Shown here: piece after piece, positions 1 through 64,000 of the stretch
Numbering within the stretch: the stretch's first letter is position 1
Layout: each line of letters starts with the position of its first letter
Assembly: GCA_025358205.1 (NCBI GenBank)
Contig: JANYKG010000082.1
Span: 551 to 64,550, forward strand
Direction of reading: 5' to 3'
Length of the DNA stretch: 64,000 nucleotides
Source: Armatimonadota bacterium
GTDB taxonomy: Bacteria; Armatimonadota; UBA5829; DTJY01
Notes under the pieces: model-generated
The model's input: only the letters and a program-made list of their open reading frames with translations
Told to the model about the DNA's origin: nothing
The model's database searches: none
Program-made: the position numbers and the translations under genes

Positions 1-628
1 GGCTGATGCAGGGTTTGACGTGGTATCATCCGGAAACAATCACGCGCTGGACTGCGGGCGGAATGGGCTGGTTGAGACGCTGAAGCATCTGGACGGCGCG
101 GGGATCAGGTGCGCGGGCGCGGGGGCGGACCTGTCGGCGGCTTCTGCTCCCGTGATAATGGACGTGGGCGGCGTGAAGGTGGCGCTGCTGGCGAGGAACA
201 TGCTGTTCCCGGAAGTGATCTGGTATCGAACCGATGTGCCGACCGTCGCACAACTGGACGAATCGAAGATCGAGCAGCAGATTCGTGACGCGAAGGCAAG
301 CGCGGACGTGGTGGTTGTGAGCGTCCACTGGGGCGTGGAGTATCAGAAGCGCTCGGAGGATTGGCAGATTGCGCTTGGACGGAAGATGATTGACGCCGGG
401 GCGTCGCTGGTTCTGGGGCATCACTCGCACTGCACGCAGCCGGTGGAGCGATACCACGGTGGAGTGATCGCGTACAGCCTGGGGAACTTCCTGTTCGATT
501 CACCGCAGCCGGTGTGCAAGGAAAGCATGATTCTGAAGTGCAGGCTGTCGAAGGAAGGCGTCTCGGACTTGGAGATTGTGCCGGTAAGGGTAAAGGGCTG
601 CCGTCCGGTGTTGCAGACAGGTACATAG
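1..628 (+). CDS. CapA/PGA_cap-like calcineurin-type phosphoesterase, 5'-truncated by window edge
   Basis: ORF open from the window start to TAG 626-628. Motifs GHHSHCTQPVE and YSLGNFLFD match the CapA/PGA_cap family by recall. The listed ORF start at 20 is probably internal. Confidence 0.55.
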   Translation, partial: ADAGFDVVSSGNNHALDCGRNGLVETLKHLDGAGIRCAGAGADLSAASAPVIMDVGGVKVALLARNMLFPEVIWYRTDVPTVAQLDESKIEQQIRDAKASADVVVVSVHWGVEYQKRSEDWQIALGRKMIDAGASLVLGHHSHCTQPVERYHGGVIAYSLGNFLFDSPQPVCKESMILKCRLSKEGVSDLEIVPVRVKGCRPVLQTGT

Positions 629-665
629 GTCGCATGGGACATATAGATCATATGGGAGAGAAGCT

Positions 666-1712
666 GTGAAGGACAAGATTGACGTTGGTTTCATAGGCTG
701 CGGAGGTCACTCGTGGCGGAACGTGTTTCCGGCGCTGCAGTATTCGCCGGTGAATCTGGTGGCGACGTGTGACCTGGATGAGGAGAGGGCGTCTAAATTT
801 GCCCGGCAGTTTGGCGCGCTCAGGCATTATAGCAACCATCACGAGATGCTGGAGAAGGAGAAGCTGGACGGCGTCTTCATCGTCGCCGGGTACAACGACG
901 GCAAGATCATGCACGCACCGCTGGCGATTGACGTGATGAGGGCGGGGTGCCATGCGTGGATAGAGAAGCCGCCCGCTAACTCGGTTGCCGAAGTGCGGGA
1001 GATGATGAAGGTCAGCGAAGAGACCGGCAAGTTCGTGCTCGCTGGCTTCAAGAAGTGCTTCTTCCCGGCAGTGGAGAAGGCGAAGGAGATCACCCAGCGC
1101 GAGGACTTTGGCACACCTGCATCCATCTACACGCGCTACCCGATGGGTCTGCCGTGCGAGGAGGACCGGATTCAGAAGAAGGGGATGATGAACATCCTCG
1201 ACCACATCCCGCATCCCGGCTCGCTGCTGCGGTACTTCATGGGGCCGATTGAGTCCATCTACATCGAGGACGAACGGATGAACGGTGGCGCGTTTGTGAG
1301 CGTGAAGTTCGTGAACGGGTCAATCGGGATGCTGCATTTCACGGCGGGGCAGTCGGGCGTAGGTCCGCTGGAGCGGCTTGAGGTCATCGGCAAGGGCGCG
1401 AACGTGGTGATAGACAACGGCATCAAGCTGACATACTACAGGCCGGGGAGCAGGGGGCCGTATGGGGCAACTCCTTCGTTCATCGGGCCTGATGACGCTG
1501 CACCGATCTACTGGGAACCGGAGTTCTCGCTGGCGGTGCTGTACAACAAAGGCCTGTTCCTGGAGGGATTTGTGGGTGAAGTGACGTACTTTGCGGAGTG
1601 CGTGATGAAGAACGAACCGCCGAAGAAGTGCGGGCTGGACTACGCGCTGGAGATTACTAAGCTGTACGAAGCGCTTTGCGGGCCGTCACGGCAGATTATA
1701 CGTGTGGGATAG
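666..1712 (+). CDS. Gfo/Idh/MocA-family NAD(P)-dependent oxidoreductase
   Basis: GTG start at 666 preceded by GGGAGAG (653-659). The N-terminus has the Rossmann motif VGFIGCGGHSW typical of the family. Confidence 0.75.
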   Translation: MKDKIDVGFIGCGGHSWRNVFPALQYSPVNLVATCDLDEERASKFARQFGALRHYSNHHEMLEKEKLDGVFIVAGYNDGKIMHAPLAIDVMRAGCHAWIEKPPANSVAEVREMMKVSEETGKFVLAGFKKCFFPAVEKAKEITQREDFGTPASIYTRYPMGLPCEEDRIQKKGMMNILDHIPHPGSLLRYFMGPIESIYIEDERMNGGAFVSVKFVNGSIGMLHFTAGQSGVGPLERLEVIGKGANVVIDNGIKLTYYRPGSRGPYGATPSFIGPDDAAPIYWEPEFSLAVLYNKGLFLEGFVGEVTYFAECVMKNEPPKKCGLDYALEITKLYEALCGPSRQIIRVG

Positions 1713-1714
1713 GG

Positions 1715-1815
1715 AATGGTCAGGGACAATGGTCGGAGAGAATGGTCGGATGGTCAGAGAGATGCCGACGGTGGACAATTCTGACCATTTTGACCATAAT
1801 GACCATAACGACCAT
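1715..1815. repeat. iteron-like array of four direct AATGGTC(A/G)G units followed by four inverted (T/C)GACCAT units
   Basis: Direct units at 1715, 1728, 1741 and 1750. Inverted units at 1782, 1791, 1800 and 1809. The array lies between the oxidoreductase stop (1712) and the cupin start (1841). Confidence 0.6.
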
Positions 1816-1840
1816 CAGCGTTCGATAGCGGGGTAGAATC

Positions 1841-2197
1841 ATGGAAAAGATAGTCACCAACGTTTGTGATGCCAAGCCGGCGGTCTTCCCCTGGGGACGG
1901 ATAGCGTGGCTGCATAGCGGCGAGACCGGGGCGCTGGGTCTGACGTTTGGGGAAGTCATCATCAACCCCGGTATGTCGAATCCGATGCACGGACACCCGA
2001 ACTGTGAGGAAGTGCTGTACCTGATCTCGGGCGAACTCGATCACACCTACGGCCCGGACGAGGTTTTCCACCTCACGCCGGGGATGTCTATTCGCGTGCC
2101 TGCGGGTATCAAGCACAATGCGACGTGCACCAGTGCTGAGCCTGCGAGAATGATAGTAGCTTATGACTCTGCGTACCGGGAGATGGTGGGCGAGTAG
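1841..2197 (+). CDS. cupin-domain protein
   Basis: 118-aa ORF with the cupin motifs HGHPNCEEVLYLISGEL and PAGIKHNA. Confidence 0.7.
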   Translation: MEKIVTNVCDAKPAVFPWGRIAWLHSGETGALGLTFGEVIINPGMSNPMHGHPNCEEVLYLISGELDHTYGPDEVFHLTPGMSIRVPAGIKHNATCTSAEPARMIVAYDSAYREMVGE

Positions 2198-2371
2198 GTG
2201 TTGAGATACAAGGGATACGAGATAGTTCTTGAGCAGGGCGAGAGCGGCTGGATCATCGCCAGCGTGCCGGCACTGCCGGGCTGCCACACCCAGGGCCGGA
2301 CGAGAACTGAAGCTGTGCGTAACGCCCGGGGAGCCATCCGGGGTTACCTTGCCGTTATTCCAGAGGAGTAG
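2198..2371 (+). CDS. HicB-like (UPF0150) type II antitoxin-like small protein, 57 aa
   Basis: GTG at 2198 directly abuts the cupin stop. The translation MLRYKGYEIVLEQGESGWIIASVPALPGCHTQGRTRTEAVRNARGAIRGYLAVIPEE carries the HicB/UPF0150 signature (PxLPGC.TQG.T.EEA..N..EAI). It is absent from the ORF track because it is shorter than 60 aa. No HicA partner was found. Confidence 0.5.
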   Translation: MLRYKGYEIVLEQGESGWIIASVPALPGCHTQGRTRTEAVRNARGAIRGYLAVIPEE

Positions 2372-2635
2372 ACCTGGCAGAATTGCCGGTTTTGCGCAGA
2401 TGCCTTGACGGATCAGCTTGTGCTGTGATAAGGTGTGCGTGGAGATCAGAGATGAGATTCGCGAGTGTGAATAACTGGGCTTGGCGGTGGCATAGGAGAG
2501 TTTGACCACCGGCCAGGCGGACTGAAAAGTTTGATGGAATCATTGGCCGTGGGCAGACTCCAGTCGCTCACGGTCTTTCTTGTCTTAAGGGCCGGGGGCA
2601 TTGGAAGAAGCTCCTGGCCCGACGTATTTGGGAGC

Positions 2636-2704
2636 ATGGTCGAATGGCAAAATGGTCATATGGTCGGGATCATGCAGAGTGAGACCATTTGACCATCGGA
2701 CCAT
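2636..2704. repeat. second ATGGTC/GACCAT array (3 direct plus 3 inverted units) just upstream of the trpS RBS
   Basis: Direct units ATGGTCG 2636, AATGGTCAT 2651 and ATGGTCGGG 2660. Inverted GACCAT units at 2683, 2691 and 2699. The trpS RBS AGAGGGG is at 2711-2717 and its ATG at 2724. Confidence 0.6.
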
Positions 2705-2723
2705 TCCGAAAGAGGGGTTTATC

Positions 2724-3713
2724 ATGAAAAAAGGACGAATACTGACTGGCGACCGACCGACGGGGAAACTGCACCTGGGGCATTATGTGGGATCGCTTGA
2801 AAATCGTGTGAGGCTGCAGGACGAGTACGATCCGTTCATCATCATCGCAGACGTGCAGGCGCTTACCACTAACTTCGAGAAGCCCGAGGCGCTGAAGCGG
2901 GACGTGCATCAGGTTGCGGAGGACTATCTGGCGGTGGGCCTCGACCCTGAGAAGGCGACTATATTCGTTCAGTCGCTGGTGCCGGAGATCGCCGAACTGA
3001 CCATTTTCTACTCGATGTTCATCACGGTCAACGTTCTGCGGCACAACCCGACGATCAAGACCGAGGCGAAGCAGTATGGTTATCAGGATATGACATACGG
3101 CTTCCTCGGGTATCCCGTGAGCCAAGCAGCGGACATCACGTTCTGCAAGGCGAACCTCGTGCCGGTAGGCGCAGATCAGGTGCCGCACATCGAGTTCGCA
3201 CGCAAGATCGTTCGGCGGTTCAACGAGCTGTACAAGCCGGTATTGGTGGAACCGGAGGCGCTGGTGGGCGAGGTCGGCAGGCTGGTGGGGACGGACGGTA
3301 ACGCGAAGATGAGCAAGAGCCTGGGGAACTGCATCTACTTGTGTGACGAACCGAAAGAGGTGGAGCAGAAAATTTGCGCGGCAATAACCGACCCCGCGCG
3401 CATGAGGCGTGATGATCTGGGGCACCCGGACGTGTGTACGGTCTATGCCTATCACAAGGTGTTCAATCCGGGCTTTGTCGAGGAACTTCGGCCTCAGTGC
3501 GAGACCGCGGGCATCGGGTGTGTGGATTGCAAGAAACGTCTGACTGCCGAGATCAACGCACTGCTGGAGCCTATGCACGAGCGTCGGGCGAAGTACGTGG
3601 CGAAACCGAAGCTGGTTGACGAGATATTGATAGCCGGCACGGAGCGCGCCAGGGCGGCTGCCCGCGAAACGATGGCCCAGGTGCGAGAGGCGATGCAGAT
3701 AGACTATTTCTGA
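2724..3713 (+). CDS. trpS: tryptophan--tRNA ligase
   Basis: ATG 2724 with RBS AGAGGGG. Class I HIGH-type motif TGKLHLGHY and KMSKS are present. The 329-aa length is typical. The track ORF start at 2601 is an upstream extension. Confidence 0.92.
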   Translation: MKKGRILTGDRPTGKLHLGHYVGSLENRVRLQDEYDPFIIIADVQALTTNFEKPEALKRDVHQVAEDYLAVGLDPEKATIFVQSLVPEIAELTIFYSMFITVNVLRHNPTIKTEAKQYGYQDMTYGFLGYPVSQAADITFCKANLVPVGADQVPHIEFARKIVRRFNELYKPVLVEPEALVGEVGRLVGTDGNAKMSKSLGNCIYLCDEPKEVEQKICAAITDPARMRRDDLGHPDVCTVYAYHKVFNPGFVEELRPQCETAGIGCVDCKKRLTAEINALLEPMHERRAKYVAKPKLVDEILIAGTERARAAARETMAQVREAMQIDYF

Positions 3714-3842
3714 TGGTTGAAAACGATTGACTCTGTGCTCGCAAAGTTGAGTGTATTATTGCACTTCACTTTGGTTCGTGGTATCCTATTGGTATTACAG
3801 TGAAGATGCGCTGCATTGATATTAACCATAGGTGACTGCATT

Positions 3843-3920
3843 AGGCCGCATTATTCACAAAAAGCGTGAATAATGCTCAGAAGGCCCTGGATTATTCAGT
3901 TCATGAATAATCCAGGCTAG
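3843..3920 (+). repeat. double-hairpin intergenic repeat, copy A (CCGCATTATTCAC...GTGAATAATGC-TCAGAAGG-CCCTGGATTATTCA...TGAATAATCCAGGCTAG)
   Basis: Hairpin 1 runs 3848-3858 / 3866-3876, followed by the conserved spacer TCAGAAGG. Hairpin 2 ends in CTAG at 3917-3920. The copy lies between trpS and the GNAT gene. Confidence 0.7.
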
Positions 3921-3931
3921 GGGAGCAGCAG

Positions 3932-4495
3932 ATGATCGGGCCGCGAATATCGGGCAATATGGTGAATCTTCGACCGGTCAAGGATACGGATCTGATTCGG
4001 CGGGCGAAGTGGCTGGCGGATGAGGAGACGGTAACCCATTTTACGGGAATTCCGCCTTCCGTGCGTTATCAGCTTCATGATGCGTTGAAGTGGAGGCGCG
4101 GCACTGAGTGCGATCCGCTTACCCTTGTATGGGCAATTGAGACCAAACAAGGTGAGCACATAGGTGACATTGACCTCCACGACATTGACCGCACTGAAGG
4201 CAGAGCCAGACTGACCATACTGATAGGGGACGCGATCTGTCGCGGCAAGGGATACGGCACCGATGCGTTGAGGGCCTTGATGGGATATGCATTCACCTCA
4301 ATGGGACTGGATGCCATTGATCTTAAGGTCTGCGATTTCAATTTGCAGGCGATTCGGTGCTATGAGAAATGCGGATTTGAGAAGTTGCCCTCGTGCCTGA
4401 ACGTACCCGGATTGCATCCCGGAGATATCTATATGACTGTTACCAAGGAGCGGGTCGCTGCTCTGCATTCGGATGGCAAAGTTGTTTACGCTTGA
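3932..4495 (+). CDS. GNAT-family N-acetyltransferase (RimJ/RimL-like)
   Basis: 187-aa ORF with the acetyl-CoA-binding motif RGKGYGTDALRALMGYAF. It overlaps the downstream ABC ATPase start by 23 nt. Confidence 0.7.
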   Translation: MIGPRISGNMVNLRPVKDTDLIRRAKWLADEETVTHFTGIPPSVRYQLHDALKWRRGTECDPLTLVWAIETKQGEHIGDIDLHDIDRTEGRARLTILIGDAICRGKGYGTDALRALMGYAFTSMGLDAIDLKVCDFNLQAIRCYEKCGFEKLPSCLNVPGLHPGDIYMTVTKERVAALHSDGKVVYA

Positions 4496-5762
4496 TCGCG
4501 CTGCTGTATCATACAATTCCACCCCGGTACTCAAGTCTATCTCCTTTGACGTGCGCAAGGGCGAGTTTGTCGGTATTATCGGCCCCAACGGTTCAGGAAA
4601 ATCCACACTTCTGAAGGCAATGGCGGGCGTCTTGTCGCCTGCTTCCGGTGGTGTGATGCTGGATGGCCGCGCTGTTTCACAGATACCCGGTCGCGAGTTA
4701 GCCAGACGCCTTGCCGTGGTTCCCCAGGATAACCCCATTACATTCGATTACACGGTGCTGGAGATAGTCCTGATGGGCAGGTCTCCACATTTGGGCAGGT
4801 TTCAAGTTGAGAGCGGGTCGGATTTCGACATCGCACAGGATGCCCTGCGGCGGACGAACCTGCTATCATTTGCTGACAGGAAGATCGGCGAACTGAGCGG
4901 CGGCGAGCGTCAGCGGGCGATGATAGCCCGTGCTCTGGCGCAGGAAACCGATATACTGTTCCTTGATGAGCCGACCGCGCATTTGGATATCAACTACCAG
5001 GTGGAGATTTTGCATCTGGCACGGCGCGAGAATCTGGAAACCGGGAAGACCGTGGTAGCCGTATTGCACGATCTGAACCTGGCGTCCGAGTTCTGTGACC
5101 GGCTGGTCATGCTGTGTGATGGGCGGGTTTTCGCGGACGGAACGCCTGAGGATGTGATAACGGCGGAGAACGTGCGGGAGGTCTACGGCACATCTGTGTG
5201 GGTCAGGCGTCATCCAACGTCCGGGCGTCCTTATGTGCTGTCACTCGGGAGCAGGGCGGTGGCATCCAGGCTTGCGGAGACCAGGGAACAGGGTCAACGG
5301 CTGAAGGTGCATGTTATCTGCGGCGGCGGAAGCGGCGGGGGCCTTTTTACAACCCTGTTGGAGATGGGTTGCGATGTGACAGCCGGGGTGATTAACATAG
5401 GCGATACCGACCAGGAGGCCGCGGAGGCGCTGGGGATTGAGTACGTGGAAGACGCGCCGTTTTCACCGATCTCGGAGCCGGCGGAGAAGGCGAATGCGCA
5501 GTTCATTGCTGCGGCTGATGCCGTGCTGGTGGCGGATGTGCCGTTCGGGTCCGGCAACCTGGCGAATCTGCGCGGCGCGGTGCGGGCGATGAATATCGGC
5601 AAGCGCGTGGGTCTCATGGGCGCAGTTGAATCATACGAGGAACGCGATTTTGCGGATGGGGAACTGGTGAGCGCTTTACGCAGTCTAATTGAGCGTGGGG
5701 CGGAAGTTCTGAAAACAGCCGATGAGCTGCGGGATTGGGTTGCTAAAACCAGGGGTCTATAG
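4473..5762 (+). CDS. ABC transporter ATP-binding protein (FecE/FepC/BtuD-like) with ~170-aa C-terminal extension of unknown function
   Basis: Walker A GPNGSGKST, ABC signature LSGGERQR, Walker B ILFLDEPT and an H-loop are present. Residues ~255-429 (VICGGGSGGG...NIGDTD...) are an extra domain. No permease or binding-protein gene is adjacent. Confidence 0.8.
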   Translation: MAKLFTLDRAAVSYNSTPVLKSISFDVRKGEFVGIIGPNGSGKSTLLKAMAGVLSPASGGVMLDGRAVSQIPGRELARRLAVVPQDNPITFDYTVLEIVLMGRSPHLGRFQVESGSDFDIAQDALRRTNLLSFADRKIGELSGGERQRAMIARALAQETDILFLDEPTAHLDINYQVEILHLARRENLETGKTVVAVLHDLNLASEFCDRLVMLCDGRVFADGTPEDVITAENVREVYGTSVWVRRHPTSGRPYVLSLGSRAVASRLAETREQGQRLKVHVICGGGSGGGLFTTLLEMGCDVTAGVINIGDTDQEAAEALGIEYVEDAPFSPISEPAEKANAQFIAAADAVLVADVPFGSGNLANLRGAVRAMNIGKRVGLMGAVESYEERDFADGELVSALRSLIERGAEVLKTADELRDWVAKTRGL

Positions 5763-5823
5763 TATAATTGACCGTGTGGTAAGGGATGTCTGTGCGGCGG
5801 AAATGAAGTGATCCAAACAGGCA

Positions 5824-5882
5824 AATGGCACGAAGGATGTGCGTTGTTCGTCCGTTCGTGCCATTCGTGTTTATTGTTTGTG
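5824..5882. terminator. putative bidirectional rho-independent terminator between the ABC ATPase gene (+) and rpmB (-)
   Basis: Perfect 11-bp stem AATGGCACGAA (5824-5834) / TTCGTGCCATT (5855-5865), followed by the T-rich tract CGTGTTTATTGTTTGTG. Confidence 0.5.
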
Positions 5883-5898
5883 TATGTCCAGCGGTTTT

Positions 5899-6114
5899 CT
5901 AGGCGGCCTTGACTACTTTGCCTGCCTTCATGCACTTGGTGCAGACCCTGATGGCCTTGTTTCCGTCAGCGCATACCGCTTTCACGGACTGCAGGTTGGG
6001 CAGCCATCTGCGCTTGGTTTTGGGAGCACGGAGTGCCCATGAACCGGAATGCTTGTGCCGAATATTCTGTCCGTACTGCGGGCCTTTACCGCAGATTTCA
6101 CACTTGATTGCCAT
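5899..6114 (-). CDS. rpmB: 50S ribosomal protein L28
   Basis: 71-aa translation MAIKCEICGKGPQYGQNIRHKHSGSWALRAPKTKRRWLPNLQ matches L28. It is the only confident minus-strand gene in the window. Confidence 0.9.
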   Translation of the reverse strand: MAIKCEICGKGPQYGQNIRHKHSGSWALRAPKTKRRWLPNLQSVKAVCADGNKAIRVCTKCMKAGKVVKAA

Positions 6115-6216
6115 TATGATAGACCTCCTCGGTTATGTGCGATGGAAGAGAGCATGTGGGCGCCGGTAAGGCACGCACTTGACTATAATATCATAACGGC
6201 GAACCGTTTTGCAATA

Positions 6217-6293
6217 CCCTGGCCTGCATTATGCACAAAGAGCATAATGCAGGGCCTTCTGAGCATTATTCACGCTTTTCGTGAATAATGCGG
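6217..6293 (-). repeat. double-hairpin intergenic repeat, copy B (reverse orientation, co-oriented with rpmB)
   Basis: Reverse complement reads CCGCATTATTCACGAAAAGCGTGAATAATGC-TCAGAAGG-CCCTGCATTATGCTCTTTGTGCATAATGCAGG. It lies in the divergent region between rpmB and the CBS-DUF1385 gene. Confidence 0.65.
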
Positions 6294-6304
6294 ATCTGAA
6301 TATC

Positions 6305-7447
6305 ATGCGCGATGCAGTAATCGGAAATCTGATGCGTGGTGTACGAAATCTCAGCCCGGAGGACACAATCGGAAAGGCTGCGGAGTTGTTGCGCGTGTCG
6401 GGTCTGGCCGAGTATCCGATGGTCAGCGGCGGCAGGTTGACAGGCATGGTCACCGAGGCCGCAGTGCTTAAGGCGTTGGCGACCGGTGATTCGCAGACAG
6501 TGATCGAGGAACCTGTCGCGGATATTGTGAATCGCAATATCGTTTGTGTGAATCCGTACATGAGCATCGTGCAGGTAGCCGAGGTTATGAACGATCACAA
6601 CCTTTCCGTTGCCGCGGTAGTGGATGAGCATGGCTCGTACCTGGGGCTGGCGGTTCGGTCGGATATTACCGGCGCGCTGAGCCTTACGATCAGGCCCCCT
6701 ACGGTGGCAGGCATGGCAACGCCGCTGGGTGTGTATCTTTCTACCGGGCACATTAGAGCGGGAGCGGGGGACTTTGGCTTGTTTCTGGCCGGCGTAGCGC
6801 TGATGGCGATGTACTTTGCGGCGACCGGCGTGATCTTCGGCCTGGCGTGGCTTGTTGACCGCACGGGAGCTTTCCATCCGTCTTTGTTTGACATCATGCG
6901 TTTTGAGACACGCTACACGGCGAACTGGATGGAGGTAACTCGCGCGATTATGTACGGCCTGTCGCTACCGGTGTTCCTGGGGTTGATGAGGCTGGCGCCG
7001 ATCTCCGGGTATCATGCCGCCGAGCATATGGTGGTGCATGCCATTGAGAATGGTGAGCCGCTGAAGCGCGCCAATGTGATGGCGATGCCGAGGGTGCATC
7101 CGCGCTGCGGAACAAACATCGTGGCGGCGGTAGCTCTGTTCTTTCTGGTCAGGCAGGTGCTGTCGGATGACGCGGCAGTTATGCTGTTTATCTTCGTGCT
7201 GGTTTTTGCGTGGCGTGCAGTGGGCGGGTATTTCCAGTATTATATCACCACCAGACCTCCGAGCGAGAAGCAGTTGGATAACGGCATCAAGGCCGGCGAG
7301 AGTTTGTTGGCGCAGTACAGGGCGAATCCGGGCTATCATGTAACCGGTTGGCGGAGGTTGTGGAATACCGGATTGCCAATGGTGATGCTCGGATCGGCAA
7401 CCGCCATGGGTGTGGCCGAACTTATAGGAAGATTTTTCAGATTATGA
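6305..7447 (+). CDS. CBS-pair domain fused to DUF1385 (YqhQ-like) polytopic membrane domain
   Basis: The N-terminal ~120 aa are CBS-like. The C-terminal membrane part has GYHAAEHMVVHAIENGEPL...HPRCGTN, as in DUF1385. The start is taken at ATG 6305 because the track start at 6281 lies inside repeat copy B. Confidence 0.7.
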   Translation: MRDAVIGNLMRGVRNLSPEDTIGKAAELLRVSGLAEYPMVSGGRLTGMVTEAAVLKALATGDSQTVIEEPVADIVNRNIVCVNPYMSIVQVAEVMNDHNLSVAAVVDEHGSYLGLAVRSDITGALSLTIRPPTVAGMATPLGVYLSTGHIRAGAGDFGLFLAGVALMAMYFAATGVIFGLAWLVDRTGAFHPSLFDIMRFETRYTANWMEVTRAIMYGLSLPVFLGLMRLAPISGYHAAEHMVVHAIENGEPLKRANVMAMPRVHPRCGTNIVAAVALFFLVRQVLSDDAAVMLFIFVLVFAWRAVGGYFQYYITTRPPSEKQLDNGIKAGESLLAQYRANPGYHVTGWRRLWNTGLPMVMLGSATAMGVAELIGRFFRL

Positions 7448-7459
7448 TGGAGGACTTAC

Positions 7460-7666
7460 ATGTCTATTGACGGACCGATCACGATTGAGACCAGGATTTC
7501 CGACGCGATCAAGATCTGCCCTGAAGCGCCGGAGATATTTCGAGAGATGGGCATGGGCTGTTGCGCGTGCATGGCGGCTTCGGCGGAGACCATAGGCGAG
7601 GGTGCGGAGATGCACGAGGTGGATGCACAGACCATCGTGGACCGGCTGAACGAAGCCTGCAAGTAG
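7460..7666 (+). CDS. DUF1858-like small protein
   Basis: 68-aa ORF with RBS GGAGGA (7449-7454). The Cys-containing motif GMGCCACMAA resembles hybrid-cluster-associated DUF1858 domains. Confidence 0.55.
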   Translation: MSIDGPITIETRISDAIKICPEAPEIFREMGMGCCACMAASAETIGEGAEMHEVDAQTIVDRLNEACK

Positions 7667-7741
7667 CTGGAGTAGAGAGAGTTTTGACAGGAAGCGCCGT
7701 CGTATCCGCACGGCCTTCACTATAACATATGGGACGGTACA

Positions 7742-9415
7742 ATGATTCGTGAGAAACTAGCAGAGAACATCAGAAAAGCGCTTATGTCGGCCAGGGAATC
7801 CGGGGAGTTGGCGTTTGAGAACATGCCGGAGATTGCTCTTGACCCGCCGAAGAACAAGGCGTTCGGCGATTTCACCACCAACGTCGCCATGGTGCTGGCG
7901 GCTCAGTCCGGCGGTGTTCCGCGTGAGATCGCGGCCAGGATTGTTGACAAGTTGGGCGACGCGGGCGGGCTGGTCGTGCGCGCTGAGGTGGCCGGCGCGG
8001 GGTTCATAAACCTCTACGTCAAGCCGGACTGGCTGCATGACGTGCTGAGGCGGATAGGCGTGGAAGGCGCGGATTACGGACATTCCAACGTTGGCAACGG
8101 CGAGAAGATTCAGGTTGAGTACGTCAGTGCGAACCCGAACGGGCCTATTACAGTGGCACACGGCAGGGGCGCGGCAGTTGGCGACACGATTGCGAATCTG
8201 CTGGCGGCGTGTGGGTACGATGTCACTCGCGAGTCGTACATCAATGACGCGCCGAACAGCACGCAGATGCAGAACTTCGGCAAGTCCGTTCATGCCAGGT
8301 ACATGCAGGCATTGGGCAAGGACTACCCCATGCCGGAGGACGGATACCAGGGCGAGTATGTGATGGACATCGCGAAGGATATCGTCAAGGAGTACGGCGA
8401 GAAGTTCCTTGATTTGCCGGTGGACGAGTGCGTGCTGAAGTTCACTCGGATGGCCGAGGATGAGATGCTTGCTCTTCAGAAGCAGAATCTCGCGCAGTTC
8501 GGTGTAAAATTTGACGTGTGGTTTTCCGAGGCGACTCTGCATGAGAGTGGAAAAGTCGAGAAGGCCATTGACGAACTGAAGAAGCGCGGTCATGCCTATG
8601 AGAAGGCAGGAGCACTGTGGCTGAAGTCCACCGCATTTGGGGATGATAAGGACAGGGCGCTGATCAGAAGCAACGGTCAGCCTACGTACATTGCGGCGGA
8701 CACGGCGTATCACTATGACAAGTTCCAGCGGGGCTTTGACAGGATTATTGACTGTTGGGGGCCTGATCACCACGGTTACATCGCTCGCACCAAGGCCGCG
8801 GTGGCGGCGTTGGGCTGTGACCCGGACAAGCTGGAGGTTATCATCTATCAGGCGGTGCGTCTGCTGTCCGGCGGCGAGATCGTCATGATGTCCAAACGGG
8901 CCGGTGACGTGGTGCTGCTTTCCGATCTGATAGACGAGGTAGGCAAGGACGCGGCGAGGTTCTTCTTCCTCATGCGCAGTTCTGACAGCACTTTGGACTT
9001 TGACCTTGAGTTGGCAAAATCGGAATCGTCTGAGAACCCGGTGTTCTATGTGCAGTATGCACATGCGCGGATATGCAGCATTCTTCGGAAGGCCGAGGAT
9101 GTCGGCGTGGCTGTACCCGCAGCCGCGGACGTTGACCTATCCGTGCTGACGGCGGACGGTGAGCTTGATCTGATCAAGAAGCTGGCGGAGTTGCCGGACC
9201 TGATTGCAGAGGCCGCTGCGAAGCGCGAACCGCACAGATTGACAAGGTACGCGCAAGACCTGGCGGCGATATTCCACAAGTTCTACACCGAATGCAGGGT
9301 GGTTGGTGATGACGAGGCTGTGACCAAGGCGCGATTGGTGGTGGTCAAGTCTACTCTGACTGCGCTGGCAAACACGCTGACCGTGCTGGGGATAAGCTCG
9401 CCGGACAAGATGTAG
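7742..9415 (+). CDS. argS: arginine--tRNA ligase
   Basis: 557-aa ORF with the ArgRS N-terminal additional domain and a class I catalytic core. The length is typical. Confidence 0.95.
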   Translation: MIREKLAENIRKALMSARESGELAFENMPEIALDPPKNKAFGDFTTNVAMVLAAQSGGVPREIAARIVDKLGDAGGLVVRAEVAGAGFINLYVKPDWLHDVLRRIGVEGADYGHSNVGNGEKIQVEYVSANPNGPITVAHGRGAAVGDTIANLLAACGYDVTRESYINDAPNSTQMQNFGKSVHARYMQALGKDYPMPEDGYQGEYVMDIAKDIVKEYGEKFLDLPVDECVLKFTRMAEDEMLALQKQNLAQFGVKFDVWFSEATLHESGKVEKAIDELKKRGHAYEKAGALWLKSTAFGDDKDRALIRSNGQPTYIAADTAYHYDKFQRGFDRIIDCWGPDHHGYIARTKAAVAALGCDPDKLEVIIYQAVRLLSGGEIVMMSKRAGDVVLLSDLIDEVGKDAARFFFLMRSSDSTLDFDLELAKSESSENPVFYVQYAHARICSILRKAEDVGVAVPAAADVDLSVLTADGELDLIKKLAELPDLIAEAAAKREPHRLTRYAQDLAAIFHKFYTECRVVGDDEAVTKARLVVVKSTLTALANTLTVLGISSPDKM

Positions 9416-9447
9416 TTGGGGGCTGCCGCTGGGCGGTGGAGGTAAAT

Positions 9448-11502
9448 ATGATGAGCATTCGCAGATTGTTTGTGCTGCTTGCGGTGATTCTTGTCACTGC
9501 TGTGAGCGTATCTGCATCCGGCGCCTACAAGGACCGGGACGGCGGCGCGCACGCGTGGAGTATTGATCCTGCTCATACTCTGATATGGGACAAAGCTGCT
9601 TACGTGCCGTTCGGTGTCGTCTTCGAGCCAAGGTATTTGACCATCGGCCAGACAGAAGCGAACTGGACTGCCGATGAGCAGGATGTAATGGCGTTCAAAC
9701 TCGCCGGCGCAACTGATATTGTCATCAGACCCAGCAAGGGATTGACGACTCTTCCGACGGCTGCGGTTCAGCGGATGATTGATCTGTTGGAGAAGAACGG
9801 CCTCCGATACGGGATTCAACTGTATGATCCCGACTACGCAGTGTTGTTCGGATATGTCATTCAACCCACTGTCTACAGGAACGACGGGCTCACCACGTCG
9901 GGTGAAGTGGCTCATGACCTGCCGGGCGCCGACACGGCGATCTACGCACTGTGCGATGCCAAGACGGGCGAGGTGCGGGACTATGGACGGCAGGACGTGG
10001 TGGATGGGCGGATAGTCACACCGATGGTGATCCGTGACGGAAGCGCGCATGTGATGCTCTACTATCCGCGGCAGCCGATGTCCAGCGCGGGGCTGTATGA
10101 CGTATGGCGCGGCTTTGACCAGCATCGGGACCGGTTGATAGTTTACCTCAGACAGATCAAGTTCGGCCCCGGGCTCAGATTTTTCATGGATCCGTTTGGC
10201 GAGAACTTCGGGATGGGTGGAGAGTCGGACTCGATAGTGCCAACGTCCACGGCATTTCGATTTGAATACGCGGCGTGGCTGACCAAACGATACAGCTCAC
10301 CGGGCAACCTGAACGTTGCCTGGCAGATAATCAAGCACGATGTAAGCTCATTTGACGAGGCGTCTCGGCTGATTCCATTGTGGAAAGACGGCAGGGGCGC
10401 GGCGGTTGTGTATGACGACGCAATGGCCAAGACCTATCTGGCCGATGCGTCCAAATCCACTATATGGAACGACCTGCAGGAGTTCAAGGCATCTTCGATC
10501 CGGTCTTATATGGATGCCATGGCCGACGTTGCCAAGCGCGTATCTGCGGATGTACCGGTTGTCTACACTGCCACCGGCTTGCAGTCTATCTTCAGAGCTA
10601 CCGGTACGGTGGGGTATGACGGACTGGTGATGCCGGACTCTGAGAACGCGAAATCCATGATGCTCAGCGCAGGGTGGACGCTTTCGCTTGCGGAGAGTTC
10701 ATCGCGCAGCATGTGGCTGGTGGCGCACATCAAGCCAACCGGTGGAACTTATCAGAAGAAAGAAGATTTGTTCGGCGCAATGAATACCGCTCACGACCTG
10801 GGCGCAAAGGGATTCTTTGTGGACGACGCGCGCGACTCCGGGGTTGACGGTGCAAACCTGATATCCTGGCTGGCTGAGTACGCAGGTATGAGCGCGGGAG
10901 ACAAGCGATTCGCTTTGTACAAACCGAACGTGCTTTACTATCCCGCGAACATGGCGCAGATAGGAATCAAGCGGCTCTCAAACGGCGCATGGTGGTTGCC
11001 GTCGCTGTCCACCGGCTTTCCATTGAATGTAGGGAAAACTCTGGGCGCATACGGCGTACCTGATCCTGCCACGCTGCAATCCGTTGTCTGCGTGTGGTCT
11101 ATGACCGGCCCACAAACTGTGCAGTTTGCTGCAAGTTCGGCTGTCAGAGTGACCGATGCTTCCGGCGCAATGGTTGACGCTAAGCCAAAGAGAGGGCGCA
11201 TTACTCTGGTATTGAAGGATCAGCCGGTGTTTGTTAGGGGCGTATCGCCGGATGAGTTTATACCAATCAGCATGGTTGAAGAGGCTATCCAGGGTTTGCA
11301 GGATGTCATCGCGCGGGCCGAGCAGAAACGCATGGACACCGGTGACTACAAGCAGAAGCTCAAGAGCGCCAGAGCTATGATGGATGCGAATCAACTCAGT
11401 CTGTGCCTCGATTTGGTTAGGGAGTCAGTTGCCGAGCTGACGCAGAGACTGCGCGGACTTGAGATCATGCCGAATGTGAACTTCGATACCACGGGGAAAT
11501 AG
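9448..11502 (+). CDS. secreted hypothetical protein (cleavable signal peptide)
   Basis: ATG 9448 follows GGTGGAGG. The N-terminus MMSIRRLFVLLAVILVTAVSVSASGA looks like a signal peptide. No confident domain assignment. The track start at 9436 is a GTG extension. Confidence 0.6.
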   Translation: MMSIRRLFVLLAVILVTAVSVSASGAYKDRDGGAHAWSIDPAHTLIWDKAAYVPFGVVFEPRYLTIGQTEANWTADEQDVMAFKLAGATDIVIRPSKGLTTLPTAAVQRMIDLLEKNGLRYGIQLYDPDYAVLFGYVIQPTVYRNDGLTTSGEVAHDLPGADTAIYALCDAKTGEVRDYGRQDVVDGRIVTPMVIRDGSAHVMLYYPRQPMSSAGLYDVWRGFDQHRDRLIVYLRQIKFGPGLRFFMDPFGENFGMGGESDSIVPTSTAFRFEYAAWLTKRYSSPGNLNVAWQIIKHDVSSFDEASRLIPLWKDGRGAAVVYDDAMAKTYLADASKSTIWNDLQEFKASSIRSYMDAMADVAKRVSADVPVVYTATGLQSIFRATGTVGYDGLVMPDSENAKSMMLSAGWTLSLAESSSRSMWLVAHIKPTGGTYQKKEDLFGAMNTAHDLGAKGFFVDDARDSGVDGANLISWLAEYAGMSAGDKRFALYKPNVLYYPANMAQIGIKRLSNGAWWLPSLSTGFPLNVGKTLGAYGVPDPATLQSVVCVWSMTGPQTVQFAASSAVRVTDASGAMVDAKPKRGRITLVLKDQPVFVRGVSPDEFIPISMVEEAIQGLQDVIARAEQKRMDTGDYKQKLKSARAMMDANQLSLCLDLVRESVAELTQRLRGLEIMPNVNFDTTGK

Positions 11503-11505
11503 CTT

Positions 11506-12522
11506 GTGAAGGCTCTCGTCTTCCACAAACCGAACGTTGTCTCTATTGAGGAGCGGCCTATTCCGGCAGTCGGCCAGGGTGAGGCGCTGCTGAAAGTACA
11601 CGCGTGCGGGATTTGTGGGACTGACATCCATATTCTGCACGGTGAGCACATTGTGAAGTTCCCGGTCATACCCGGTCACGAGTTTTCGGGCGAGATCGTG
11701 GAAATCGGCCAGGGCGTGACTAATGTGAAGCCGGGTGACAGGGTGACTGTGGACCCGAACATCACCGACAAGACCTGCTGGTTCTGCAGACGCGGCGAGA
11801 TGCATCTGTGTGAGAATCTGACTGCGGTGGGCGTCAATTACGATGGTGGGTTCGCTGAGTATTGCAGGGTTCCGGCTGAGCAGGCCTATCCGCTGCCTGA
11901 TTCCGTGAGCCTTGATGATGCCGCGTTGGCCGAACCGCTTGCGTGCTGCATACACGGGATGGACAGGGCAGGGGTTACTTCAGGTTCTTCCGTTGTGTTG
12001 CTGGGCGCGGGGTCCATCGGGCTGATGCTGCTGCAGTTGGCGAAATCGGCGGGTGCGGCTCCGGTGATAGTGAGCGAACCCGACGAACGGAAGCGTACAC
12101 TGGCCGCCGGGTTTGGCGCTGACATTGTGCTCGACCCGACTATGGACGATGTGGCGGAACGAGTGATTGCGGAGACGCATGTCGGCGCGGATATCGTTGT
12201 GGAAAGCGCGGGGCGGCCTGAGACTGCCGCGCTGGCGTTGAAGCTTGCGCGTCGGGGCGGCACAGTCCTGCAGTTCGGTGTGGTCGGCCCGGACAGTACG
12301 ATTGCTATCTCGCCGTATGATGTTTTCTACAGGGAGTTGACCCTGTGCGGTTCGTTTGTGAATCCGTTCTCCCATGCCAGAGCGATTGACCTGTTGGCGC
12401 GAGAGAAGGTCAAGGTTGCGCAACTGGTGACTCACAGGTTCCCTCTTGTTTCTGCGGCTGAGGCTTTGCAGACCGCGCAGGGCAGAGACGCAGTGAAAAT
12501 TCTTATTACCCCAAACGAGTAA
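11506..12522 (+). CDS. zinc-dependent alcohol dehydrogenase (MDR family, threonine/sorbitol dehydrogenase-like)
   Basis: GTG start. Catalytic-zinc motif GHEFSGEIVEIG, structural-zinc Cys cluster CWFCRRGEMHLC and Rossmann motif LLGAGSIG are present. Confidence 0.85.
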   Translation: MKALVFHKPNVVSIEERPIPAVGQGEALLKVHACGICGTDIHILHGEHIVKFPVIPGHEFSGEIVEIGQGVTNVKPGDRVTVDPNITDKTCWFCRRGEMHLCENLTAVGVNYDGGFAEYCRVPAEQAYPLPDSVSLDDAALAEPLACCIHGMDRAGVTSGSSVVLLGAGSIGLMLLQLAKSAGAAPVIVSEPDERKRTLAAGFGADIVLDPTMDDVAERVIAETHVGADIVVESAGRPETAALALKLARRGGTVLQFGVVGPDSTIAISPYDVFYRELTLCGSFVNPFSHARAIDLLAREKVKVAQLVTHRFPLVSAAEALQTAQGRDAVKILITPNE

Positions 12523-12528
12523 ACACAA

Positions 12529-13317
12529 ATGCCTGGATTTCGGAAGACGCTTAAGCGGTGGATCAGGGATAGCTATGACTATCTCGGCCTGGTTTTGATA
12601 TACAGCTTTGTATGGTTCGGCGTGTTCCTGGCCGGCATGGGGCTGATCGTCGGAGTCGGCAGAACTGCACATCCGGGTGCGGTGGTCGGCATGAGTCTTG
12701 CGTTCATGGTGTTTGTGCTGTCTCCGCTGGCGGCTGGGGTGTATGCGGCAGCCAAGAAGATGGTGACGAGAGACGACCCGGCAGTGGCGGATGTGTTTCA
12801 CGGCTTCAGGGATTATTTCGCGGATGCATGGCGGCTGGGATTCTGGCAGTTGTTCATCACTCTTATGCTGGTCGCGAACGCGGTGTTTTATTTGCGCAAT
12901 CAAGGGTTGGGGTGGAAGGTGCTGGGCGTGCTGGTCGTTTACGCGTTCATCCTCTGGGCGATGAGCATGCTCTATCATTACCCCATACTCATCGAGCAGA
13001 AGCCGGGCGTGTTGAAGATCCTCAAGCGCGGATTCCTGCTCACACTGGACAATGCTGCCTTTACTCTCGGGGTGTTCTTTGTTATAATTCTGCTCACTTG
13101 CTTCACCGCAGCTACGCTCATCGGCCTGCCGCTGTTGTACCTTGGCATGGCGAGCATCCTTCAAACCAGGCTGCTGCGAGGCGTGTTTGTGAAATATGAT
13201 ATGCTGCCGCCGGAACGAGATTTCGGGTTTGAAGACGTTGATGATCCGGGTTTCAAACTGCCCGATCCTGTGAAACCGGAGGCGCTTGAAGTAGAAGGGG
13301 ATAAGACTGATGGCTGA
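12529..13317 (+). CDS. polytopic membrane protein of unknown function
   Basis: 262-aa ORF with several predicted hydrophobic helices. It overlaps the downstream kinase gene by 8 nt. Confidence 0.6.
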   Translation: MPGFRKTLKRWIRDSYDYLGLVLIYSFVWFGVFLAGMGLIVGVGRTAHPGAVVGMSLAFMVFVLSPLAAGVYAAAKKMVTRDDPAVADVFHGFRDYFADAWRLGFWQLFITLMLVANAVFYLRNQGLGWKVLGVLVVYAFILWAMSMLYHYPILIEQKPGVLKILKRGFLLTLDNAAFTLGVFFVIILLTCFTAATLIGLPLLYLGMASILQTRLLRGVFVKYDMLPPERDFGFEDVDDPGFKLPDPVKPEALEVEGDKTDG

Positions 13318-14242
13318 TATTACCTGTCTGGGCATACTGGTTGCCGATCTCGTGGGAAAACCCGTTGACGAGTTTCCGGGCCGAGGAAAGCTGACGCTGG
13401 TGGACCAACTGGAACTCCACAGCGGCGGATGCGCGGCGAATACCGGGGTCAGCCTGGCGAAGATAGGCATCAGCACGGGCATTATGGGCAAGGTCGGCAC
13501 CGACGGGCTGGGCGACTTCATGGTCGGCGTGCTTGAGAAGAACGGGCTGGATGCGCGAGGTGTTGTGCGCGATGCGAAGGTAGGCACATCGGGAACGATG
13601 GTCATGGTTCACGGCGACGGAGAGCGGAGTTTCATCCATTACCTGGGTGCCAACGCGGCCTTCACCGAGGAAGATGTAGACTTTGGGCTGATGGAAGATA
13701 GTAAGATCCTGCATGTGGCTGGTTCGTTCCTCATGCCCGCGATGGACGGTGAACCGACCGCGCGCGTGCTGAAGAAGGCCCGGGAGATGGGCAAGATCAC
13801 CACACTGGATACGGCATGGGACTCCAAGGGGCGCTGGATGAGCCTGCTGAGACCGTGCCTGCCGTATGTGGACTACTTTGTGCCGAGCATCGAGGAAGCC
13901 AGGATGTGTACCGGCAAACACGAGCCTGCGGATGTGGCGAAGGTTCTCATGGACGGTGGCGTCAAGGTTGTTGGCCTCAAGATGGGCGAGGATGGGTGTT
14001 ACATTCGTTCGGCTGATGAGGAAGTAACGATACCGCGGTTCAATGTGAATGCGGTTGACGCACTGGGCGCCGGCGATGCGTTTGCGGCGGGATTCCTGGT
14101 CGGCGTTCTGAAGGGCTGGGACCTTGAGAAGACCGGTCGGTTCGCGAATGCGGTCGGAGCGCATTGCGTGATGGAGCTTGGGGCGACGACGGGGATCAAG
14201 AGCCTGGACGAGATAATGGCTTTCGTTGAGGCGAGGTCGTAG
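13310..14242 (+). CDS. PfkB-family carbohydrate kinase (ribokinase/KDG-kinase-like)
   Basis: N-terminal motif GGCAAN is present. The C-terminal PfkB signature DALGAGDAFAAGFL is present. Confidence 0.85.
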   Translation: MADITCLGILVADLVGKPVDEFPGRGKLTLVDQLELHSGGCAANTGVSLAKIGISTGIMGKVGTDGLGDFMVGVLEKNGLDARGVVRDAKVGTSGTMVMVHGDGERSFIHYLGANAAFTEEDVDFGLMEDSKILHVAGSFLMPAMDGEPTARVLKKAREMGKITTLDTAWDSKGRWMSLLRPCLPYVDYFVPSIEEARMCTGKHEPADVAKVLMDGGVKVVGLKMGEDGCYIRSADEEVTIPRFNVNAVDALGAGDAFAAGFLVGVLKGWDLEKTGRFANAVGAHCVMELGATTGIKSLDEIMAFVEARS

Positions 14243-14311
14243 GTTAGGCGAGAGAGAGTAAGAGTAAGAGCAAGAGAAGCGAGTAAGAGAAACGAGAGAT
14301 GGTTGCAGAAT

Positions 14312-16966
14312 ATGAAAAGTTATGAACTGAGAGAGCTGTTCCTGAAATTCTTCGAAGAGAAGGGGTGTCTGATTCATCCCAGTGATTCGCTGACGCCTAA
14401 CGACCCGACGCTGCTGTTCACCAGCGCGGGCATGGTTCAGTTCAAGCCCTACTTCACTGGTGAAAGAGTGCCGCCCAAGACGCGCATGACCACATCGCAG
14501 AAGTGTCTACGCACGGGTGATCTGGACATCGTAGGCACCACACCGTTCCATCACACCTTTTTTGAGATGCTGGGCAATTTCTCGTTCGGCGACTACTTCA
14601 AGGAAGAAGCCATCACCTGGGCCTGGGAGTTCATCACCGAGCGACTGAAGATACCGGGCGACCGCATATGGGTCAGCGTCTATCAGACGGACGATGAAGC
14701 CGCGGAGATTTGGGAAAAGAAGATAGGCATCCCCGCGAATCACATCGTTCGCATGGGCGAGAAGAGCAACTACTGGCCGTCCAACGCGCCGAGCGAGGGG
14801 CCGAACGGTCCGTGCGGCCCGTGTTCTGAGATTTTCTATGATTTCGGTGAGGACGTTGGCTGCTGCAAACCGGAGTGCGATCCTGACTGCGACTGTGCGC
14901 GCTTCAGTGAGATATGGAACCTGGTCTTCATGCAGTTCAACCGCGAAGAAGGCGGCAAGCTCACTCCGCTTCCGCGCAAGAATATAGACACAGGTATGGG
15001 GCTGGAGCGCGTAACGGCGATCCTTCAGGGGACGCCCACGAATTTTGAGACTGACTTGTTCATGCCGATTTTGAGCAGGATCAGCGAGATATCAGGCGTG
15101 AAGTACGGCGCGACTGACGGCCCGTCGGATGTTGCCATGCGGGTGATTGCCGATCATTCGCGCGCGATGGTGTTTGCGATCTCGGACGGCGTGATGCCGT
15201 CGAACGTCGGCAGGGGGTACGTGCTGCGCCGGGTGATAAGGCGTGCTGTGCTGAAGGGCAGATCGCTGGGCGTGAAGGAGCTATTCCTCGACAGCCTGAC
15301 ACCGGTCGTCATCGAGATCATGAAGGGGCAGTACCCGGAGTTGGTCGAGCGCGAAGGGCACGTCTGCAGAACCATAAAGTCTGAGGAAGAGAAGTTCAGC
15401 CGCACGCTGGATATGGGCCTTCAGAAACTGGAAGAGGTCATCGAGAGGTTGTCCGGCCATGGCGCGGTGGAAGTGCCGGGAGCCGAGGCTTTTGTCCTAT
15501 ACGATACTTACGGATTCCCGATGGAGCTGACTCAGGAGATAGCGGCTGAGCGCGGTCTGACGGTGGACACAGATAGCTTTGAAGATGCCATGAAAGAGCA
15601 GCGTCGCATGGCGAGAGCGGGCAGCGATATTGCGACCGAGCTGTTCTCGGGGAGCCTATCCGCGCTAACTGAGATCGAGCGATCCGAACCTGCCACGGAG
15701 TTTGTGGGCTACGGCTGTTTCTCTGCGGGTGCGCGCATTGTCGGCATACTGAACGCGGGTGAACTGGTGGATTCAGCATCGGCCGGCGACAAGGTTGATG
15801 TTGTGCTGGACAGGACGCCGTTCTACGCCGAGATGGGCGGCCAGGTGTCGGACATCGGCACGCTGACTCAGGACGGTTCGGTTGTGAAAGTCGAGCACGT
15901 GTCGAAGGTCGGCGGGTTGTACGTCCACTCTGGTGTGGTTCAGTCAGGCTCGATCTCCGCAGACAGCCCGGTTGTTGCCGAGCTGGACGCCGAGTACAGG
16001 CGCGCGATCATGCGGAACCATACCGCGACCCACCTGCTTCACAAGGCGTTGCAGACAGTGCTCGGCGATCATGTGGTGCAGGCCGGTTCATCGGTTGACC
16101 CGGACAGGTTGAGGTTTGACTTTACGCAGAACACGGCAATCCCGACGGACGATCTGGCCAGGATAGAAGAGATAGTCAACGAGGAAATTCTCAACGACGA
16201 CGATGTAGATATCGTAGAAATGTCGCTTGAGGAAGCTCGTTCGGGCGGCGCGATGGCGCTTTTCAGCGAGAAGTATGCCGGAGTTGTGCGCGTGGTTAGC
16301 GTGGGCGATTTCAGCAAGGAATTGTGCGGCGGAACCCATGTGGGCCGGACCGCGCAGATCGGGTCGTTCAAGATACTGAGCGAGGGGAGCGTCGCAGCGG
16401 GCGTGCGGCGGATAGAGGCCGTGACCGGTATGGGCGCCTACAAGTACATGCACGAGCGAGAAGGTTTGCTGGCAACGGTGGCGGAGATGCTTCGTACCAA
16501 CGCTGCCGAGGTGCCGTCGTCTCTGACTCGTTTGATGGAGAGCTTGAGAGCAGCGGAGAAAGAGATCGAAGCGCTGAAGCAGAAGACCGCATCGGGGCAG
16601 GCCGATGAGCTGGCTGCTCAGGCCGTTGAGTGCAATGGCGTGAAGATAATCGCAGCCCGTGTGGAAGGCGGCGATCTTGATATCATGAGTTCTCTTGCCG
16701 ACAGTCTGGCACAGAAGCTGGGGTCGGCGGTGATAGCGCTTGCTTCGCCGAGCAACGAGAAGGTGTTGTTCGTAGTCGAGGTGACCGCTGATCTGGTCAA
16801 GCGCGGATTCAACGCAGGGAACATCGTTCGTGAAGCGGCCAAGGTCGCAGGCGGCGGTGGCGGCGGGCGGCCGGACTTTGCACAGGCAGGCGGACGCGAT
16901 GCCACAAAGCTCGACGAAGCGCTCAGCAAGGTGCGAGAAGTCGTTGAGCAGCAGGCCAAAGCGTGA
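14312..16966 (+). CDS. alaS: alanine--tRNA ligase
   Basis: The AlaRS N-terminus MKSYELRELFLKFFEEKG is canonical and the length is typical. ATG 14312 is preferred over the in-frame TTG at 14303. Confidence 0.95.
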   Translation: MKSYELRELFLKFFEEKGCLIHPSDSLTPNDPTLLFTSAGMVQFKPYFTGERVPPKTRMTTSQKCLRTGDLDIVGTTPFHHTFFEMLGNFSFGDYFKEEAITWAWEFITERLKIPGDRIWVSVYQTDDEAAEIWEKKIGIPANHIVRMGEKSNYWPSNAPSEGPNGPCGPCSEIFYDFGEDVGCCKPECDPDCDCARFSEIWNLVFMQFNREEGGKLTPLPRKNIDTGMGLERVTAILQGTPTNFETDLFMPILSRISEISGVKYGATDGPSDVAMRVIADHSRAMVFAISDGVMPSNVGRGYVLRRVIRRAVLKGRSLGVKELFLDSLTPVVIEIMKGQYPELVEREGHVCRTIKSEEEKFSRTLDMGLQKLEEVIERLSGHGAVEVPGAEAFVLYDTYGFPMELTQEIAAERGLTVDTDSFEDAMKEQRRMARAGSDIATELFSGSLSALTEIERSEPATEFVGYGCFSAGARIVGILNAGELVDSASAGDKVDVVLDRTPFYAEMGGQVSDIGTLTQDGSVVKVEHVSKVGGLYVHSGVVQSGSISADSPVVAELDAEYRRAIMRNHTATHLLHKALQTVLGDHVVQAGSSVDPDRLRFDFTQNTAIPTDDLARIEEIVNEEILNDDDVDIVEMSLEEARSGGAMALFSEKYAGVVRVVSVGDFSKELCGGTHVGRTAQIGSFKILSEGSVAAGVRRIEAVTGMGAYKYMHEREGLLATVAEMLRTNAAEVPSSLTRLMESLRAAEKEIEALKQKTASGQADELAAQAVECNGVKIIAARVEGGDLDIMSSLADSLAQKLGSAVIALASPSNEKVLFVVEVTADLVKRGFNAGNIVREAAKVAGGGGGGRPDFAQAGGRDATKLDEALSKVREVVEQQAKA

Positions 16967-17075
16967 CAGAAGTTATCAGTGACCAGTCATCAGTTATCAG
17001 TTCGGGGCCGACGTGGTTGGTTGTATCGCTGCGTTGGCCTTTGTTCTTCTCTCAGCGTCCGGTGGAGGAAAACCG

Positions 17076-17525
17076 ATGAGGTACATGGGACTCGACGTGG
17101 GCGACAAAACCATAGGCGTGGCGCTGAGCGATGAAGTGGGGCTGACCGCCAATCCGCTGAAGGTGATCGCCAGGACCGGCAGTATCAAGCGCGAGATGGG
17201 CGAGATACGGCGCATCGTGGAGGAATCCGGGATAGGCCGCGTGATTGTCGGTATGCCTTACATGCTTGATGGCAGCGTGGGAATACAGGCCGAGAAGGTT
17301 CAGGAGTTCATAGGAGAGTTGACCAGGCGAGTCAGGGTTGAGGTAGAGACCATTGACGAGCGACTGACCACGATGGAGGCCGAGCGAGTGCTGATAGCGG
17401 CGGACCAGTCTCGTGAGAAGCGCAAGAAAGTGATAGACATGATGGCGGCGGCGGTTCTGCTGCGCGCATACATGGACAAAGAGAGTTATGCCAGGCGTGC
17501 TGAGGAGCGGGTGGATGAAGAGTAG
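17076..17525 (+). CDS. ruvX: Holliday-junction resolvase-like protein RuvX/YqgF
   Basis: ATG 17076 with RBS GGAGG 7 nt upstream. The N-terminus MRYMGLDVGDKTIGVALSD is canonical YqgF. The alaS-ruvX-mltG order is conserved synteny. Confidence 0.85.
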   Translation: MRYMGLDVGDKTIGVALSDEVGLTANPLKVIARTGSIKREMGEIRRIVEESGIGRVIVGMPYMLDGSVGIQAEKVQEFIGELTRRVRVEVETIDERLTTMEAERVLIAADQSREKRKKVIDMMAAAVLLRAYMDKESYARRAEERVDEE

Positions 17526-18516
17526 TAGAACTAAGTTATTGGCGATCTATGCTCCTATGCTGGTTGTTGTTGGATGGGTGGTTCTCTGCATGCTGGCGCC
17601 GGTCGGCGGTTCGGAAACGGTGCATGTCCAAGTACCCAGAGGGACTTCCGCTGCAGGATTGGGCAAGATTCTGGCAGGCAAGGGGATCATCAGGAGCGCT
17701 TTCGGGTTTCGATTGCTGGCACGAATGTCGGGCAAAACCTCCGCATTGAAGCCGGGCGCCTATTCGCTCAGCCCCGGCATGACTCCGAGCGCGATACTGG
17801 AGATGATCGCGAAGGGTGATGTCAGCGCGCGATGGGTGACAATCCCCGAGGGGTTCACGGTTCAGCAGATAGGAGACCGCCTTCAGGCGGAAGGGCTGGC
17901 AGATTCAGAGAAATTCACGGATTTGGCGATGAACCATGGCGCGAGTTTCCATACCAGTTTTTCGCACCCGAACAGCAGTTTAGAAGGATACCTTTTTCCT
18001 GATACCTACCTGATTCCGAAAGGATCGTCCGAAGAGGCGATCATACAGGAAATGCTCAAGGGATTTGAGAGTAAGGTGACTATTCCGTTTTCATCTGAAT
18101 TGGCTGCATCCGGTTGGACACTGCACGATGTGGTTACGCTGGCATCACTCATCGAGCGGGAGGCTCGGGTGTCGAAGGATAGACCGCTGGTATCGAGTGT
18201 TTTGCGCAATCGCCTGGCGAAGGGTATGCGGCTGGAGTGCGATGCCACGGTGCTATACGCGCTTGGCGGTCACAAGGATAGGGTTTTCTATCGTGACCTG
18301 GAGGTGGATTCGCCGTACAATACCTACCGTAATGCAGGGCTGCCACCGGGGCCGATAGCTAATCCGGGTGCGGCATGTATCAGGTCGGCGCTTGAACCGG
18401 CCCGGACAAGTTACTACTTCTACGTTGCACGGCGAGATGGTTCGCATATCTTCACACGGAATATGGCAGATCACGAACGTGCGCGGGCGACTGTTCGCGC
18501 GGAAGGCGGCCGGTAA
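17515..18516 (+). CDS. mltG: endolytic murein transglycosylase MltG (YceG-like)
   Basis: YceG-like domain with a single N-terminal transmembrane helix. ATG 17515 has the GAGGAG RBS. The alternative in-frame ATG at 17488 is weaker. Confidence 0.85.
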   Translation: MKSSRTKLLAIYAPMLVVVGWVVLCMLAPVGGSETVHVQVPRGTSAAGLGKILAGKGIIRSAFGFRLLARMSGKTSALKPGAYSLSPGMTPSAILEMIAKGDVSARWVTIPEGFTVQQIGDRLQAEGLADSEKFTDLAMNHGASFHTSFSHPNSSLEGYLFPDTYLIPKGSSEEAIIQEMLKGFESKVTIPFSSELAASGWTLHDVVTLASLIEREARVSKDRPLVSSVLRNRLAKGMRLECDATVLYALGGHKDRVFYRDLEVDSPYNTYRNAGLPPGPIANPGAACIRSALEPARTSYYFYVARRDGSHIFTRNMADHERARATVRAEGGR

Positions 18517-18550
18517 ATTGGGCGAGTTCCTTAAGCGACTATGTCCATCC

Positions 18551-19108
18551 ATGTGTGTGGATTCGGTATCAGTGGTGGACGTGAAAGAACTGCAACGGCT
18601 TGGAATTCGCGCGGTGTTGATTGACCTGGACAACACACTGGTGCCATGGAAAGGGATCGTCCTTTCGCCTGAGGTCAAAGATTGGGTGAAGGATGTTCGG
18701 GCGAAGGGCCTGAAGCTGGGCATAGTATCTAACACGCAGAACATGAAGCGCCTGCACAGCATAGCAAGTGAACTGGATATCCCGTATGTCAGGAGAGGGC
18801 TGAAACCCAGGCGTGTAGGATTTCGCACTGCGCTGGAACTGCTGGGCGAGGACGCATCGCACGCGGCTGTGCTGGGCGACCAGATATTCACGGACGTATG
18901 GGGCGGCAACAGACTGGGCGCATTTACGATACTAGTTAGTCCACTTCACCCACGGGAATTCTTTGGCACAAAGATCAGCAGGTTCTTTGAGCACATGATA
19001 CTCAATGGGCTGAGGGCCAGGGGGATGCTTGGTGTAGACCCCGGCCATTCTCCCGCTAAAGCGGAACAAACGACCGCTTCCGACAGTCAAAAAGAATCGG
19101 AGCAGTGA
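18551..19108 (+). CDS. YqeG-family HAD-IIIA phosphatase
   Basis: Contains LIDLDNTLV (HAD motif I) and GDQIFTDVWGGN (motif III). The start is uncertain: the first ATG after the mltG stop was chosen and no clear RBS is visible. Confidence 0.6.
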   Translation: MCVDSVSVVDVKELQRLGIRAVLIDLDNTLVPWKGIVLSPEVKDWVKDVRAKGLKLGIVSNTQNMKRLHSIASELDIPYVRRGLKPRRVGFRTALELLGEDASHAAVLGDQIFTDVWGGNRLGAFTILVSPLHPREFFGTKISRFFEHMILNGLRARGMLGVDPGHSPAKAEQTTASDSQKESEQ

Positions 19109-19121
19109 CTTGGAGAGAGCC

Positions 19122-19964
19122 ATGACAGGTATGACTCGAGTGACGGGAGTCTTCGGATATCCAGTCAGCCACAGCCAGTCTCCATCCATGCAGAACGCGG
19201 CTTTTCGCGCATTGGGATTGGACTGTGTCTACGTCCCATTCGGTGTCCATCCGGACGATCTGGAGCGGGCCGTTCAGGGTATCCGCGCCCTGGGCATCGT
19301 TGGAATCAACTTGACCATACCGCACAAAGAGCGTGTCATTGATATGCTGGACTGGGTTAGCGAGGATGCCAGACGGATCAGATCCGTGAACACAATTCAC
19401 AACTGCGACGGTGTGCTGAAAGGTTACAGCACAGACGGCGCTGGGTTTATCAGGGCTTTAGAGTCGTGCGGCAAAGCCGCGAGCGGCGCGCGTGCAGTGG
19501 TGATAGGAGCCGGTGGGTCGTCTCGGGCTACGGTTCATGCACTAGTTGCGGGGGGCGCGAAGGTTGCTCTTGTCAACCGGACGCTGGACCGGGCTGTTGA
19601 ATTGGCTGCAACGGTCAATGGTTCTTTCGGCGATTCGGTGGTTTGTCCGATCGGCCTTGATGATCCGGCAGCGGAACGAGCGGTGAAGGAAGCCGATCTC
19701 TTGGTGAACTGCACGCCTGTGGGGATGCATCCGAAACCGGATGCGCAACCGATACCATCTGACTGGCTGCACAGCGGTTTGTTCGTTTACGATCAGATAT
19801 ACAATCCGGTTGAGTCTCAGCTTCTGCGAGCGGCTAGAGCCGTCGGCGCGGACGGGGCCAATGGAATCAAAATGCTAGTTTTTCAGGGAGCGTTGTCGTT
19901 TGAGATCTGGACAGGACGCACTCCGCCGGTGGACATCATGGAGTCCGCAGTGATGCAGGGATAG
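19122..19964 (+). CDS. aroE: shikimate dehydrogenase
   Basis: AroE N-terminal motif VFGYPVSHSQSPSMQNAAF is present. ATG 19122 has the GGAGAG RBS. Confidence 0.88.
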   Translation: MTGMTRVTGVFGYPVSHSQSPSMQNAAFRALGLDCVYVPFGVHPDDLERAVQGIRALGIVGINLTIPHKERVIDMLDWVSEDARRIRSVNTIHNCDGVLKGYSTDGAGFIRALESCGKAASGARAVVIGAGGSSRATVHALVAGGAKVALVNRTLDRAVELAATVNGSFGDSVVCPIGLDDPAAERAVKEADLLVNCTPVGMHPKPDAQPIPSDWLHSGLFVYDQIYNPVESQLLRAARAVGADGANGIKMLVFQGALSFEIWTGRTPPVDIMESAVMQG

Positions 19965-19984
19965 CGACTATCGGGTTTGGGCGG

Positions 19985-20013
19985 TTGCGCGTCAGGTTTC
20001 ACCATGCTATAAT
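19985..20013 (+). promoter_or_regulatory. sigma70-like promoter TTGCGC-17 nt-TATAAT upstream of pilB
   Basis: -35 at 19985-19990 and a perfect -10 TATAAT at 20008-20013, about 57 nt upstream of the pilB ATG. Confidence 0.45.
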
Positions 20014-20069
20014 GCTCTGGTTGAGTGCCAGATAATTGGACAGCCGTGGTTCGGGAGGCCGTTAAGGAT

Positions 20070-21860
20070 ATGGGAACAGCAAGAAGAGATATAGGCGATC
20101 TGCTCATCGAGGCGCAAGTGATTACGCTGGAGCATCTTACCGAAGCGAAGGAAGTGCAGAAGAGCGCGCCTGGTGATTTGGGTCAGATTATACTGGACTT
20201 GGGGTTTGCGAACTCGAAACAGGTTATGCAGGCGCGCGCGCGTCTGATGAATATACAGTTTGTTGATCTTGCCACTCAGAAGCTGGACCCTGCGGCGTTG
20301 GCTGCGGTACCGGAGCATGTGGTGAGACGTCACTGTGTCATCCCGGTGTTTAAGAACGGCAACCGCCTGATGGTGGCCATGAGCGACACACAGAACATCA
20401 AGGCCATGGACGACCTTAGAGTCGTAACTCGTGGTATGCAGGTAGTTCCCGCCCTCGCTCTTCCTGACGCGATAATCGAAGCCATAGAGCGGCATTACAA
20501 GGGCGGCGACGGCGACGGCGCCTCTGCTGCCACTTCAGAAAGCGGTCTGCCTGTACCACCGAACGTAAACACACTGGAGAATTCGATTGGCGGCGGGCTG
20601 GCAGGCGTAAAGGATGCCATCGAGTCGTATAAATCGCGTGACATTGGCGATGAAGAAGACCCGGACGCGGTGGCGCAGATATCCGAGCAGGCTCCAATTA
20701 TCCGTGTGGCCAACACTATTATTCAGCAGGCGGTTCAGGTGGGCGCCAGTGATATCCACGTGGAACCGGACAGGCGGCACGTGCGAGTGAGATACCGCGT
20801 TGACGGTGTGTTGCACGAAGAAATGACCATCCCTAAGTATATTCAGGCGCCGCTAATCTCCAGGTTCAAGATCATGGCTGAGATGAACATCGCCGAACGG
20901 CGCGTACCACAGGACGGACGCATCCCGGTTCGCAAAGACGGCAAGGACTATGACCTTCGCGTGAGCTGCCTTCCTACGATCTGGGGCGAGAAGATTGTAT
21001 GCAGAATCCTGGACAAGAGCAGCGTACTTCTGGGTCTGAACAAGCTGGGTTTCAACAACGAAAACCTGGCCAAACTGGAAGAGATCATCACCCAGCCTAA
21101 CGGTATGTTCCTATGCACAGGCCCTACCGGTTCCGGCAAGACCACCACACAGTACGCCGTACTTCACAAGATTAACTCCGTAGATAGAAACATCATCACT
21201 GTTGAAGACCCGGTTGAGTATCAGCTTTCAGGTATCTCTCAGGTTCACGTGAACGTGAAAGCCGGATTGACGTTCGGCGGCGCACTTAGGTCGTTTCTGC
21301 GCCAGGACCCGGATATCATCATGGTCGGAGAAATGAGAGACTTGGAGACCGCCGAGATCGCGGTTGAAGCGTCTCTGACCGGTCACCTTGTTCTCTCAAC
21401 TCTGCATACCAACAACGCTCCTTCCGCCGTTATCCGAATGGTTGATATGGGAGTGGAGCCTTATCTTATATCCGCGACCGTTCACGGCGTACTGGCGCAG
21501 AGGCTGGCGCGAAAGATTTGCGCTCAATGCGGAGAGGACTACCAGACACATGCGAGCGATTTGAGGGTGCTGGGATACGAACCCAAGGACAAGGATGAGA
21601 TGGTCACCCTGCGCAGAGGGCGGGGCTGCGAGGTCTGCCGCCATACCGGGTTCAAGGGCAGAACCGGTATCCACGAGTTGATGACCATGAACGATGAAAT
21701 CGCGGAACTTACCGTCCGTCGCGCGCCGCTGGCAGACATCCGAGAGGCAGCGAAGGCGAACGGTATGCATGACCTGCGAGACGATGGCCTTGAGAAGGTC
21801 ATGAGCGGAGTCACCACGATCGAAGAGGTCAAGAAGGTTGTATTCACCGCCGGTCACTAG
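20070..21860 (+). CDS. pilB: type IV pilus assembly ATPase PilB (GspE family)
   Basis: N-terminal GSPII_E_N-like domain, Walker A CTGPTGSGKTTT, Asp/His boxes and a tetracysteine motif (CAQC...CEVC). The stop TAG 21858-21860 lies inside the CTAG terminus of repeat copy C. Confidence 0.9.
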   Translation: MGTARRDIGDLLIEAQVITLEHLTEAKEVQKSAPGDLGQIILDLGFANSKQVMQARARLMNIQFVDLATQKLDPAALAAVPEHVVRRHCVIPVFKNGNRLMVAMSDTQNIKAMDDLRVVTRGMQVVPALALPDAIIEAIERHYKGGDGDGASAATSESGLPVPPNVNTLENSIGGGLAGVKDAIESYKSRDIGDEEDPDAVAQISEQAPIIRVANTIIQQAVQVGASDIHVEPDRRHVRVRYRVDGVLHEEMTIPKYIQAPLISRFKIMAEMNIAERRVPQDGRIPVRKDGKDYDLRVSCLPTIWGEKIVCRILDKSSVLLGLNKLGFNNENLAKLEEIITQPNGMFLCTGPTGSGKTTTQYAVLHKINSVDRNIITVEDPVEYQLSGISQVHVNVKAGLTFGGALRSFLRQDPDIIMVGEMRDLETAEIAVEASLTGHLVLSTLHTNNAPSAVIRMVDMGVEPYLISATVHGVLAQRLARKICAQCGEDYQTHASDLRVLGYEPKDKDEMVTLRRGRGCEVCRHTGFKGRTGIHELMTMNDEIAELTVRRAPLADIREAAKANGMHDLRDDGLEKVMSGVTTIEEVKKVVFTAGH

Positions 21861-21936
21861 CCCGCATTATTCATAAAAAGCATGAATAATGCTCAGAAGG
21901 TTGCGGATTATGCGGAACATGCATAATCCGCGCTAA
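21857..21936 (+). repeat. double-hairpin intergenic repeat, copy C
   Basis: Sequence CTAGCCCGCATTATTCATAAAAAGCATGAATAATGC-TCAGAAGG-TTGCGGATTATGCGGAACATGCATAATCCGCGCTAA. It begins at the pilB stop codon. Confidence 0.7.
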
Positions 21937-21984
21937 TTGCCGGTGCGGAGAAAAATGCCGCGGCACTGTACACGGAGGCATGAG

Positions 21985-23157
21985 TTGCAGGAAAGTAACA
22001 TAACGACACAGATGTCATCGAGGGCCAATGGCCGGGGTACATCTGTCGAAGATATTCACATAGATGATTTGCTCCGCCTGATCGTGGAGCGCGGCGCGTC
22101 CGACCTGCATCTGGCGGTGGGTTTGCCGCCGATCCTGCGCACGGACGGCCAACTGGTGCAGACCGCGTATGCATTCCTGACGCCTCAGGATACTCAGCGG
22201 CTGATGTACGACATTCTGACCGATGAGCAGGTGCAGCGGTTCGAGTCGGCATTCGAACTGGACTTTTCCTATTCCATTGAGAAGCTGTCAAGATTTCGCG
22301 TGAATATTTTCAAAGACAAAGGCACAGTTGCGGCCGCGTTCAGGGTCATCCCCCAGAGAATTCCGACAATCCGCGAACTTGGGCTTCCACTCGTCCTTGA
22401 GGATCTGACCCGAAAGCCCAGAGGACTCATTCTAGTCACCGGTCCTACCGGATCAGGAAAGTCTACCACCCTTGCCGCGATGCTGAATCTGATTAACACC
22501 GAGCGAAACGTTCATATCATCACCATCGAGGACCCGATTGAGTACCTGCACACCCACCGAAGCAGCGTTATCAATCAGCGCGAACTGGGATCAGACACTA
22601 AGTCGTTCTCGAATGCGCTCAGGTCATCGCTGCGCGAAGACCCGGATGTGATTCTCGTTGGTGAAATGCGCGACCTGGATACTATCTCCACCGCCATTAC
22701 GTGCGCTGAAACGGGTCACCTGGTGCTGGCTACGTTGCACACGAACAACGCGCCTCAGACGGTGGACCGTATGGTAGACGTTTTTCCGTCCGATCAGCAG
22801 GAGCAGATACGCTTCATGTTGTCCAACAACCTGGAAGCGGTGGTTTGTCAGCAACTGCTTCCGAGAGCGGGTATGCCGGGCCGAGTGTGCGCCATGGAGA
22901 TCATGATGGCGACACCGGCAATACGTAACCTGATTCGGGAAAGCAAGGCCCACCAGCTTACGTCTGTGATACAGACCAGCGCCAACGTGGGCATGCAGAC
23001 GATGGATCAATCGCTCAGGGATCTGTACCAGAAGGGTCTTATTTCCTACGACGAGGCGCTCACCCGGTGTATGAACCCGGATGAGTTCAAGACAATGGTA
23101 TCTACTACCACCACGCGCGGCGGACGACCGCAGGCAGCGCCGGGCGGCTCTCAGTAG
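21985..23157 (+). CDS. pilT: type IV pilus retraction ATPase PilT
   Basis: Walker A GPTGSGKSTT and PilT-type motifs are present. TTG 21985 is proposed as start because GGAGG lies 6 nt upstream. The alternative ATG at 22012 has no RBS. Confidence 0.85.
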   Translation: MQESNITTQMSSRANGRGTSVEDIHIDDLLRLIVERGASDLHLAVGLPPILRTDGQLVQTAYAFLTPQDTQRLMYDILTDEQVQRFESAFELDFSYSIEKLSRFRVNIFKDKGTVAAAFRVIPQRIPTIRELGLPLVLEDLTRKPRGLILVTGPTGSGKSTTLAAMLNLINTERNVHIITIEDPIEYLHTHRSSVINQRELGSDTKSFSNALRSSLREDPDVILVGEMRDLDTISTAITCAETGHLVLATLHTNNAPQTVDRMVDVFPSDQQEQIRFMLSNNLEAVVCQQLLPRAGMPGRVCAMEIMMATPAIRNLIRESKAHQLTSVIQTSANVGMQTMDQSLRDLYQKGLISYDEALTRCMNPDEFKTMVSTTTTRGGRPQAAPGGSQ

Positions 23158-23160
23158 GTT

Positions 23161-23239
23161 TGGACCGCATTATTCATGAACAGCATGAATAATGCTCAGA
23201 AGGCCGCAGATTATGCGGGACATGCATAATCCGCGCTAG
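23161..23239 (+). repeat. double-hairpin intergenic repeat, copy D
   Basis: Sequence GACCGCATTATTCATGAACAGCATGAATAATGC-TCAGAAGG-CCGCAGATTATGCGGGACATGCATAATCCGCGCTAG. It starts 4 nt after the pilT stop. Confidence 0.7.
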
Positions 23240-23278
23240 GACCGGATGGAGCATTTGGCTCCAAGGGAGTGATGTAAG

Positions 23279-24514
23279 ATGGCAACTTTTGCATATACAG
23301 TCAAAGACGCAGCGGGAACGATGAGGAAAGGCACCTCGGAAGGCGAGAACGAAGCCGTTGTGGTTCGTCGCCTGCAAGAGCAGGGGATGACGATCGTCAA
23401 CATCAAGCCGGGCAAAGCGGCCAAGGCCAAGTCCGGCGGCGGTGGGTTTGGCAGCGTCAAACTTGTTGACCTTTCCATTTTCTGTCGGCAGTTCTCTACC
23501 ATGGTTGACGCGGGTGTATCACTGGTGCGGTGTCTTACCGTTCTTAGCGAACAGTCAACCAGCCCCAAATTGCGACGAATCATCACCGAGATCGAGCAGG
23601 AAGTTCAGAGCGGACAGACGCTCTCGAAGGCGATGGCGAGGTATCCGGGCGTCTTCAACAGCCTGTTCATCGGTCTGGTCAAAGCAGGTGAGGTCGGCGG
23701 CGCGTTGGAGGAAAGCCTGCAGCGGTTGTCCGGATTCCTTGAGAAGGACCTGCAGCTCAGACGCAAAGTCAAAGGCGCCATGACGTATCCTACAATCGTT
23801 CTCGTAGTTGCGGTGACCATCGTCATAGGTCTGGTTACTTTCATAGTTCCGCAGTTTATGACCCTTTTCACCGACCTAGGCATGAAGCAAACGGACATGC
23901 CCAGCATGACTCGGTCGCTGATGCAATTCAGTAATTTCCTCACTACCAAGTGGTGGATATGCTTGCTCGTCGTCATTTCGTTTGTGGTTGGCATCAAGAT
24001 GTTTGGGAATACTAAAGTAGGACGCAGAGTTCTTGACCGCGTCAAACTAAAAGCGCCGGTCTTTGGTCCATTGAACCACAAAGTGTGCCTGGCCAGGTTC
24101 TCCCGGACCCTCGCCACATTGCTGTCGAGCGGTGTACCCATTCTTTCGGCCATGGAGACGGTGGCAGGCACGGTGGCCAATGAGATTCTTGGTGACGCGA
24201 TTTTGAACGCGCGGACCAGAATCCGTGAAGGTGACCGGATTGGTGAACCGCTGCAGAAGAGCAAGCTGTTCCCCCCGATGGTAGTGCAGATGATCAGCAT
24301 CGGCGAGGAATCCGGTTCGCTGGACAACATGCTTATGAAGGTGGCTGACTTCTACGAGGACGAGGTGGATGCGGCGCTGGAAAGCCTGACGTCCGCTATT
24401 GAACCTATCATGATCGTTGTTCTGGGTAGCGCTGTAGGATTCATCGTAATCGCTATGTTCAGCCCGCTTCTGGCGGTCATCTCTAACCTGAGTTCCGGCG
24501 GCGGAACCAACTAG
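23279..24514 (+). CDS. pilC: type IV pilus inner-membrane platform protein PilC (GspF family)
   Basis: Two T2SSF-like repeats with transmembrane segments. RBS AGGGAG. The stop TAG 24512-24514 lies inside the CTAG of copy E. Confidence 0.9.
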   Translation: MATFAYTVKDAAGTMRKGTSEGENEAVVVRRLQEQGMTIVNIKPGKAAKAKSGGGGFGSVKLVDLSIFCRQFSTMVDAGVSLVRCLTVLSEQSTSPKLRRIITEIEQEVQSGQTLSKAMARYPGVFNSLFIGLVKAGEVGGALEESLQRLSGFLEKDLQLRRKVKGAMTYPTIVLVVAVTIVIGLVTFIVPQFMTLFTDLGMKQTDMPSMTRSLMQFSNFLTTKWWICLLVVISFVVGIKMFGNTKVGRRVLDRVKLKAPVFGPLNHKVCLARFSRTLATLLSSGVPILSAMETVAGTVANEILGDAILNARTRIREGDRIGEPLQKSKLFPPMVVQMISIGEESGSLDNMLMKVADFYEDEVDAALESLTSAIEPIMIVVLGSAVGFIVIAMFSPLLAVISNLSSGGGTN

Positions 24515-24591
24515 CCCGCATTATTCACGAAGAACGTGAATAATGCTCAGAAAGGCCCTGCAATATGCCGGACGTGCATAATGCAGGCTAG
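24511..24591 (+). repeat. double-hairpin intergenic repeat, copy E (CTAG at both ends)
   Basis: Sequence CTAGCCCGCATTATTCACGAAGAACGTGAATAATGC-TCAGAAAGG-CCCTGCAATATGCCGGACGTGCATAATGCAGGCTAG. Confidence 0.7.
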
Positions 24592-24614
24592 CCCGGAAAG
24601 TATAAGAGTAGATC

Positions 24615-25463
24615 ATGCCGGAATGGCTGGGCGTAGCAATAGCAGTGCTGTATGGAACGATAGTCGGCAGTTTTCTGAACGTCTGTATATGGCGTCTGCC
24701 ACGGGATGAATCGTTGACGCATCCGGGTTCGCATTGCCCGCAGTGCGGAAAACTACTCCGTGCGTGGGATTTGGTCCCGCTGTTCAGCTTTCTGCTGCAG
24801 GGGTGCAAGTGCCGATACTGCAAAGGGCCTATCACCTGGCGTTATTTTAGCGTGGAGTTGCTCACCGGAGTGTACTTCGGGTTAGCGTACATGTTTGCTC
24901 TGAATAATTCCAATGCCGTGGTTGTGGACTTCCTGCAGTATGCTTTGTTCGGCGCTGCGCTGATAGCGATCTTCTTCATTGATCTGGAGCACTGGATAAT
25001 CCCGGATCAACTCAGTGTTTTTGGAATAGTTCTAGGGATTGGGCGGGATGTCTACGGCTTGGTAAGCCATACCAGAGAAACGTTCCACATTCCGGTGCCG
25101 TGGACGAGCCTGAGTGTTCCGTTACCGCAGTCTTTGGCGGGAATTTTCGCCTGTGGTGGAACATTTCTTGCCATTGCCGTAGTCAGTTACTATATATTCA
25201 AGAAGGAAGGCATTGGCGGTGGTGACATCAAGCTGGCCGCTGCAGTGGGGGCGAATCTGGCGCTTGGCCCGGCGATGCTATCCTTCTTCATAGCGGTTGC
25301 GCTGGGAAGCTTCATAGGCATAGGGCTTATGATTTTCGGGAGGAAGTCTCGAAAGGATTATGTGCCTTTCGGTCCGATGATGGTAGCAGGCGCCTTTGTT
25401 TCGATGTTTTACGGACAAACACTCATAAAGATGTATTACAGACTCGTTGGACTGGACGGCTAG
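24615..25463 (+). CDS. pilD: prepilin peptidase / N-methyltransferase PilD (A24 family)
   Basis: N-terminal tetracysteine CPQC...CRYC and the DiS-P-DiS core with transmembrane helices. Confidence 0.9.
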   Translation: MPEWLGVAIAVLYGTIVGSFLNVCIWRLPRDESLTHPGSHCPQCGKLLRAWDLVPLFSFLLQGCKCRYCKGPITWRYFSVELLTGVYFGLAYMFALNNSNAVVVDFLQYALFGAALIAIFFIDLEHWIIPDQLSVFGIVLGIGRDVYGLVSHTRETFHIPVPWTSLSVPLPQSLAGIFACGGTFLAIAVVSYYIFKKEGIGGGDIKLAAAVGANLALGPAMLSFFIAVALGSFIGIGLMIFGRKSRKDYVPFGPMMVAGAFVSMFYGQTLIKMYYRLVGLDG

Positions 25464-25493
25464 ACCGTTCGGCTCATCCAGGAGGGACTCAAA

Positions 25494-26423
25494 ATGCTAT
25501 CTTACAAACAGAGAAGTGGAATGACTCTCATTGAGCTGCTGGTAGTTATCGCCATCATCGGCGTGCTGGCAAGCATGATCTTTCCTGTGGCGTCAGCCGC
25601 CAAGGCGCGGGCCAAGAAGGCCCAGTGCATGAACAACATGATGCAGATTTTCACCGCTCTTAAGCAGTTTCAGCTTGACGAGCACAAGTACCCCGAGTTT
25701 ATCGTCGGCCCGGTTCAGTGGAAGGACAGTAATGGGATGTACACATACATGGCCGGCGGAACCATCGTGACATTGAACCAGAATACAGGTATGGTTGGCG
25801 GTCCGAACGGCGGCAATGGCCGAGCGGTAGCTCTGTACCCGGAGTATATCAGCGAGTTGGGCAGCATCAAATGTCCGACGTCCGATTTGAATGAGGATTG
25901 GGTTTCGCCTCCAGTAGGCTCTTCTCTGGGAATGGGTCGTCCTTACACAACCGGTATGCGGCTAAATGCATCCGGCACGCTAGTTGAAGACAATGAGTCC
26001 ATTTCTCTTGACCCGATGTTTCCGATTTTGAGCGCTTTCAACAAGGGCCCTGTCCCGTTCAGAGGCAAGGGACCGGCGGGTGACGGTTCCAAAGCGTTTT
26101 CGGTGTACAAGTACAGCAGCTATGACTATCAGAGACCGCTGAAAACAGCCGCTACCGGTGAGATTCACTACAGTACGAGCTGGAGTGACTATGACCCGAC
26201 TAAGCCGATGTCTACTCAACCCGGGATTGAGCGTCAGCTCAGGTGGCGCACGCCGCCATCGGATACGGTGGTAACCTGGTGTGCGTATCATCGGAATATG
26301 TCCGGGAGTGGTGTGCCGACAGGCGCAAGCAAGGACACTGTTCTGTTCCTGGACGGGCATGTTGACCAGAAGCCAAGTCCTGCCTTTATTCCGTGGACGA
26401 CAGGATGGAATACGGTTCCTTGA
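25494..26423 (+). CDS. prepilin-type N-terminal methylation-domain protein of the DUF1559 (H-X9-DG) type; candidate major pilin
   Basis: Leader MLSYKQRSG followed by MTLIELLVVIAIIGVLA, with Glu at +5. The C-terminal motif VLFLDGHV is typical of DUF1559. RBS GGAGGG. A terminator-like hairpin follows. Confidence 0.8.
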   Translation: MLSYKQRSGMTLIELLVVIAIIGVLASMIFPVASAAKARAKKAQCMNNMMQIFTALKQFQLDEHKYPEFIVGPVQWKDSNGMYTYMAGGTIVTLNQNTGMVGGPNGGNGRAVALYPEYISELGSIKCPTSDLNEDWVSPPVGSSLGMGRPYTTGMRLNASGTLVEDNESISLDPMFPILSAFNKGPVPFRGKGPAGDGSKAFSVYKYSSYDYQRPLKTAATGEIHYSTSWSDYDPTKPMSTQPGIERQLRWRTPPSDTVVTWCAYHRNMSGSGVPTGASKDTVLFLDGHVDQKPSPAFIPWTTGWNTVP

Positions 26424-26446
26424 TAGCCGATGTTTAGTCGGAAATC

Positions 26447-26492
26447 GGGATAACCGCGTGCAAGCAGGCAGGCGGTTATCTTGCATTTCGTG
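26447..26492 (+). terminator. terminator-like hairpin after the DUF1559 pilin gene
   Basis: Stem GGGATAACCGC (26447-26457) / GCGGTTATC (26472-26480) with a 14-nt loop, followed by TTGCATTTCG. The U-tract is weak, so it may only be partial. Confidence 0.4.
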
Positions 26493-26663
26493 GGTACAGC
26501 AAGGAACAATTGGCGTCGGCATGAAGTCGAACCTAGTGTGGGGGGCTGCAGACCCCGATGATGGGCTGCAAGCCGTGGCGAATCGGTGTTGATGCCAAAG
26601 GACACAGTGCGTCTAATGAACCAGACCATACAATCATCAAGAATGAAGCGGGTGATAAAGCAT

Positions 26664-28505
26664 ATGCCAGTGATCCGAAGCCTGCGCGATAGAACCGGCA
26701 CGTCACTGATTGAGGTGCTGATAACGCTGGTGGTATTTCTCACCGGTATGGTATACGTTGTCCGCATGTTCCCAGGCGGTTTTGTCAGCCTGAGGCATGA
26801 TGAGAACGTGACAGCGGCTAACCGTCTTGCCCAATCTGAGCTTGAGCGGCTGCAGGGCAGGGCGATCAACCTGCCAACAGGAATCCTGCCTTGGGGTTGG
26901 GACGGCACGGCGTATAATGTGCTTCCGTTGACCGACCCGGAGAACATGGACGACCAGGACACCAAAGGTCTGAGCATGCCGGCGAACTTCGACATGTACT
27001 ATAACACCGACGTGAACAAGTTCCGCCGCGTGCTGGGTGAGTACACGCGCATTCCATCCCCGATCACCACGAACGGTAATGTTGGCTCCATATACGTATT
27101 GCAGTACAGCCCGGTGATGGCTACCGATGTCACCTTCGCGAGTAACGACAATCCCGTACTGGTTGCGGGTGGCGCGCTAAGGCGGAGATGGGTCGCCTCC
27201 GGTCAGGCAGTGGCTTCCAGACTCAGGAGTTTTGGTGACTATGCCATTGATTATGATGAAGCAAAGATTTATCTGCGGCCCTCCACTTCCGCGAATCCCA
27301 GAAGATTCCTGATTAACTATTCCTACTGGGCGGGTAGCGGAACCAGTATGACTCTGACGCCGGTGATAGGAGTCCCTATCATTGTTGGTCCGGCAATCAC
27401 GTCAGATGTCAGCCGCGGATATGTGAAGATTGATATCCCTGCTCCTACAGGAGGTCTGATCAAGGCGGCAACCGGGTTTGACAGCATAGACCGTGCGAGT
27501 GATGTGCTCTCCAGACAGTTCGAGCAGTTGGCTGTTGGCACGGCATGGAGCACTGACGATCCGTATGAGTTTAAGATGATTGATCCGTACCGCGGAGTGG
27601 TGGCATTCAATCCTAGCGGATATTCGTATCAGGAATACACCGCGCGCGGCAGGCAGCCTCTGGTCGCGAACATCACCTATACAGTTCTGGACTGGCATAT
27701 TATCCGCGAAGAGCGCAAGTTGCCGTCCGTGTTGAACAGCGCGGCAGACCAGGACGTGAAGCTCACACTTCGCTACATCAAGGAGAGCGGTGAGACTGAG
27801 GAGTACGGTGGCGGAATGTACCAGGGACTGGCTCCTAACTACGGCTTGCCGTTTGACGTGATAGCGGTTGATGTGGAAACCGGGCTTTGGTACACGAATG
27901 CTGCTGGGTCAGTTGTTCCAGGCACAACACGCCCGGCGATGATGGTGGATTACAAGGGTGGAGTGATTAGATTCGACCCGGGATTTGTGGCGATTCACGC
28001 CAATGATTCAACGAAAGTCAGTCCGTTTGCCGGGAAGTCGTTCCGCATATTCTACCGTGCGGAAGGTGATTGGGCTGTGCAGACCTACAAAGCCTATGAG
28101 AGCTACCAGCGCAGCTACAACAATGGCATTAGCGGCTTGGATCAGCGGCAGTATTTCATGAATGGCAGTCTTCTCTACGTGGCTCAGTGCAACGCGGGCG
28201 GCACGGTGACCGTTGATTTTGCTTATACAGTCGGCAACAACCCACAGGAGTTATTCGCATCCGGCCAGGTTTATCAGATAAACGACGGCAGTGATAGCAG
28301 TATCCCTCCGTTCTGCGCGGACTTGACCTCAAGCTTGAGAAGCACCTACGGAGCTGGAGCCTTGATAAACGTCACCAGGGTCACGAAGGTCAATGGAGTA
28401 TCGCTTGGTGTAAGAGTGATATGGAGGGAATCCGGACGAGGATTCAGCGCCGGACGCTGGCGGAAGATCAAGCTTGAGACTTATCTTACACGATCAGATA
28501 GCTAG
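26664..28505 (+). CDS. PilV-like giant minor pilin (~613 aa)
   Basis: Class-III leader MPVIRSLRDRTG followed by TSLIEVLITLVVFLTGM, with Glu at +5. ATG 26664 has a GGGTGA RBS. The C-terminal ~550 aa are uncharacterised. Alternative upstream in-frame starts exist at 26586-26643. Confidence 0.7.
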   Translation: MPVIRSLRDRTGTSLIEVLITLVVFLTGMVYVVRMFPGGFVSLRHDENVTAANRLAQSELERLQGRAINLPTGILPWGWDGTAYNVLPLTDPENMDDQDTKGLSMPANFDMYYNTDVNKFRRVLGEYTRIPSPITTNGNVGSIYVLQYSPVMATDVTFASNDNPVLVAGGALRRRWVASGQAVASRLRSFGDYAIDYDEAKIYLRPSTSANPRRFLINYSYWAGSGTSMTLTPVIGVPIIVGPAITSDVSRGYVKIDIPAPTGGLIKAATGFDSIDRASDVLSRQFEQLAVGTAWSTDDPYEFKMIDPYRGVVAFNPSGYSYQEYTARGRQPLVANITYTVLDWHIIREERKLPSVLNSAADQDVKLTLRYIKESGETEEYGGGMYQGLAPNYGLPFDVIAVDVETGLWYTNAAGSVVPGTTRPAMMVDYKGGVIRFDPGFVAIHANDSTKVSPFAGKSFRIFYRAEGDWAVQTYKAYESYQRSYNNGISGLDQRQYFMNGSLLYVAQCNAGGTVTVDFAYTVGNNPQELFASGQVYQINDGSDSSIPPFCADLTSSLRSTYGAGALINVTRVTKVNGVSLGVRVIWRESGRGFSAGRWRKIKLETYLTRSDS

Positions 28506-28558
28506 GCCGCATGACTCACGAAGGGCGTGAATCATGCGCTTCGTGCATAGTGCATGCG
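28502..28558 (+). repeat. degenerate double-hairpin repeat, copy F
   Basis: Sequence CTAGGCCGCATGACTCACGAAGGGCGTGAATCATGCGCTTCGTGCATAGTGCATGCG. Hairpin 1 is retained with one mismatch and hairpin 2 is eroded. The CTAG contains the stop codon of the PilV-like gene. Confidence 0.5.
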
Positions 28559-28578
28559 AACAGGGAAGTGATGCAGGT

Positions 28579-30408
28579 ATGCCCAAGTTGAGATTAGATA
28601 ATAAAGGGTTCACCCTGATAGAAATACTGGTGGTGCTGGCGCTGACCATGCTGGTCATGGGCCTGATCTTTTCGCCGCTCGTGAGCAGCCTGAAGGTTAC
28701 GCGCAGCGCGGAGATCATCATCAGGACGCAGGACAATGCCAGATTGGCGCTGGCTCAGATAACCTCTGATCTGAGCAATGCCATGTATGTGTATGATGAC
28801 ACCGAGAACTACATGAACTTCCCGGTGAAGGATGCAACCGGGGCTTCGGCGGTGGCGCGGGTATACAACTCCAAGGTTGACATGATCCTGCCGAGAGTAC
28901 GCCAAGTTTGCCCGAAGGATGCATCACACACGCCAGAGAAACCGGCGAACGAACTGGAAGAAGTAGGTCCTGTGTGCCAGGTTTGCGGTGAAAGGCTGGA
29001 GTCGAAACCTATTCAGCCGCTGACACAGGATACCAAGATTGTGCGGTATTTCATCGGGCTGAAGGACCCCACGCAACCGTATACGAATGGTTATACGGAT
29101 CAGTTGGCGGAGGCGGGAGCGCCGGATAATTCTCATATCCTGTATCGGGTGGAGTTCGATCCGATGGACCCCACGCTCTTCCCGGCGCTTGACCCGGTCA
29201 CCGGTAATCCCAGAACCGCGGACGACAACAGGCAAGACGAGAACTTTTTTTACAATACTTCGATTGCCCCCGATGGCAGGTCGTTTGCCGATAACTGGAA
29301 GAAGATAGTCCGCCCGGTGGTACAGTTGGAAGGCGTGGACCTGATTACGCTGGACTTTGATGATGCCGGCAAACCGGTTGTGACCCCATTGGCGAAGTTC
29401 GCTCCCACCGCCATCTACAACGATCCGCTGGTTCCCACATCTTCAAACGAGGATAACCCTGAGCGCGGAGATGCTCCTCCTGCCACGTACAAGGCGTCTT
29501 ACGGCTACTGGGTGATGCCGTACAAGGTGACACTGGAGCCGGAGGGTGGCAACGGGGAAATTTATGAGACCAACAGAGGGATGGGACTGAGCGGTGTGGC
29601 TGATCCGAGCAACAACATGTGCATATACAAGATGGACCCCACAGCAGCGCCCATGCTTGTCTTCAACATCACGCACTACGAAACCACAAAAGCTATATCG
29701 GCTTACGGCATGGGTGATATCAACGTTCCGATCACAGACCGTCAGCGCATCTTTACAGTGGACACCATGAAGGGCACCGTGAACTTTGCGTTCCCGAACA
29801 TTGACCCAACAAAATCCGCCGCGTTTAATGCCAGGCTTGCCGGCGGTGCAACGCAAAACCGTTCGCTGAGTGACCTTGCCAGTACGGACAAGATATCCCT
29901 GGACCCGGCTACGAAGTTTTTGCTGAACTGCCCGCACATTGGAACGGGGGCATACGATCCACGGATTCTCAACAATGGAACGGTGGTTCCAGGCTCGGTG
30001 AAGGTGATTGCGCCTGATGCTCTGCAGTCTGCTTCCGTACCGCCGTTGGTAACGTACACCAAGGTGCCGTATCTCCTGAGCGAACCGGCGGCCAATCAGT
30101 ATAACGTGGATATGTCATACAACATGGATGAGAGCAACGCTGTAATGCCCGGTGTCGCGGCTTTGTATTTCAACCGACTCAGGGGCGTGGGTTCCGGTGC
30201 GCAGCCCTCACTTCCCAGTGGCACAGACAATGTTCTTATTTACTATAAGGTTCAGAACAACAAAAAGGGCGACGTGCTGCGGGCGAATTACATCACCAAG
30301 AGCGTGATGACTGTGACTGTGGGCATACATATCTACGATACCGGAGCGAAAAAGCCCCAGTCAGTGCAGTTCACGAGCCGCGTCCGCCTAAAGAACATCG
30401 CGTTGTGA
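28579..30408 (+). CDS. PilW-like giant minor pilin (609 aa)
   Basis: Leader MPKLRLDNKG followed by FTLIEILVVLALTM, with Glu at +5. The downstream QDNARLALAQITSDLSNAMYVYD resembles the PilW conserved region. An internal CQVCGERLE Cys pair is present. Confidence 0.72.
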   Translation: MPKLRLDNKGFTLIEILVVLALTMLVMGLIFSPLVSSLKVTRSAEIIIRTQDNARLALAQITSDLSNAMYVYDDTENYMNFPVKDATGASAVARVYNSKVDMILPRVRQVCPKDASHTPEKPANELEEVGPVCQVCGERLESKPIQPLTQDTKIVRYFIGLKDPTQPYTNGYTDQLAEAGAPDNSHILYRVEFDPMDPTLFPALDPVTGNPRTADDNRQDENFFYNTSIAPDGRSFADNWKKIVRPVVQLEGVDLITLDFDDAGKPVVTPLAKFAPTAIYNDPLVPTSSNEDNPERGDAPPATYKASYGYWVMPYKVTLEPEGGNGEIYETNRGMGLSGVADPSNNMCIYKMDPTAAPMLVFNITHYETTKAISAYGMGDINVPITDRQRIFTVDTMKGTVNFAFPNIDPTKSAAFNARLAGGATQNRSLSDLASTDKISLDPATKFLLNCPHIGTGAYDPRILNNGTVVPGSVKVIAPDALQSASVPPLVTYTKVPYLLSEPAANQYNVDMSYNMDESNAVMPGVAALYFNRLRGVGSGAQPSLPSGTDNVLIYYKVQNNKKGDVLRANYITKSVMTVTVGIHIYDTGAKKPQSVQFTSRVRLKNIAL

Positions 30409-30466
30409 AGATGACATTCCGTTCGTAGCAGTACGGCGCGGAAGGGGAGAAGGTAGCAGAGAAAGC

Positions 30467-33373
30467 ATGGATAGAAAAAGCCGAACTTCATTCTTCACCA
30501 ATATGGTAGTATCTCGGCGTGGGCAGACACTTGTGCTTGCGCTGATTATCCTGTTCATGCTGGTATTCCTGGGCGGGCTGTTCGTGACACTTATTGCGCG
30601 GAATCTGGCCCGAACCAGGCGCAGCGGCCAGACGTTGACCGCGGAATACCTTGCAGAGACAGGTGTGCGGTATGCCAGCGATCAGCTTACGTACAGTCTG
30701 GACGGCGCGGACTGGCGTCCGGTGCCGAACTACCCGGATGTGATAAGAAATCTGAATGGCGACAACATAACCACTCCGGTAAAGCCGAACCTATCTGACC
30801 CGGACTACGATTGGCTGACGAAGGGATATTGCCGATTCACGTATGGGGACGGTAGATTTCTCATCAGAGTAACTTATGAACCCAAGTTCGGTGATCCTAT
30901 CTCCAAGTACATCAAAATCGAATCCATAGGCCGTGTGGGCGTCGTGGACGAAAACGACCCTACAACGCTGGACCTGAAGCAGCCGCTACGCCTGAGAGCG
31001 GAACGTGTGGCGTACAAGGCTATCGGCATTACGGATTACTCCAGGTTCATCACAAATCAGGACAGGCGCACGGAGGCATTTGGCTTGGGCGTTCCGGCTT
31101 ACACTCAGCCCAACGGCTTGAAGCAAGCGTTCACCACTCAGTATGGTGACGTGAGTGACTATAACGGTGACACCATACCGGAGCCGCACGGTGGGTCAAT
31201 CCGCGTGAACGGCAACCTGACTTGGTACGGCAAGAACTTCATCTGGCTGGACGCTAAGCATAACGAGGCTGTGGAAGTGGCAGGGGATATCAGTCACGCT
31301 GTGGAGTGGTCCGGCGGCGGCAATGGCCCCACGCCGGAATCCACGATGGTGTACCTGAATCCTGACCGCACTATCTCAGGCTGGCGGACGAATCTTCTCT
31401 TGCGGCAGAGTTCTGATCCGTATTTTGATACCAGCACGGATAACCCAAGTGCGTCTGTGGGCGTGTATCGAGACGGTCGGCCCGAAGGTGATGTCGGCGT
31501 TACGATTGCCGGAGTTTTGCATCGCAGACCGCGCGGCATACAAAGGCTTGATCCGCCGCTGCTCGATGTTACCGGTCCGACAGGCGGCACGGGCAGATAC
31601 CGCGAACTCACTCGCAACTCCGGCGAATGGCTGCCCCCCGCATCTACTGGAGGCACGTGGTACAACACCGGTTTCTACGGATGGGGTAAAGGCCTGTACA
31701 TCAACAACCGAGACGACCTCCAGACCGAGTCTGATCTGAAGACGCTGAGGGATGATTGGATGAACCCCGGCGAATCGCAGAACTGGGTTGGACCGTACTA
31801 CAACCCGCCTGGAATAATCATGGTGCTTACGCCATATGATCTTGACAACGATGATGGCGATAATAACCCGATGACAGGCAAGCCGGACATCATTCTGATG
31901 GAGTCGAACACGTCAGGGGCGAAGTTCAACTGGTATGACAAGAACGGTGGCATCATTACACCCGGCGCCGGGCAGATGGTGATGCCCTATCCCGAGAACG
32001 GCATCATTTTTGCGGAAGGCAATATTCGCATCAAGGGTATGCTCGCGCCGCACAAACAGCTCACCGTGGTTTCGGCGGGTACTATCTATGTGGAAGGGAA
32101 TGTTCTGAAGTGCGGGCTTAAAGACGATGGCACTCCAATGCTGCCGACCGATCCTAAGGACAGCAGCATTGCGCTTCTGGCCACCGACTACGTTGCCGTG
32201 AATGCCACTCAGTTCTTCGGACCCGCGCCGGAGAGCCAGACTCCTGGTAGCTGGCGTCCTGAAATGGGCGGGTTTGATGCGTCGGTGGACCATCCGTTGA
32301 GTTTCGACTTCGCGTTCGGCATGGACCCGTCCGCATGGTATGGAACTATGCCCGTATGCGCGTATGTGCGTCATGCGGCGGACGGCGGCTCTGCTTACAT
32401 GAATATGACGGTCAACCAATTTGGCGCAGGGGCTGATCCGGGCGATCCCACTGATCAATGGTATGGCTTCTACAAGTTCGACATGCAGCCGTGGAGTACC
32501 CTTATTCCGCCTGCTCAGCCCGCGCGGCAGTACATCTACCCCATGGCGGATATTGATGCGGCGGCGACGGTGTTTCCGGTTCCGCCAAATAGCCCGACGG
32601 ATCAATCCAACCTTGTGGCGGTGCAAACTTACCCAATATGGGAGCATCAGGTCTTCACGATATTCCCGCTGAGTAACCCGCCCAGGCCGGATCAGAACTA
32701 TGCGCTGAATATCTTCCCCGGTTCCAGCAATCAGATCGGCTTCCGGCTGGATCAGAACATAGCGAAAGCGGATTACCTGCTTTCAAGGTTCGCAGTGCAG
32801 CCTTGTGACATTCGCGTGGAGGCGATGCTGTACGCTCAGAACGGGTCTTTCTACGTGATATCGGGTGCGCCGTTCAACCCTGATCCAGGCGACAGCAGAA
32901 ATGAGTTCCTGAAGGGGAACGCTGCCGTTTCGGGGAGGCTGGCACGCATGGGCATTGATGAGCGGTGGCCTTTCTATGGTGAGCCGCTGGATGTGCGTTT
33001 GATTATCAACGGTTCGGTGAGCGAGAACGTCAGCGCGCCGATAGCGGATCAAGCAGCATGGATGTCGGCGTGGGGGTGGATTCCGCCCTCACACGGATCG
33101 AGTCCACTGCCGGCGGATGAGGTCATCGGGTACCGGTCGCCTCTCGATCCTGAGAACTCGGAGACTGTTGCGGGCACTAGTGCGTTGCCTGTTCGTCAGC
33201 GTGGGCTATCCATCATCTACGATGATATGCTTTCGTACCCGAAGGTGCCTACTGTTGCCACAGATAGAACCAAGGACGTGCAGATCAGGCGTGATCTTTA
33301 TCTGCGGCCGTTAGCCGTTACGCCAAAGCTGCCGGTGAGCAGTCAGACAATATTCTTTGGCCGTCCCACTTGA
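30467..33373 (+). CDS. PilX N-terminal-domain protein, 968 aa
   Basis: The N-terminus RRGQTLVLALIILFMLVFLGGLFVTLIARNLARTRRSGQTLTAEYLAETGVRYASDQL matches the PilX_N pattern. RBS GGGGAGAAGG. The large C-terminal region has no clear homology that I can assign. Confidence 0.7.
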   Translation: MDRKSRTSFFTNMVVSRRGQTLVLALIILFMLVFLGGLFVTLIARNLARTRRSGQTLTAEYLAETGVRYASDQLTYSLDGADWRPVPNYPDVIRNLNGDNITTPVKPNLSDPDYDWLTKGYCRFTYGDGRFLIRVTYEPKFGDPISKYIKIESIGRVGVVDENDPTTLDLKQPLRLRAERVAYKAIGITDYSRFITNQDRRTEAFGLGVPAYTQPNGLKQAFTTQYGDVSDYNGDTIPEPHGGSIRVNGNLTWYGKNFIWLDAKHNEAVEVAGDISHAVEWSGGGNGPTPESTMVYLNPDRTISGWRTNLLLRQSSDPYFDTSTDNPSASVGVYRDGRPEGDVGVTIAGVLHRRPRGIQRLDPPLLDVTGPTGGTGRYRELTRNSGEWLPPASTGGTWYNTGFYGWGKGLYINNRDDLQTESDLKTLRDDWMNPGESQNWVGPYYNPPGIIMVLTPYDLDNDDGDNNPMTGKPDIILMESNTSGAKFNWYDKNGGIITPGAGQMVMPYPENGIIFAEGNIRIKGMLAPHKQLTVVSAGTIYVEGNVLKCGLKDDGTPMLPTDPKDSSIALLATDYVAVNATQFFGPAPESQTPGSWRPEMGGFDASVDHPLSFDFAFGMDPSAWYGTMPVCAYVRHAADGGSAYMNMTVNQFGAGADPGDPTDQWYGFYKFDMQPWSTLIPPAQPARQYIYPMADIDAAATVFPVPPNSPTDQSNLVAVQTYPIWEHQVFTIFPLSNPPRPDQNYALNIFPGSSNQIGFRLDQNIAKADYLLSRFAVQPCDIRVEAMLYAQNGSFYVISGAPFNPDPGDSRNEFLKGNAAVSGRLARMGIDERWPFYGEPLDVRLIINGSVSENVSAPIADQAAWMSAWGWIPPSHGSSPLPADEVIGYRSPLDPENSETVAGTSALPVRQRGLSIIYDDMLSYPKVPTVATDRTKDVQIRRDLYLRPLAVTPKLPVSSQTIFFGRPT

Positions 33374-33381
33374 TCTTGTGA

Positions 33382-33417
33382 CTAGTCCGCATTACTCACT
33401 TTGTGCATAATACGGGC
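33382..33417 (+). repeat. remnant of the double-hairpin repeat, copy G
   Basis: Sequence CTAGTCCGCATTACTCACTTTGTGCATAATACGGGC. It appears to be half of hairpin 1 fused to half of hairpin 2, starting 9 nt after the stop of the PilX-like gene. Confidence 0.4.
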
Positions 33418-33547
33418 TGGAAGTGGAACACAGCGGGCCTCAAAGTCGTTTAACTAAGTGTGACCTTGACCTGCATTGTTCATGGAGAACGTGAATCACG
33501 CAGGTTATAGAGGAAACGCGTCCGACGCGTATTGGATGGTGAGTGAA

Positions 33548-36500
33548 ATGGCAAGACGATTCGTCAGATACACATTCGCAATAATGCTCTGTGCGGTGTT
33601 GACCACCGGGGCGCTATACGCTGCCAGCTTTACCTACTCAGACCAGGCGAAGCGGATCAAGGCCGGGGTGGTGTTGCCTTCCCTGCCTCCTCCTCCCCCT
33701 CTAGATCCTCGCATGGATCCGGCCAACCGCCCGAACCCATACGTGTTTTATATTATGGATCAGCGTCAGGACATGAAGCCTGCGGGCTGGGAGTTCTACA
33801 ATCCATACGCGTCTTCGCATGTTACCACAGACATGGCGGCCAGATGGGGCGGCATGTGCGCGGTAGGCGACGTTATTGATAAGTCCATGGGGTGTTACTG
33901 GGAGGTTCCGATCGGTGAGGTGAACCCAGACGATCTGGCGCAGTACGATGTGCTTTTTCTCAGCGGATACGGCAACATGACGTTCAACGGCCGCGAGAAG
34001 GAGAAGCTGCGGAAGTTTGTGGATAACGGCGGTGTGCTGTGGGTTGACTATCAGCAGAAGCCAGGGTATCCGGGTCTTCAGACGACGCTTGACCCGACGT
34101 TTTTCGTGCCTTCGATAGCGTTTTCAAATGGCGGCGTGGGTATGAGCGTGCGCGCGGATATCCCGAAAGCGGCAAGTGCGCATGCGCTCTTGAACAGACC
34201 TTTCCTCGTTTCAGGCATGGATGCGAATCTTCTGGGGGGTGGCGGCGGTGCGGCGCCTGGCAATGAATTCTTGAGTCTGGTTGGTGAGGCGCTGCAGACA
34301 TTCATGCCGATAGTGGCGCGCGGCGGCAACCAAGTGGTTTCGGCGGCGCAGTACGGCAGCGGGTACATTGTTGTTACCGCGGACGGCGTGGCGCAGGCGA
34401 TCACCAATCCGGTTGGCGTGGCCGGCGCGGTGTGCGGCAAGTTCTTCATTGCGGCGCAACCGGAGGATCTGAAGCTTTCGTACAACATCGTGAACTGGGG
34501 ATCGGAGTCCCCGGCTCCACGGAAGAACCCCAGACAAACGGGGGGTTCTTTTGAGGAGATAGGTATGCCCCTGGTGCCGCTGTGGAGTTATACCGCGACG
34601 ACGCCCGGCATGAGTGTGAACAGCTCACCGGTTATTCTCGATGACATGATATTCTATGTGGACGGCAACAATGTGCTGCATGCATTCGACTTGTCGCCGA
34701 TACGCGACCGTGACGGAGATGGGAATCCCGATGACGGCCTCCCTGACTACTCGACCGGATCGCCGTGTGACGAACTATGGCGGGTAAGCATTGGTGAGCC
34801 TTGCTCTTCTCCTACTGCGGCCTATGTTCCCATCGGCGGAGGGGTAGTCGGCGCGGTTCCTACCGTGTTCATTGTGACCCAATCAGGCAAAGTGACTGCC
34901 TACAACGCGCTGGATTACACCACAAGTACGGGGCCTACGCCAGTGCAGCTCTTTACTGATTCCAGCCAGGCGCTAAATCCGTTTGTCTTCCCGCCTACTG
35001 CACTTGATACGCGAATACCTGCTGCCACCTATGCTGAGGGTTCGCTCTATGTGGGCGACGGACGTGGGGTTATACACGTTCACAACTTCTTATCTACAGG
35101 CGCAGTCCCGGAATGGAGACACGTGGCCATAGCAAACAATCCGGCTGATGGCATGATTTCGAACTCGCCTACCGTCGGCTATTTTTATGACGCAACCAGC
35201 GGCGCTACCGAGTTGGTTGCCTATCTGAACGGGCGCGGGACGCCTACTCTGGGGGCGAATCCTTATACCGCAGCATATCCTTTAAGTTCGTTCAATGAGA
35301 CACTTGTCCCGGATAATCCAGCAGCTACCCCAGGTCTGTATCGCATACGTTCTGTAAATGCCTATATCGCCACGACTCCGATTGCTCCATTTGATCCGAG
35401 ATTGTACTATACCGACCCCACAACCGGCGCCTTGAATCCAATTCCTACTACCGACTATACACTGCAGAACCCAGGGAAGTTTCAGATTATCAATCCTTCC
35501 GCAACTCTGACGACCATCACCGCATTGGGCGCGTCCGTGGTTGCAGACTATTGGCTTGACTACACGAACCCAGCGGCAACAACGTCGTGGCGATCCATCC
35601 AGATCTGGGGTAACGATAACCCTCTTGACAAGTTGGGCATTACAGGCTCGGCTGCTGCAGGCAAGAACAACACTCTGTATTACGGCACCGAGAACGGCTC
35701 CATTTATGCCGTCAGGGAGACTGGTCGGGCCGGAGCGACCATTGGTGGGGGACCGCTGAGAACTCCTCTTGTGGTGAAGTGGCGCTGGTGCTTCCAGGAC
35801 CCAACTGTCAAAGCGGTAATCGGGACCAATAATGTTGAGATTGTCGGATCACCGGTAGTGGTGAACGATATGGTGTATTTCGGTGTGAATATTGGCAACC
35901 AGGGATTCCTTTTTGCGTTCCAGGCCGATCCGGCGTTTACCATCAGGCTCAATCAGCCGATAGCGCCTAATACGCAGGTGATTCTGAAGCAGATGGACTC
36001 CTTGAGACCGACGACGCCAGTTGCCGGTGTGCCAAGGAATTACGTGGCAGCATCTGACACGGACGTTGACAAGGCGGCGGGTGATACGGTTGCTCTGGTG
36101 GACTATGATACCAGCAAGATATCCGTCATCAACTTCAAAGGTGTTGGCGGCGAGTTGACGTCTTCGGCTGACCTCGTTGTGGAGTATGTCCCGGCGGCCG
36201 CGGTGGTACCCGGTCAGACGCCTATTCCGATTCAGGAACCTCATTACGCGTTCCTGCCGAACTCCGGCGACAATTGGAACAACCTGAAATGGTTCATGAG
36301 ACTGGAGGATATCTCGGTCAATCCGGTAATGAACTACAAGATAGCGTCATCCCCTACGGTGATGGGAGACGTTCTGTACATCGGTTGCCAGGACGGCACC
36401 ATGATCGCGGTGGACGTGGGCAAGGCGAACCAGGCCGCTCCCAAGCAGATGTTGGGCAATGTGCAGGAGAAGTATTTCAAGAATATCCTGACAATCACCG

Positions 36501-37858
36501 ACGGCTATGTGTGGCCCAATCAACTTGTGGCGCCAACCAATTCTAATCCGCAGATTTGGGGATCCCCGACCGGATCGCACGGCATGTTGGCCGTCGCAAC
36601 TTCCGATGGACTCAGCGTAATGTACAATCCGACCAGCCTTGTGGCAGACGGAAACCGTTTGGTGGAGATTGACGCGCAGGGCAAACCTATATGGTCGTGT
36701 GATTCCACTACCGGGTTCGCCAGCACGTTCGCGGTGGGCGCAACCGCCTCGCAGGACCAGACAGTGGTGGGGTCGGTAACCATGCCGTTCAACCGTCCGA
36801 GTGTGGCAAGGCGCGCCCCGGTAGGCGGCTTAGTGGTTGCGGATACGGGTAATAACAGAATAGTCCATATGGACAAGGGCGGCACGGCGATTTGGCAGAT
36901 CAAGGACTTTGGCGAGGAGAACCCTGCCACACCGGTGCTTCCGCCGGGGTCGCCAATGGAGTTGAACAAACCGACCGACGTGACATGCTGGATGACCACG
37001 ATGCCGGTAACGCTCGGCGCTAGTACGACGCCGGTGATGCTGCCGATCTACCACTATCTGATAGCGGATAACGGCAACAACCGGGTGCTGGAGATAGTGT
37101 GTAAGTATGACACCGCGCTGGGCCAGTACCGCAACATGGTGGTGATGGTATCCGATAACCTGGCGCAGGGTGAGCCGAGGCGGTTCCTTACCGCGCGGAT
37201 AGCCACCTATGACAATGTTACGGGGCAGATCGCCACTGTGATATGCGTGATGGCCAACGATCCCGGTAGCACGGGCGCACGGGGACTAGGCAGTTCGCTG
37301 GTTGAATTGGACTGGAAGACCGGCAAGCTTCTGAGCGTTACGAATCGTTTGCCTATAGGCGCAACGGCGGCGACCAGCTTCAAGCTGGTGAACCCTTCGT
37401 TCTTCAATAGGCAGTATGTAAGCGGCACGGAGTACGCTGATGTGACGATAGACGCTTCGGGTGTGCATGTGAATCATGTGGCTGGAGGAGTATCATCCAT
37501 CCGGCACTATCTGTTCACGGATCATTGGGATACGGACGAGACTTCGTTGATGAATAAGCTTCTAATTCAGGTTCCTGGAATGCCCGTTGGCACAACTGCC
37601 CCGCATGCCAGACCGTTCGCGCCGAGTTACGCGCAGTACATGCCGAACGGGCATGTGCTGGTGACGAACAAGGCGACCGGCATTGCATATGATAAGACTA
37701 AGACGCAGAGGGCGTTTACCGGTGAGGTATTTGAGATCGAACCGGAGGATGTAACAGTAGACCCGACCAAGACAAAGTTCAAGAGAACCCCTGGCTCCAG
37801 CATATGGTACACGGCGGGGTTCCATCAGCCCTTGAGCGCTGAACGATTGTTGTACTAG
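33548..37858 (+). CDS. giant secreted beta-propeller protein (~1436 aa) with PQQ/NHL-like repeats; PilY1-like candidate
   Basis: ATG 33548 has a GGTGAG RBS. The signal peptide is MARRFVRYTFAIMLCAVLTTGALYAAS. Repeated propeller blade motifs occur (NVLHAFDL, GKVTAYNAL, GSIYAV, GTMIAVDV), and the C-terminus has NHL-like blades (ADTGNNRIVHMD, ADNGNNRVLEIV). The track start at 33476 is an upstream extension. Confidence 0.7.
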   Translation: MARRFVRYTFAIMLCAVLTTGALYAASFTYSDQAKRIKAGVVLPSLPPPPPLDPRMDPANRPNPYVFYIMDQRQDMKPAGWEFYNPYASSHVTTDMAARWGGMCAVGDVIDKSMGCYWEVPIGEVNPDDLAQYDVLFLSGYGNMTFNGREKEKLRKFVDNGGVLWVDYQQKPGYPGLQTTLDPTFFVPSIAFSNGGVGMSVRADIPKAASAHALLNRPFLVSGMDANLLGGGGGAAPGNEFLSLVGEALQTFMPIVARGGNQVVSAAQYGSGYIVVTADGVAQAITNPVGVAGAVCGKFFIAAQPEDLKLSYNIVNWGSESPAPRKNPRQTGGSFEEIGMPLVPLWSYTATTPGMSVNSSPVILDDMIFYVDGNNVLHAFDLSPIRDRDGDGNPDDGLPDYSTGSPCDELWRVSIGEPCSSPTAAYVPIGGGVVGAVPTVFIVTQSGKVTAYNALDYTTSTGPTPVQLFTDSSQALNPFVFPPTALDTRIPAATYAEGSLYVGDGRGVIHVHNFLSTGAVPEWRHVAIANNPADGMISNSPTVGYFYDATSGATELVAYLNGRGTPTLGANPYTAAYPLSSFNETLVPDNPAATPGLYRIRSVNAYIATTPIAPFDPRLYYTDPTTGALNPIPTTDYTLQNPGKFQIINPSATLTTITALGASVVADYWLDYTNPAATTSWRSIQIWGNDNPLDKLGITGSAAAGKNNTLYYGTENGSIYAVRETGRAGATIGGGPLRTPLVVKWRWCFQDPTVKAVIGTNNVEIVGSPVVVNDMVYFGVNIGNQGFLFAFQADPAFTIRLNQPIAPNTQVILKQMDSLRPTTPVAGVPRNYVAASDTDVDKAAGDTVALVDYDTSKISVINFKGVGGELTSSADLVVEYVPAAAVVPGQTPIPIQEPHYAFLPNSGDNWNNLKWFMRLEDISVNPVMNYKIASSPTVMGDVLYIGCQDGTMIAVDVGKANQAAPKQMLGNVQEKYFKNILTITDGYVWPNQLVAPTNSNPQIWGSPTGSHGMLAVATSDGLSVMYNPTSLVADGNRLVEIDAQGKPIWSCDSTTGFASTFAVGATASQDQTVVGSVTMPFNRPSVARRAPVGGLVVADTGNNRIVHMDKGGTAIWQIKDFGEENPATPVLPPGSPMELNKPTDVTCWMTTMPVTLGASTTPVMLPIYHYLIADNGNNRVLEIVCKYDTALGQYRNMVVMVSDNLAQGEPRRFLTARIATYDNVTGQIATVICVMANDPGSTGARGLGSSLVELDWKTGKLLSVTNRLPIGATAATSFKLVNPSFFNRQYVSGTEYADVTIDASGVHVNHVAGGVSSIRHYLFTDHWDTDETSLMNKLLIQVPGMPVGTTAPHARPFAPSYAQYMPNGHVLVTNKATGIAYDKTKTQRAFTGEVFEIEPEDVTVDPTKTKFKRTPGSSIWYTAGFHQPLSAERLLY

Positions 37859-37996
37859 CAGGGAGTTTGTAGTCGCCCCTTTTATGGGTGCGCAGTTACC
37901 GCGCAGGCATGAAGCTTGCGGCTACAAGCAAGGATCAGGGATAGCTTTGACCGATCCTCGTTCAGTTGTTGGACGAGGTGGGAGGTGCAGTACATT

Positions 37997-40900
37997 ATGA
38001 AAACCAGAATTGCGGCATGCGCTTTGCTTGCGCTGTTGATATGTGCGCTGGGATCATCGGCCTTGGGTCAAGATCAGTGGCCGATGTTACGGCACGACAA
38101 CGCGAGAACCGGCTTAGCGGTTGGCGGAGCGCTCAGTACGTTTCGTCCCGCACCCACGTGGGTGTTCCCTGCTCCTGAGACTAGCACGTATACGGTAGAT
38201 AATGGAGACGCTGCCTTCTCGAAGACCGGCACGTGGAATGACACGCCTCTCAACGGGGTCGCCCCCTATCTGGTGGAGGGAGCAGTTCCGTATCTTTGGA
38301 CACCGACAGGCGCAAGTGCAACCGCTACTGCGGAGTGGACGTTCACCTTCAACGGTGGGGCATACACTATGCGTGGTACGAGCGCGAAGTTCATGGTGTT
38401 TGTGTGGGTACCTTCTCCCGGCGCTGGCGAAACACCGCAGCACTGCGAGGACGCTCATTACACCGTGGAACTGACCAATGGCGCCACCGGCGTTACTACT
38501 ACGATAGGTCACTACACGCTGGATCAGACCAGCGGGGGCGGCTGGCAGAACTTGCCGAACTCCCCGTCACTTCTGGTTCAGAAGACTGATACGGTGGTGG
38601 TCAAGCTGTCCAACGTGACGGAGCGGAAGGACGACACGGGCAACCTTGTAGTGAGCCAGGTTCTGGCGGATGCGGTGATGCTGAAGACCGATACCGGCAT
38701 GGTGTTTGCTTCACCGGCAGCCTCGACAACACTTCCGCTGGTGATTAGTGCGAGCACTGAATTCGCGAGTGTCGCCAGGGGTGGAAATTTTGGCAACGCA
38801 AACATTGGCGCGGTGTACGGGATAGGCGCGGAGGTTAACTCCGGGATTGTTGCATCCGCTGTGGATGACCGCGGCATGATGAAATGGCGTTATCCGGCGG
38901 GAAACAACGACTGGATAGCAGGCGGGATATCTTCCTCACCGACCCTTACCACTGCTCTTGGTAGTGAGAAAGTGGTGGCGGCAGGGGTGGATGGACAGGT
39001 GTATGTGCTGGACGCGGATACCGGCGCCCATGTGTGGAACGGCCCGGGATATTTTGATGAAAACATGACACTAAGCGGCTCGTGGAATCCCTATACCGGC
39101 GCAGGTGTTCGGGGCGCTGACAGTCAGACGGCCCAGTCGGTAAAGGTTCCGGCGGCTGCTACGGCAACAGCAACCTGGACGTTCAGTCCGATAACTCCAG
39201 GGACTTATGATGCCTATGCGTGGATTCCGCCTTCAGGGAGCGAAATGTTTGTGCAGGATGCGCGGTACACGGATCTGAAATCCACCGATCCGACAGCAAA
39301 GGCGAAAGTGTATCAGGGCGGCGGTGGGTTCTGGGCGCTGGTTTGCAAAGGGTTCAAGTCTACGGGAAATACCACCATCAAGCTCACGAACGAAACCGAG
39401 GGCGATGCAAGCAATCTGGTGGTTGCGGACGAAATGAAGCTTGTGCCCGCGGACGTCCAGTCATTTGACTTCTCATCGCCCGTGGTGGATGGCAGTGGGT
39501 ATATCTACATAGGCAGTGCAGGCAGCGCGGGCAGAGTGCTCAAGCTGAAATCAGGCCAGTCGGACCCGGTGTGGACATACCCGTCCACGAGTGATGCGCC
39601 CATTGGCTCGATACATGCATCACCGGCGATAGGGCCGGACGGCACAATATACGTTGGTTCCGCGGACGGACATATATACGCCATCAACCCGGATGGTACG
39701 CCGAAGTGGGTGTATCCCAATCCGAGCGGAACCCCTGCTGCTCTGCCGGAGATTTCTTCAACTACGGCTGTGACCGACTTGTCAGGCAAGACTTACGTAT
39801 ACTTCTCGACCGGCGCAGCGTCGAGTGGCGGCTCGTCCGGTGATGAAGGCAAAGTCTACGCAATTCAGGATAATGGGCAGGACGCGGTGGCCTTGCAGTG
39901 GACGTATCCGTCCAGCGGCCAACTTGGCGCGTTTGTGTATTCGTCTCCGTTGATTATGGAGTTGGCGTCTGGTAACGGCAAGCCGCAGGTAGTGGCAGGC
40001 TCTACAAACGGCACGCTTTACACCGTTGACGGCGCTAGCGGCATAGACAATCAGGTCCCGCAGCGCATGTCGGTGGCGCTGAATGGGCTGATCAATTCCA
40101 GCCCTGCCGGTACATATGTGACTTTTCCAACCTATGCCGACCGGAATGTCGTTACGTTGCCGCTCCCGGTCCGTACCACGGCTGCACCGATGGCTTTTGT
40201 CGGCTCAGGTTCTCGTATTTATGGTGTTGATCTGACGCTTCCGCTTGCCGCACCCGCGACTTGGGTGCCAAAGGACTGGTGGTGGGACTTGCTGGGTAAC
40301 GTGATTTCGTCCCCGGCTGTTACCAAGAACCGAATCTACGCAGGTGATACGGCGGGATATACCTGGGCGTTTTCCACCGGCTTGGCCGGCGGTGGCGGAC
40401 AGGAGGGCTGGAATACGGAACTAGGCCCTATGCCGGAGACCAGCGGTTCGGACCACACCGCAGGCGGGCGTGATGCGAAGCCCGAAGTGGATGTGTTCGT
40501 GAAGAGCGATTGGGATGTTTTCCGCAGGGACTACCTGGAACCGGCGGAGCATAGCGACGGAAACGGTACGTCGAAGGATTGGTTCAGAAGCAGCGAGATT
40601 AGAAAGCACGCTCGCGATCATGGCGCCACACGCCCGGGTACATATCAGATGGAATGGGGCGAGGATATGGTTATCGTTGTCTGGAACCTCATTGACCCGA
40701 ACCGTTCCAACCCCAACGCTCCCAATACGTGGAAGAGGCGATTTGATAGTTCCGATGGTACTAGTCATCCGGCCCCGGGCTGGACGCATGATTATCGCGG
40801 TCGGGTGGAGATCAGTATCAAGGGCCATGCTCCGGGTGCGGCGAGCGCCTCTGAAGAGAAGATCACCCTCTCCGACAGGCAGATAGACAATTTCACGGAT

Positions 40901-43900
40901 ATGGACGATGATCCGGATTCGGTGATTGATGCCCCGGGGACGACCGGAGGCAAGAACGGCTATTCATGCTTCTATGCGGTATGCGAGTATACGCTGGATG
41001 GTTCATCTTCCGGCAAAGCGCAGACTCCGGGGTCCATGTTCAATATCACGGCGAGAGAGATACCCAATTCGCCCAACGCCAGCAGCTTGGACATCCCCGT
41101 GCCGCACGCTCTGACCGGCGCAACTCCTGATCTGAATCCGGCCCAGGAGTTCGCGATCAACAATCCGATAGGCGTGCTGACGTACAATGCGCCGTACACC
41201 AGCGTCGCCCAGAGCTCGCCTGTTGACTCGATCGGCATGGATCCTGCTAACCGACTGACGACGAAGCGCGATCTGGCCGATGCGATGGTGAACGGTAACT
41301 TGGTTGCGCCTCCGGTAATTTGGGGTGGATACACGCCTCATAATAGGCTTTCGGAAACCCGGACGATCGCCATCGCGGACCGGAGTCTGCTGTCTGTGAG
41401 CGGGCGCAGAATCAGCAAGTTCCGGGCGGAACGTCATGATATGAGATGGACGGGCGCTATCCCGCAGGTTATTAACGAGCTGCCGTGGGAGCGCAATCCG
41501 TCCAATACTGCTGCGAATATGCCAAACTCCAGTGAGGATTACCCGGACATTGACCTGCGGCAGATTAAAGTGCGCCTGCTTTCCAACGGGACTGATCCGT
41601 CCCAGAGCGCTGTGGACCTTCGTAAAGGGATAACGACCGCTTTTCCCGCAGCCGGAGCCCCTTGGAATATGGTTGATCCGGTCGGCTTGTCCGCCCTGAA
41701 CCCGGTGAGCTTTGCGGTGCAAGTTCCACAGTTCCAGCCGCCGAACCTGCCGTGGTCGGGTAACCCATCAGGAACACGGGCTGACACCGGCTATACCAGC
41801 TATGTTTATGCATATATAGACTCCAACAACAACGGCATGATGGACAGGCCCGCAGGGCTTGGCATCGGGCAGCTCATAAGTTCCGCGGTTACAGGCACCA
41901 GGGCGGAGGCGTTCCGCATGCTTGAGGTGCAGGTACATGTGCCCGCGGACTACAGGGCGCAGATAGAAAATCAGCGCGTGAACATAGGCGAGGTGCCACA
42001 GGGGTTTGGCTACACGGCGAAAAGCGGTGTTCCATGGGTGTTTGCGCCGAATCTGGTGCCTGATCCGATGTATGGCGTGCTTGCGCCAGCCGGATTTGGC
42101 GAGTGGTTCAAGCCGCTGACCATCCGCAACACAGGCAATGTGAACCTTGTGAATGTTGGAATGCTGAGAACGGACATGGTGAGCGACACGGTTCAGCAGC
42201 CGGTCATAGATGGTACCGGTGCGGTGATTCCCGGCTCCGGATTCTATATTCCAGCACAATCTCCCTCTGCCAATCCATGCCTGGTTTCTACGGTTGATGA
42301 CAGCGGTTACCTGAATGGTGCAGGGTTTATGACCAGTGTACCCCCGGCGATGCTCTCAGCGTTAAGACCGCCATCACGGACGTTCCACAAGGCGAGGGTA
42401 GGGGAGTCTGCCCCGGAATTGAGACTGCCGGACTATACGTCTTGGGCGCCTGCGATTCCGCAGGTTCCGCAGGTTCCCGCGATAAGCGTGGCGGTGCCGT
42501 TGGGAACGCCCACGGGCACGTACTACGGGAAGGTTCAGCTTTCCGAAAAAGGTAATGCCGTCAGCAATCCGGTGGACGTGGTGGTTACGTGCAATGAGTC
42601 ACGGATTACGGGCGGCAACACGCTCCCTGTGCCGAATCTGACGCATCTGGACAATCCAAGTACGCCGGGAATGACCGGCGTGAGCGGCACCCCTGCGGCC
42701 TTCCGAAACCCGGCAACCGGAAACGTGCTGTTCTTCTGGTCAAGCTCCAGGTATCCGGATGTCACGATAAACAGCACGGCGCAACCGACCAGCTCTGATC
42801 CGGCATACCTGTACTTCAGCAAGCTTGAAGCGCAGACCAATGGTGAGTTCGGGCTATCAACGGCTGCTCCGGCCCAGTGGTGGGCGCCGACGACGACGAC
42901 ATCGGTGTTTCCGAAACCATCGAGAATCAATGATTTCTTCCCATCGGCGACAACTGCGGACCCGACCTGGGGTGCGGTTGGGAACATCATACCGGGCAGT
43001 GTGAAGTTCGGCAGCCCCACGGTGGCGGTGGATAAGGTCAACAAGAAGTCATACCTGCTCTTTACGGGGCAGGCCGGCAAGACGGACCCGAGATACAAAA
43101 CGGAAGCGAACTACACGACCGGCGCTCGAAATACCCAGGAGTTCCGCGCGTACTACACGGAGATCAACGGCGAAACGGTTGACGAGGGCAATGTGTACTC
43201 CACATCGCCGAACAATACTACGGAGCAGATTCACGGCGACTGGGCGACACCGAAGTTCGGTGTGCGCGGCGGTATAATGATTCGCGCCGCAGGAGACACC
43301 CCGGAGCTTTGGAACTTCTGGTACGGCGGCAGTAGCGGCAAGTGGCGGATATACTACAACGTCAAAGCGAACCCGTCCACGCCTCCCAGCCCTACCAATC
43401 AATGGACGAACGAAGCGCTTTTGCCGATACCCAAGGGGTTGAGTTCAGTGTCAGAGCCGTCGCCGGTGTTCCATTACTTCATAGATAAGACGACAGGCGA
43501 GTTCACCGAGACCGGCAACGAGTTCATGGTTACGTATTCCGGCATGTCCGTGTTCCACAAGAACAGCGATATCTACATGAGTAGATACATATCGCAGATG
43601 CCCACGACGGGCATCAGACAGGGAAATTCCAAGCCTGTTGACCTGGCGCTGATGCCTCAGCGTGCGAACCTGATACCAGAGGTGAATGACCCGGCGACCT
43701 CCGGGACGCCTCTGCTGGGTGAGAAGTTGACGCGTGATCCGGCTACCAGCGTGTGGTACTCCAAAGATGTTGACTGGCTGGCTGATGATGTCAGTGGTGT
43801 GGTGACCGTTGCAAACCCAAGAGATTTCGCGGTCTTTGTAAGACTTGATCCGACGGACCCGGCATCGGTCTATCAGCTTAACGTGGGCCAGACGGACCGC

Positions 43901-44794
43901 GACGCGTCAACCGGGGCGATAGTCTACAACTACGGTGGAGGAACGGCGGTTGAGAACACGCTGAGGACCCTATTCCGCGCGGTAGTGATCAACCCTGCAG
44001 ACGGCACGGTAAAGTTCATGAAAGCGCCGAACGGTAAGGCTCTTGTGGTTGCGAGGTATTTCCCCAAGGCGTACCGGCTGACTACGGACGGCGTGGCTGA
44101 CTCTAACCCTTGCGCGGTGATGGACGACGACGTGAATCCCAGGTATAGCAGCACGAATACCACCAATCTGCCGTTCTTTATGCCGAATGGCAGTCCCGAG
44201 CCGGTGCCTACGGATCGCCTATGGGTGTTCTGGCGCAGACCGGCGATGGATAAGACCGGCACCGGCATATACTACAAGGCGCAACGTTACATGGTGCAGC
44301 TCAACTCTCAGATGGGGCTGGACGTGAAGGCGTCGGGAGCCTTCACACCGTCGGTGGCATCAGTGATGGGTGTGGATCCAGTTTCTGGTACGAGCGCTAC
44401 TCTGAAGTTTCCGGTGGAGATAGACTGGGTGAAGAACAGACTGTATTTCGCTAGCGCGGATGGCAGGGACAAGATTCTGCACGGCACGGACGCGAACGGC
44501 AACAATGTGTATATTTCGTATCCTAAGCATGTGAAAGTAACTTATACTGATTCCAAGCAGAATGTTGTGACCGATGAAGACCACTACGTCCAATATGCCG
44601 ACGAGGATATCAGTCAGGCCGGCAAGACGTTTGGCAACCTTACGAGTCTGATGGTGAACGAAGGCCAGGTGAATGCGTTCAAGGACCCGTTCTCAAATAG
44701 ACTGTGGGTTTTCTGGACCAGCACCCGGTCCGGCAATTCCGATGTGTACTATGAGACTATAAGTCCCAGAATCATCGGCAAAGAATATAGATAA
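37997..44794 (+). CDS. giant secreted PQQ-like beta-propeller / beta-sandwich-module protein (2265 aa)
   Basis: ATG 37997 has GGAGG 11 nt upstream. The signal peptide is MKTRIAACALLALLICALGSSALGQ. PQQ-like blades occur (GQVYVLDADTGAHVWN, GHIYAINPDGTPKWVY, GTLYTVDGASG). A ~150-aa module (TWTF...LVVADxMKL) is duplicated near the N-terminus. Confidence 0.75.
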   Translation: MKTRIAACALLALLICALGSSALGQDQWPMLRHDNARTGLAVGGALSTFRPAPTWVFPAPETSTYTVDNGDAAFSKTGTWNDTPLNGVAPYLVEGAVPYLWTPTGASATATAEWTFTFNGGAYTMRGTSAKFMVFVWVPSPGAGETPQHCEDAHYTVELTNGATGVTTTIGHYTLDQTSGGGWQNLPNSPSLLVQKTDTVVVKLSNVTERKDDTGNLVVSQVLADAVMLKTDTGMVFASPAASTTLPLVISASTEFASVARGGNFGNANIGAVYGIGAEVNSGIVASAVDDRGMMKWRYPAGNNDWIAGGISSSPTLTTALGSEKVVAAGVDGQVYVLDADTGAHVWNGPGYFDENMTLSGSWNPYTGAGVRGADSQTAQSVKVPAAATATATWTFSPITPGTYDAYAWIPPSGSEMFVQDARYTDLKSTDPTAKAKVYQGGGGFWALVCKGFKSTGNTTIKLTNETEGDASNLVVADEMKLVPADVQSFDFSSPVVDGSGYIYIGSAGSAGRVLKLKSGQSDPVWTYPSTSDAPIGSIHASPAIGPDGTIYVGSADGHIYAINPDGTPKWVYPNPSGTPAALPEISSTTAVTDLSGKTYVYFSTGAASSGGSSGDEGKVYAIQDNGQDAVALQWTYPSSGQLGAFVYSSPLIMELASGNGKPQVVAGSTNGTLYTVDGASGIDNQVPQRMSVALNGLINSSPAGTYVTFPTYADRNVVTLPLPVRTTAAPMAFVGSGSRIYGVDLTLPLAAPATWVPKDWWWDLLGNVISSPAVTKNRIYAGDTAGYTWAFSTGLAGGGGQEGWNTELGPMPETSGSDHTAGGRDAKPEVDVFVKSDWDVFRRDYLEPAEHSDGNGTSKDWFRSSEIRKHARDHGATRPGTYQMEWGEDMVIVVWNLIDPNRSNPNAPNTWKRRFDSSDGTSHPAPGWTHDYRGRVEISIKGHAPGAASASEEKITLSDRQIDNFTDMDDDPDSVIDAPGTTGGKNGYSCFYAVCEYTLDGSSSGKAQTPGSMFNITAREIPNSPNASSLDIPVPHALTGATPDLNPAQEFAINNPIGVLTYNAPYTSVAQSSPVDSIGMDPANRLTTKRDLADAMVNGNLVAPPVIWGGYTPHNRLSETRTIAIADRSLLSVSGRRISKFRAERHDMRWTGAIPQVINELPWERNPSNTAANMPNSSEDYPDIDLRQIKVRLLSNGTDPSQSAVDLRKGITTAFPAAGAPWNMVDPVGLSALNPVSFAVQVPQFQPPNLPWSGNPSGTRADTGYTSYVYAYIDSNNNGMMDRPAGLGIGQLISSAVTGTRAEAFRMLEVQVHVPADYRAQIENQRVNIGEVPQGFGYTAKSGVPWVFAPNLVPDPMYGVLAPAGFGEWFKPLTIRNTGNVNLVNVGMLRTDMVSDTVQQPVIDGTGAVIPGSGFYIPAQSPSANPCLVSTVDDSGYLNGAGFMTSVPPAMLSALRPPSRTFHKARVGESAPELRLPDYTSWAPAIPQVPQVPAISVAVPLGTPTGTYYGKVQLSEKGNAVSNPVDVVVTCNESRITGGNTLPVPNLTHLDNPSTPGMTGVSGTPAAFRNPATGNVLFFWSSSRYPDVTINSTAQPTSSDPAYLYFSKLEAQTNGEFGLSTAAPAQWWAPTTTTSVFPKPSRINDFFPSATTADPTWGAVGNIIPGSVKFGSPTVAVDKVNKKSYLLFTGQAGKTDPRYKTEANYTTGARNTQEFRAYYTEINGETVDEGNVYSTSPNNTTEQIHGDWATPKFGVRGGIMIRAAGDTPELWNFWYGGSSGKWRIYYNVKANPSTPPSPTNQWTNEALLPIPKGLSSVSEPSPVFHYFIDKTTGEFTETGNEFMVTYSGMSVFHKNSDIYMSRYISQMPTTGIRQGNSKPVDLALMPQRANLIPEVNDPATSGTPLLGEKLTRDPATSVWYSKDVDWLADDVSGVVTVANPRDFAVFVRLDPTDPASVYQLNVGQTDRDASTGAIVYNYGGGTAVENTLRTLFRAVVINPADGTVKFMKAPNGKALVVARYFPKAYRLTTDGVADSNPCAVMDDDVNPRYSSTNTTNLPFFMPNGSPEPVPTDRLWVFWRRPAMDKTGTGIYYKAQRYMVQLNSQMGLDVKASGAFTPSVASVMGVDPVSGTSATLKFPVEIDWVKNRLYFASADGRDKILHGTDANGNNVYISYPKHVKVTYTDSKQNVVTDEDHYVQYADEDISQAGKTFGNLTSLMVNEGQVNAFKDPFSNRLWVFWTSTRSGNSDVYYETISPRIIGKEYR

Positions 44795-44901
44795 CAGGGT
44801 GAGTGAGTGTGCATGTACACGTTTACATCACGTAAAATGAACTCAAAAATGACGATGGATGATTTCGGCTTGTGCTTAGTGTGACTTTTTGGCTGGGCTT
44901 G

Positions 44902-44930
44902 TTGACAAACAGTTGAAGAAGTGATAACAT
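44902..44930 (+). promoter_or_regulatory. sigma70-like promoter TTGACA-17 nt-TAACAT upstream of pilM
   Basis: -35 at 44902-44907 and -10 at 44925-44930, about 85 nt upstream of the pilM ATG. Confidence 0.5.
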
Positions 44931-45015
44931 TTCCTGTCTGCGCCCCGGACGCTGATTGATGCATGTCTGGAGAAGCGCGGGCAACAGGTTGCAGAACCGA
45001 GACGGAGTTTTCTAA

Positions 45016-46485
45016 ATGGGTTCCAAAGGCAAGATAGTCGGCGCACCAACAGTGGGCGTGAACATCGGCTCCAGCCTCATCAAAGTGGTGGAGGCAAAGC
45101 CCGGCAAAGGCGGTATTAACATTACCGCGCTTGGGATAGCTCCGACACCGCCGGGGACAATCGAGAATGAGGTCATAATTGACCCTCAGACCTTAGGTCA
45201 GGCTGTGCGCACTCTGCTCAAGGAGAGCGGCATCACATCCAAACGGTGCGTTTCCTCAGTCGCCGGTCAGTCCACAGTGGTCGTAAGGATCATTGAAGTG
45301 CCCAAAATGACCAAGAAGGAACTTGGGGAGACCATGAAGTGGGAAGTGGAGCGGCATGTGCCCTTCGCTGCCAACGAAGTGGTGATGGACTTCCAGCCGA
45401 TAGACAGGCCGATTATGGGCGGAGACGACCAGAACATGGAAGTGTTGCTGGCCGTGGCTCAGCAGGAAGTCATCAACAAACATGTGGAAACTATACTCGC
45501 CGCGGGATTGGACCCGGTTGTGATTGATGTAGAGCCGCTCGCGATTTGCAGATCGCTGGTTGACGCGGCGAAGAACGGCGAGATGGAGCAGACGATTGCG
45601 ATTGTGAATGTGGGCGCGGGCGTTACGGAACTGGGCATATATCAGTCCGGTCTGCTGGCGTTCCCACGCACACTGCCGATAGCCGGAGACGGCATCACCC
45701 GGGCGCTTAGTGACACACTGCAGATATCCGTAGAGCAGGCGGAACGGCTGAAGCGGGAGAAGGCGGTAGTGCTTCTTGACCGTTCAGCGGCGCTGAACCC
45801 GCACATGGGTTTTGGCGGTCCCGAACCGGTGGCTGATCAGTCTGCCCCGGTAGCATCTGCTCCTTCGAATGCCGATGATGATTTGGGATTCATCCCAGGC
45901 TTGGGCTTCGGGTTTGGCGCGGATGAGACTCAGGCTGCACCGGCGGAAGCCCCTGCGGCGGACCTGCCCGATTTTGATGTTGACCTGGGCGGCGGAATGA
46001 CCGGTATGCCGTTCATGGATTTCGACTTGAACGAGCCTGCAGCCGGCGCCCCTCAAGCAGACATACCACAAGCGGCCCCAATCACCTTTGATGGAGCATC
46101 CGGACTGCCTGCCAACGTGGACGGCGGACCGTCTCCTTCAGGCGTAGACGACTCTGTGCTGGCGGATTTCACACAAGAGCAGATATACGATGCCATTGCT
46201 CCTATGCTGAGCGATCTCATCATGGAGATTCGGCGATCCATCGAATACTATACCAGCAGATTCCAGTCCCAGCCGGACAAGATCATGCTTTGTGGCGGCA
46301 CAAGCAAGATTCGGGATCTGGACAAGCTGTTGCAGGCCGAACTGGGGATACCGGTGGTACTGGGTAATGCGATAAACAACGTTCCGGTGTTGTCGCGCAC
46401 GCTTTCTCAAGAATATGTTGAGGAAGTGGCGGCGCTCTTCCCTGTCGGCATAGGTTTGGCGATAAGGGACATGATAGGAGACTAG
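45016..46485 (+). CDS. pilM: type IV pilus assembly protein PilM with ~130-aa acidic low-complexity insertion
   Basis: Actin-like ATPase fold with the GINIGSSLIKVV N-terminus. RBS GGAG. An insertion rich in D/E/P/A/G occupies roughly residues 255-390. Confidence 0.85.
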   Translation: MGSKGKIVGAPTVGVNIGSSLIKVVEAKPGKGGINITALGIAPTPPGTIENEVIIDPQTLGQAVRTLLKESGITSKRCVSSVAGQSTVVVRIIEVPKMTKKELGETMKWEVERHVPFAANEVVMDFQPIDRPIMGGDDQNMEVLLAVAQQEVINKHVETILAAGLDPVVIDVEPLAICRSLVDAAKNGEMEQTIAIVNVGAGVTELGIYQSGLLAFPRTLPIAGDGITRALSDTLQISVEQAERLKREKAVVLLDRSAALNPHMGFGGPEPVADQSAPVASAPSNADDDLGFIPGLGFGFGADETQAAPAEAPAADLPDFDVDLGGGMTGMPFMDFDLNEPAAGAPQADIPQAAPITFDGASGLPANVDGGPSPSGVDDSVLADFTQEQIYDAIAPMLSDLIMEIRRSIEYYTSRFQSQPDKIMLCGGTSKIRDLDKLLQAELGIPVVLGNAINNVPVLSRTLSQEYVEEVAALFPVGIGLAIRDMIGD

Positions 46486-46493
46486 GCGTCATC

Positions 46494-47156
46494 GTGCTTA
46501 AGATCAACTTAATTCCTGCATATATCTATGAGAGACGGAAACTCAAGCAAACGACAACCGCGATGATTGTATTGGTTGTGTGTGTGGCTGGCGGTATGTT
46601 TGCGTGGCTTATGATGCTGAATAATCATAAGCAGGAGCTGACGGAGCAGGTCACCCTCATGGAGCAGAAGATGGCCGAGGTCAAGGCCATTGAGGCTCAG
46701 GCCATAGCGGAAGAGGCCAAGGCTCCGATCATGCAGGGGAAGGTAACGTTCTTCGATGCGCTGGCAGCGTATAACGTGGAGTACCCGAAGCTGTATGCCG
46801 AGCTTGCCAAGTATACGTACAGCCGTGTTCTGTACCGGTCCGTGGAGCCAAGCGGCACTCAGCTCAAGATAGGCGCCACCGCGCGAAGCGTGGGCGATTG
46901 CGGACGATACCTGCTCAACATGTATCGCGCAACTCATATTTTCAACTCCGTGACGATAGACGCGGTTCCGGGATGGGGCGGCGCCATAACGCAGGGGTTT
47001 GACTTTAGCGTAACGTGTAATCTTGTGAAGCCCATCAATGCGCCAACATATGGTGCAGCCGCTGGTGCAGCGGGAACACCGCCAGGCGGGCCTCCGGCGG
47101 GACCTGCCGCGCCTCAGATGGGACCGCCGCCTACTGGTGGGCCGCCTCCCGGATAG
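46494..47156 (+). CDS. pilN: type IV pilus assembly protein PilN
   Basis: GTG start 8 nt after the pilM stop. The PilN signature INLIP is present, with one transmembrane helix, and the tail is Pro/Gly-rich. Confidence 0.75.
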   Translation: MLKINLIPAYIYERRKLKQTTTAMIVLVVCVAGGMFAWLMMLNNHKQELTEQVTLMEQKMAEVKAIEAQAIAEEAKAPIMQGKVTFFDALAAYNVEYPKLYAELAKYTYSRVLYRSVEPSGTQLKIGATARSVGDCGRYLLNMYRATHIFNSVTIDAVPGWGGAITQGFDFSVTCNLVKPINAPTYGAAAGAAGTPPGGPPAGPAAPQMGPPPTGGPPPG

Positions 47157-47180
47157 TAACAGTGGAACTCTACTGCCGGC

Positions 47181-47864
47181 ATGAATGGTCAGGCAGATAT
47201 CGGATTGGTGAATATGTCTAAGTTGAAAGCGCTTCATGTAGCAATCATAGGTTCCGTTGTGTGCATCCTGATCGGGGTGGGCACGTATTTCCTCGTCATC
47301 AAGAAGGTGACAGAGGAAATCACAGCTCTTGACGGACGACTTGCGGCTGCCACAGCGGTGGAGAACACTCGCCCGCAGGTGATGAAGAGGCTCGCGGACG
47401 CGAAGATAAACAACATGAGACTTCAGGTGACGCTGGAGAAGTATATGCGCGCCAAGATGCCTGCGATCTCATTCCAGGATCGCCCGCAAGGCATGATTGC
47501 GCTGTGGAAAGAGCATGCAGAGACCTTGGGTCCGCTGATCAGGGCATGGCCGGCGAAGACCGGTGTTACAATGACTAACACGGTTACGATCCCGCCGCCG
47601 CCGGTTGATCCCAATGCTATAGATACGTCGGTTATCAAGATTCCAGTGGGGGCCTTTACCGTAACAGGCGACTACACGACGCTCATGAACCATCTTCGGT
47701 CGTGGAACAGATTCAATCGGCTGGTGCAGATAGATGTGGGTTCGCTCACCGGGAATAGCCCGTTTATGACCTTGAACTACACTGTGACGGTGTACATCTT
47801 CCCTAGAGGAGAAACCGGTCCGGCTGTACCGATGGCCGGTGCGGGAACTGCAACTCCTCGTTAG
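47181..47864 (+). CDS. pilO: type IV pilus assembly protein PilO
   Basis: Short cytoplasmic segment, then a transmembrane helix, coiled coil and PilO-like periplasmic domain. The in-frame ATG at 47214 is an alternative start. Confidence 0.65.
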   Translation: MNGQADIGLVNMSKLKALHVAIIGSVVCILIGVGTYFLVIKKVTEEITALDGRLAAATAVENTRPQVMKRLADAKINNMRLQVTLEKYMRAKMPAISFQDRPQGMIALWKEHAETLGPLIRAWPAKTGVTMTNTVTIPPPPVDPNAIDTSVIKIPVGAFTVTGDYTTLMNHLRSWNRFNRLVQIDVGSLTGNSPFMTLNYTVTVYIFPRGETGPAVPMAGAGTATPR

Positions 47865-47888
47865 TAGCGGGCATAGAAAGATTTTCTG

Positions 47889-48653
47889 ATGGATAAGTTC
47901 AAAGCATGGATAGAGGATAAGAAGAACCTGCCGGTAGTGGCCACCATAGCGGGTGTGGTTGTGATCGGGGTTGTGGTAGTGATGCTGATGAGCTTTGGCG
48001 TCATAGGTGGTGGAGGCGGAGCGGACACGTCTACCGCGAGCGCACCTGGCATGGCCGCTGGTCCTGCTGCGGGAGCCGCTGGTCCTGTACCGCCAGGGCC
48101 GGGGCCTGCGGGAATGCCGATGGATGCCGGAGCCGTGGGGCCGACTGGCGCCGCGCCGGCCGCTGCCACTGCGCCAACTCCCGCTGGATCTGTTCTCCAG
48201 CCCATGTTGCCGTACCGAAAAGACCCGTTCCTGCCGTTTGCCGGTATGCCGTCCAGGAAGGACGTGCTGGCGATGGTGTTGCCGGCACTCCGGAGACCGC
48301 GGATTGCGCCCGCTCCTGTGATGCAGGTCGAGGCCACAGCGGCGGCAGCGGAAGTGCTTCCGCCTCAGCCGTTCCGCCGGATGGCGGGCGTGATGTGGAA
48401 CGGGCGGGTTTCAGCTATACTGGAAACCGCCGGTGAGACCGACATAGTCAGACCGCGCATGGAACTTAATAGAGGGAACTCGCGAGTGAGGGTAGAAAGT
48501 ATCACCCAGGACTCTATTGTACTGAAGACTCTAGACACTCGAACGCCGATGACGATTACTGTGGGGCTGGCGGGTTCCGTGACGGGAAATTCAGCTACTG
48601 GTACGCCGCAAGGACAAGGCGCACCCGACATGTACAACAACGCTCCATACTGA
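47889..48653 (+). CDS. pilP: PilP-like protein
   Basis: N-terminal transmembrane helix, a Pro/Ala-rich linker, and a C-terminal beta domain carrying the KDPFLPF motif as in PilP. Confidence 0.6.
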   Translation: MDKFKAWIEDKKNLPVVATIAGVVVIGVVVVMLMSFGVIGGGGGADTSTASAPGMAAGPAAGAAGPVPPGPGPAGMPMDAGAVGPTGAAPAAATAPTPAGSVLQPMLPYRKDPFLPFAGMPSRKDVLAMVLPALRRPRIAPAPVMQVEATAAAAEVLPPQPFRRMAGVMWNGRVSAILETAGETDIVRPRMELNRGNSRVRVESITQDSIVLKTLDTRTPMTITVGLAGSVTGNSATGTPQGQGAPDMYNNAPY

Positions 48654-48775
48654 TGAGCGCACAACGATCCGGGTCGGCAAAGAATAATCGTGACGGGTAA
48701 GAACATTTGGCCGACAGAAGTCGTCTTAGTATCGATAGTCTACAGATTTCACGATGGCGGAAGGAGAATTTTGCC

Positions 48776-49423
48776 ATGAGTAAGTTGCGAAGCATTCTGA
48801 TGGTAGTTCTGATTTTGATGGCCTTTGCTAGTGCAGTGTTTGCGCAAACGAGCACGAACGCAGAGGTCGAGAAGCGTGTATCGCTTCAGTTCAAGGATGT
48901 GCCTATCGGAAACGCGATAGCCATTCTCTTTGAGGGCATGAACTTCTCTGTGGAACCAGGGGTGCAGGGAACCGTGACAGTGAATTTGATCGATGTGGCG
49001 TTCCCCGAGGCTCTTCAAGCAGTACTGAAGGCGGCAAACCTTACGGCGCGCAAAGAGACCGGCGTATACTACATCGGCCCGAAGAAAGATTTGTCGCAGG
49101 ATATGTCACAGCAGCCGGTTGTAGAAGTTCCCGAAGTCGCGGTTGAAAGAACGAAGATACCCGAAAAATTGCTCATCGGATTTGCGGATGTGCAGGAAAT
49201 CGGCGGCTATCTTAACGCTCAGATCGGCAGTTCCCAGCGTAACCAGAGCGGTGGTATGATGGGCGGTGGTATGATGGGCGGCGGCATGGGCGGCGGCATG
49301 GGCGGCATGGGCATGGGCGGCATGGGCGGCGGCGGATATGGCGGCGGCATGGGCGGCGGCATGGGTGGCGGCATGGGTGGCGGCATGGGCGGCGGTATGG
49401 GCGGCGGTATGCCCCGCTGGTAG
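48776..49423 (+). CDS. secretin N-terminal (STN)-domain protein with C-terminal Gly-Met repeat tail
   Basis: ATG 48776 with AAGGAG RBS. The signal peptide is MSKLRSILMVVLILMAFASAVFAQ. The STN-like region VSLQFKDVPIGNAIAILFEGMNFSV...TVNLIDVAFPEALQAVL is followed by a (GGGM)n tail of about 55 aa. Confidence 0.6.
   Translation: MSKLRSILMVVLILMAFASAVFAQTSTNAEVEKRVSLQFKDVPIGNAIAILFEGMNFSVEPGVQGTVTVNLIDVAFPEALQAVLKAANLTARKETGVYYIGPKKDLSQDMSQQPVVEVPEVAVERTKIPEKLLIGFADVQEIGGYLNAQIGSSQRNQSGGMMGGGMMGGGMGGGMGGMGMGGMGGGGYGGGMGGGMGGGMGGGMGGGMGGGMPRW
49250..49411 (+). repeat. tandem 12-nt coding repeat (GGCGGCATGGGC-like) encoding (GGGM)n
   Basis: About 13 near-identical units lie directly head-to-tail inside the STN-domain gene. 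Confidence 0.7.
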
Positions 49424-49522
49424 TGATGTATATGGGCTGATCGGCCGACGCAGACCGCGAGTTCGGGCCTGAGCGACCGTTCGGGTTATGGATTTGAGTT
49501 GAAGTACCGGGGAGGAAATCGT

Positions 49523-51169
49523 ATGGAGTGGGTATATGGACGCCGACTGGGTCTACCTGGACTAGCAGTCCTAGCGTGTCTGGTTATTTTGGCGGCGCAG
49601 TGCAGCAGTGTATGTGCGCAAACCGCCAGTCCGCAGGGCGCGCAGGGCCTGATTTCGCTGGATGTGGTAGATGCGGATTTGTCACAGGTGGTACGCATAT
49701 TGATGTCTGAGAGCAAACAGAGCATCGTAATAGGCGATCCGGATGCCCGCGTGAAGAAGGTCACAGCGATGTTGAATAATGTGTCGCTGGAGAACGCGCT
49801 CCGGTACGTAGTTGAAAGCGTTGGTTGTTCTTGGCGTCACGAGTCTGACGGCGTCTATCTGATAGGCGCAAAGTCGCTCAATGATCGCGGTGTGGCAAAT
49901 GACGCGCAACCGGCATTGACTGACTCGACTGCTTCAGTGACTGCTCGGACAACCGGCGGTGTGAATGAGGCCAGTCACCGTGATACCAGAGTTGAGATGA
50001 TTAAGCTCTATAATGCAAGTCCTGCTGACATGATGTGGACGCTGGGTGTGTACAGTCTCGAAGATGCCCCGAAGATACAGACTCCACAACCGCGGAACGT
50101 AACGGTATACATGGAGAAGGCAGACGGCACCAGGGAATCGGTGTTTATGCCGGAGCAGACTGCGCCGATGACAGAGTCGCTGAAGTCCGCGCAGAATGGT
50201 GCACAGCGTACATCTCAATATGGTGCAGAAGCAGCGCAGAGGCCGCAGTACCAGCAGCAGTATCAGCAGCAGCAACCTCGGCCACCAGGTCCGACGCAGC
50301 CCGGTTCACCGAATCAGCAAGGTGGGTTGTTGCCCGCAGGCATTGACTACGTTTTGACCTATGACCTGGATAACTCGCTCATTGTGCGTGGTGATGACGA
50401 GGGCATCGAGGAACTGAAGACGATTATCAGCAAACTTGACATCGCGCCGAGACAGATTATGATAGAGGCGCGGTTCGTTTCGATAGCCACGACGGAACTA
50501 CAGAGCCTGGGCATAAACTGGTCAATGGAGCGGCTGAATAGCACCTTCTCCACCCAATTCAATCCTGCCGGAAACGTTATTATTGGTTATGCGAACGGCA
50601 ATGTGATAGCGAACATGCAGGCGCAGCTTGGCAAGTCACATGGCAAACTGATAAATGCACCGATTATCACCACCATGAACAACGTGCCGGCAAGCATTGG
50701 ATTCCAGACGACGGTTCCATATCTGACTTCATCTACGCAGTTCAACCAGAACGGCGGAGCTTCGACCGCATCGGCGACGATGTTTCTGCCGATCACGAGT
50801 CAGTTGTGGGTGTTGCCGAGAATAAACAACGCAGACAACTCCATCACTGTGAACATTATGCCGCAGATATCCGACATAGAGAAGTATGTGGATACGGCGA
50901 ATGGTTCCATACCCATAGTGAACACACAGTACATTCAGACTCAGCGGCGAGTAAGTAACGGAGAAACGATAGTGCTTGGTGGACTCATCCGCAAGGATGA
51001 TAACCTCAGTGAGGACAAGATTCCACTCATAGGCGATCTACCGATCATCGGCCGATTGTTCCAGAGTTCCAAGAAATCGGTGGATGACAAGGAACTACTG
51101 ATATTCCTGACCCCGACAATCGTGGCCGAAAAGCCGGTAGCCGGAGCGGGAGTTGGCGTAGCCCCGTAG
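49523..51169 (+). CDS. pilQ: type IV pilus secretin PilQ
   Basis: ATG 49523 has GGAGG 7 nt upstream. A signal peptide, an STN-like domain and the canonical secretin C-domain (GETIVLGGLIRKDDNLSEDKIPLIGDLPIIGRLF) are present. Confidence 0.9.
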   Translation: MEWVYGRRLGLPGLAVLACLVILAAQCSSVCAQTASPQGAQGLISLDVVDADLSQVVRILMSESKQSIVIGDPDARVKKVTAMLNNVSLENALRYVVESVGCSWRHESDGVYLIGAKSLNDRGVANDAQPALTDSTASVTARTTGGVNEASHRDTRVEMIKLYNASPADMMWTLGVYSLEDAPKIQTPQPRNVTVYMEKADGTRESVFMPEQTAPMTESLKSAQNGAQRTSQYGAEAAQRPQYQQQYQQQQPRPPGPTQPGSPNQQGGLLPAGIDYVLTYDLDNSLIVRGDDEGIEELKTIISKLDIAPRQIMIEARFVSIATTELQSLGINWSMERLNSTFSTQFNPAGNVIIGYANGNVIANMQAQLGKSHGKLINAPIITTMNNVPASIGFQTTVPYLTSSTQFNQNGGASTASATMFLPITSQLWVLPRINNADNSITVNIMPQISDIEKYVDTANGSIPIVNTQYIQTQRRVSNGETIVLGGLIRKDDNLSEDKIPLIGDLPIIGRLFQSSKKSVDDKELLIFLTPTIVAEKPVAGAGVGVAP

Positions 51170-51191
51170 GATTGAACGATTGATTTGATAT

Positions 51192-51230
51192 GCGCGTCCG
51201 AGAGTGACTGCACTTTCGGACGCGTTTTGC
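51192..51230 (+). terminator. rho-independent terminator after pilQ
   Basis: 10-bp GC-rich stem GCGCGTCCGA (51192-51201) / TCGGACGCG (51216-51224) followed by TTTTG. Confidence 0.6.
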
Positions 51231-51239
51231 TGTGTTGAC

Positions 51240-51269
51240 TTGACAGCGCAATGGCTTCCATGGTATTCT
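51240..51269 (+). promoter_or_regulatory. sigma70-like promoter TTGACA-18 nt-TATTCT for the rplJ-rplL-rpoB-rpoC operon
   Basis: -35 at 51240-51245 (overlapping a second TTGACT at 51235) and -10 at 51264-51269. Confidence 0.5.
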
Positions 51270-51477
51270 CTATACGCAATTGAATAATGTCTGCCGTAGA
51301 CCGCAGGTGTTCACGGACTTAAGGGGTGAAGACCCGCCTGCCGAGGCTTGGAGCCGTTCTCGATATATTATGTCGAGTGCGTTTTTCTTGAAGCAAGGGG
51401 ATCCCCGGTGTCTACGGTGATCCCTTTATTATTTTATGGGGTGGGGTATATACCCACCGACCGAGGAGGTGAAATAC
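51270..51477 (+). promoter_or_regulatory. rplJ (L10) leader region with hairpins and a U-tract attenuator-like element
   Basis: About 200-nt untranslated leader. It contains CTCGATATATTATGTCGAG followed by TGCGTTTTTTC and a GGGATCCCCGGTGTCTACGGTGATCCC hairpin. This is consistent with an L10(L12)4 autoregulatory leader by analogy, which is an inference. Confidence 0.45.
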
Positions 51478-51999
51478 TTGCCGAAACAAGAGAAGATTGA
51501 CCGAGTTGCCCAGTTGGGTGAACAGGTCAAACAGTCCAGTGCGCTTGTAATGACCGATTACCGCGGATTAACGGTGAAAGAGATATCCGAAATCCGAAGG
51601 AACCTGCGGGCGACTGGGGCGCAGTATACGGTTGTAAAGAACACTCTCTTCCATTTGGCCACCAAGGACGTGATGGAGGAAAGCATATCTGAACTGCTTG
51701 CCGGGCCGACCGCTGTGGCATTCGTGGAGAGTGACGCAATAGGTGCAGCGAAGGCTTTGGTGGATTTCGCCAAGACGCACAAGGCTCTGGAAATCAAGGG
51801 CGCGTACATGGAGGGCAAGGTCCTGGATACAACCCAGGTAGTGGCCCTGTCCAAGATTCCGTCGCGCGAGGTTCTGATATCGCAGATGCTGGGTGCATTC
51901 CAGTCACCGATAGCAGGCTTTGTGGGTACGCTTCAGGGTGTAGTGTCCCAGTTTGTGTTCACGCTTCAGGCAGTTGCCGATCAGAAGTCGGCTGCGTGA
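51478..51999 (+). CDS. rplJ: 50S ribosomal protein L10
   Basis: TTG start with GGAGG 8 nt upstream. The L10 N-terminus LPKQEKIDRVAQLGEQVKQSSALVMTDYRGLTV is canonical. Confidence 0.9.
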   Translation: MPKQEKIDRVAQLGEQVKQSSALVMTDYRGLTVKEISEIRRNLRATGAQYTVVKNTLFHLATKDVMEESISELLAGPTAVAFVESDAIGAAKALVDFAKTHKALEIKGAYMEGKVLDTTQVVALSKIPSREVLISQMLGAFQSPIAGFVGTLQGVVSQFVFTLQAVADQKSAA

Positions 52000-52062
52000 C
52001 TCTCATACCGGGTATCCGGCAGATCAGCATCGAATTAACATCACAACAGGAGATAGAACGAA

Positions 52063-52440
52063 ATGGCAAAGATAGATGAAATCATCGCATCAGTAGACAG
52101 TTTGACAGTGCTTGAACTCAGCGAGTTGGTGAAAGCTCTTCAGGAGAAGTACGGCGTGTCGGCAGCAGCTCCCGTGGCCGCAGCAGGTCCCGCAGGAGGC
52201 GGCGAGGCAGCAGCGGTAGAGGAAGAGAAGACTTCCTTCGACGTAATCCTGAATGGCGCCGGCGACAAGAAGATCAACGTGATCAAGGTTGTCCGTGAAC
52301 TGACCAGCCTTGGCCTGAAAGAAGCGAAGGACCTTGTGGAGTCCGCTCCTCAGCCGATCAAGACCGGTCTGAACAAGGAAGATGCCGAAGCTACAAAGGC
52401 GAAGTTGGAAGCCGAGGGCGCGAGCGTCGAGATCAAGTAG
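52063..52440 (+). CDS. rplL: 50S ribosomal protein L7/L12
   Basis: 125-aa ORF with canonical L7/L12 N- and C-terminal domains. Confidence 0.95.
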
Positions 52441-52461
52441 TACCGATAGATACTGTTGGAG

Positions 52462-52510
52462 CCGGGTGTGGAGAGTGTATTTCCGCACCCGGTTTCACGT
52501 GTTTTTGGCG
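52462..52510 (+). terminator. rplL-rpoB intergenic attenuator hairpin
   Basis: Stem CCGGGTG (52462-52468) / CACCCGG (52486-52492), followed by TTTCACGTGTTTTTGG. A partial terminator at this position is classical. Confidence 0.5.
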
Positions 52511-52548
52511 CTATTAGCAAAAATACCTGTTTCCGAGAGCCGGCTCCA

Positions 52549-52577
52549 TTGACAAGGGTGTGAGTTTCTGCTAACAT
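52549..52577 (+). promoter_or_regulatory. possible internal promoter TTGACA-17 nt-TAACAT upstream of rpoB
   Basis: -35 at 52549-52554 and -10 at 52572-52577. It has the same -10 hexamer as the pilM promoter. Confidence 0.4.
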
Positions 52578-52608
52578 AAGTGTTCGTGTCTGACCGGAGG
52601 AGGGCTGC

Positions 52609-55600
52609 ATGAAACAACTTCAGCATTCGTTCAGTCGTACCCCAGCTGCTCTTGCTGAGGTACCTGTACCGAATCTCATTGAACTTCAGCGCGATTCTTA
52701 TGAATGGTTTCTGCGCGAAGGACTCCGCGAACTTTTCGCAAGCTTCTCGCCCATTTATGATTTCACGGGAAGCATATCCCTGGAACTGCTAGATTATACG
52801 CTCGGCGAACCCAAGTACAGCATTGAGGAATGCCGAGACCGGGACATGACCTACGAAGCTCCGATCAAGGCAAAGGTGCGCTTGGCTGAGACGGGCAAAG
52901 AAGTCATGGAGTCCGAAGTTTATCTGGGCGACCTTCCTCTAATGACGGAGAAGGGTACGTTCGTCATCAACGGCGCCGAGCGCGTGGTTGTCAGCCAGTT
53001 GGCGCGTTCTCCAGGCGTCTATTTCAAGGATACCCTTGACTTCAGCGGGCGAGTATTGTACTTCGCCACTGTTATCCCGAGTGAAGGAGCATGGGTAGAC
53101 ATCGAGACAGACCCGAACGATGTTATGACCGTACGTATCGGGCAGACCAAGAAATTCCCGGTCACCACCCTGCTAAGAGCGCTCAACTATTTTGACGCAG
53201 CATGTCCTACATCGCAGATGGTCTTTCCGGCTGATGCGGAGGGTCGCGTGCTGGCCGCCGACGTTGTGGATCTGAAGACCGGCGAGATCATCGCCGAGAC
53301 CGACGCAACGGTGGATGCCAAGCTGATGAAGAAGCTTGAGAAGGCGACACTTTCGAATGAAGGCATCAAAGTCGTCAACCCATCCACCCCTTCGGATAGC
53401 ACAGCGGAACTGGTAGACCTGTTCGGCGAGAGGGAGACCATCGAGGATCTTTCCAAGGAGTCGCTCATAGGTCTCAGGGTGGCTGAGGATCTGCTGGACC
53501 CCAAGACGAAGAAGGTTGTACTCAAGGCCTACGGACGCATTGAGAAGGATACGGCGAAGAAGATCGAGGGCTTTGGGCTTTCGAAACTGGACGTTATCAG
53601 AGTTAATGATCTGGTAGAAGCCACGCTGGGTCAGGACCCGGCGCACGGCAAGGAAGACGCGATCCTGGATATTTACAGGAAGATCAGGCCCGGCGATCCG
53701 GCTACACTGGAGAGCGCAAAGAGCCTGCTGTATTCCATATTCTACGACGTGCGGCGTTATGACCTGGCGAAGGTCGGCCGTCACAAGTTGAACAAGAAAC
53801 TGGGTCTTCGGTTGCCGCTGAGCATGCGCAACGTAACAAAGGAAGACCTGATAAGCATAGTCAGATACATAATGGTGCTGAGTGACGGCGGCGGTTCCAC
53901 TGATGATATTGACCATCTTGAGAACAAGAGAGTCAGGTCAGTCGGCGAACTGCTGCAGAGCCAGTTGCGCATGGGTTTCCTTCGCATGGAGAAGGTTGCC
54001 AAGGAGCGCATGACCAGCCTTGAGGCGGAGAACGTCATTCCGCAGGTGGTGCTCTCAGTCAAGCCGATATCCGCCAGCATCAAGAGCTTTTTCGGCAGCA
54101 GCCAGTTGTCTCAGTTTATGGACCAGACGAATCCGCTTGCGGAACTTGCCCATAAGAGACGACTCAGCGCGCTTGGTCCCGGTGGTTTGAGCAGGCAGAG
54201 CGCCAAGCTGGAAGTGCGTGACGTTCACCACTCCCACTATGGCAAGATATGTCCCATCGAGACGCCTGAAGGCCCGAACATCGGACTGATCGGTTCGTTG
54301 GCTATTCACGGCAAGGTGGATGAATTCGGGTTTATCAAGACACCGTATCGGCGAGTAGTGAACGGTAAGGTTACCGGTCAGATTGACTATCTCATCGCCG
54401 ACGATGAAGACAAACATCTCATTGCCCCCGCGAATATCCCTGTGGATGCGGAAGGCAAGATTGATGTGCCGCTGCTAACCGTGCGTCAGGGCAACAACTA
54501 TCCGCAGGTTCAGCCCAAGATGGTTGACTACATGGACGTTTCGCCCATGCAGGTCTTCAGCGTGGCGGCAGCCCTTGTTCCCTTCCTGGAGAACGACGAT
54601 GCGAACCGCGCACTCATGGGTTCCAACATGCAGAGGCAGTCGGTTCCGTTGTTGAGAAGCAAAGCTCCGGTCGTGAAGACCGGGATGGAGGGCAAGGCGG
54701 CTCGGGACTCCGGTGCGGTAGTCATCGCAAAGCGTGACGGACGTGTGAAGCGCGTCACGGCGGAGCAGATATCCATCGAATCGCGTGAAGGCGGCATTGA
54801 TGAGTACGCGCTTCTGAACATGCTGCGATCTAACCAGGCTACCTGCATTACACAGAAGCCCATCGTGAAGCCGGGCCAGCGTGTGAGGGCAGGGGACGTG
54901 ATCGCCGACGGTCCGTGTACCGAGGGCGGTGAGCTTGCATTAGGGCAGAACATACTGGTGGCGTTCGTAGCATGGAACGGATACAACTACGAAGACGCTA
55001 TTCTGTGCAGCTCTCGACTGGTTCAGGAGGATATCTTCACCTCGATTCACATCGAGAAGTACGAAGTTGAGGCGCGCGACACCAAGCTCGGCCCTGAGGA
55101 GATCACTCGCGACATTCCGAATGTCGGCGAGGACATGCTGAAAGACCTTGATGAGAACGGGATCATCCGAATCGGCGCGGACGTGACGCCTGAGGACATT
55201 CTGGTCGGTAAGGTTGCGCCCAAGGGTCAAGGCGAGCTGACGGCTGAAGAGAGACTGATTATCGCGATCTTCGGCAAGAAGGCCGAAGAGACACGGGATG
55301 TATCGCTGAGAGTGCCGCACGGTGAGAAGGGGAAGATTGTAGATACACGCGTCTTCTCACGGTTCAAGTACAAGTGCAGCCGGTGCGAGACGATCTTCAA
55401 CTTCAGCAAGCGGCCTGACCGCACGATCTGCGACAGGTGCGACGGCGAACTGGAACGACTGCCGGGCGATGAGCTGATGGCAGGCGTGAACCAGCTTGTT
55501 CGCGTGTACGTTGCCCAGAAGCGGAAGATCATGGAAGGCGACAAACTGGCAGGACGCCATGGAAACAAGGGTGTTATCTCAAGGATAGTGCCTAAGGAAG

Positions 55601-56673
55601 ACATGCCGTGTCTGGCTGACGGGACACCGGTAGACATGGTGTTGAACCCGCTTGGTGTGCCTTCGCGAATGAATATCGGACAGATACTCGAAACCCATCT
55701 TGGGTTGGTGGCGGGAAGAATGGGCGGCAGCTATGAGAACCCGATCTTCCAGGGCGCGAAGGAGCCCGAGATACTGGTGGAGCTGGACAAAATGGCGCGC
55801 AAGATGCGCTCAGATGTCATCAACGACTTCCTTCGCACTGAAGTGAAACTGGATATTGTCTTTACCCCAAATAATAACGAGGAAGAGATGAAGGCCGGGA
55901 TCGCTGAAGGGCTGCTGACTCTATCGGCTAAGGGATTAGAGGACGTGGCGCGCATTGCACAAATGGATGAGACCATGGAACTTGAGGCCTACGAAGAGGA
56001 ATGTGCGCGCATCACCGAGGCTGAAGAGAACGAGGAAACATACAAGCCCAAGACCGCGAAAGCGAAAAAGGCTGTACTAAAGGCTATGGCCGACAGGATC
56101 GTGGAAATGGCCTGGACCAGAACCGGTATCGAAAATGCGACCGGTAAGTTGTATCTGACAAACGGTCAGACGGGCGAGAAGTTCGATCAGCCGGTTACAG
56201 TCGGAAACATGTACATGCTGAAACTGATACACCTTGTTGACGACAAGATTCATGCTCGGTCAACGGGACCATACTCTCTGGTTACTCAGCAGCCATTGGG
56301 CGGCAAAGCTCAGTTCGGCGGACAGCGATTCGGGGAGATGGAAGTCTGGGCGCTTGAGGCCTATGGAGCGGCATACACGCTTCAGGAAATCCTCACCATC
56401 AAGTCAGATGACGTGGTGGGCCGTGTTAAGACATACGAGTCAATCGTGAAGGGCGACAGCATGCTCGAACCGGGCATACCTGAATCCTTCAAGATACTCA
56501 TCAACGAACTCCAGAGCCTTGGTCTGAAGGTAACCGTAGAGGACGATAGGGATCGAGAGATTGACCTGACGGACAGAGAAGACGAGGGATCTGATGGCGG
56601 CCCGGGGCATGCGATGATGCGAAAGAGCAGAGCGCTTGAACCGATGGCTGGTATGCGGGAGGATGCGATATGA
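52609..56673 (+). CDS. rpoB: DNA-directed RNA polymerase subunit beta, with lineage-specific insertions including a CxxC-X17-CxxC motif
   Basis: RBS GGAGGAGGG. Conserved beta-subunit blocks are present throughout. Cys codons at 55375, 55384, 55429 and 55438 form the motif [22 protein letters not shown]. Confidence 0.97.
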
Positions 56674-59600
56674 CGGACGTAAGCACATTCGACAAGATTC
56701 GCATAGGCATAGCTTCTCCTGAGCAGATACGCGCGTGGTCCTGCGGCGAAGTTAAGAAGCCTGAGACTATAAACTATCGAACGTTCAAACCGGAACGCGA
56801 CGGGTTGTTTTGCGAGCGCATTTTTGGTCCTGTGAAGGACTGGGAGTGCCATTGCGGACGGTACAAGAAGGTCAAGTTCAAGGGTATCGTATGCGACAGG
56901 TGCGGAGTAGAGGTAACTCGCTCCAAGGTGCGTCGAGAGCGGATGGGTCACATTGAACTTGCCGCACCCGTTTGCCACATCTGGTACCTGAAGGGCGTGC
57001 CAAGCCCACTCAGTCTGATCTTGGATATCTCGCCAAGACCGTTGGAGAAGGTGATATACTTCGCCTCCTACATAGTCACGAGCGTAGACCGGGCGCGCAT
57101 CAACAGCGAGTTGGGCGACATCCGGGAAGCGATCAGCGCTGAGATGGAAGATGTGCGGGACAGCAAAGAGACCGCAATCTCGTCCGCTCGCCGAAATGCC
57201 GTGAAGGATATGAAGGCGGCAAGCAGGGCGGCGGCGGCGGCAGCAGCGGCGGCAGAGGCGGCTGAGGCAGCGGAAGCGGCCAAAGCGGATGCTGCCGAGA
57301 ATGAGGACCTGGATGCGGTAGACGACGTGGTTGAGCTGGTTGAGTTGGAAGTCGAGCCGGAAATCGAAATTGAGGATCTGGACGACGACGATACTCTGCC
57401 GGACACCATTTCCGAAGAAGACGTGAAGAAACAGGTGGCGGAGCGGATCAAGTTCGCCGAGCGTGATGCCGCCGACCATATCGAGGAACTTACAGCGTCT
57501 CTTAAGTTGCTGGAAACCGTGGAGAAGAAGCAGCTCATCACGGAAGACCAGTATCGGGCGTTGGAGAAGATGTTGAGCAGCGTGGCTGAGCGGCTGGACA
57601 GAGACCTGAGCGGAATGGTGTCGGCTGATCTGGGAGCGGCGGCGATCAAGCAGCTTCTGGAAGAAGTGGACATCGAGCATCTTGCTCGCGAACTCAGGAA
57701 CGAGATTGCCAGCACCCAGGGACCGAAGCGCGCTCGTGCCATTAAGCGTCTTGAAGTTGCAGACGCTTTCATCACTGCGAAGAGCAAGTCGAATTGGATG
57801 ATACTTGACGCAGTGCCCGTGATCTCGCCGGAATTGCGCCCGATGGTTCAGCTCGACGGTGGCAGATTTGCCACCTCGGACTTGAACGATCTGTACAGAC
57901 GCATCATCAACCGAAATAACAGGTTGAAGAAGATCATCGAGATCCGCGCACCGGAGTCCATTGTCAACCATGAGAAGAGGTTGCTGCAGGAAGCGGTGGA
58001 CGCGCTGATTGATAACGGTCGGCGTGCTCGTCCGGTGGTCGGCTCTAACAACCGCCCGCTGAAGTCACTCTCAGACATGCTTAAGGGCAAGGAAGGCCGG
58101 TTCCGCAAGAACCTGCTGGGCAAGAGAGTAGACTATTCCGGACGATCAGTCATCGTGGTCGGCCCGAATCTGAAACTGCATCAGTGCGGCCTCCCGAAAG
58201 AGATGGCGCTGGAACTGTTCAAGCCGTTTGTCATGAAGACGCTGGTGGAGAAAAACTACACCACGAACATCAAGACTGCGAAACGGATGATAGACCGCAT
58301 GAAGCCGGAAGTGTGGGACGCTTTGGAAGAGGTCATCAGTGAGCATCCCGTGCTGCTGAACCGAGCGCCTACTCTACACAGACTGGGTATTCAGGCTTTC
58401 GAGCCGATCCTGGTTGACGGCAAGGCGATACAAATCCACCCGTTGGTGTGTCATGCGTTCAACGCGGACTTCGACGGCGACCAGATGGCCGTACACGTTC
58501 CGCTGTCATCCACCGCACAGGCAGAGGCCCGCGTGTTGATGCTGGCTTCGAACAACATATTCTCACCGTCAGACGGCCATCCCGTGACCGCGCCGGTGCA
58601 GGACATAGTCCTGGGATGCTACTACCTCACGAAGGTCAGGGAAGATGTAAAGATGTTCCCTGAGATCTTCACCAGCCCGGAGGAGGCGCTGTTGGCGCAC
58701 TCTCTGAAACAGGTAGATATGCACCAGCCGATCAGGGTGCGGTATAAGATCAACGGCGAGTCTGTTATCAAGGAGACCACACCGGGACGGCTCATCGTCA
58801 GCGAAGTGCTGCCGGAAGAAATGCGTCCGGTAAGCAAGTTGCTGAACAAGAAGCAGCTTTCTGAGATGGTGAACGAGTGCTATGCGCTGCATGGGCACGA
58901 TAGAACCATCCAGTTGCTTGACGAGATTAAGTCGGTGGGGTTCAAGTGGGCCACCCAGTCCGGTATCACCATCTCCATGACGGACATGGATATCCCGGCA
59001 AAGCGCGAAGAGATCATAGCCAGGACTGAGGAGTCGGTCAACAAGGCGAATCAGCAGTACCGGAAGGGTCTTATCACCCAGGGTGAGCGCAAGCAGAAAG
59101 TCCTTGAACTCTGGACAAAGGCGGCTGAAGACGTGGCCACCGCGATCATGGAGAACATTGACAAGTTCAACCCGATCTACATGATAACGGACTCGGGAGC
59201 GAGAGGCAGCCAGAAGCAGATAACTCAGCTATCCGGCATGCGAGGCCTTATGTCCGACCCGTTCGGCAATCTCATTGAAGACCTACCTATCAAGTCGAAC
59301 TTCCATGAGGGGCTGTCGGTACTGGAGTACTTCATCTCCACGCACGGCGCACGGAAGGGCTTGGCGGATACCGCACTGCGAACGGCGGACGCGGGATACC
59401 TCACCAGGAGACTGGTAGATGTCTCTCAGGACGTCATCGTGCGAGGCGAGGACTGCGGAACAACGCAGGGTATCTTCGTGAGCCAGATCATCGAAGAAGG
59501 GGACATAGTGGAGTCCCTTTCCGAGCGCATTCGCGGACGCACTGCGTTGGAAGCAATCGCAGACCCGAACACCGGAGAGGTGCTCGTGGATGCCGGCGTG

Positions 59601-61010
59601 TTCATCACGGACGCTGACGCCAAGATGATCGAGAAGATCGGCATCAAGCGTGTGGGCATCCGCTCACCGTTCTTCTGTGAACTGACGCGAGGTATCTGTT
59701 CTCAGTGCTATGGTCGCGATATGGCTACCGGTGGACATGTGGAAGAGGGTTCCGCAGTTGGAATCATCGCCGCGCAGTCTATTGGAGAGCCTGGCACGCA
59801 GATCACGATGAGAACCTTCCACACCGGTGGTATCGCAGGTAAGTACCTGACCGGAGTCGCGGAAGTCAAAAAGAAGAAACAGGAATCGCTCAGAGAACTT
59901 CATGATGACATCAGGCACGGTCTGGTCTCGCTTGAAGAGGACATGGTTGGCATGGAGCGGGAGAGAGTCCGCGCGGTACAGGCGGTACTCAAGGTACTCG
60001 AAGACCAGGTTCGCGGTCTGCTGAGGGTTGTGGAGCTGTTCGAGGCTCGAAAGCCTAAGGGACAGGCCATCATCTCCGAGATAGGCGGCGTGGTTCACGA
60101 CATCGAGACCAAGGGCTTGAAGCGGGTTATCATACACTCCGCGCATTCCACGGACCGAACGCCGGATGTTGCCGGTGAAGTCCTGGCGGAAGCGGTACTG
60201 AATGAGGCCGGTGAAGTCGCATACCCAGCCGGAACGGAAGTGACGGACAGGATTGCGAAGAAGATCAAAGACATGGGAGTGGAAGAGGTCATTCTCAGAA
60301 AGACCTATCTCGTCCCTTACCGCGGCAACCTTGAAGTGAACATTGGTGACCAGCTTGAGGCAGGCGACCGACTCACGGAAGGGCCGCTTGACCCTCATAA
60401 GGTGCTCGAACTGAGGGGTGTGCGCGGAGTAGTGGACTACATGACCCGTGAAATACAGGCCGTGTACAGGGCGCAGGGCGTCTCCATCAACGACAAGCAC
60501 ATCGAGGTAATCATCAGGCAGATGCTGAAGCGGCGCAAGGTCCGCTCGGCTGGAGACACGATGTTCCTGCCGGGTCAGATCGCGGACAAATTCGCGTTTG
60601 AGGCGGAGAATACTCGCGTTCGTGAGATGGACCCGCCGGGAACGGAAGCGACTGCGGACTGGGTGCTGTTGGGTATAACCGAAGCGTCGTTGGCGACGGA
60701 GAGCTTCTTGTCGGCGGCGTCATTCCAGAAGACTACCAGGGTGCTCACGGACGCAGCAGTGCGCGGCAAGAGAGACAACCTTGTCGGACTGAAGGAGAAC
60801 GTCATCATCGGTCGCTTGATACCTGCAGGCACAGGGTTGCACAGATATCGCGCGGTAGAAGTCGAGACGCCTTACGGTCGGATCAGAGAGCCGCTGTCGG
60901 CAGTCTCTGCGCGCGAAGCCTATGAGGCAGGTACACTGCTATCCGTGGTGGAGCCTGAATTAGTGGGCGGCGAGAGCGCTGAAGACGCGGGAATAGAGAG
61001 CGAAATCTAG
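56670..61010 (+). CDS. rpoC: DNA-directed RNA polymerase subunit beta'
   Basis: Overlaps the rpoB stop by 4 nt (ATGA). The Zn-finger [19 protein letters not shown] and the catalytic NADFDGD are present. An Ala/Glu/Asp-rich insertion follows the Zn-binding region. Confidence 0.97.
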
Positions 61011-61025
61011 GATCGGGACTTGAAC

Positions 61026-61063
61026 GGTCACACGTCGGTGCAATATGTAACCGGCGTGTGACC
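61026..61063 (+). terminator. hairpin after rpoC (possible weak terminator, no U-tract)
   Basis: 9-bp stem GGTCACACG / CGTGTGACC with a 20-nt loop, followed by an A-rich rather than T-rich tract. Confidence 0.3.
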
Positions 61064-61093
61064 TAAATATCACAAAAAGTACACAGCATGCGG

Positions 61094-61123
61094 TTGACAA
61101 CGGATACCGTGTTTGTGTATACT
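61094..61123 (+). promoter_or_regulatory. sigma70-like promoter TTGACA-18 nt-TATACT for the rpsL-rpsG-fusA operon
   Basis: -35 at 61094-61099 and -10 at 61118-61123. Confidence 0.5.
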
Positions 61124-61314
61124 AGTCAGGTTCGATGGCACAAGTCGCAGCATATTGGTAATGCTGAACCAGTTGGGGTCTCCGAAATTGTGGAGACAAG
61201 GTTTTATTAACCGAAGCAGCGATCATGATACGAGGGGGGCAATGACAGAAAGAAACACCTCCTAACCGGTGTGTTTGAAAGAATTTTCAATTCTGCCACA
61301 GGTATGTCTCATTG

Positions 61315-61344
61315 CCCTTCGAGTGTGTGTCGAAGGGTTTTTTG
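61315..61344 (+). terminator. intrinsic terminator / attenuator in the rpsL leader
   Basis: Stem CCCTTCGA (61315-61322) / TCGAAGGG (61330-61337) with a 7-nt loop and a run of 6 T. It lies 68 nt upstream of the rpsL ATG and downstream of the promoter. Confidence 0.5.
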
Positions 61345-61411
61345 TTTGTAAGGAAGTTGGCGTTACCGGAAAGCCGGTTTCGTACTAAGCGACATCCAAG
61401 AAAGGAATGCT

Positions 61412-61783
61412 ATGCCGACAATCAGTCAGTTGGTTCGAAAAGGGCGGCAGCGGATCAAGAAGAAGAGCAAGACCCCCGCGCTGAAGGGTACTCCTCAGAA
61501 GAGGGGCGTCTGCCTTATCGTGCGAACGGCCTCCCCTAAGAAGCCGAACTCAGCTCTGCGCAAGATCGCCAGAGTCAGGCTCACAAACGGGATGGAGGTC
61601 ACCGCGTACATTCCTGGTGTTGGACATAACCTCCAGGAGCACTCCGTTGTTCTCGTTCGCGGCGGAAGAGTCAAGGATCTCCCTGGTGTACGCTACCACA
61701 TCGTTCGCGGAACTCTTGATGCTGCAGGCACCAAGGACCGCAAGACCAGCCGATCAAAATACGGGGCCAAGAGGCCTAAGTAG
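61412..61783 (+). CDS. rpsL: 30S ribosomal protein S12
   Basis: The sequence [13 protein letters not shown]...[10 protein letters not shown] is canonical S12. Confidence 0.97.
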
Positions 61784-61798
61784 TTCGGAGGAGCAATA

Positions 61799-62269
61799 AT
61801 GCCGAGAAAAGGACCTGTACGCAAGCGAGAGATCGCACCCGATCCCGTCTTCAAGAGCCGACTGGTTGCGAGATTCATCAATCGGCTTTTCACTCGCGGC
61901 AAGAAGAGCGTTGGTGAGAAGATATTCTACGGGGCATTGGAAGCGATCGAAGAGAAGACCGGCAAGCCGGGCATCGAAGTCTTCCAGAGAGCAGTGGATA
62001 ACTGCACTCCCATGGTAGAAGTTAAGCCGAAGAGAGTCGGCGGCGCTACCTACCAGGTGCCTATAGAGGTAAGACCTGAGCGAAGACTGGCACTGGCAAT
62101 TCGCTGGTTGGTTACGTATGCGCGGAAGCGGTCAGGCAAGACGATGATTGAGAAGCTTTCGGCAGAGTTCATGGACGCAGCGGCAGGCACCGGTGCATCT
62201 GTGAAGAAGAAGGAAGACGGATACAAGATGGCTGAGGCTAACAAAGCCTTCGCCCACTATCGCTGGTAA
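61799..62269 (+). CDS. rpsG: 30S ribosomal protein S7
   Basis: 156-aa ORF with canonical S7 sequence. Confidence 0.97.
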
Positions 62270-62296
62270 GTAGATTTGACCGAGCCGATCCAGCCG

Positions 62297-62366
62297 CTAG
62301 GCCGCATAATTCACTAGAAAAGTGAATAATGCTCTGAAGGCCTTTCGTTGATGCGGAAGACGCACA
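62297..62366 (+). repeat. double-hairpin intergenic repeat, copy H (diverged), between rpsG and fusA
   Basis: Sequence CTAGGCCGCATAATTCACTAGAAAAGTGAATAATGC-TCTGAAGG-CCTTTCGTTGATGCGGAAGACGCACAATG. Hairpin 1 has one mismatch and hairpin 2 is degenerate. Confidence 0.55.
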
Positions 62367-62409
62367 ATGAAAACTAAGAGTTGGAGAATGGCTCCAGGGT
62401 GTTGTAGTA

Positions 62410-64000
62410 GTGCTCAAGAAATACGATCTGGAAAAAACAAGAAATATCGGCATCGCGGCGCATATTGATGCCGGGAAGACTACGACTACAGAGCGTATTC
62501 TTTTCTACTCGGGCAGAATCCACAAAATGGGCGAGGTGCATGACGGCGCCGCGACCATGGACTGGATGGAGCAGGAGCAGGAACGTGGCATTACAATCAC
62601 GTCCGCTGCTACTACCTGCGTTTGGCGCGAGCATCGCATCAACATCATTGACACTCCCGGCCATGTGGACTTTACCGTTGAGGTAGAGCGCTCACTGAGA
62701 GTGCTCGACGGAGCAGTTGCTGTGTTCTGCGCTGTCGGTGGCGTTCAGCCGCAGACAGAGACCGTATGGCGGCAGGCAGATAAGTACAAAGTCCCGCGCA
62801 TGGCATTCATAAACAAAATGGATCGCTTGGGCGCGGATTATTTTCGAGTAGTGGAGCGGATGAAGGAGCGTCTCGGCGCCAATGCGGTACCGGTACAGCT
62901 TCCCATCGGTGCTGAGAGTGCGTTCAAGGGTGTCGTGGATCTGGTCAAGATGAAGGCCATCATGTACACTGACGAACTCGGCAACGATGGCGAGGTAGTT
63001 GATATTCCGGCAGACGCACTCAACCAGGCGCTGGAATACAGGGAACACCTCATTGAGGCGCTGGCCGATGTGGACGACGACATGATGGAGAAGTACCTCG
63101 CTGGTGAGAAGATCCGTGCTGAAGAGATTATGCACGCGATCAGACTGGGTACCATTACCAACAAGATCGTTCCAGTGCTTTGCGGTTCTGCATTCAAGAA
63201 CAAGGGAGTGCAGCCACTTATAGATGCCATAATTGATTATTTACCTTCACCAGAGGATGTGGAACCGGTGCAGGGCATTCACCCCAGAACAGACGCACTG
63301 GAGACCAGAGCGCCGTCGGCAGACGAGCCGTTCTCCGCACTTGCCTTCAAGATTGTGACCGACCCGTATGTCGGCAGGCTTACTTATGTGAGATGCTACT
63401 CAGGTCACGCAAAGAAGGGCGCTCAGATAAGCAACGCCGCAAAGAGTAACAAAGAACGGGTGGGGCGAATCCTTCAGATGCACGCCAACCACCGTGAAGA
63501 TATGGAAGATATCCACGCAGGTGACATCGTTGCCGTAGTCGGACTCAACGACACCACAACCGGCGACACACTTTGCGATATGAACAAGCCAATCATACTT
63601 GAAACAATCCACTTCCCTGAACCGGTTATTTCTGTGGCCATTGAACCTAAGACCAAGGCCGATCAGGAGAAGATGGGTATGGCGCTGACAAAGCTGGCTT
63701 CAGAAGATCCCACCTTCAAGATGCGAACGGATGAAGAGACCGGCCAGACGATCATATCAGGCATGGGCGAGCTTCACCTTGAAATTATCATGGATCGAAT
63801 GTTCCGCGAGTTCAAAGTGGAAGCGAACCATGGCCGCCCGCAGGTAGCATACAAAGAAGCCATAAGCAAGCCTGCCAAGGGAGAGGGCAGGTACGTCCGT
63901 CAGACCGGCGGTCGCGGACAGTACGGACATGCCGTAGTGGATGTTCAGCCGCAGGAAGCGGGCGCTGGGTACTTGTTTGTTGACAAGACCGTTGGCGGGT
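62410..64000 (+). CDS. fusA: elongation factor G, 3'-truncated by window edge
   Basis: GTG 62410. The N-terminus [30 protein letters not shown] has the G1 motif. The ORF runs open to the window end. Confidence 0.9.

Follow-up and report, generated by a model that had tools for sequence, protein, structure and literature searches.

The window analyzed here, a stretch of 64 kb of Armatimonadota DNA, carries a complete gene set resembling that of type IVa pili (pilB, pilT, pilC, pilD and, further downstream, pilM, pilN/O-like genes and a secretin), with a gene for a 309-aa prepilin in its midst. The features on which our analysis draws are these:

19063..19091, + strand: promoter-like motif of the ECF-sigma type (GGAAC-N18-GTCAAA), shortly before aroE-pilB-pilT-pilC-pilD-pilin
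20025..21860, + strand: pilB-like extension ATPase (T2SSE 454 bits, MshEN 68 bits)
21937..23157, + strand: pilT-like retraction ATPase of 406 aa, without an N-terminal domain (T2SSE 170 bits)
23279..24514, + strand: pilC platform protein (T2SSF 232 bits, two repeats)
24615..25463, + strand: pilD prepilin peptidase / N-methyltransferase (A24_N_bact 112 bits, Peptidase_A24 50.6 bits)
25480..25486, + strand: Shine-Dalgarno sequence AGGAGGG, 7 nt 5' of the ATG; the ortholog equivalent is AGGGGGAAT
25494..26423, + strand: 309-aa prepilin ORF, with alpha1 helix (residues 12-63) and a ~245-aa DUF1559-like head domain
25494..25520, + strand: class III leader peptide MLSYKQRSG, with predicted cleavage after Gly9
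26440..26489 (core 26447-26482), + strand: conserved terminator-type hairpin, stem 26447-26457 / 26472-26482
26503..26531, + strand: ECF-sigma-type promoter-like motif GGAACAAT-N14-AAGTCGAA, 5' of the downstream giant pilin operon
26586..28505, + strand: 639-aa pilin-like protein (RTG/TSLIEVL, Glu5), kept in all orthologous loci
28534..30408, + strand: 624-aa prepilin (KG/FTLIEIL, Glu5; N_methyl 28.3 bits)
30467..33373, + strand: 968-aa protein whose sequence has a GspK/PilX-style N-terminus (RRG/QTLVLALIIL, no Glu5), presumably of the GspK/PilX type
33476..44794, + strand: two giants of 1460 and 2292 aa that contain beta-propeller segments of the PQQ_2 type and may be PilY1-like tip proteins
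45016..51169, + strand: pilM, three small bitopic pilN/O/P-like proteins, an STN-domain protein and the pilQ secretin

The initial annotation placed the 309-aa protein first after pilD and found no small PilA-like pilin in the locus, and both statements agree with our results. The pilD gene lies directly upstream, across a gap of 30 nt. Only three prepilin signals occur in the 64-kb window, and because the other two sit on proteins of more than 620 aa (639 and 624 aa), the window holds no small PilA; the 309-aa protein is its only pilin-sized prepilin. The class III signal, described earlier as a textbook G/MTLIE with Glu at +5, was confirmed by two models, N_methyl PF07963 (32.7 bits; cutoff 21.2) and TIGR02532 (29.9 bits; cutoff 16.3). 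The predicted mature N-terminus, MTLIELLVVIAIIGVLASMIFP, contains Glu5, Gly14 and Pro22, all invariant in the family and typical of polymerising pilins. These observations support the view that the protein is a bona fide PilD-type prepilin with a predicted cleavage site.

The same protein had been assigned to DUF1559 (H-X9-DG), and this assignment fared less uniformly. Its named hallmarks, the segment QCMNNMMQIFTALKQF and the motif VLFLDGHV, are both present, and remote profile homology agrees with them, but the curated models missed the relationship. The Pfam model PF07596 scored only 15.0 bits (E 0.027; residues 35-68 only) against a gathering threshold of 23.3 bits, such that of the expected pair of N_methyl and DUF1559 matches only the first was obtained, and none of the ~35 orthologs carries a precomputed PF07596 match. 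The H-X9-DG model TIGR04294 (cutoff 19 bits) gave no match to the protein even at E<=1; the canonical DUF1559 positive controls P0039 and P0041 scored 21.8 and 27.4 bits, respectively. The H-X9-DG label itself must be given up, as the spacing from His266 to Asp287-Gly288 is 20 residues and not 9 (H-X20-DG), because of an 11-residue insertion relative to the DUF1559 motif; in P0036, the most distant family member, the spacing is 10.

More sensitive comparisons recovered the homology. Profile alignment with hhalign matched residues 6-148 to DUF1559 at 99.9% probability (E 3.6e-34) and the C-terminal LFLDGHV at 91%. A joint alignment with DUF1559 shows E14, P31, C45 and C127 without exception and D287/G288 with few exceptions; conserved positions of the protein itself include Cys45, Cys127, Cys263 and His266...Asp287-Gly288-His289. 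PF07596 was matched at E<=0.01 by 50 of the 97 wider relatives retrieved with the head domain alone, and the positional counterpart in L008 scored 34.8 bits. Sequence comparison thus identifies a divergent, remote DUF1559 homologue, to which the label applies only loosely.

Structure prediction depended on these same relatives. AlphaFold2 with a family-only alignment of 27 sequences gave an unusable model (pLDDT 52), and adding DUF1559 sequences raised the confidence to pLDDT 89.5 (pTM 0.86). The resulting model predicts a lollipop architecture, in which a 52-residue N-terminal helix (residues 12-63) is followed by a compact, beta-rich head. A Foldseek search of the PDB with this model returned no solute-binding protein or other fold at E<1, and on the modeled fold the head domain is without a resembling solved structure.

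The family is small, comprising ~40 clusters in Armatimonadota. Gene order is the same in 8 of 8 orthologous loci (pilB-T-C-D-[309-aa prepilin]-620-610-~950-~1400 aa, with three giant pilin-like proteins and then beta-propeller giants after the prepilin), and a relative with 34% identity sits in the arrangement pilC-pilD-[309 aa]-[612 aa prepilin]. When contigs were searched with the family alignment, matches to the generic pattern of the N-terminal helix overwhelmed the result, and just three Armatimonadota loci of use were recovered (L007, L008 and L022). Across orthologous loci, the prepilin retains 42-58% identity, whereas PilBTCD retain 65-92%. This fast divergence resembles that of the pilin-like neighbors and supports the view, at the level of sequence, that the prepilin diverges like a surface protein.

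The signals around the gene bear on how it might be expressed. The strong ribosome-binding site reported earlier (GGAGGG) was found as AGGAGGG, the strongest Shine-Dalgarno sequence among the pil genes. Downstream, the intergenic fold containing the hairpin has a z of -3.3, and 4 of its 14 predicted pairs show compensatory changes; the hairpin is followed by a weak U-tract in this window (UUGCAUUUCGUG) and by a U-tract in the orthologs (GTTTTCGTGT). A simple scan for sigma-70 promoters and terminators called nothing relevant near the prepilin gene, missing the hairpin because its loop exceeds 8 nt, and Rfam recognized no known RNA family in the intergenic region 26380-26640. Judged by its conservation, the predicted structure is a conserved intrinsic terminator. 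The stem-loop had been proposed as a partial terminator; the structure is real and conserved, but the qualifier "partial" is unneeded, as the downstream genes have a promoter-like motif of their own. In that motif GGAACA.T and AGTC are invariant in 9 of 9 loci with fixed spacing, and because it follows the hairpin, the giant pilin-like genes probably form their own transcription unit.

A second promoter-like motif lies at the other end of the pil genes. The position of GGAAC-N18-GTCAAA at 19063..19091 is kept in 7 of the 7 loci that cover the region, against a chance expectation of ~0.06 matches in the window, and because it falls outside the upstream ORF in L005, coding constraint does not account for it. 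We rejected sigma-54 as an explanation for the GGAAC motif because of its spacing (GG to GC 9-10 nt, not 12). Another match, GGAACATT-N-AGTC, occurs inside pilD at 25158 and also in L088. As a candidate internal pilin promoter it was rejected: it lies in frame (GTFLAIAVV) and is not conserved as DNA in the other 7 loci, so we consider it a coding coincidence. No promoter specific to the prepilin gene was seen in the 30-nt gap, which is too short to accommodate one, or conserved within pilD. Codon usage adds little. With rplJ, rpoB, rpoC and rpsG as reference, codon adaptation of the prepilin gene comes to 0.608 (Nc 55.8), which places it in the bottom quarter of genes in the window, but rplJ itself reaches only 0.649 and Nc is ~50 throughout the window, making the measure uninformative as a proxy for expression. 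Because there is little translational selection in this genome, the low codon bias is weak evidence against a major pilin.

We favor a model in which the 309-aa prepilin is the main fiber subunit of the pilus encoded here, and on the sequence evidence we put its probability at roughly one in two. The reasoning is that it is the only pilin-sized subunit in the locus. The conserved gene order, the fast divergence, the strong Shine-Dalgarno sequence, the conserved hairpin after the gene and the modeled helix-plus-head architecture also speak for it. It would be a type IV pilin whose head domain, of a divergent DUF1559 type, is unusually large. PilD, encoded next door, would remove the 9-residue leader and methylate the new N-terminus, and the hydrophobic alpha1-N helix, with Glu5, Gly14 and Pro22, would park the subunit in the inner membrane. 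Polymerisation through a PilM/N/O-secretin envelope complex would then be driven by PilB and PilC, and retraction of the fiber by PilT. A priming or tip complex may be formed by the giant proteins encoded downstream, three pilin-like and two with beta-propellers, whose genes would presumably be transcribed separately from the ECF-sigma-type promoter 3' of the pilin terminator. The Glu5-less, GspK/PilX-like member of the downstream trio would fit such a tip complex, leaving the 309-aa prepilin as the fiber subunit. Its alpha1 is most similar to those of major pilins and pseudopilins, namely GspG, Geobacter PilA-N, Thermus PilA4 and Myxococcus PilA, although the bias of PDB matches toward major pilins is partly an artifact, because minor-pilin structures usually do not include alpha1-N. 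Counted against a major pilin are the lack of a separate promoter, the low codon adaptation and the ~32-kDa head size. Our view covers 64 kb of the genome, and prepilins elsewhere in Armatimonadota genomes could be the abundant subunit; a literature search on Armatimonadota pili found no paper identifying their major pilin.

The strongest competitor, which we regard as possible but distinctly less probable than the main-subunit model, is that the protein acts as a minor or adaptor pilin of low abundance, much as GspH/FimU do, and connects the tip complex of giant proteins with a major pilin whose gene lies elsewhere in the genome. Several model organisms carry their major pilin gene apart from the minor-pilin cluster. 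The gene also adjoins minor-pilin-like genes, shows low codon bias and would be co-transcribed, without its own promoter, with genes for low-copy machinery, and many other prepilins are encoded in Armatimonadota genomes, including 79 PulG/DUF1559-like prepilins in Fimbriimonas (PMC4072686). In contrast, a terminator and separate promoter divide the gene from the minor-pilin-like operon in 9 of 9 loci, its Shine-Dalgarno sequence is the strongest in the locus, and its alpha1 is closer to GspG/PilA (45 bits, 60 residues) than to GspH (26.6 bits, residues 8-42 only).

An unlikely alternative holds that the locus is a type II secretion-like exporter or cell-surface display machine, in which the prepilin would be the main component of a short pseudopilus spanning the periplasm. 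The orthologs are publicly annotated as "type II secretion system protein", and GspG provides both the best curated-model similarity and the best PDB match (5wda). The order of genes, with a G-like gene followed by larger pilin-like genes and a last, Glu5-less, K-like gene, mirrors the established order gspG-H-I-J-K. Nonetheless, neither the GspG nor the T2SSG score reaches its cutoff, and both come from alpha1 only; the locus encodes a PilT-type retraction ATPase and a protein matching PilM_2 (181 bits), its secretin scores higher with the PilQ model than with the GspD model, and the GspL, GspM and GspC models found no match reaching cutoff. Less probable still is that the protein does not polymerise and uses its prepilin signal just to fix a binding domain, periplasmic or on the surface, to the inner membrane, as the Pfam name SBP_bac_10, the description of DUF1559 as a putative solute-binding family (PMC2754498) and the recovery of Tuwongella N_methyl+SBP_bac_10 proteins in the membrane fraction (PMC8567305) might suggest, given the empty Foldseek search with a confident model, the invariant Glu5, Gly14 and Pro22, and the strict linkage to pilus machinery in every locus examined.

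The distinction matters because, in several environmental phyla, few uncharacterised families of paralogs are as large as DUF1559/SBP_bac_10. Planctopirus has 68 copies, two of them essential (PMC10632474), and Tuwongella has 91 (PMC8567305); our search of the literature on DUF1559, H-X9-DG, SBP_bac_10 and PF07596 found no paper assigning a function. A single-copy, divergent member locked in the pilin slot offers a concrete, testable entry point to the family. Were the 309-aa prepilin the main subunit, its ~300 mature residues would exceed those of any type IVa major pilin described so far. If a DUF1559-type fold does polymerise, the family would gain a function, the known range of type IV pilin sizes and folds would widen, and pilus genes would acquire an ECF-type regulatory signature in a phylum where genetic work is almost absent. 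If the protein is not polymerised, it would be an unusual accessory subunit and a major pilin would still be needed from elsewhere. We offer tentatively, as a picture that is less likely than not to hold, that Armatimonadota type IV pili are built from the 309-aa protein as their true fiber subunit, which would exceed in size every known type IVa major pilin and whose head fold lacks any solved relative; that, by extension, the huge DUF1559 paralog families of Planctomycetota, Verrucomicrobiota and Armatimonadota are interchangeable or co-polymerising subunits that diversify the fiber surface; and that one ECF sigma factor switches on the whole system through two GGAAC-N18-GTC promoters.

Several known systems provide points of comparison. 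The Verru_Chthon cassette proteins B, C and D (TIGR02596-02599) likewise form a cluster in which a prepilin-like protein of moderate size and several very large ones stand beside a giant protein. The three pilin-like proteins of the locus have weak N-terminal matches to Verru_Chthon D, B and C, respectively, of 18.5, 14.4 and 17.8 bits against cutoffs of 70, 51.4 and 256.5; these scores, which reflect the N-terminal helix only (residues 11-41 for TIGR02596 and the 309-aa prepilin), lend no support to membership. GspG/PulG (TIGR01710, PF08334; PDB 5wda) resembles the prepilin in alpha1 over ~60 residues (45 bits; E 1e-12 to 5wda), including Glu5, Gly14 and Pro22. However, the TIGR01710 match covers only residues 9-68 and falls short of its cutoff of 88.85 bits, PF08334 gives 13.5 bits (cutoff 21), no similarity was detected between the ~245-aa head and the ~80-aa head of GspG, and PilT and PilM set the machinery apart from GspG systems.

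With the type IVa major pilins, such as Myxococcus xanthus PilA (208 aa; PDB 8tj2) and Thermus PilA4 (6xxd), the prepilin has in common a short leader ending in Gly, an N-terminal alpha1 of ~53 residues, linkage to pilBTCD and a terminator after the gene. It differs in showing no similarity beyond alpha1 and no C-terminal D-region disulfide, its cysteines being conserved at 45, 127 and 263 instead. To our knowledge, its mature size of ~300 aa, with a ~32-kDa head, is above that of any characterized T4a major pilin. The prepilin also resembles the DUF1559/SBP_bac_10 paralogs of Planctomycetota, Verrucomicrobiota and Armatimonadota, which have the same prepilin N-terminus, C-x-NN-x2-Q motif after alpha1-N, YPEY...L-CP motif with an invariant Cys pair (Cys45/Cys127 here) and C-terminal (V/L)LFLDG(H/S)V strand. 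Relative to DUF1559, the middle of the head domain is unalignable and an extra conserved cysteine, Cys263, lies within a TWCxxH motif. Whereas the DUF1559 paralogs are scattered by dozens, the 309-aa prepilin is single-copy and locked to the pilus locus.

The protein encoded at 25494-26423 is a type IV pilin that carries a large DUF1559-like head and keeps a fixed place in a conserved locus, and the initial annotation, which saw a DUF1559 (H-X9-DG) prepilin in the major-pilin position, was largely right in its observation. The open reading frame and a class III signal with Glu at +5 are borne out. A short basic leader with a terminal Gly (MLSYKQRSG) is followed by MTLIELLVVIAIIGVLASMIFPV, and the mature end carries Glu5, Gly14 and Pro22. 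Pfam N_methyl, proposed as a check, matches at 32.7 bits (cutoff 21.2) and TIGR02532 at 29.9 bits (cutoff 16.3). Both quoted motifs, QCMNNMMQIFTALKQF and VLFLDGHV, are present, and the strong ribosome-binding site claimed for the gene is an AGGAGGG Shine-Dalgarno sequence 7 nt ahead of the ATG, which itself lies 30 nt from the stop of the prepilin peptidase gene.

The gene belongs to a 31-kb pilus locus wedged between core housekeeping genes. Upstream of it are pilB (MshEN + T2SSE), pilT and pilC, with pilM, three small bitopic proteins, an STN-domain protein and a PilQ-type secretin closing the locus on the other side.

Features of the locus and its flanks
14303-19964, alaS-ruvX-mltG-HAD-aroE, one flank
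24615-25463, prepilin peptidase gene directly upstream of the target (A24_N_bact 112 bits, Peptidase_A24 50.6 bits)
25494-26423, + strand, target prepilin, 309 aa
26440-26489, + strand, hairpin 3' of the target (extended; core 26447-26457 / 26472-26482)
30467-33373, 968-aa protein, N-terminus RRG followed by QTLVLALIILFMLVFLGG
33476-44794, two giants of 1460 and 2292 aa (PQQ_2 beta-propeller, DUF4159 and Golvesin_C segments)
48707-49423, STN-domain protein, 238 aa, matching the N-terminal part of PilQ/HofQ only
49499-51169, secretin, 556 aa, with its own weak STN match
51276-51439, Rfam L10_leader (47.7 bits)
51436-62269, rplJ-rpoB-rpoC-rpsG, other flank

Also downstream of the target are a 639-aa protein (RTG followed by TSLIEVL) and a 624-aa prepilin (KG followed by FTLIEIL). 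The prepilin-like signal of the 968-aa protein lacks Glu5, an absence that is a hallmark of GspK/PilX-type minor (tip) pilins. These three giant "minor pilins" are each 4-6 times the usual size, and none has a Pfam domain beyond N_methyl. The 1460- and 2292-aa giants, possible PilY1 analogues, follow the pilin-like genes in all loci. The consecutive 238- and 556-aa STN proteins may reflect a secretin N-domain that was split or duplicated, or else a secretin with an accessory pilotin-like partner. Because two six-frame scans of the window, by a class III regular expression and by an HMM from the N-termini of 118 relatives, gave only three prepilin signals (those of the target and the 639- and 624-aa proteins), the window contains no small PilA-like pilin, as had been stated for the locus.

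Among 5.8 billion proteins, close relatives (42–63% identity) amount to no more than about 40 clusters, and every named one is from Armatimonadota. Gene order is identical in all eight orthologous loci fetched, (alaS-ruvX-mltG-HAD-aroE)-pilB-pilT-pilC-pilD-[target]-~620 aa-~610 aa prepilin-~900-975 aa-~1350-1475 aa, with the upstream housekeeping synteny kept in every ortholog contig. A 34%-identical relative (L007) lies in the order pilC-pilD-[309 aa, PF07596 21.6 bits]-[612-aa prepilin]. The relative in L008, at 28% identity, exceeds the Pfam threshold with 34.8 bits and precedes a 606-aa prepilin, and a Chthonomonas MAG has the same pair (299 and 619 aa). Orthologs of the target are 42–58% identical, the pace of its pilin-like neighbors, and PilB, PilT, PilC and PilD are 65–92% identical; such fast divergence is the pattern that would be expected for an exposed subunit. 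Residue +1 (window 25521) is Met in the target; most orthologs have Tyr (GYTLME) and more distant ones Phe. Tyr at this position is unusual among type IVa pilins.

The DUF1559 label holds as remote homology but not by the curated models. PF07596 (DUF1559, also SBP_bac_10) matches residues 35-68 only, at 15.0 bits where the gathering score is 23.3, and TIGR04294, the H-X9-DG model, gives nothing at E<=1, whereas two canonical DUF1559 proteins taken as positive controls score 21.8 and 27.4 bits (cutoff 19). Read literally, this is the failure to match DUF1559 models that had been named as a refuting outcome. Nor does the H-X9-DG designation stand, since His266 and Asp287-Gly288 are spaced by 20 residues rather than 9, the family carrying an insertion of ~11 residues in the His-to-DG hairpin. 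In contrast to the curated models, a family profile (27 members) aligns with a DUF1559 profile (25 Pfam-positive sequences) at 99.9% (E 3.6e-34) over residues 6-148, well beyond the helix and through a common YPEY...L-CP motif, and a separate alignment covers the C-terminal LFLDGHV strand (91%). Across 118 jointly aligned sequences, Glu14, Pro31, Cys45 and Cys127 are invariant, and Asp287 and Gly288 nearly so. When the head domain alone (residues 60-309) was run in an exhaustive phmmer search of 1.84 billion representatives, 160 proteins matched at E<=0.001, mostly via the last ~100 residues; among 97 of them, N_methyl is present in 92 and PF07596 (E<=0.01) in 50. We read the target as belonging to a divergent clade at the edge of the DUF1559 superfamily, outside its curated definitions.

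Adding DUF1559 relatives to a family-only alignment raised the AlphaFold2 pLDDT from 52 to 89.5 (pTM 0.86), and the confident model predicts a single long helix at residues 12-63, as long as a pilin alpha1, and a compact head that is mostly beta. Foldseek with this model found no PDB chain at E<1, solute-binding proteins included, and nothing in BFVD. Profile searches of PDB sequences matched alpha1 only, in major pilins and pseudopilins (among them GspG 5wda, Geobacter PilA-N, Thermus PilA4, Myxococcus PilA and Neisseria PilE), a list biased toward these classes, since alpha1-N is usually missing from structures of minor pilins. The predicted head therefore has no solved relative. Cys45 and Cys127 are invariant in all DUF1559 relatives, and a disulfide between them probably links alpha1-C to the head. 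The conserved cluster Trp262-Cys263-x2-His266...Asp287-Gly288-His289 (Cys263, His266 and Gly288 >=90% in a 98-sequence subfamily) could be a metal site, which may replace the canonical H-X9-DG turn.

The stem-loop proposed downstream of the gene is real: the intergenic fold has z = -3.3, the hairpin occupies the same place in nine of nine loci, and in the six closest loci 4 of 14 predicted pairs are maintained by changes on both sides. Because GTTTTCGTGT follows it in orthologs, the hairpin is marked as an intrinsic terminator, its U-tract degraded to TTGCATTTCGTG in the window. The proposed partial terminator is upheld as a terminator-type hairpin, but a leaky attenuator is not required, as the giant pilin-like genes seem to be separately transcribed. 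About 20 nt past the hairpin, every locus carries GGAACAWT-N14-AGTCnAA (GGAACA.T and AGTC invariant), and a second copy stands just before aroE in seven of seven loci covering the region, in L005 outside the upstream ORF.

Positions of the promoter-like motif in the window and in orthologous loci
26503-26531, ECF-type promoter-like motif before the giant pilin-like operon
19063-19091, second copy, before aroE
L001, 10996 and 3552
L003, 10960 and 3839
L005, 10892 and 3848
L088, 10983 and 3567
L090, 11053 and 3799
L091, 11122 and 3764
L087, 5407
L089, 5421

The motif, of general form GGAAC-N18-GTC[A/G]A, resembles ECF-sigma promoters in its GGAAC and GTC elements, and chance alone would give about 0.06 matches in the window. 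The motif between the hairpin and the giant pilin-like genes suggests that these form their own transcription unit. Likely units would be aroE-pilBTCD-pilin and a tip-protein operon with the same promoter type, aroE apparently using the pilus promoter in common. The two copies bracket the pilBTCD-pilin unit, with spacing fixed and sequence invariant in every orthologous locus, which suggests that the whole pilus system may be an ECF-sigma regulon; the window contains no sigma factor gene.

Reading the target as the major pilus subunit is reasonable by position and analogy, and we give it a probability of about 0.5. No other pilin-sized prepilin in the window accompanies the machine, which is complete and of the retractile type; the position of the target never varies, its alpha1, with Glu5, Gly14 and Pro22, is like that of major pilins, its Shine-Dalgarno sequence is the best among the pil genes, and the hairpin would both stabilize and terminate its transcript. 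Because the three large pilin-like proteins, one without Glu5, and the beta-propeller giants would make a natural tip complex, the target would be left to build the shaft. Against this, we found no promoter of its own, its codon adaptation (0.608) is in the lowest quarter of window genes, although the measure is weak (rplJ reaches only 0.649), and a mature size of ~300 aa is, to our knowledge, unprecedented for a T4a major pilin. Other prepilins are also numerous in the phylum, with 79 PulG-like genes in Fimbriimonas and dozens of prepilins in Armatimonadota genomes (PMC4072686). A minor or adaptor pilin is a less likely alternative. A T2SS-like pseudopilus subunit is improbable, and an anchored protein that does not polymerize is the least probable.

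In the literature searched, DUF1559/SBP_bac_10 is an expansion of function-unknown proteins, labeled early as "solute-binding" (PMC2754498), with 68 paralogs in Planctopirus, two of them essential (PMC10632474), and 91 N_methyl+SBP_bac_10 proteins in Tuwongella, found in membrane fractions (PMC8567305); this literature gave no link to a pilus shaft and no named Armatimonadota major pilin. The finding rests on position and analogy, but it offers experiments a clear way into this very large orphan family. There are also hints of kinship with the Akkermansia Amuc_1098-1102 pilus-like cluster: an Akkermansia muciniphila MAG (L013, 3001-4174) encodes a prepilin-like ORF of ~390 aa with 55% identity to target residues 5-74, and the protein after pilM and the secretin weakly match the Amuc_1101 and Amuc_1098 families, respectively.

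Follow-up and report, generated by a model that had tools for sequence, protein, structure and literature searches.

The DNA analysed here is a 64,000-nt stretch (the window) from an Armatimonadota bacterium (assembly GCA_025358205.1, contig JANYKG010000082.1, positions 551–64,550 of the forward strand). It holds a type IVa pilus locus that is complete by Pfam, with PilB, PilT, PilC, PilD, PilM and a secretin. The genes run in the order PilB-PilT-PilC-PilD, a 309-aa pilin, three genes for large pilin-like proteins (ORF1 to ORF3, the trio), two giant beta-propeller proteins, PilM and the secretin; all features given below are on the + strand. The extension ATPase PilB (20025–21860; T2SSE/MshEN), the retraction ATPase PilT (21937–23157) and the platform protein PilC (23279–24514) are identified jointly by Pfam T2SSE/MshEN and T2SSF. 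The 282-aa prepilin peptidase PilD (24615–25463; Pfam A24_N_bact, 1e-32; Peptidase_A24, 3e-13) is encoded 1.2 kb upstream of the trio, whose pilin-like N-termini it would be expected to process along with that of the pilin. Beyond the propeller genes lie PilM (45016–46485), three small ORFs in the PilN/O/P positions (46494–48653), a 238-aa PilQ-N-domain protein (48707–49423) and the secretin (49499–51169); this set is identified by Pfam PilM_2, Secretin, Secretin_N and STN and by an NCBIfam PilQ N-terminal match. The pilus locus is surrounded by housekeeping genes and is not an island. Sites returned by a promoter and terminator scan were no commoner than in shuffled sequence.

Class-III-like N-termini number just four in the window, those of the 309-aa pilin and of the trio; a fourth (GspH/FimU-like) minor pilin was not found there. 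The 309-aa pilin (25494–26423) begins MLSYKQRSG↓MTLIELLVV (the arrow marks predicted cleavage), scores 32.7 bits against N_methyl and has N-terminal matches to GspG and to Myxococcus PilA. Its position is kept in the related loci that reach far enough upstream. As the sole ordinary-sized pilin of the locus, it is a candidate for the major pilin.

The products of the three adjacent genes that follow are intact, measure 613, 609 and 968 aa and start with pilin-type N-termini. An initial annotation of this DNA had named them as hypertrophied PilV-, PilW- and PilX-like minor pilins. The three oversized ORFs are present, the first at 613 aa (about 610 had been claimed), and conservation, synteny with PilD and the pilin, Gly-1/Glu+5 and a predicted helix and sheet (AF2) bear out the description of a type IV pilus locus with minor-pilin-like proteins of unusual size. 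The class-III leader ascribed to all three is clear in ORF2, which passes the curated models; ORF1 is sub-threshold, and ORF3 has no match and lacks Glu5.

ORF1 (26664–28505) is PilV/GspI-like, judged by its conserved G-1/E+5 and by synteny. A 12-aa leader, MPVIRSLRDRTG↓TSLIEV, leaves a mature protein of 601 aa (66 kDa). An alternative GTG start at 26586 would give 639 aa; homologue N-termini favour the ATG and the 12-aa leader. Across the V family the N-terminus reads G↓(T/I/M)SL(I/V)E, with G-1/E+5 kept almost throughout. ORF1 itself scores 12.6–14.9 bits against N_methyl (cut-off 21.2) and 10.1 bits against TIGR02532 (cut-off 16.3), both sub-threshold; N_methyl matches 38 of its 54 relatives. 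The PilV model TIGR02523 and the GspI model TIGR01707 do not match ORF1 at E up to 1. Weak, sub-threshold matches to TIGR02523 appear in 47 of the 54 relatives and are limited to the helix: on the PilV and GspI models the relatives score 17–32 bits (cut-offs 52.2 and 44.35) over profile positions 2–55 of 139.

ORF2 (28579–30408; frame open from 28534) is PilW/GspJ/HpsC-like. Its 10-aa leader, MPKLRLDNKG↓FTLIEI, leaves 599 aa (65 kDa), and both N_methyl (PF07963; 28.3 bits, cut-off 21.2) and TIGR02532 (19.0 bits, cut-off 16.3) are above threshold. The family N-terminus is KG↓FTLIE, with G-1/E+5 kept almost throughout and N_methyl matches in 66 of 68 members. The conserved block attributed to the PilW-like protein, ARLALAQITSDLSNAMYVY, is found in ORF2. 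Past the helix, the PilW/GspJ models (T2SSJ PF11612, TIGR01711, NF006453) give no direct match in Pfam or NCBIfam. By hhalign, the family aligns to a T2SSJ-domain pseudopilin (P0076) with 96.6% probability (E 5e-10, residues 6–161), which spans the helix and first strands; the alignment of the C-terminal strands is only suggestive (E 0.11). The AF2 model (pLDDT 89.3) has a helix at 13–66, a sheet at 78–110 and a terminal hairpin at 566–603, and Cys111 and Cys133 are conserved. Coevolution analysis (mfDCA) of the V and W alignments (Neff 86–95) is uninformative, gap-column cliques dominating, with one suggestive W-family pair, 100–577. The extra mass of ORF2 may be placed similarly to the insertion described next for ORF3.

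ORF3 (30467–33373) is the GspK/PilX/ComZ-type candidate for a giant tip pilin. Its N-terminus reads ...VVSRRG↓QTLVLALIILF, and predicted cleavage after Gly19 gives a mature protein of 949 aa (105 kDa). The X family keeps RG↓QSL(I/V)LAL and the hydrophobic stretch and lacks Glu5; Gly19 and Gln20 are at least 90% conserved. The pilin models N_methyl and TIGR02532 do not match ORF3 (Pfam, NCBIfam). The PilX_N-like segment reported in the initial annotation did not hold up: the N-terminal 195 aa match neither PilX_N (PF14341) nor GspK (NF037980) at E up to 10, and PilX_N matches one of 50 relatives (E 0.046). GspK (T2SS_GspK) matches 5 of the 50 weakly, at best with E 4.8e-4. Compared with the V and W families, the ORF3 N-terminus aligns at 20–29% probability (hhalign). 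The pilin status of ORF3 rests on Gly19-Gln20, the predicted fold, the weak GspK matches in relatives and gene position.

The AF2 model of ORF3 (pLDDT 89.9, pTM 0.89) places a pilin module at the N-terminus, with helix alpha1 at residues 20–76 and a four-stranded sheet at 122–184 (30524–31018), followed by a beta-rich mass at residues ~190–944 (31034–33298). Couplings from mfDCA join helix to strand (70–133, 57–133, 37–131) and strand to strand (134–152, 116–179). The C-terminal segment, residues 945–968 with a last strand at 961–965 (33299–33370), is conserved. R941, P953, L955, P956 and G965 are invariant, the pair 79–954 is the second strongest overall, and further pairs (945–181, 958–175, 962–126, 960–146) give this segment a stronger signal than six control segments. 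We infer that it closes the pilin fold. The initial annotation had described C-terminal extensions on all three proteins. The extra mass is indeed large; in ORF3, however, it is indicated to be a ~750-residue insertion and not a C-terminal extension, because coevolution has the C-terminal ~25 residues return to the pilin module, as in ComZ. Within the insert, a solenoid-like run of short strands extends over ~503–650 (NGIIFAEGNIRIKG...LTVVSAGTIYVEGNV). The Pfam FapA beta-solenoid matches 3 of 50 relatives, and hhalign of ORF3 against itself found no internal repeats.

The AF2 models of the W- and X-like proteins (pLDDT ~90) share a layout of a ~55-residue N-terminal helix (54–57 residues in ORF2 and ORF3, compared with ~53 for alpha1 of the pilin superfamily), a small antiparallel sheet and a large beta-rich mass. 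Four strands follow each helix, and the pilin fold is read from predicted secondary structure and coevolution only. Foldseek searches of the two models against the PDB gave nothing at E < 1e-3, and neither GspK nor ComZ nor another pilin was among the matches. The structural matches of ORF3 are weak and of CBM/jelly-roll and tailspike/pectate-lyase-like type; a fold search of BFVD added one marginal match besides weak tailspike and CBM-like ones. The 'no obvious homology' stated for the large parts is confirmed at the sequence level, with no Pfam, NCBIfam or PDB match past the N-terminal helix in any of the three. In PDB profile searches the V and W families matched nothing but the N-helices of pilins, and the X family had no match (E up to 10), and Pfam searches with the excised pilin modules and inserts gave nothing new. 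None of the curated PilV, PilW, PilX, GspI, GspJ and GspK models reaches its cut-off. The PilV, GspJ, HpsC and GspK matches are all sub-threshold and, except for that of ORF2, confined to the N-terminal helix. No recognised extra domain was found in any of the three families. Origin of the trio by duplication of one enlarged pilin, or by repeat accretion, was considered and rejected, as hhalign shows no shared or repeated globular domain.

The same architecture, which the initial annotation had proposed to seek in other genomes, recurs in the loci of 80 Armatimonadota species, which belong to Fimbriimonadales, Chthonomonadales, Capsulimonadaceae and Armatimonadaceae. Full-length homologues number 62–76 for ORF1 and ORF2 and 347 for ORF3, mostly at 94–100% query coverage and at 25–77% identity to the trio. 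The ORF3 family comprises 936 clusters at 50% identity and is encoded in 320 species-level genomes. Across the 80 loci, the order pilin, V-like, W-like, X-like and ~1,400-aa propeller protein is invariant, scored where the contig covers the region, with the upstream pilin and downstream propeller seen if the contig extends to them. Sizes stay within 530–700 aa (V), 550–765 aa (W) and 850–1100 aa (X), and no normal-sized version of the trio occurs among these loci. The names of cluster members were uninformative, and no account of minor pilins in Armatimonadota turned up in the literature searches.

Two giant genes follow the trio. The first, a 1460-aa ORF (33476–37858), encodes PQQ/NHL beta-propellers and DUF4159 (Pfam) behind an N-terminus that resembles a signal peptide; its annotated start at 33548 gives 1436 aa (154 kDa). 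A ~1,400-aa propeller gene lies directly 3' of the X-like gene wherever the contig runs past the latter. No PilY1/Neisseria_PilC match was found in this protein at E up to 1, Pfam giving just PQQ_2, NHL and DUF4159. Because its adjacency is conserved, it is a candidate functional analogue of PilY1. The second encodes a 2292-aa secreted-looking protein (37916–44794) with Golvesin_C, a PQQ-type propeller and GEVED, and was detected at this position in closer relatives only.

We consider it probable that in the type IVa pilus of Armatimonadota the trio take the part of the core minor pilins, equivalent to GspI/PilV, GspJ/PilW and GspK/PilX, with a large, unrelated beta-rich module in or on each. 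They most likely form a giant tip and priming complex. Placement at the tip or along the shaft had been suggested originally; the tip and a priming role are consistent with GspK, PilX and ComZ, and the shaft is unlikely for subunits of 65–105 kDa. PilD would cleave each protein after the conserved Gly of the motif seen here. Going by GspI-J-K, PilX and ComZ, the three N-terminal helices would then bundle in the inner membrane as a staggered complex with the Glu5-less X-like subunit on top. The complex, probably with the adjacent ~150-kDa propeller as a PilY1-like partner, would prime polymerisation of the 309-aa pilin by PilB and PilC. It may ride the pilus tip through the secretin and there show a beta-rich surface of ~235–390 kDa, which could be used for attachment and could also stop or plug the pilus when PilT retracts it. 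Coevolution and the AF2 secondary structure suggest that, despite the X-like insertion, the C-terminus still closes the pilin fold, as in Thermus ComZ and cyanobacterial PilX. Passage of a 235–390 kDa tip is not self-evident, because in Myxococcus PilW and PilY1 lose function when bulky parts are added to them, a block that possibly arises at the secretin (PMC7541494).

The large sizes could in principle reflect an assembly or annotation artefact, a frameshift fusion or read-through, which the initial annotation had named as grounds for rejecting its claim. Given full-length homologues and a conserved order across the phylum, we conclude that the genes are real and not frameshift fusions. The homologues, at 25–77% identity, come from independent assemblies and sources, lengths and order are kept in 80 species, a second dataset contains an identical protein (P0077), and ORF2 and ORF3 give confident single-chain AF2 models over their whole length; an artefact is thus extremely improbable. 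Signs of recent domain accretion in the DNA were also looked for and are absent: there are neither tandem repeats nor a shift in composition (GC 0.53–0.57 throughout). A different doubt concerns whether all three are filament subunits. One or more, above all the X-like protein, might be bitopic inner-membrane/periplasmic proteins with an uncleaved signal anchor and an accessory, alignment or envelope role. ORF3 would suit this, matching no pilin model, lacking Glu5, aligning only poorly with the V and W N-termini and finding no pilin in the PDB or by Foldseek. The strongly conserved Gly19-Gln20 just before the hydrophobic stretch argues otherwise, as do a predicted 57-residue helix and four-stranded sheet closed by the C-terminus (the layout of a pilin), the weak GspK-type matches among relatives and the gene order, in which the X-like gene comes after the V- and W-like ones, where PilX/GspK would stand, in every locus covering the region. 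Absence of Glu5 is moreover normal for PilX and GspK (PMC7541494). We regard the anchor reading as quite unlikely.

Also unlikely, in our judgement, is that the trio caps a non-extruded, periplasmic pseudopilus or piston of T2SS type that pushes the 1436- and 2292-aa propeller proteins out via the secretin, the locus serving mainly secretion or surface display. Relatives of ORF2 and ORF3 find their closest sequence matches among pseudopilins (HpsC, GspJ, GspK), giant secreted-looking proteins adjoin the trio (the 1436-aa one always), PilY1 has been likened to a T2SS substrate seated on PilX and a very bulky tip may not pass the secretin (PMC7541494). Against this, a PilT retraction ATPase and a T4aP-type PilM/secretin set are present, the 309-aa pilin matches Myxococcus PilA as well as GspG, GspC/L/M-type components were not detected by Pfam or NCBIfam, and the 2292-aa protein was detected at this position in closer relatives only. 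The core-minor-pilin reading can also be pushed much further. The Armatimonadota tip could be the largest known, a ~390 kDa machine (~640 kDa with the 2292-aa protein) with a fold-novel module per core minor pilin and a non-PilY1 propeller, acting as a multivalent grappling hook that binds or cuts glycans in these polysaccharide-associated bacteria. The glycan reading is hinted at only by the weak CBM-like and pectate-lyase/tailspike-like structural matches, and we think this stronger version improbable. If true, it would need an unusual route or conformation at the secretin.

Minor pilins set what a pilus binds and how its assembly starts. With all three core minor pilins at 65–105 kDa, this system would be a test of the cargo limit for a pilus tip and secretin. 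It would widen the insertion theme of ComZ and cyanobacterial PilX to PilV- and PilW-type subunits, and it would offer three large and apparently new protein modules, those of ORF2 and ORF3 confidently predicted, in a poorly studied, environmentally widespread phylum. It also gives an annotation handle for hundreds of proteins, mostly unnamed or 'hypothetical'.

Among known systems, the trio resembles GspI-GspJ-GspK and PilV-PilW-PilX with PilY1 (PMC7541494) in gene order, class-III N-termini, a last subunit without Glu5, an adjoining large beta-propeller gene, a T4aP setting and a presumed priming/tip role. It differs in that its subunits are 3–5 times larger, none of the curated PilV, PilW, PilX, GspI, GspJ and GspK models reaches cut-off, the window lacks a fourth subunit of GspH/FimU type and the propeller lacks a PilY1 domain. 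The Verru_Chthon cassettes, as TIGRFAM describes them, are sets of prepilin-like proteins in which protein A is very large. ORF1 resembles their protein B and ORF2 their protein C (53 of 68 relatives), weakly and N-terminally, among the cassette models B, C and D (TIGR02598, TIGR02599, TIGR02596); scores are 14–20 bits against cut-offs of 51–256, and protein A does not match ORF3. For the Hps pseudopilins HpsA-D, the HpsC model is the best curated match of the ORF2 family (65 of 68 members), but covers only the first ~70 residues at 35 bits against a cut-off of 200; HpsA (NCBIfam) does not match ORF3.

Modular pilins such as Streptococcus sanguinis PilB and PilC, and CofB, likewise carry a functional module on a pilin, shown at the filament tip (PMC8179133). 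Theirs are C-terminal grafts on linkers in monoderm or type IVb systems; PilB and PilC have recognisable domains (vWA, lectin), whereas the extra beta-domains of CofB escape domain signatures. Here at least the X-like module is indicated to be an insertion and is fold-unmatched, and three consecutive subunits carry different modules. The trio lacks the InterPro-identifiable extra domain that defines modular pilins (Raynaud et al., 2021, PMC8179133), and it fits the wider category of large pilins with signature-less modules, many more of which have been predicted (PMC8179133).

A further likeness in architecture is ComZ of Thermus thermophilus, a protein of ~550 aa. It is a GspK-like tip pilin, as ORF3 is proposed to be, was missed by the pilin predictor PilFind much as ORF3 matches no pilin model, and has a large beta-rich domain, a beta-solenoid of ~380 residues, inserted before the last pilin beta-strand (PMC6561018), as coevolution indicates for ORF3. 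Both are too bulky for the shaft, which points to the tip, and both are encoded beside partner minor pilins. ORF3 is larger, at 968 aa, and has no sequence or Foldseek match to any PDB chain; ComZ partners small pilins, whereas the V- and W-like partners here have ~600 aa; and ComZ binds DNA. In cyanobacteria, which generally lack PilY1, a bulky insertion has been described for PilX homologues only, and that module was proposed to replace the PilY1 plug (bioRxiv 10.64898/2026.02.12.705559). In Armatimonadota, by contrast, giant size extends to the whole trio, and the next gene encodes a conserved propeller protein of ~150 kDa. The trio is an extension of the oversized-tip-pilin theme and not a new theme, in a form that is previously uncharacterised and phylum-wide.

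A complete type IVa pilus locus, with every gene on the + strand, contains three adjacent, oversized minor-pilin-like genes. ORF1 (26664-28505) is PilV/GspI-like and encodes 613 aa from an ATG that agrees with homologue N-termini; ORF2 (28579-30408, 609 aa) is PilW/GspJ-like; ORF3 (30467-33373, 968 aa) is of the PilX/GspK/ComZ type. PilB, PilT, PilC and PilD are encoded 5' of this trio, and a 309-aa pilin between PilD and the trio. Two giant propeller proteins follow ORF3, one of 1460 aa (33476-37858; DUF4159 and PQQ/NHL) and one of 2292 aa (37916-44794; Golvesin_C, propeller and GEVED). Both look secreted and neither has a PilY1 domain. Next come PilM (45016-46485, 489 aa), three small ORFs, a PilQ-N-domain protein and the secretin. 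Housekeeping genes flank the locus on both sides: tRNA synthetases, YceG/MltG and shikimate dehydrogenase upstream and, read from translations, L10, L7/L12, two RNA polymerase large-subunit genes, S12 and S7 downstream. We therefore assign the locus to the core chromosome.

Other features of the region were also recorded. PilM exceeds the usual length, its PilM_2 match being split by an acidic/Pro/Ala-rich insertion of ~130 aa. A 238-aa ORF just 5' of the secretin (48707-49423, +) matches the PilQ/HofQ N-domain in its N-terminal part, while its C-terminus is an extended low-complexity tail rich in Gly and Met (GGMMGGGMMGGGMGGGMGG...). Within the 240 bp that separate the 309-aa pilin gene from ORF1 is a 10-bp inverted repeat (GGATAACCGC...GCGGTTATCT, ~26449-26481, +), absent from the output of a consensus terminator scan; one possible role is that of an attenuator setting major-pilin apart from minor-pilin expression. 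Among the housekeeping genes 5' of the locus is a 688-aa ORF (9436-11502, +) with no Pfam match.

The trio are real genes. The initial annotation had named frameshift or read-through fusion as a possible artefact, and sequence searches returned full-length homologues at 25-77% identity (62 for ORF1, 76 for ORF2 and 347 for ORF3). Almost all homologues of the window's proteins are labelled Armatimonadota. Signs of domain accretion were sought in the trio DNA, and neither repeats nor a compositional step was found.

The same architecture occurs in other genomes. The ORF3-family profile matched 936 clusters at 50% identity, with full-length members of ~820-1200 aa, and a scan of species-representative genomes placed the family in 320. 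Nearly every one of the best 80 belongs to the Armatimonadota, with Fimbriimonadales, Chthonomonadales, Capsulimonadaceae and Armatimonadaceae represented. Wherever the contig allows, the order in these 80 loci is invariant: pilin (~240-330 aa), V (530-700 aa), W (550-765 aa), X (850-1100 aa) and propeller protein (~1300-1700 aa). None of the 80 has normal-sized V, W or X versions. The 1460-aa propeller protein adjoins the trio in every locus that extends past the X-like gene; the 2292-aa protein is seen at this position in closer relatives only.

Eight loci (L011, L027, L036, L066, L074, L078, L081 and L082) have two tandem pilin paralogues of ~250-330 aa 5' of the trio, one of which might supply the GspH/FimU-like fourth minor pilin that is otherwise missing. 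The propeller protein gene appears fragmented in L082, L006 and L021, as does the W-like gene of L082; the cause may be frameshifts from long-read assembly, or pseudogenisation. Two MAGs carry off-phylum labels: Sedimentisphaerales (L003, DATKWR010000502.1), with an Armatimonadota-type X-like gene, truncated W and propeller proteins, and Propionibacteriaceae UBA6122 (L049, DIVW01000042.1), with Armatimonadota-type V-W-X-propeller. This suggests mis-binning, with horizontal transfer less probable.

A regex scan of the whole window found just four class-III-like N-termini, those of the 309-aa pilin and the trio. The motifs reported earlier (RTG|TSLIEV, KG|FTLIEI and ARLALAQITSDLSNAMYVY) were all recovered, and ORF3 reads RRG|QTLVLAL. 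The claim of class-III N-termini held fully for ORF2, which scores above cut-off on Pfam N_methyl and TIGR02532, but ORF1 is sub-threshold on N_methyl and ORF3 matches no pilin model. In the W family, 66/68 relatives match N_methyl, Cys111 and Cys133 form a conserved pair, and residues 6-161 (helix and first strands) align to a T2SSJ-domain pseudopilin (hhalign 96.6%, E 5e-10). The best curated matches (HpsC, Verru_Chthon protein C and GspJ) are all N-terminal and sub-threshold. The V family retains Gly-1 and Glu+5, numbered from the predicted cleavage site; 38/54 relatives match N_methyl and 47/54 match PilV TIGR02523, at profile positions 2-55 only and ~30 bits against a 52-bit cut-off. The description of ORF3 as PilX_N-like was not borne out, with PilX_N matching 1/50 relatives and GspK 5/50. 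The X family conserves Gly19-Gln20 at >=90% and is missing Glu5. PilX and GspK likewise have no Glu5 (PMC7541494), and ComZ is likewise missed by PilFind (PMC6561018).

Confident AF2 models built with family alignments (ORF3, pLDDT 89.9, pTM 0.89; ORF2, pLDDT 89.3, pTM 0.80) both have an N-terminal helix of 54-57 residues and then four short strands, which is a pilin layout as modelled, followed by a large, mainly beta region. The ORF3 model includes a solenoid-like run of short strands (~503-650) and ends in a short conserved strand (961-965); that of ORF2 ends in a long conserved hairpin (566-603). The large modules had been described as C-terminal extensions. For the X family, mean-field DCA (251 sequences, Neff 223) couples segment 940-968 to the N-terminal pilin module. 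The pair 79-954 is the second strongest coupling overall, followed by 945-181, 958-175, 962-126 and 960-146, and the segment's top coupling is 2.46 versus 0.92-1.20 in six mid-protein control segments. We therefore favour reading the ~750-residue mass as an insertion, the pilin fold being closed by the C-terminus. The V and W families were uninformative in this analysis (Neff <100); the ORF2 terminal strands give a suggestive, non-significant alignment to a GspJ-type C-terminus (E 0.11).

In profile-profile comparisons of V, W and X, the N-terminal helices alone align. With the helices removed, neither cross-family signal nor internal repeats were detected, so we reject both duplication of one big pilin and repeat expansion as the route of enlargement. 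By sequence comparison, the three modules appear unrelated to one another.

The trio is best read as a giant priming and tip complex of the GspI-J-K / PilV-W-X type, with predicted mature masses of 66, 65 and 105 kDa for ORF1, ORF2 and ORF3. The X-like subunit, which has no Glu5, would occupy the apex, and the 154-kDa propeller protein, always encoded next to the trio, is a candidate counterpart of PilY1, though without the PilY1 domain. The analysis itself shows conservation, synteny, sequence features and predicted folds; that the subunits are cleaved, form a complex and reach the tip, and what they do there, we infer by analogy (PMC7541494; PMC6561018). In Myxococcus, bulky tags on PilW or PilY1 abolish function, possibly at the secretin (PMC7541494), and a T2SS-like, non-extruded role for the trio is therefore a live rival to the priming and tip complex.

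Large or insertion-bearing minor pilins are already established, among them GspK, ComZ, CofB, S. sanguinis PilB and PilC, and cyanobacterial PilX and HpsA, and many more without database signatures have been predicted (PMC8179133). A literature search found no published description of this trio arrangement. On this reading, ORF3 would share the topology described for ComZ (PMC6561018) and cyanobacterial PilX (bioRxiv 10.64898/2026.02.12.705559), in which a big insertion still leaves the pilin fold closed C-terminally. What is new is the enlargement of every one of the three core subunits, each bearing its own distinct, unmatched module, in an arrangement conserved across a phylum and coupled to a non-PilY1 propeller protein.

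Follow-up and report, generated by a model that had tools for sequence, protein, structure and literature searches.

A conserved, zinc-ribbon-like insertion at the flap base of the RNA polymerase beta subunit in Armatimonadota

The zinc of bacterial RNA polymerase is placed by textbooks on the beta-prime subunit. The stretch of DNA analyzed here (64,000 nucleotides from an Armatimonadota bacterium, contig JANYKG010000082.1 of assembly GCA_025358205.1, referred to below as the window) encodes a beta subunit, RpoB, in which four cysteines (C923, C926, C941 and C944) are arranged as CxxC-x14-CxxC within a short additional segment. This raises the question of whether the segment is a metal-binding module, how it was acquired and what it may do at that place of the enzyme. 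The features of the locus are collected in Table 1.

TABLE 1. Features of the rpoB-rpoC locus, in positions of the window.
Feature	Position	Strand	Basis or remark
rpoB, RNA polymerase beta subunit	52609..56673	+	1354-aa ORF, translation, all six RpoB Pfam domains
32-aa Cys4 zinc-ribbon-like insertion, F919-R950	55363..55458	+	Beta flap base, beta-i9/SI2 site; translation, alignments
Knuckle 1, C923-S-R-C926	55375..55386	+	Sequence; Cys frequency 0.89 in both columns (217 distinct inserts)
Inter-knuckle loop, S933-K-R-P-D-R938	55405..55422	+	Conserved, consensus [SG]-K-x-P-[DE]-R; candidate contact surface
Knuckle 2, C941-D-R-C944, then conserved G946	55429..55440	+	Cys frequencies 0.93 and 0.89; G946 0.90 (217 distinct inserts)
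Second clade-specific insertion, 116 aa, residues 1062-1177, all-helical	55792..56139	+	Thermus beta-i12 site
rpoC, beta-prime subunit, 1446 aa	56670..61010	+	ORF and translation

The rpoC gene, whose start overlaps the stop of rpoB as ATGA, encodes a beta-prime subunit with both canonical zinc sites intact (C60/62/75/78 and C929/1003/1010/1013), and a site on beta would therefore be the third zinc site of the enzyme. The Rpb2-type C-terminal zinc ribbon of archaea and eukaryotes was absent from the RpoB of the window, which has no cysteine after position 1132. An earlier note on this DNA had called attention to the insertion, and the peptide quoted there was an exact match to the translation of window positions 55300-55520. 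The coordinates given for it, 55360-55455, did fall on the insert but were one codon off, and the spacing of 17 residues between the two knuckles was wrong, since the positions of the four cysteines give 14.

The site of the insertion was defined by alignment to solved chains. In every solved bacterial RNA polymerase beta subunit the alignment broke at query residue 918, and no counterpart of the insert was present in any of the chains aligned. The residues flanking the gap were adjacent or nearly so (e.g., 909/910) in the chains of B. subtilis, C. thermocellum, S. aureus and M. tuberculosis, and just a few linker residues were found at this site in Firmicutes, Actinobacteria, Cyanobacteria and Thermus. 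Query residue 919 aligned to E. coli residue 937, and the E. coli insertion beta-i9/SI2 starts at 938 and spans 938-1042 (PMC2939025). The proposal that the segment lies at the SI2/beta-i9 position was thus upheld by both the solved chains and the E. coli correspondence. Beta-i9, also known as dispensable region II, is a lineage-specific insertion between the shared regions b13 and b14 (Opalka et al., 2010, PMC2939025; nomenclature of Lane and Darst), and the insert of the window is likewise surface-exposed, lineage-specific and located between b13 and b14 at the flap base. In other respects the two differ: beta-i9 has 105-143 residues, is acidic, forms a two-helix "hook-and-ladder" without cysteines and occurs in Proteobacteria, Bacteroidetes, Chlamydiae and others (PMC2939025), whereas the window insert has 32 residues, is predicted to be all-beta, contains the Cys4 motif, is mildly basic and is limited to Armatimonadota in the broad sense. 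No similar columns were shared with the proteobacterial inserts in the alignment. Since the two have neither sequence nor fold in common, they are independent insertions at one hot spot.

To establish the distribution of the insert, homologues were collected from a set of 5.8 billion proteins with full-length queries, given that a query of only 79 residues returned nothing but short fragments. The collection comprised 254 insert-bearing RpoBs with 217 distinct insert sequences and overall identities down to about 50%. All 120 close homologues carried the insert. For the 93 further sequences, of about 50% identity, a first regular expression read the insert in 73 and the alignment captured it in all of them; their named members were Armatimonadota or Armatimonadia. 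Every carrier with a taxon name among the 254 belonged to Armatimonadota in the broad sense, including the deep branches Ca. Fervidibacterota, Abditibacteriaceae and candidate division KD3-62, and the nearest named relatives of the two deepest carriers (P0188 and P0192) were also Armatimonadota. The comparison across phyla that the earlier note had suggested gave the same picture: the insert was present in every Armatimonadota locus and in none of the Firmicute or Spirochaete loci, and Proteobacteria had the long beta-i9 instead. In a neighbor-joining tree of RpoB built from gap-free columns only, and thereby excluding the insert, the carriers formed one clade. One sequence with all four cysteines, L011, fell among the cysteine-poor Fimbriimonadaceae; this means either that cysteines were lost several times in this group or that the branching there is incorrect. 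A HMMER scan of 1.84 billion representatives was also performed, which detects homologous inserts only and is blind to an unrelated Cys4 insert elsewhere. The insert is confined to Armatimonadota in the broad sense and not private to the genome of the window. No Armatimonadetes genome was reportedly available at the time of the 2010 survey of Lane and Darst. Had the motif been known from a well-studied phylum, the observation would have been undercut; the literature searched contains no account of it, although the two catalogues in which such an insert would most probably be listed, those of Lane and Darst (2010) and Iyer and Aravind (2012), may mention it.

All four cysteines were kept in 226 of the 254 sequences (89%). 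The entropies of the four cysteine columns were 0.38-0.74 bits, and the only lower column of the insert between the flanking strands was that of L948 (0.69 bits). K934 reached a frequency of 0.88 over the 217 distinct inserts, and S933, K934 and P936 were invariant or nearly so in the 120 close homologues, those without cysteines included. The losses of cysteines were nearly all-or-none: 20 sequences lacked all four, and Fimbriimonadaceae and Abditibacteria lacked three. At least three lineages (Capsulimonadaceae-type, Fimbriimonadaceae and Abditibacteria) had thus lost three or four of them. The ligand positions read D/-/S/W in Capsulimonadaceae, where the cultured Capsulimonas corticalis has the Cys-less form, and one cysteine was left in the Fimbriimonadaceae genomes sampled, including MAGs assigned to Fimbriimonas. 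In both the Capsulimonadaceae-type and the Fimbriimonadaceae sequences the length and the sequence of the module were retained despite the loss, and the insert measured 31-36 residues except in Abditibacteria. Pairwise identity was 0.71 in the insert, as against 0.82 in the universal core next to it and 0.27 in the second insertion; within the Cys-less group it was 0.81 for the insert and 0.92 for the core. The objection that the cysteines might not hold among close relatives applies only in part, since 89% of the carriers have all four and three lineages have lost them. This loss argues for a metal that is structural and replaceable, and offers no argument for a chance motif. Retention in most carriers with loss in some lineages is what structural zinc sites usually show; in adenylate kinase lids and in several ribosomal proteins, too, one fold is found both with the four cysteines and without them.

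Two independent AlphaFold2 runs predicted the same three-strand topology, with strands 919-923, 929-932 and 947-951 at pLDDT 82-89 and a lower value (69) for the inter-knuckle loop, as expected for an exposed loop. The closest Pfam families all scored below their gathering thresholds: Zn_ribbon_8 (PF09723; E = 1.7e-4, 22.0 versus 34.4 bits, covering profile positions 4-40 of 41), ADK_lid (PF05191; E = 4.7e-4, 20.4 versus 26.6 bits) and Zn_ribbon_SprT (PF17283; E = 1e-3, 19.5-20.9 versus 28.1 bits), the last of which was also matched inside the full-length relative P0285. The insert shares its CxxC-x(n)-CxxC arrangement and its length with the Zn_ribbon_8/FmdB-type and SprT ribbons, which are free-standing or terminal domains and not inserted in RpoB; judging by these scores, it resembles the three families and is filed in none. 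The top Foldseek matches were the Cys4 modules of Bacillus adenylate kinase, Sir2, MCM and PolD, with probabilities of 0.95-0.98 and none at E < 0.09. The best of them were Gram-positive adenylate kinase lids (4qbi, 1zin, 5g3y and others), also small Cys4 knuckle modules inside a larger enzyme and also occurring in Cys4 and Cys-less forms with the fold kept. However, sequence homology to these lids is not significant, the host protein and its role are unrelated, and the lid closes over substrates, nothing alike being suggested for the insert. The zinc-ribbon-like look reported before was supported by the two CxxC knuckles and the predicted topology, and the weak Pfam and Foldseek matches were all to Cys4 zinc modules.

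A relationship to other polymerase or iron modules was also considered. The zinc-binding domain (ZBD) of beta-prime, which adjoins the flap and the RNA exit channel, is likewise a Cys4 zinc module on multisubunit RNA polymerase, and its second knuckle, CDRC, locally resembles the insert, although neither this domain nor the C-terminal ribbon of Rpb2 shares both the subunit and the position of the insert. An origin by duplication of the beta-prime ZBD was unsupported, the match being of just 12 residues around CDRC at 17.7 bits. Membership of the rubredoxin family was also discarded, as rubredoxin was absent from the 14 Pfam matches at E <= 10 and the insert has 32 residues as against about 50 with the pattern CxxCG...CPxCG and an aromatic core.

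The same RpoB carries a second insertion (Table 1), announced in the earlier note as one of about 110 residues and now confirmed by translation and by alignment to solved chains, where it takes the place of about five residues in the Firmicute chains. From PMC2939025 and a reading of the E. coli sequence, it appears to lie at the Thermus beta-i12 site. Its helices were predicted at pLDDT about 95, and it accompanied the ribbon in every member of the clade that was checked despite its low pairwise identity. A Foldseek search with a 541-residue model recovered only RNA polymerase beta chains, at an rmsd of about 18 A; without its context the conserved core was modelled badly (mean pLDDT 61), which makes this search uninformative on both inserts. 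Pfam matched nothing in the second insert of the window. In the relative P0285, RNA_pol_A_CTD was matched, with two alpha-CTD copies nested in the variable middle of its second insert. These matches gave rise to the idea of a divergent alpha-CTD/helix-hairpin-helix domain, which was discarded for the window, as its insert is without alpha-CTD copies.

Several explanations of the Cys4 insert were weighed. That the cysteines came together by chance, or that the assembly is at fault, has virtually no probability and nothing in its favour, and is refuted: only about 1.5e-4 CxxC-x14-CxxC motifs are expected per RpoB from the protein's own cysteine frequency, an identical protein is present in an independent public record (NCBI assembly GCA_043723985.1) and the motif is conserved in 226 independent sequences. 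It is unlikely that the insertion is merely tolerated in a permissive loop and inherited without any function of its own. The b13/b14 loop does accept large unrelated insertions, and deletion of beta-i9 in E. coli has mild effects only and is nearly silent in vitro, with an interaction-determinant role proposed and no known partner (PMC2939025). The flap-base surface thus has no known general importance for function, which also tells against a contact role. A passenger would, however, be hard to reconcile with the nearly fixed length, with an identity close to that of the core and far above that of the second insert, or with retention across RpoBs only about 50% identical overall.

A nucleic-acid-binding ribbon, which would contact the nascent transcript or upstream DNA close to the flap and affect promoter binding, pausing or termination, is quite unlikely. 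Binding to nucleic acid is common among the zinc ribbons of transcription proteins (TFIIB, TFIIS and the beta-prime ZBD among them), the flap lines the RNA exit channel, and the inserts with all four cysteines are mildly basic (mean net charge +2.5) on a protein of -34. Yet the insertion lies distal to the tip of the flap, at its base; the net charge is low, dropping to about +0.4 where the cysteines are missing, and the module would be near neutral if four thiolates bind Zn2+. It is very unlikely that the Cys4 site works as a regulatory metal or redox switch, binding zinc or iron reversibly in a rubredoxin-like manner, or being oxidized under stress, and thereby altering the behaviour of the flap. 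Such sites are capable of redox switching, as in Hsp33 and RsrA, and the CxxC...CxxCxG pattern fits rubredoxin-type knuckles. Nevertheless, three lineages have dropped the ligands while the module stayed under equally strong constraint, which is expected of a structural and not of a sensory site; moreover, rubredoxin was missing from the Pfam matches, and the insert is shorter than rubredoxin and, as read from its sequence, without the aromatic core pattern of that family.

The explanation considered best overall, and probable, is that of a structural zinc ribbon, an old insertion of Armatimonadota that probably offers a contact surface. The part concerning a structural metal-binding ribbon is, on the models and comparisons above, highly likely. 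Residues F919-R950 would fold as a small zinc ribbon in which a single structural metal ion, most likely Zn2+, is held by C923/C926 of the first knuckle and C941/C944 of the second and staples the predicted three-stranded antiparallel sheet. The metal would merely stabilize a domain too small for a hydrophobic core, and several lineages have swapped the ligands and kept the module. We infer a single origin in the common ancestor of Armatimonadota, broadly defined, presumably followed by strong purifying selection. The selected function would most likely reside on the surface, in K920/Y921, the [SG]-K-x-P-[DE]-R loop, G946, L948 and R950, where the module would bind a factor or pack onto some other part of the enzyme; a catalytic role seems unlikely. 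The analysis establishes the insertion with its site, distribution and conservation as well as the predicted topology, from which metal binding, the kind of metal and the contact role are deduced. A specific protein-contact function is, taken by itself, put forward only tentatively, and the conserved surface residues could be simply requirements of the fold.

Going further, the metal site on the flap beside the RNA exit channel might be the docking site of an Armatimonadota-specific transcription factor, much as the earlier note had suggested for a lineage-specific regulator, or a brace that tunes the movement of the flap; this is speculative and rather improbable. If it were true, the Cys4 and Cys-less variants would differ in the response of the interaction to zinc supply or oxidation. 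These natural variants constitute a ready-made control, which makes the importance of the metal directly testable. As long as neither function nor partner has been identified, the practical significance will be modest. The insert does, in any case, cleanly mark Armatimonadota in the broad sense at the molecular level, also in lineages of debated placement such as Abditibacteria, Fervidibacteria and those of the KD3-62 type, and the b13/b14 loop at the flap base appears as a place settled independently by unrelated modules. With a conserved Cys4 module on beta, the RNA polymerase of one phylum would have a third zinc site.

The RpoB encoded in the window carries an insertion of 32 residues (F919–R950). 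With each of the solved bacterial RNAP beta chains, the phmmer alignment ended at query residue 918, and in the search with residues 868–1240 the stretch 919–950 was skipped against the B. subtilis, C. thermocellum, S. aureus and M. tuberculosis chains, which showed zero or a few-residue gap on their own side (e.g., 909 to 910). Since the solved chains run on where the query skips, these residues have no counterpart in them, and no module of this type was found in the alignments to all of these chains. Query residue 919 was aligned with E. coli residue 937, the start of beta-i9/SI2 (residues 938–1042), so the placement at this site proposed in an earlier note was correct; the peptide cited there also matched the translation exactly. 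beta-i9/SI2 takes the place of six Thermus beta residues (PMC2939025). The cysteines are residues 923, 926, 941 and 944 and form the motif CxxC-x14-CxxC, instead of the x17 spacing initially noted; its chance expectation was about 1.5e-4, given the cysteine frequency of this RpoB.

Features in the window and their coordinates
Feature	Position (nt)	Strand	Remarks
ORF	30467–33373		968 aa
Giant ORF	33476–37858	+	1460 aa
Giant ORF	37916–44794	+	2292 aa
L10_leader (Rfam RF00557)	51276–51439	+	47.7 bits, gathering score 44; immediately upstream of rplJ
rplJ	51436–51999
rplL	52063–52440
rpoB	52609–56673	+	ORF, 1354 aa; all six Pfam RpoB domains
Insert F919–R950	55363–55458		32 residues
Second insert, residues 1062–1177	55792–56139		replaces about 5 residues of Firmicute chains
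rpoB stop/rpoC start overlap	56670–56673		ATGA
rpoC	56670–61010	+	next after rpoB

The gene belongs to an rplJ-rplL-rpoB-rpoC cluster of the usual arrangement. The L10_leader match is the autoregulatory leader to be expected for the L10-L12 operon, and the ATGA overlap points to translational coupling between rpoB and rpoC, which encode the two largest subunits. In beta-prime, about 240 residues (~135–375) separate the conserved YFASYIV and KSNWMIL motifs and include an alanine/glutamate-rich low-complexity run and a very acidic segment; the equivalent distance in E. coli is about 100 residues. Elsewhere in the window, the two adjacent giant ORFs gave only weak matches (beta-propeller/PQQ_2, DUF4159, Golvesin_C) and the 968-aa ORF preceding them gave no Pfam match.

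The distribution of the insert was analyzed by scanning one genome per species for the closest RpoB relatives, which were Armatimonadota and Fimbriimonadales MAGs (56–62% identity). An insert of the same length was present in all of these loci and absent from the Firmicute and Spirochaete loci compared, and the Proteobacteria loci had the long helical beta-i9 in its place. A full-length search found it in 120 of 120 homologues; every named one belonged to Armatimonadota, the cultured Capsulimonas corticalis among them. When 1.84 billion cluster representatives were scanned by HMMER with a 73-aa region as query, deeper carriers were recovered; their cluster mates bore the names Ca. Fervidibacterota, Abditibacteriaceae and candidate division KD3-62. 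The search with the most divergent carrier, P0192, added 93 RpoBs about 50% identical to that of the window, with named members in Armatimonadota or Armatimonadia; the insert was read in 73 of them by a first regex pass and all 93 were captured by later alignment. In a neighbour-joining RpoB tree made from gap-free columns, with the insert columns excluded, all carriers formed one clade adjoining Firmicutes. From this distribution and the single carrier clade, we conclude that the insert has a single origin, in the common ancestor of Armatimonadota sensu lato. It is real, clade-wide and conserved.

All four cysteines were kept in 226 of the 254 insert-bearing sequences. Capsulimonadaceae-type sequences (n = 20) had lost all four (D, deletion, S, W, with D in one sequence), Fimbriimonadaceae (n = 5) had S, I, C and T at these positions, two Abditibacteria had lost three, one of them with about 16 extra residues, and the single relative P0241 read CCCD. 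The relative L011 has four cysteines yet is a close sister of Fimbriimonadaceae, so the cysteines were lost at least three times independently, in a nearly all-or-none manner. L011 nests among the one-cysteine Fimbriimonadaceae L002–L009 and L020 in the neighbour-joining tree; either several ligand losses occurred within this family or the tree is wrong there.

Among 217 distinct inserts, entropy at the cysteine columns was 0.38–0.74 bits; K920, Y921, K934, G946, L948 and R950 were also well conserved, L948 (0.69 bits) equally to the cysteines. Mean pairwise identity was 0.71 for the insert, against 0.82 for the surrounding universal core and 0.27 for the second insert, and in the Cys-less group it was 0.81 against 0.92 for the core. 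This near-core identity, kept in the Cys-less group, shows that the module is under selection independently of its metal ligands.

Regarding the fold, the isolated insert matched Pfam Zn_ribbon_8 (E = 1.7e-4), ADK_lid (4.7e-4) and Zn_ribbon_SprT (1e-3), all under gathering scores; the SprT ribbon was matched again within the full-length relative P0285. AlphaFold2 on residues 700–1240, a run in which the conserved core was poorly modelled out of context, gave the insert pLDDT of 86/69/89 and strands at 919–923, 929–932 and 947–951, and a rerun on residues 908–966 gave identical strands (pLDDT 82–87). The predicted topology is a two-knuckle, three-strand zinc ribbon, in which the exposed loop would be the [SG]-K-x-P-[DE]-R stretch, predicted with lower confidence. 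Foldseek against the PDB gave no significant match to the insert (best E 0.09); nearly all of the top-ranking, non-significant hits were Cys4 zinc modules that form part of larger proteins (Bacillus adenylate kinase lid, Sir2, MCM, PolD, Nob1). The search of representatives also returned P0195 (E = 3.8e-5), a 392-aa low-complexity, eukaryote-looking protein with two repeats, YRCKRCKSIYNG...CDGEIERVYEDEL, resembling the ribbon and its C-terminal flank; the likeness is probably due to chance, because the cysteine spacing differs.

The insert is most likely a structural zinc ribbon, in which the metal would stabilise a domain whose size does not allow a hydrophobic core. A structural metal would explain both why the ligands are the best-conserved positions where present and why they vanish together where the fold reached another solution, for instance with Trp as residue 944. 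The same behaviour, with Cys4 and Cys-less forms sharing one fold, is established for the lids of adenylate kinases and for a number of ribosomal proteins. Lineages in which the module persists although its ligands are gone are hard to reconcile with a sensory redox or metal role. A nucleic-acid role is less likely, the insertion point being at the base of the beta flap, distal to its tip; the modest net charge (+2.5, down to +0.4 in Cys-less forms) agrees with this. S933, K934 and P936 were invariant or nearly so across the 120 close homologues, with or without cysteines, and this surface conservation in both forms of the ribbon suggests a contact surface, which may pack onto another part of the enzyme or bind a factor.

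The insertion of about 110 residues reported farther downstream was also present. Its site is one that we take, from the placement in PMC2939025 and our reading of the E. coli sequence, to be the loop holding Thermus beta-i12. AlphaFold2 predicted five helices (pLDDT ~95). Across the clade, this second insert accompanies the ribbon; it is 91–189 residues long and poorly conserved in sequence. In P0285, an Armatimonadota-type RpoB of 1505 aa, its variable middle holds two tandem alpha-CTD-like helix-hairpin-helix domains (residues ~1170–1300; RNA_pol_A_CTD PF03118, E = 3.1e-22); Pfam detected no such domain in the second insert of the window. These modules, unusual on beta, suggest that it may be a platform for added interaction domains. 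Within the clade, a lobe-region insert (residues ~195–345 in relatives) varied between 94 and 225 residues and total RpoB length between 1244 and 1782 aa, so the RpoB of Armatimonadota shows unusual plasticity at a number of insertion sites.

The full-text literature searched yielded no account of a zinc module on the beta subunit of bacteria or of an RpoB insert in Armatimonadota. A 2024 survey of RNAP insertional domains assigns Armatimonadetes to "type 4*", omits insertions under 50 residues and never mentions zinc (PMC11515920), and the phyla listed with beta-i9 do not include Armatimonadota (PMC2939025). The insert was probably overlooked owing to its small size. The novelty would lie in a common fold not previously reported at this known hot spot for lineage-specific inserts.

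Both canonical beta-prime zinc sites are kept in the rpoC product, so the RNAP of this organism would carry a putative third zinc site, on beta. The insert is a neat phylum marker, and the Cys4 and Cys-less lineages offer a natural experiment on this possible third site.
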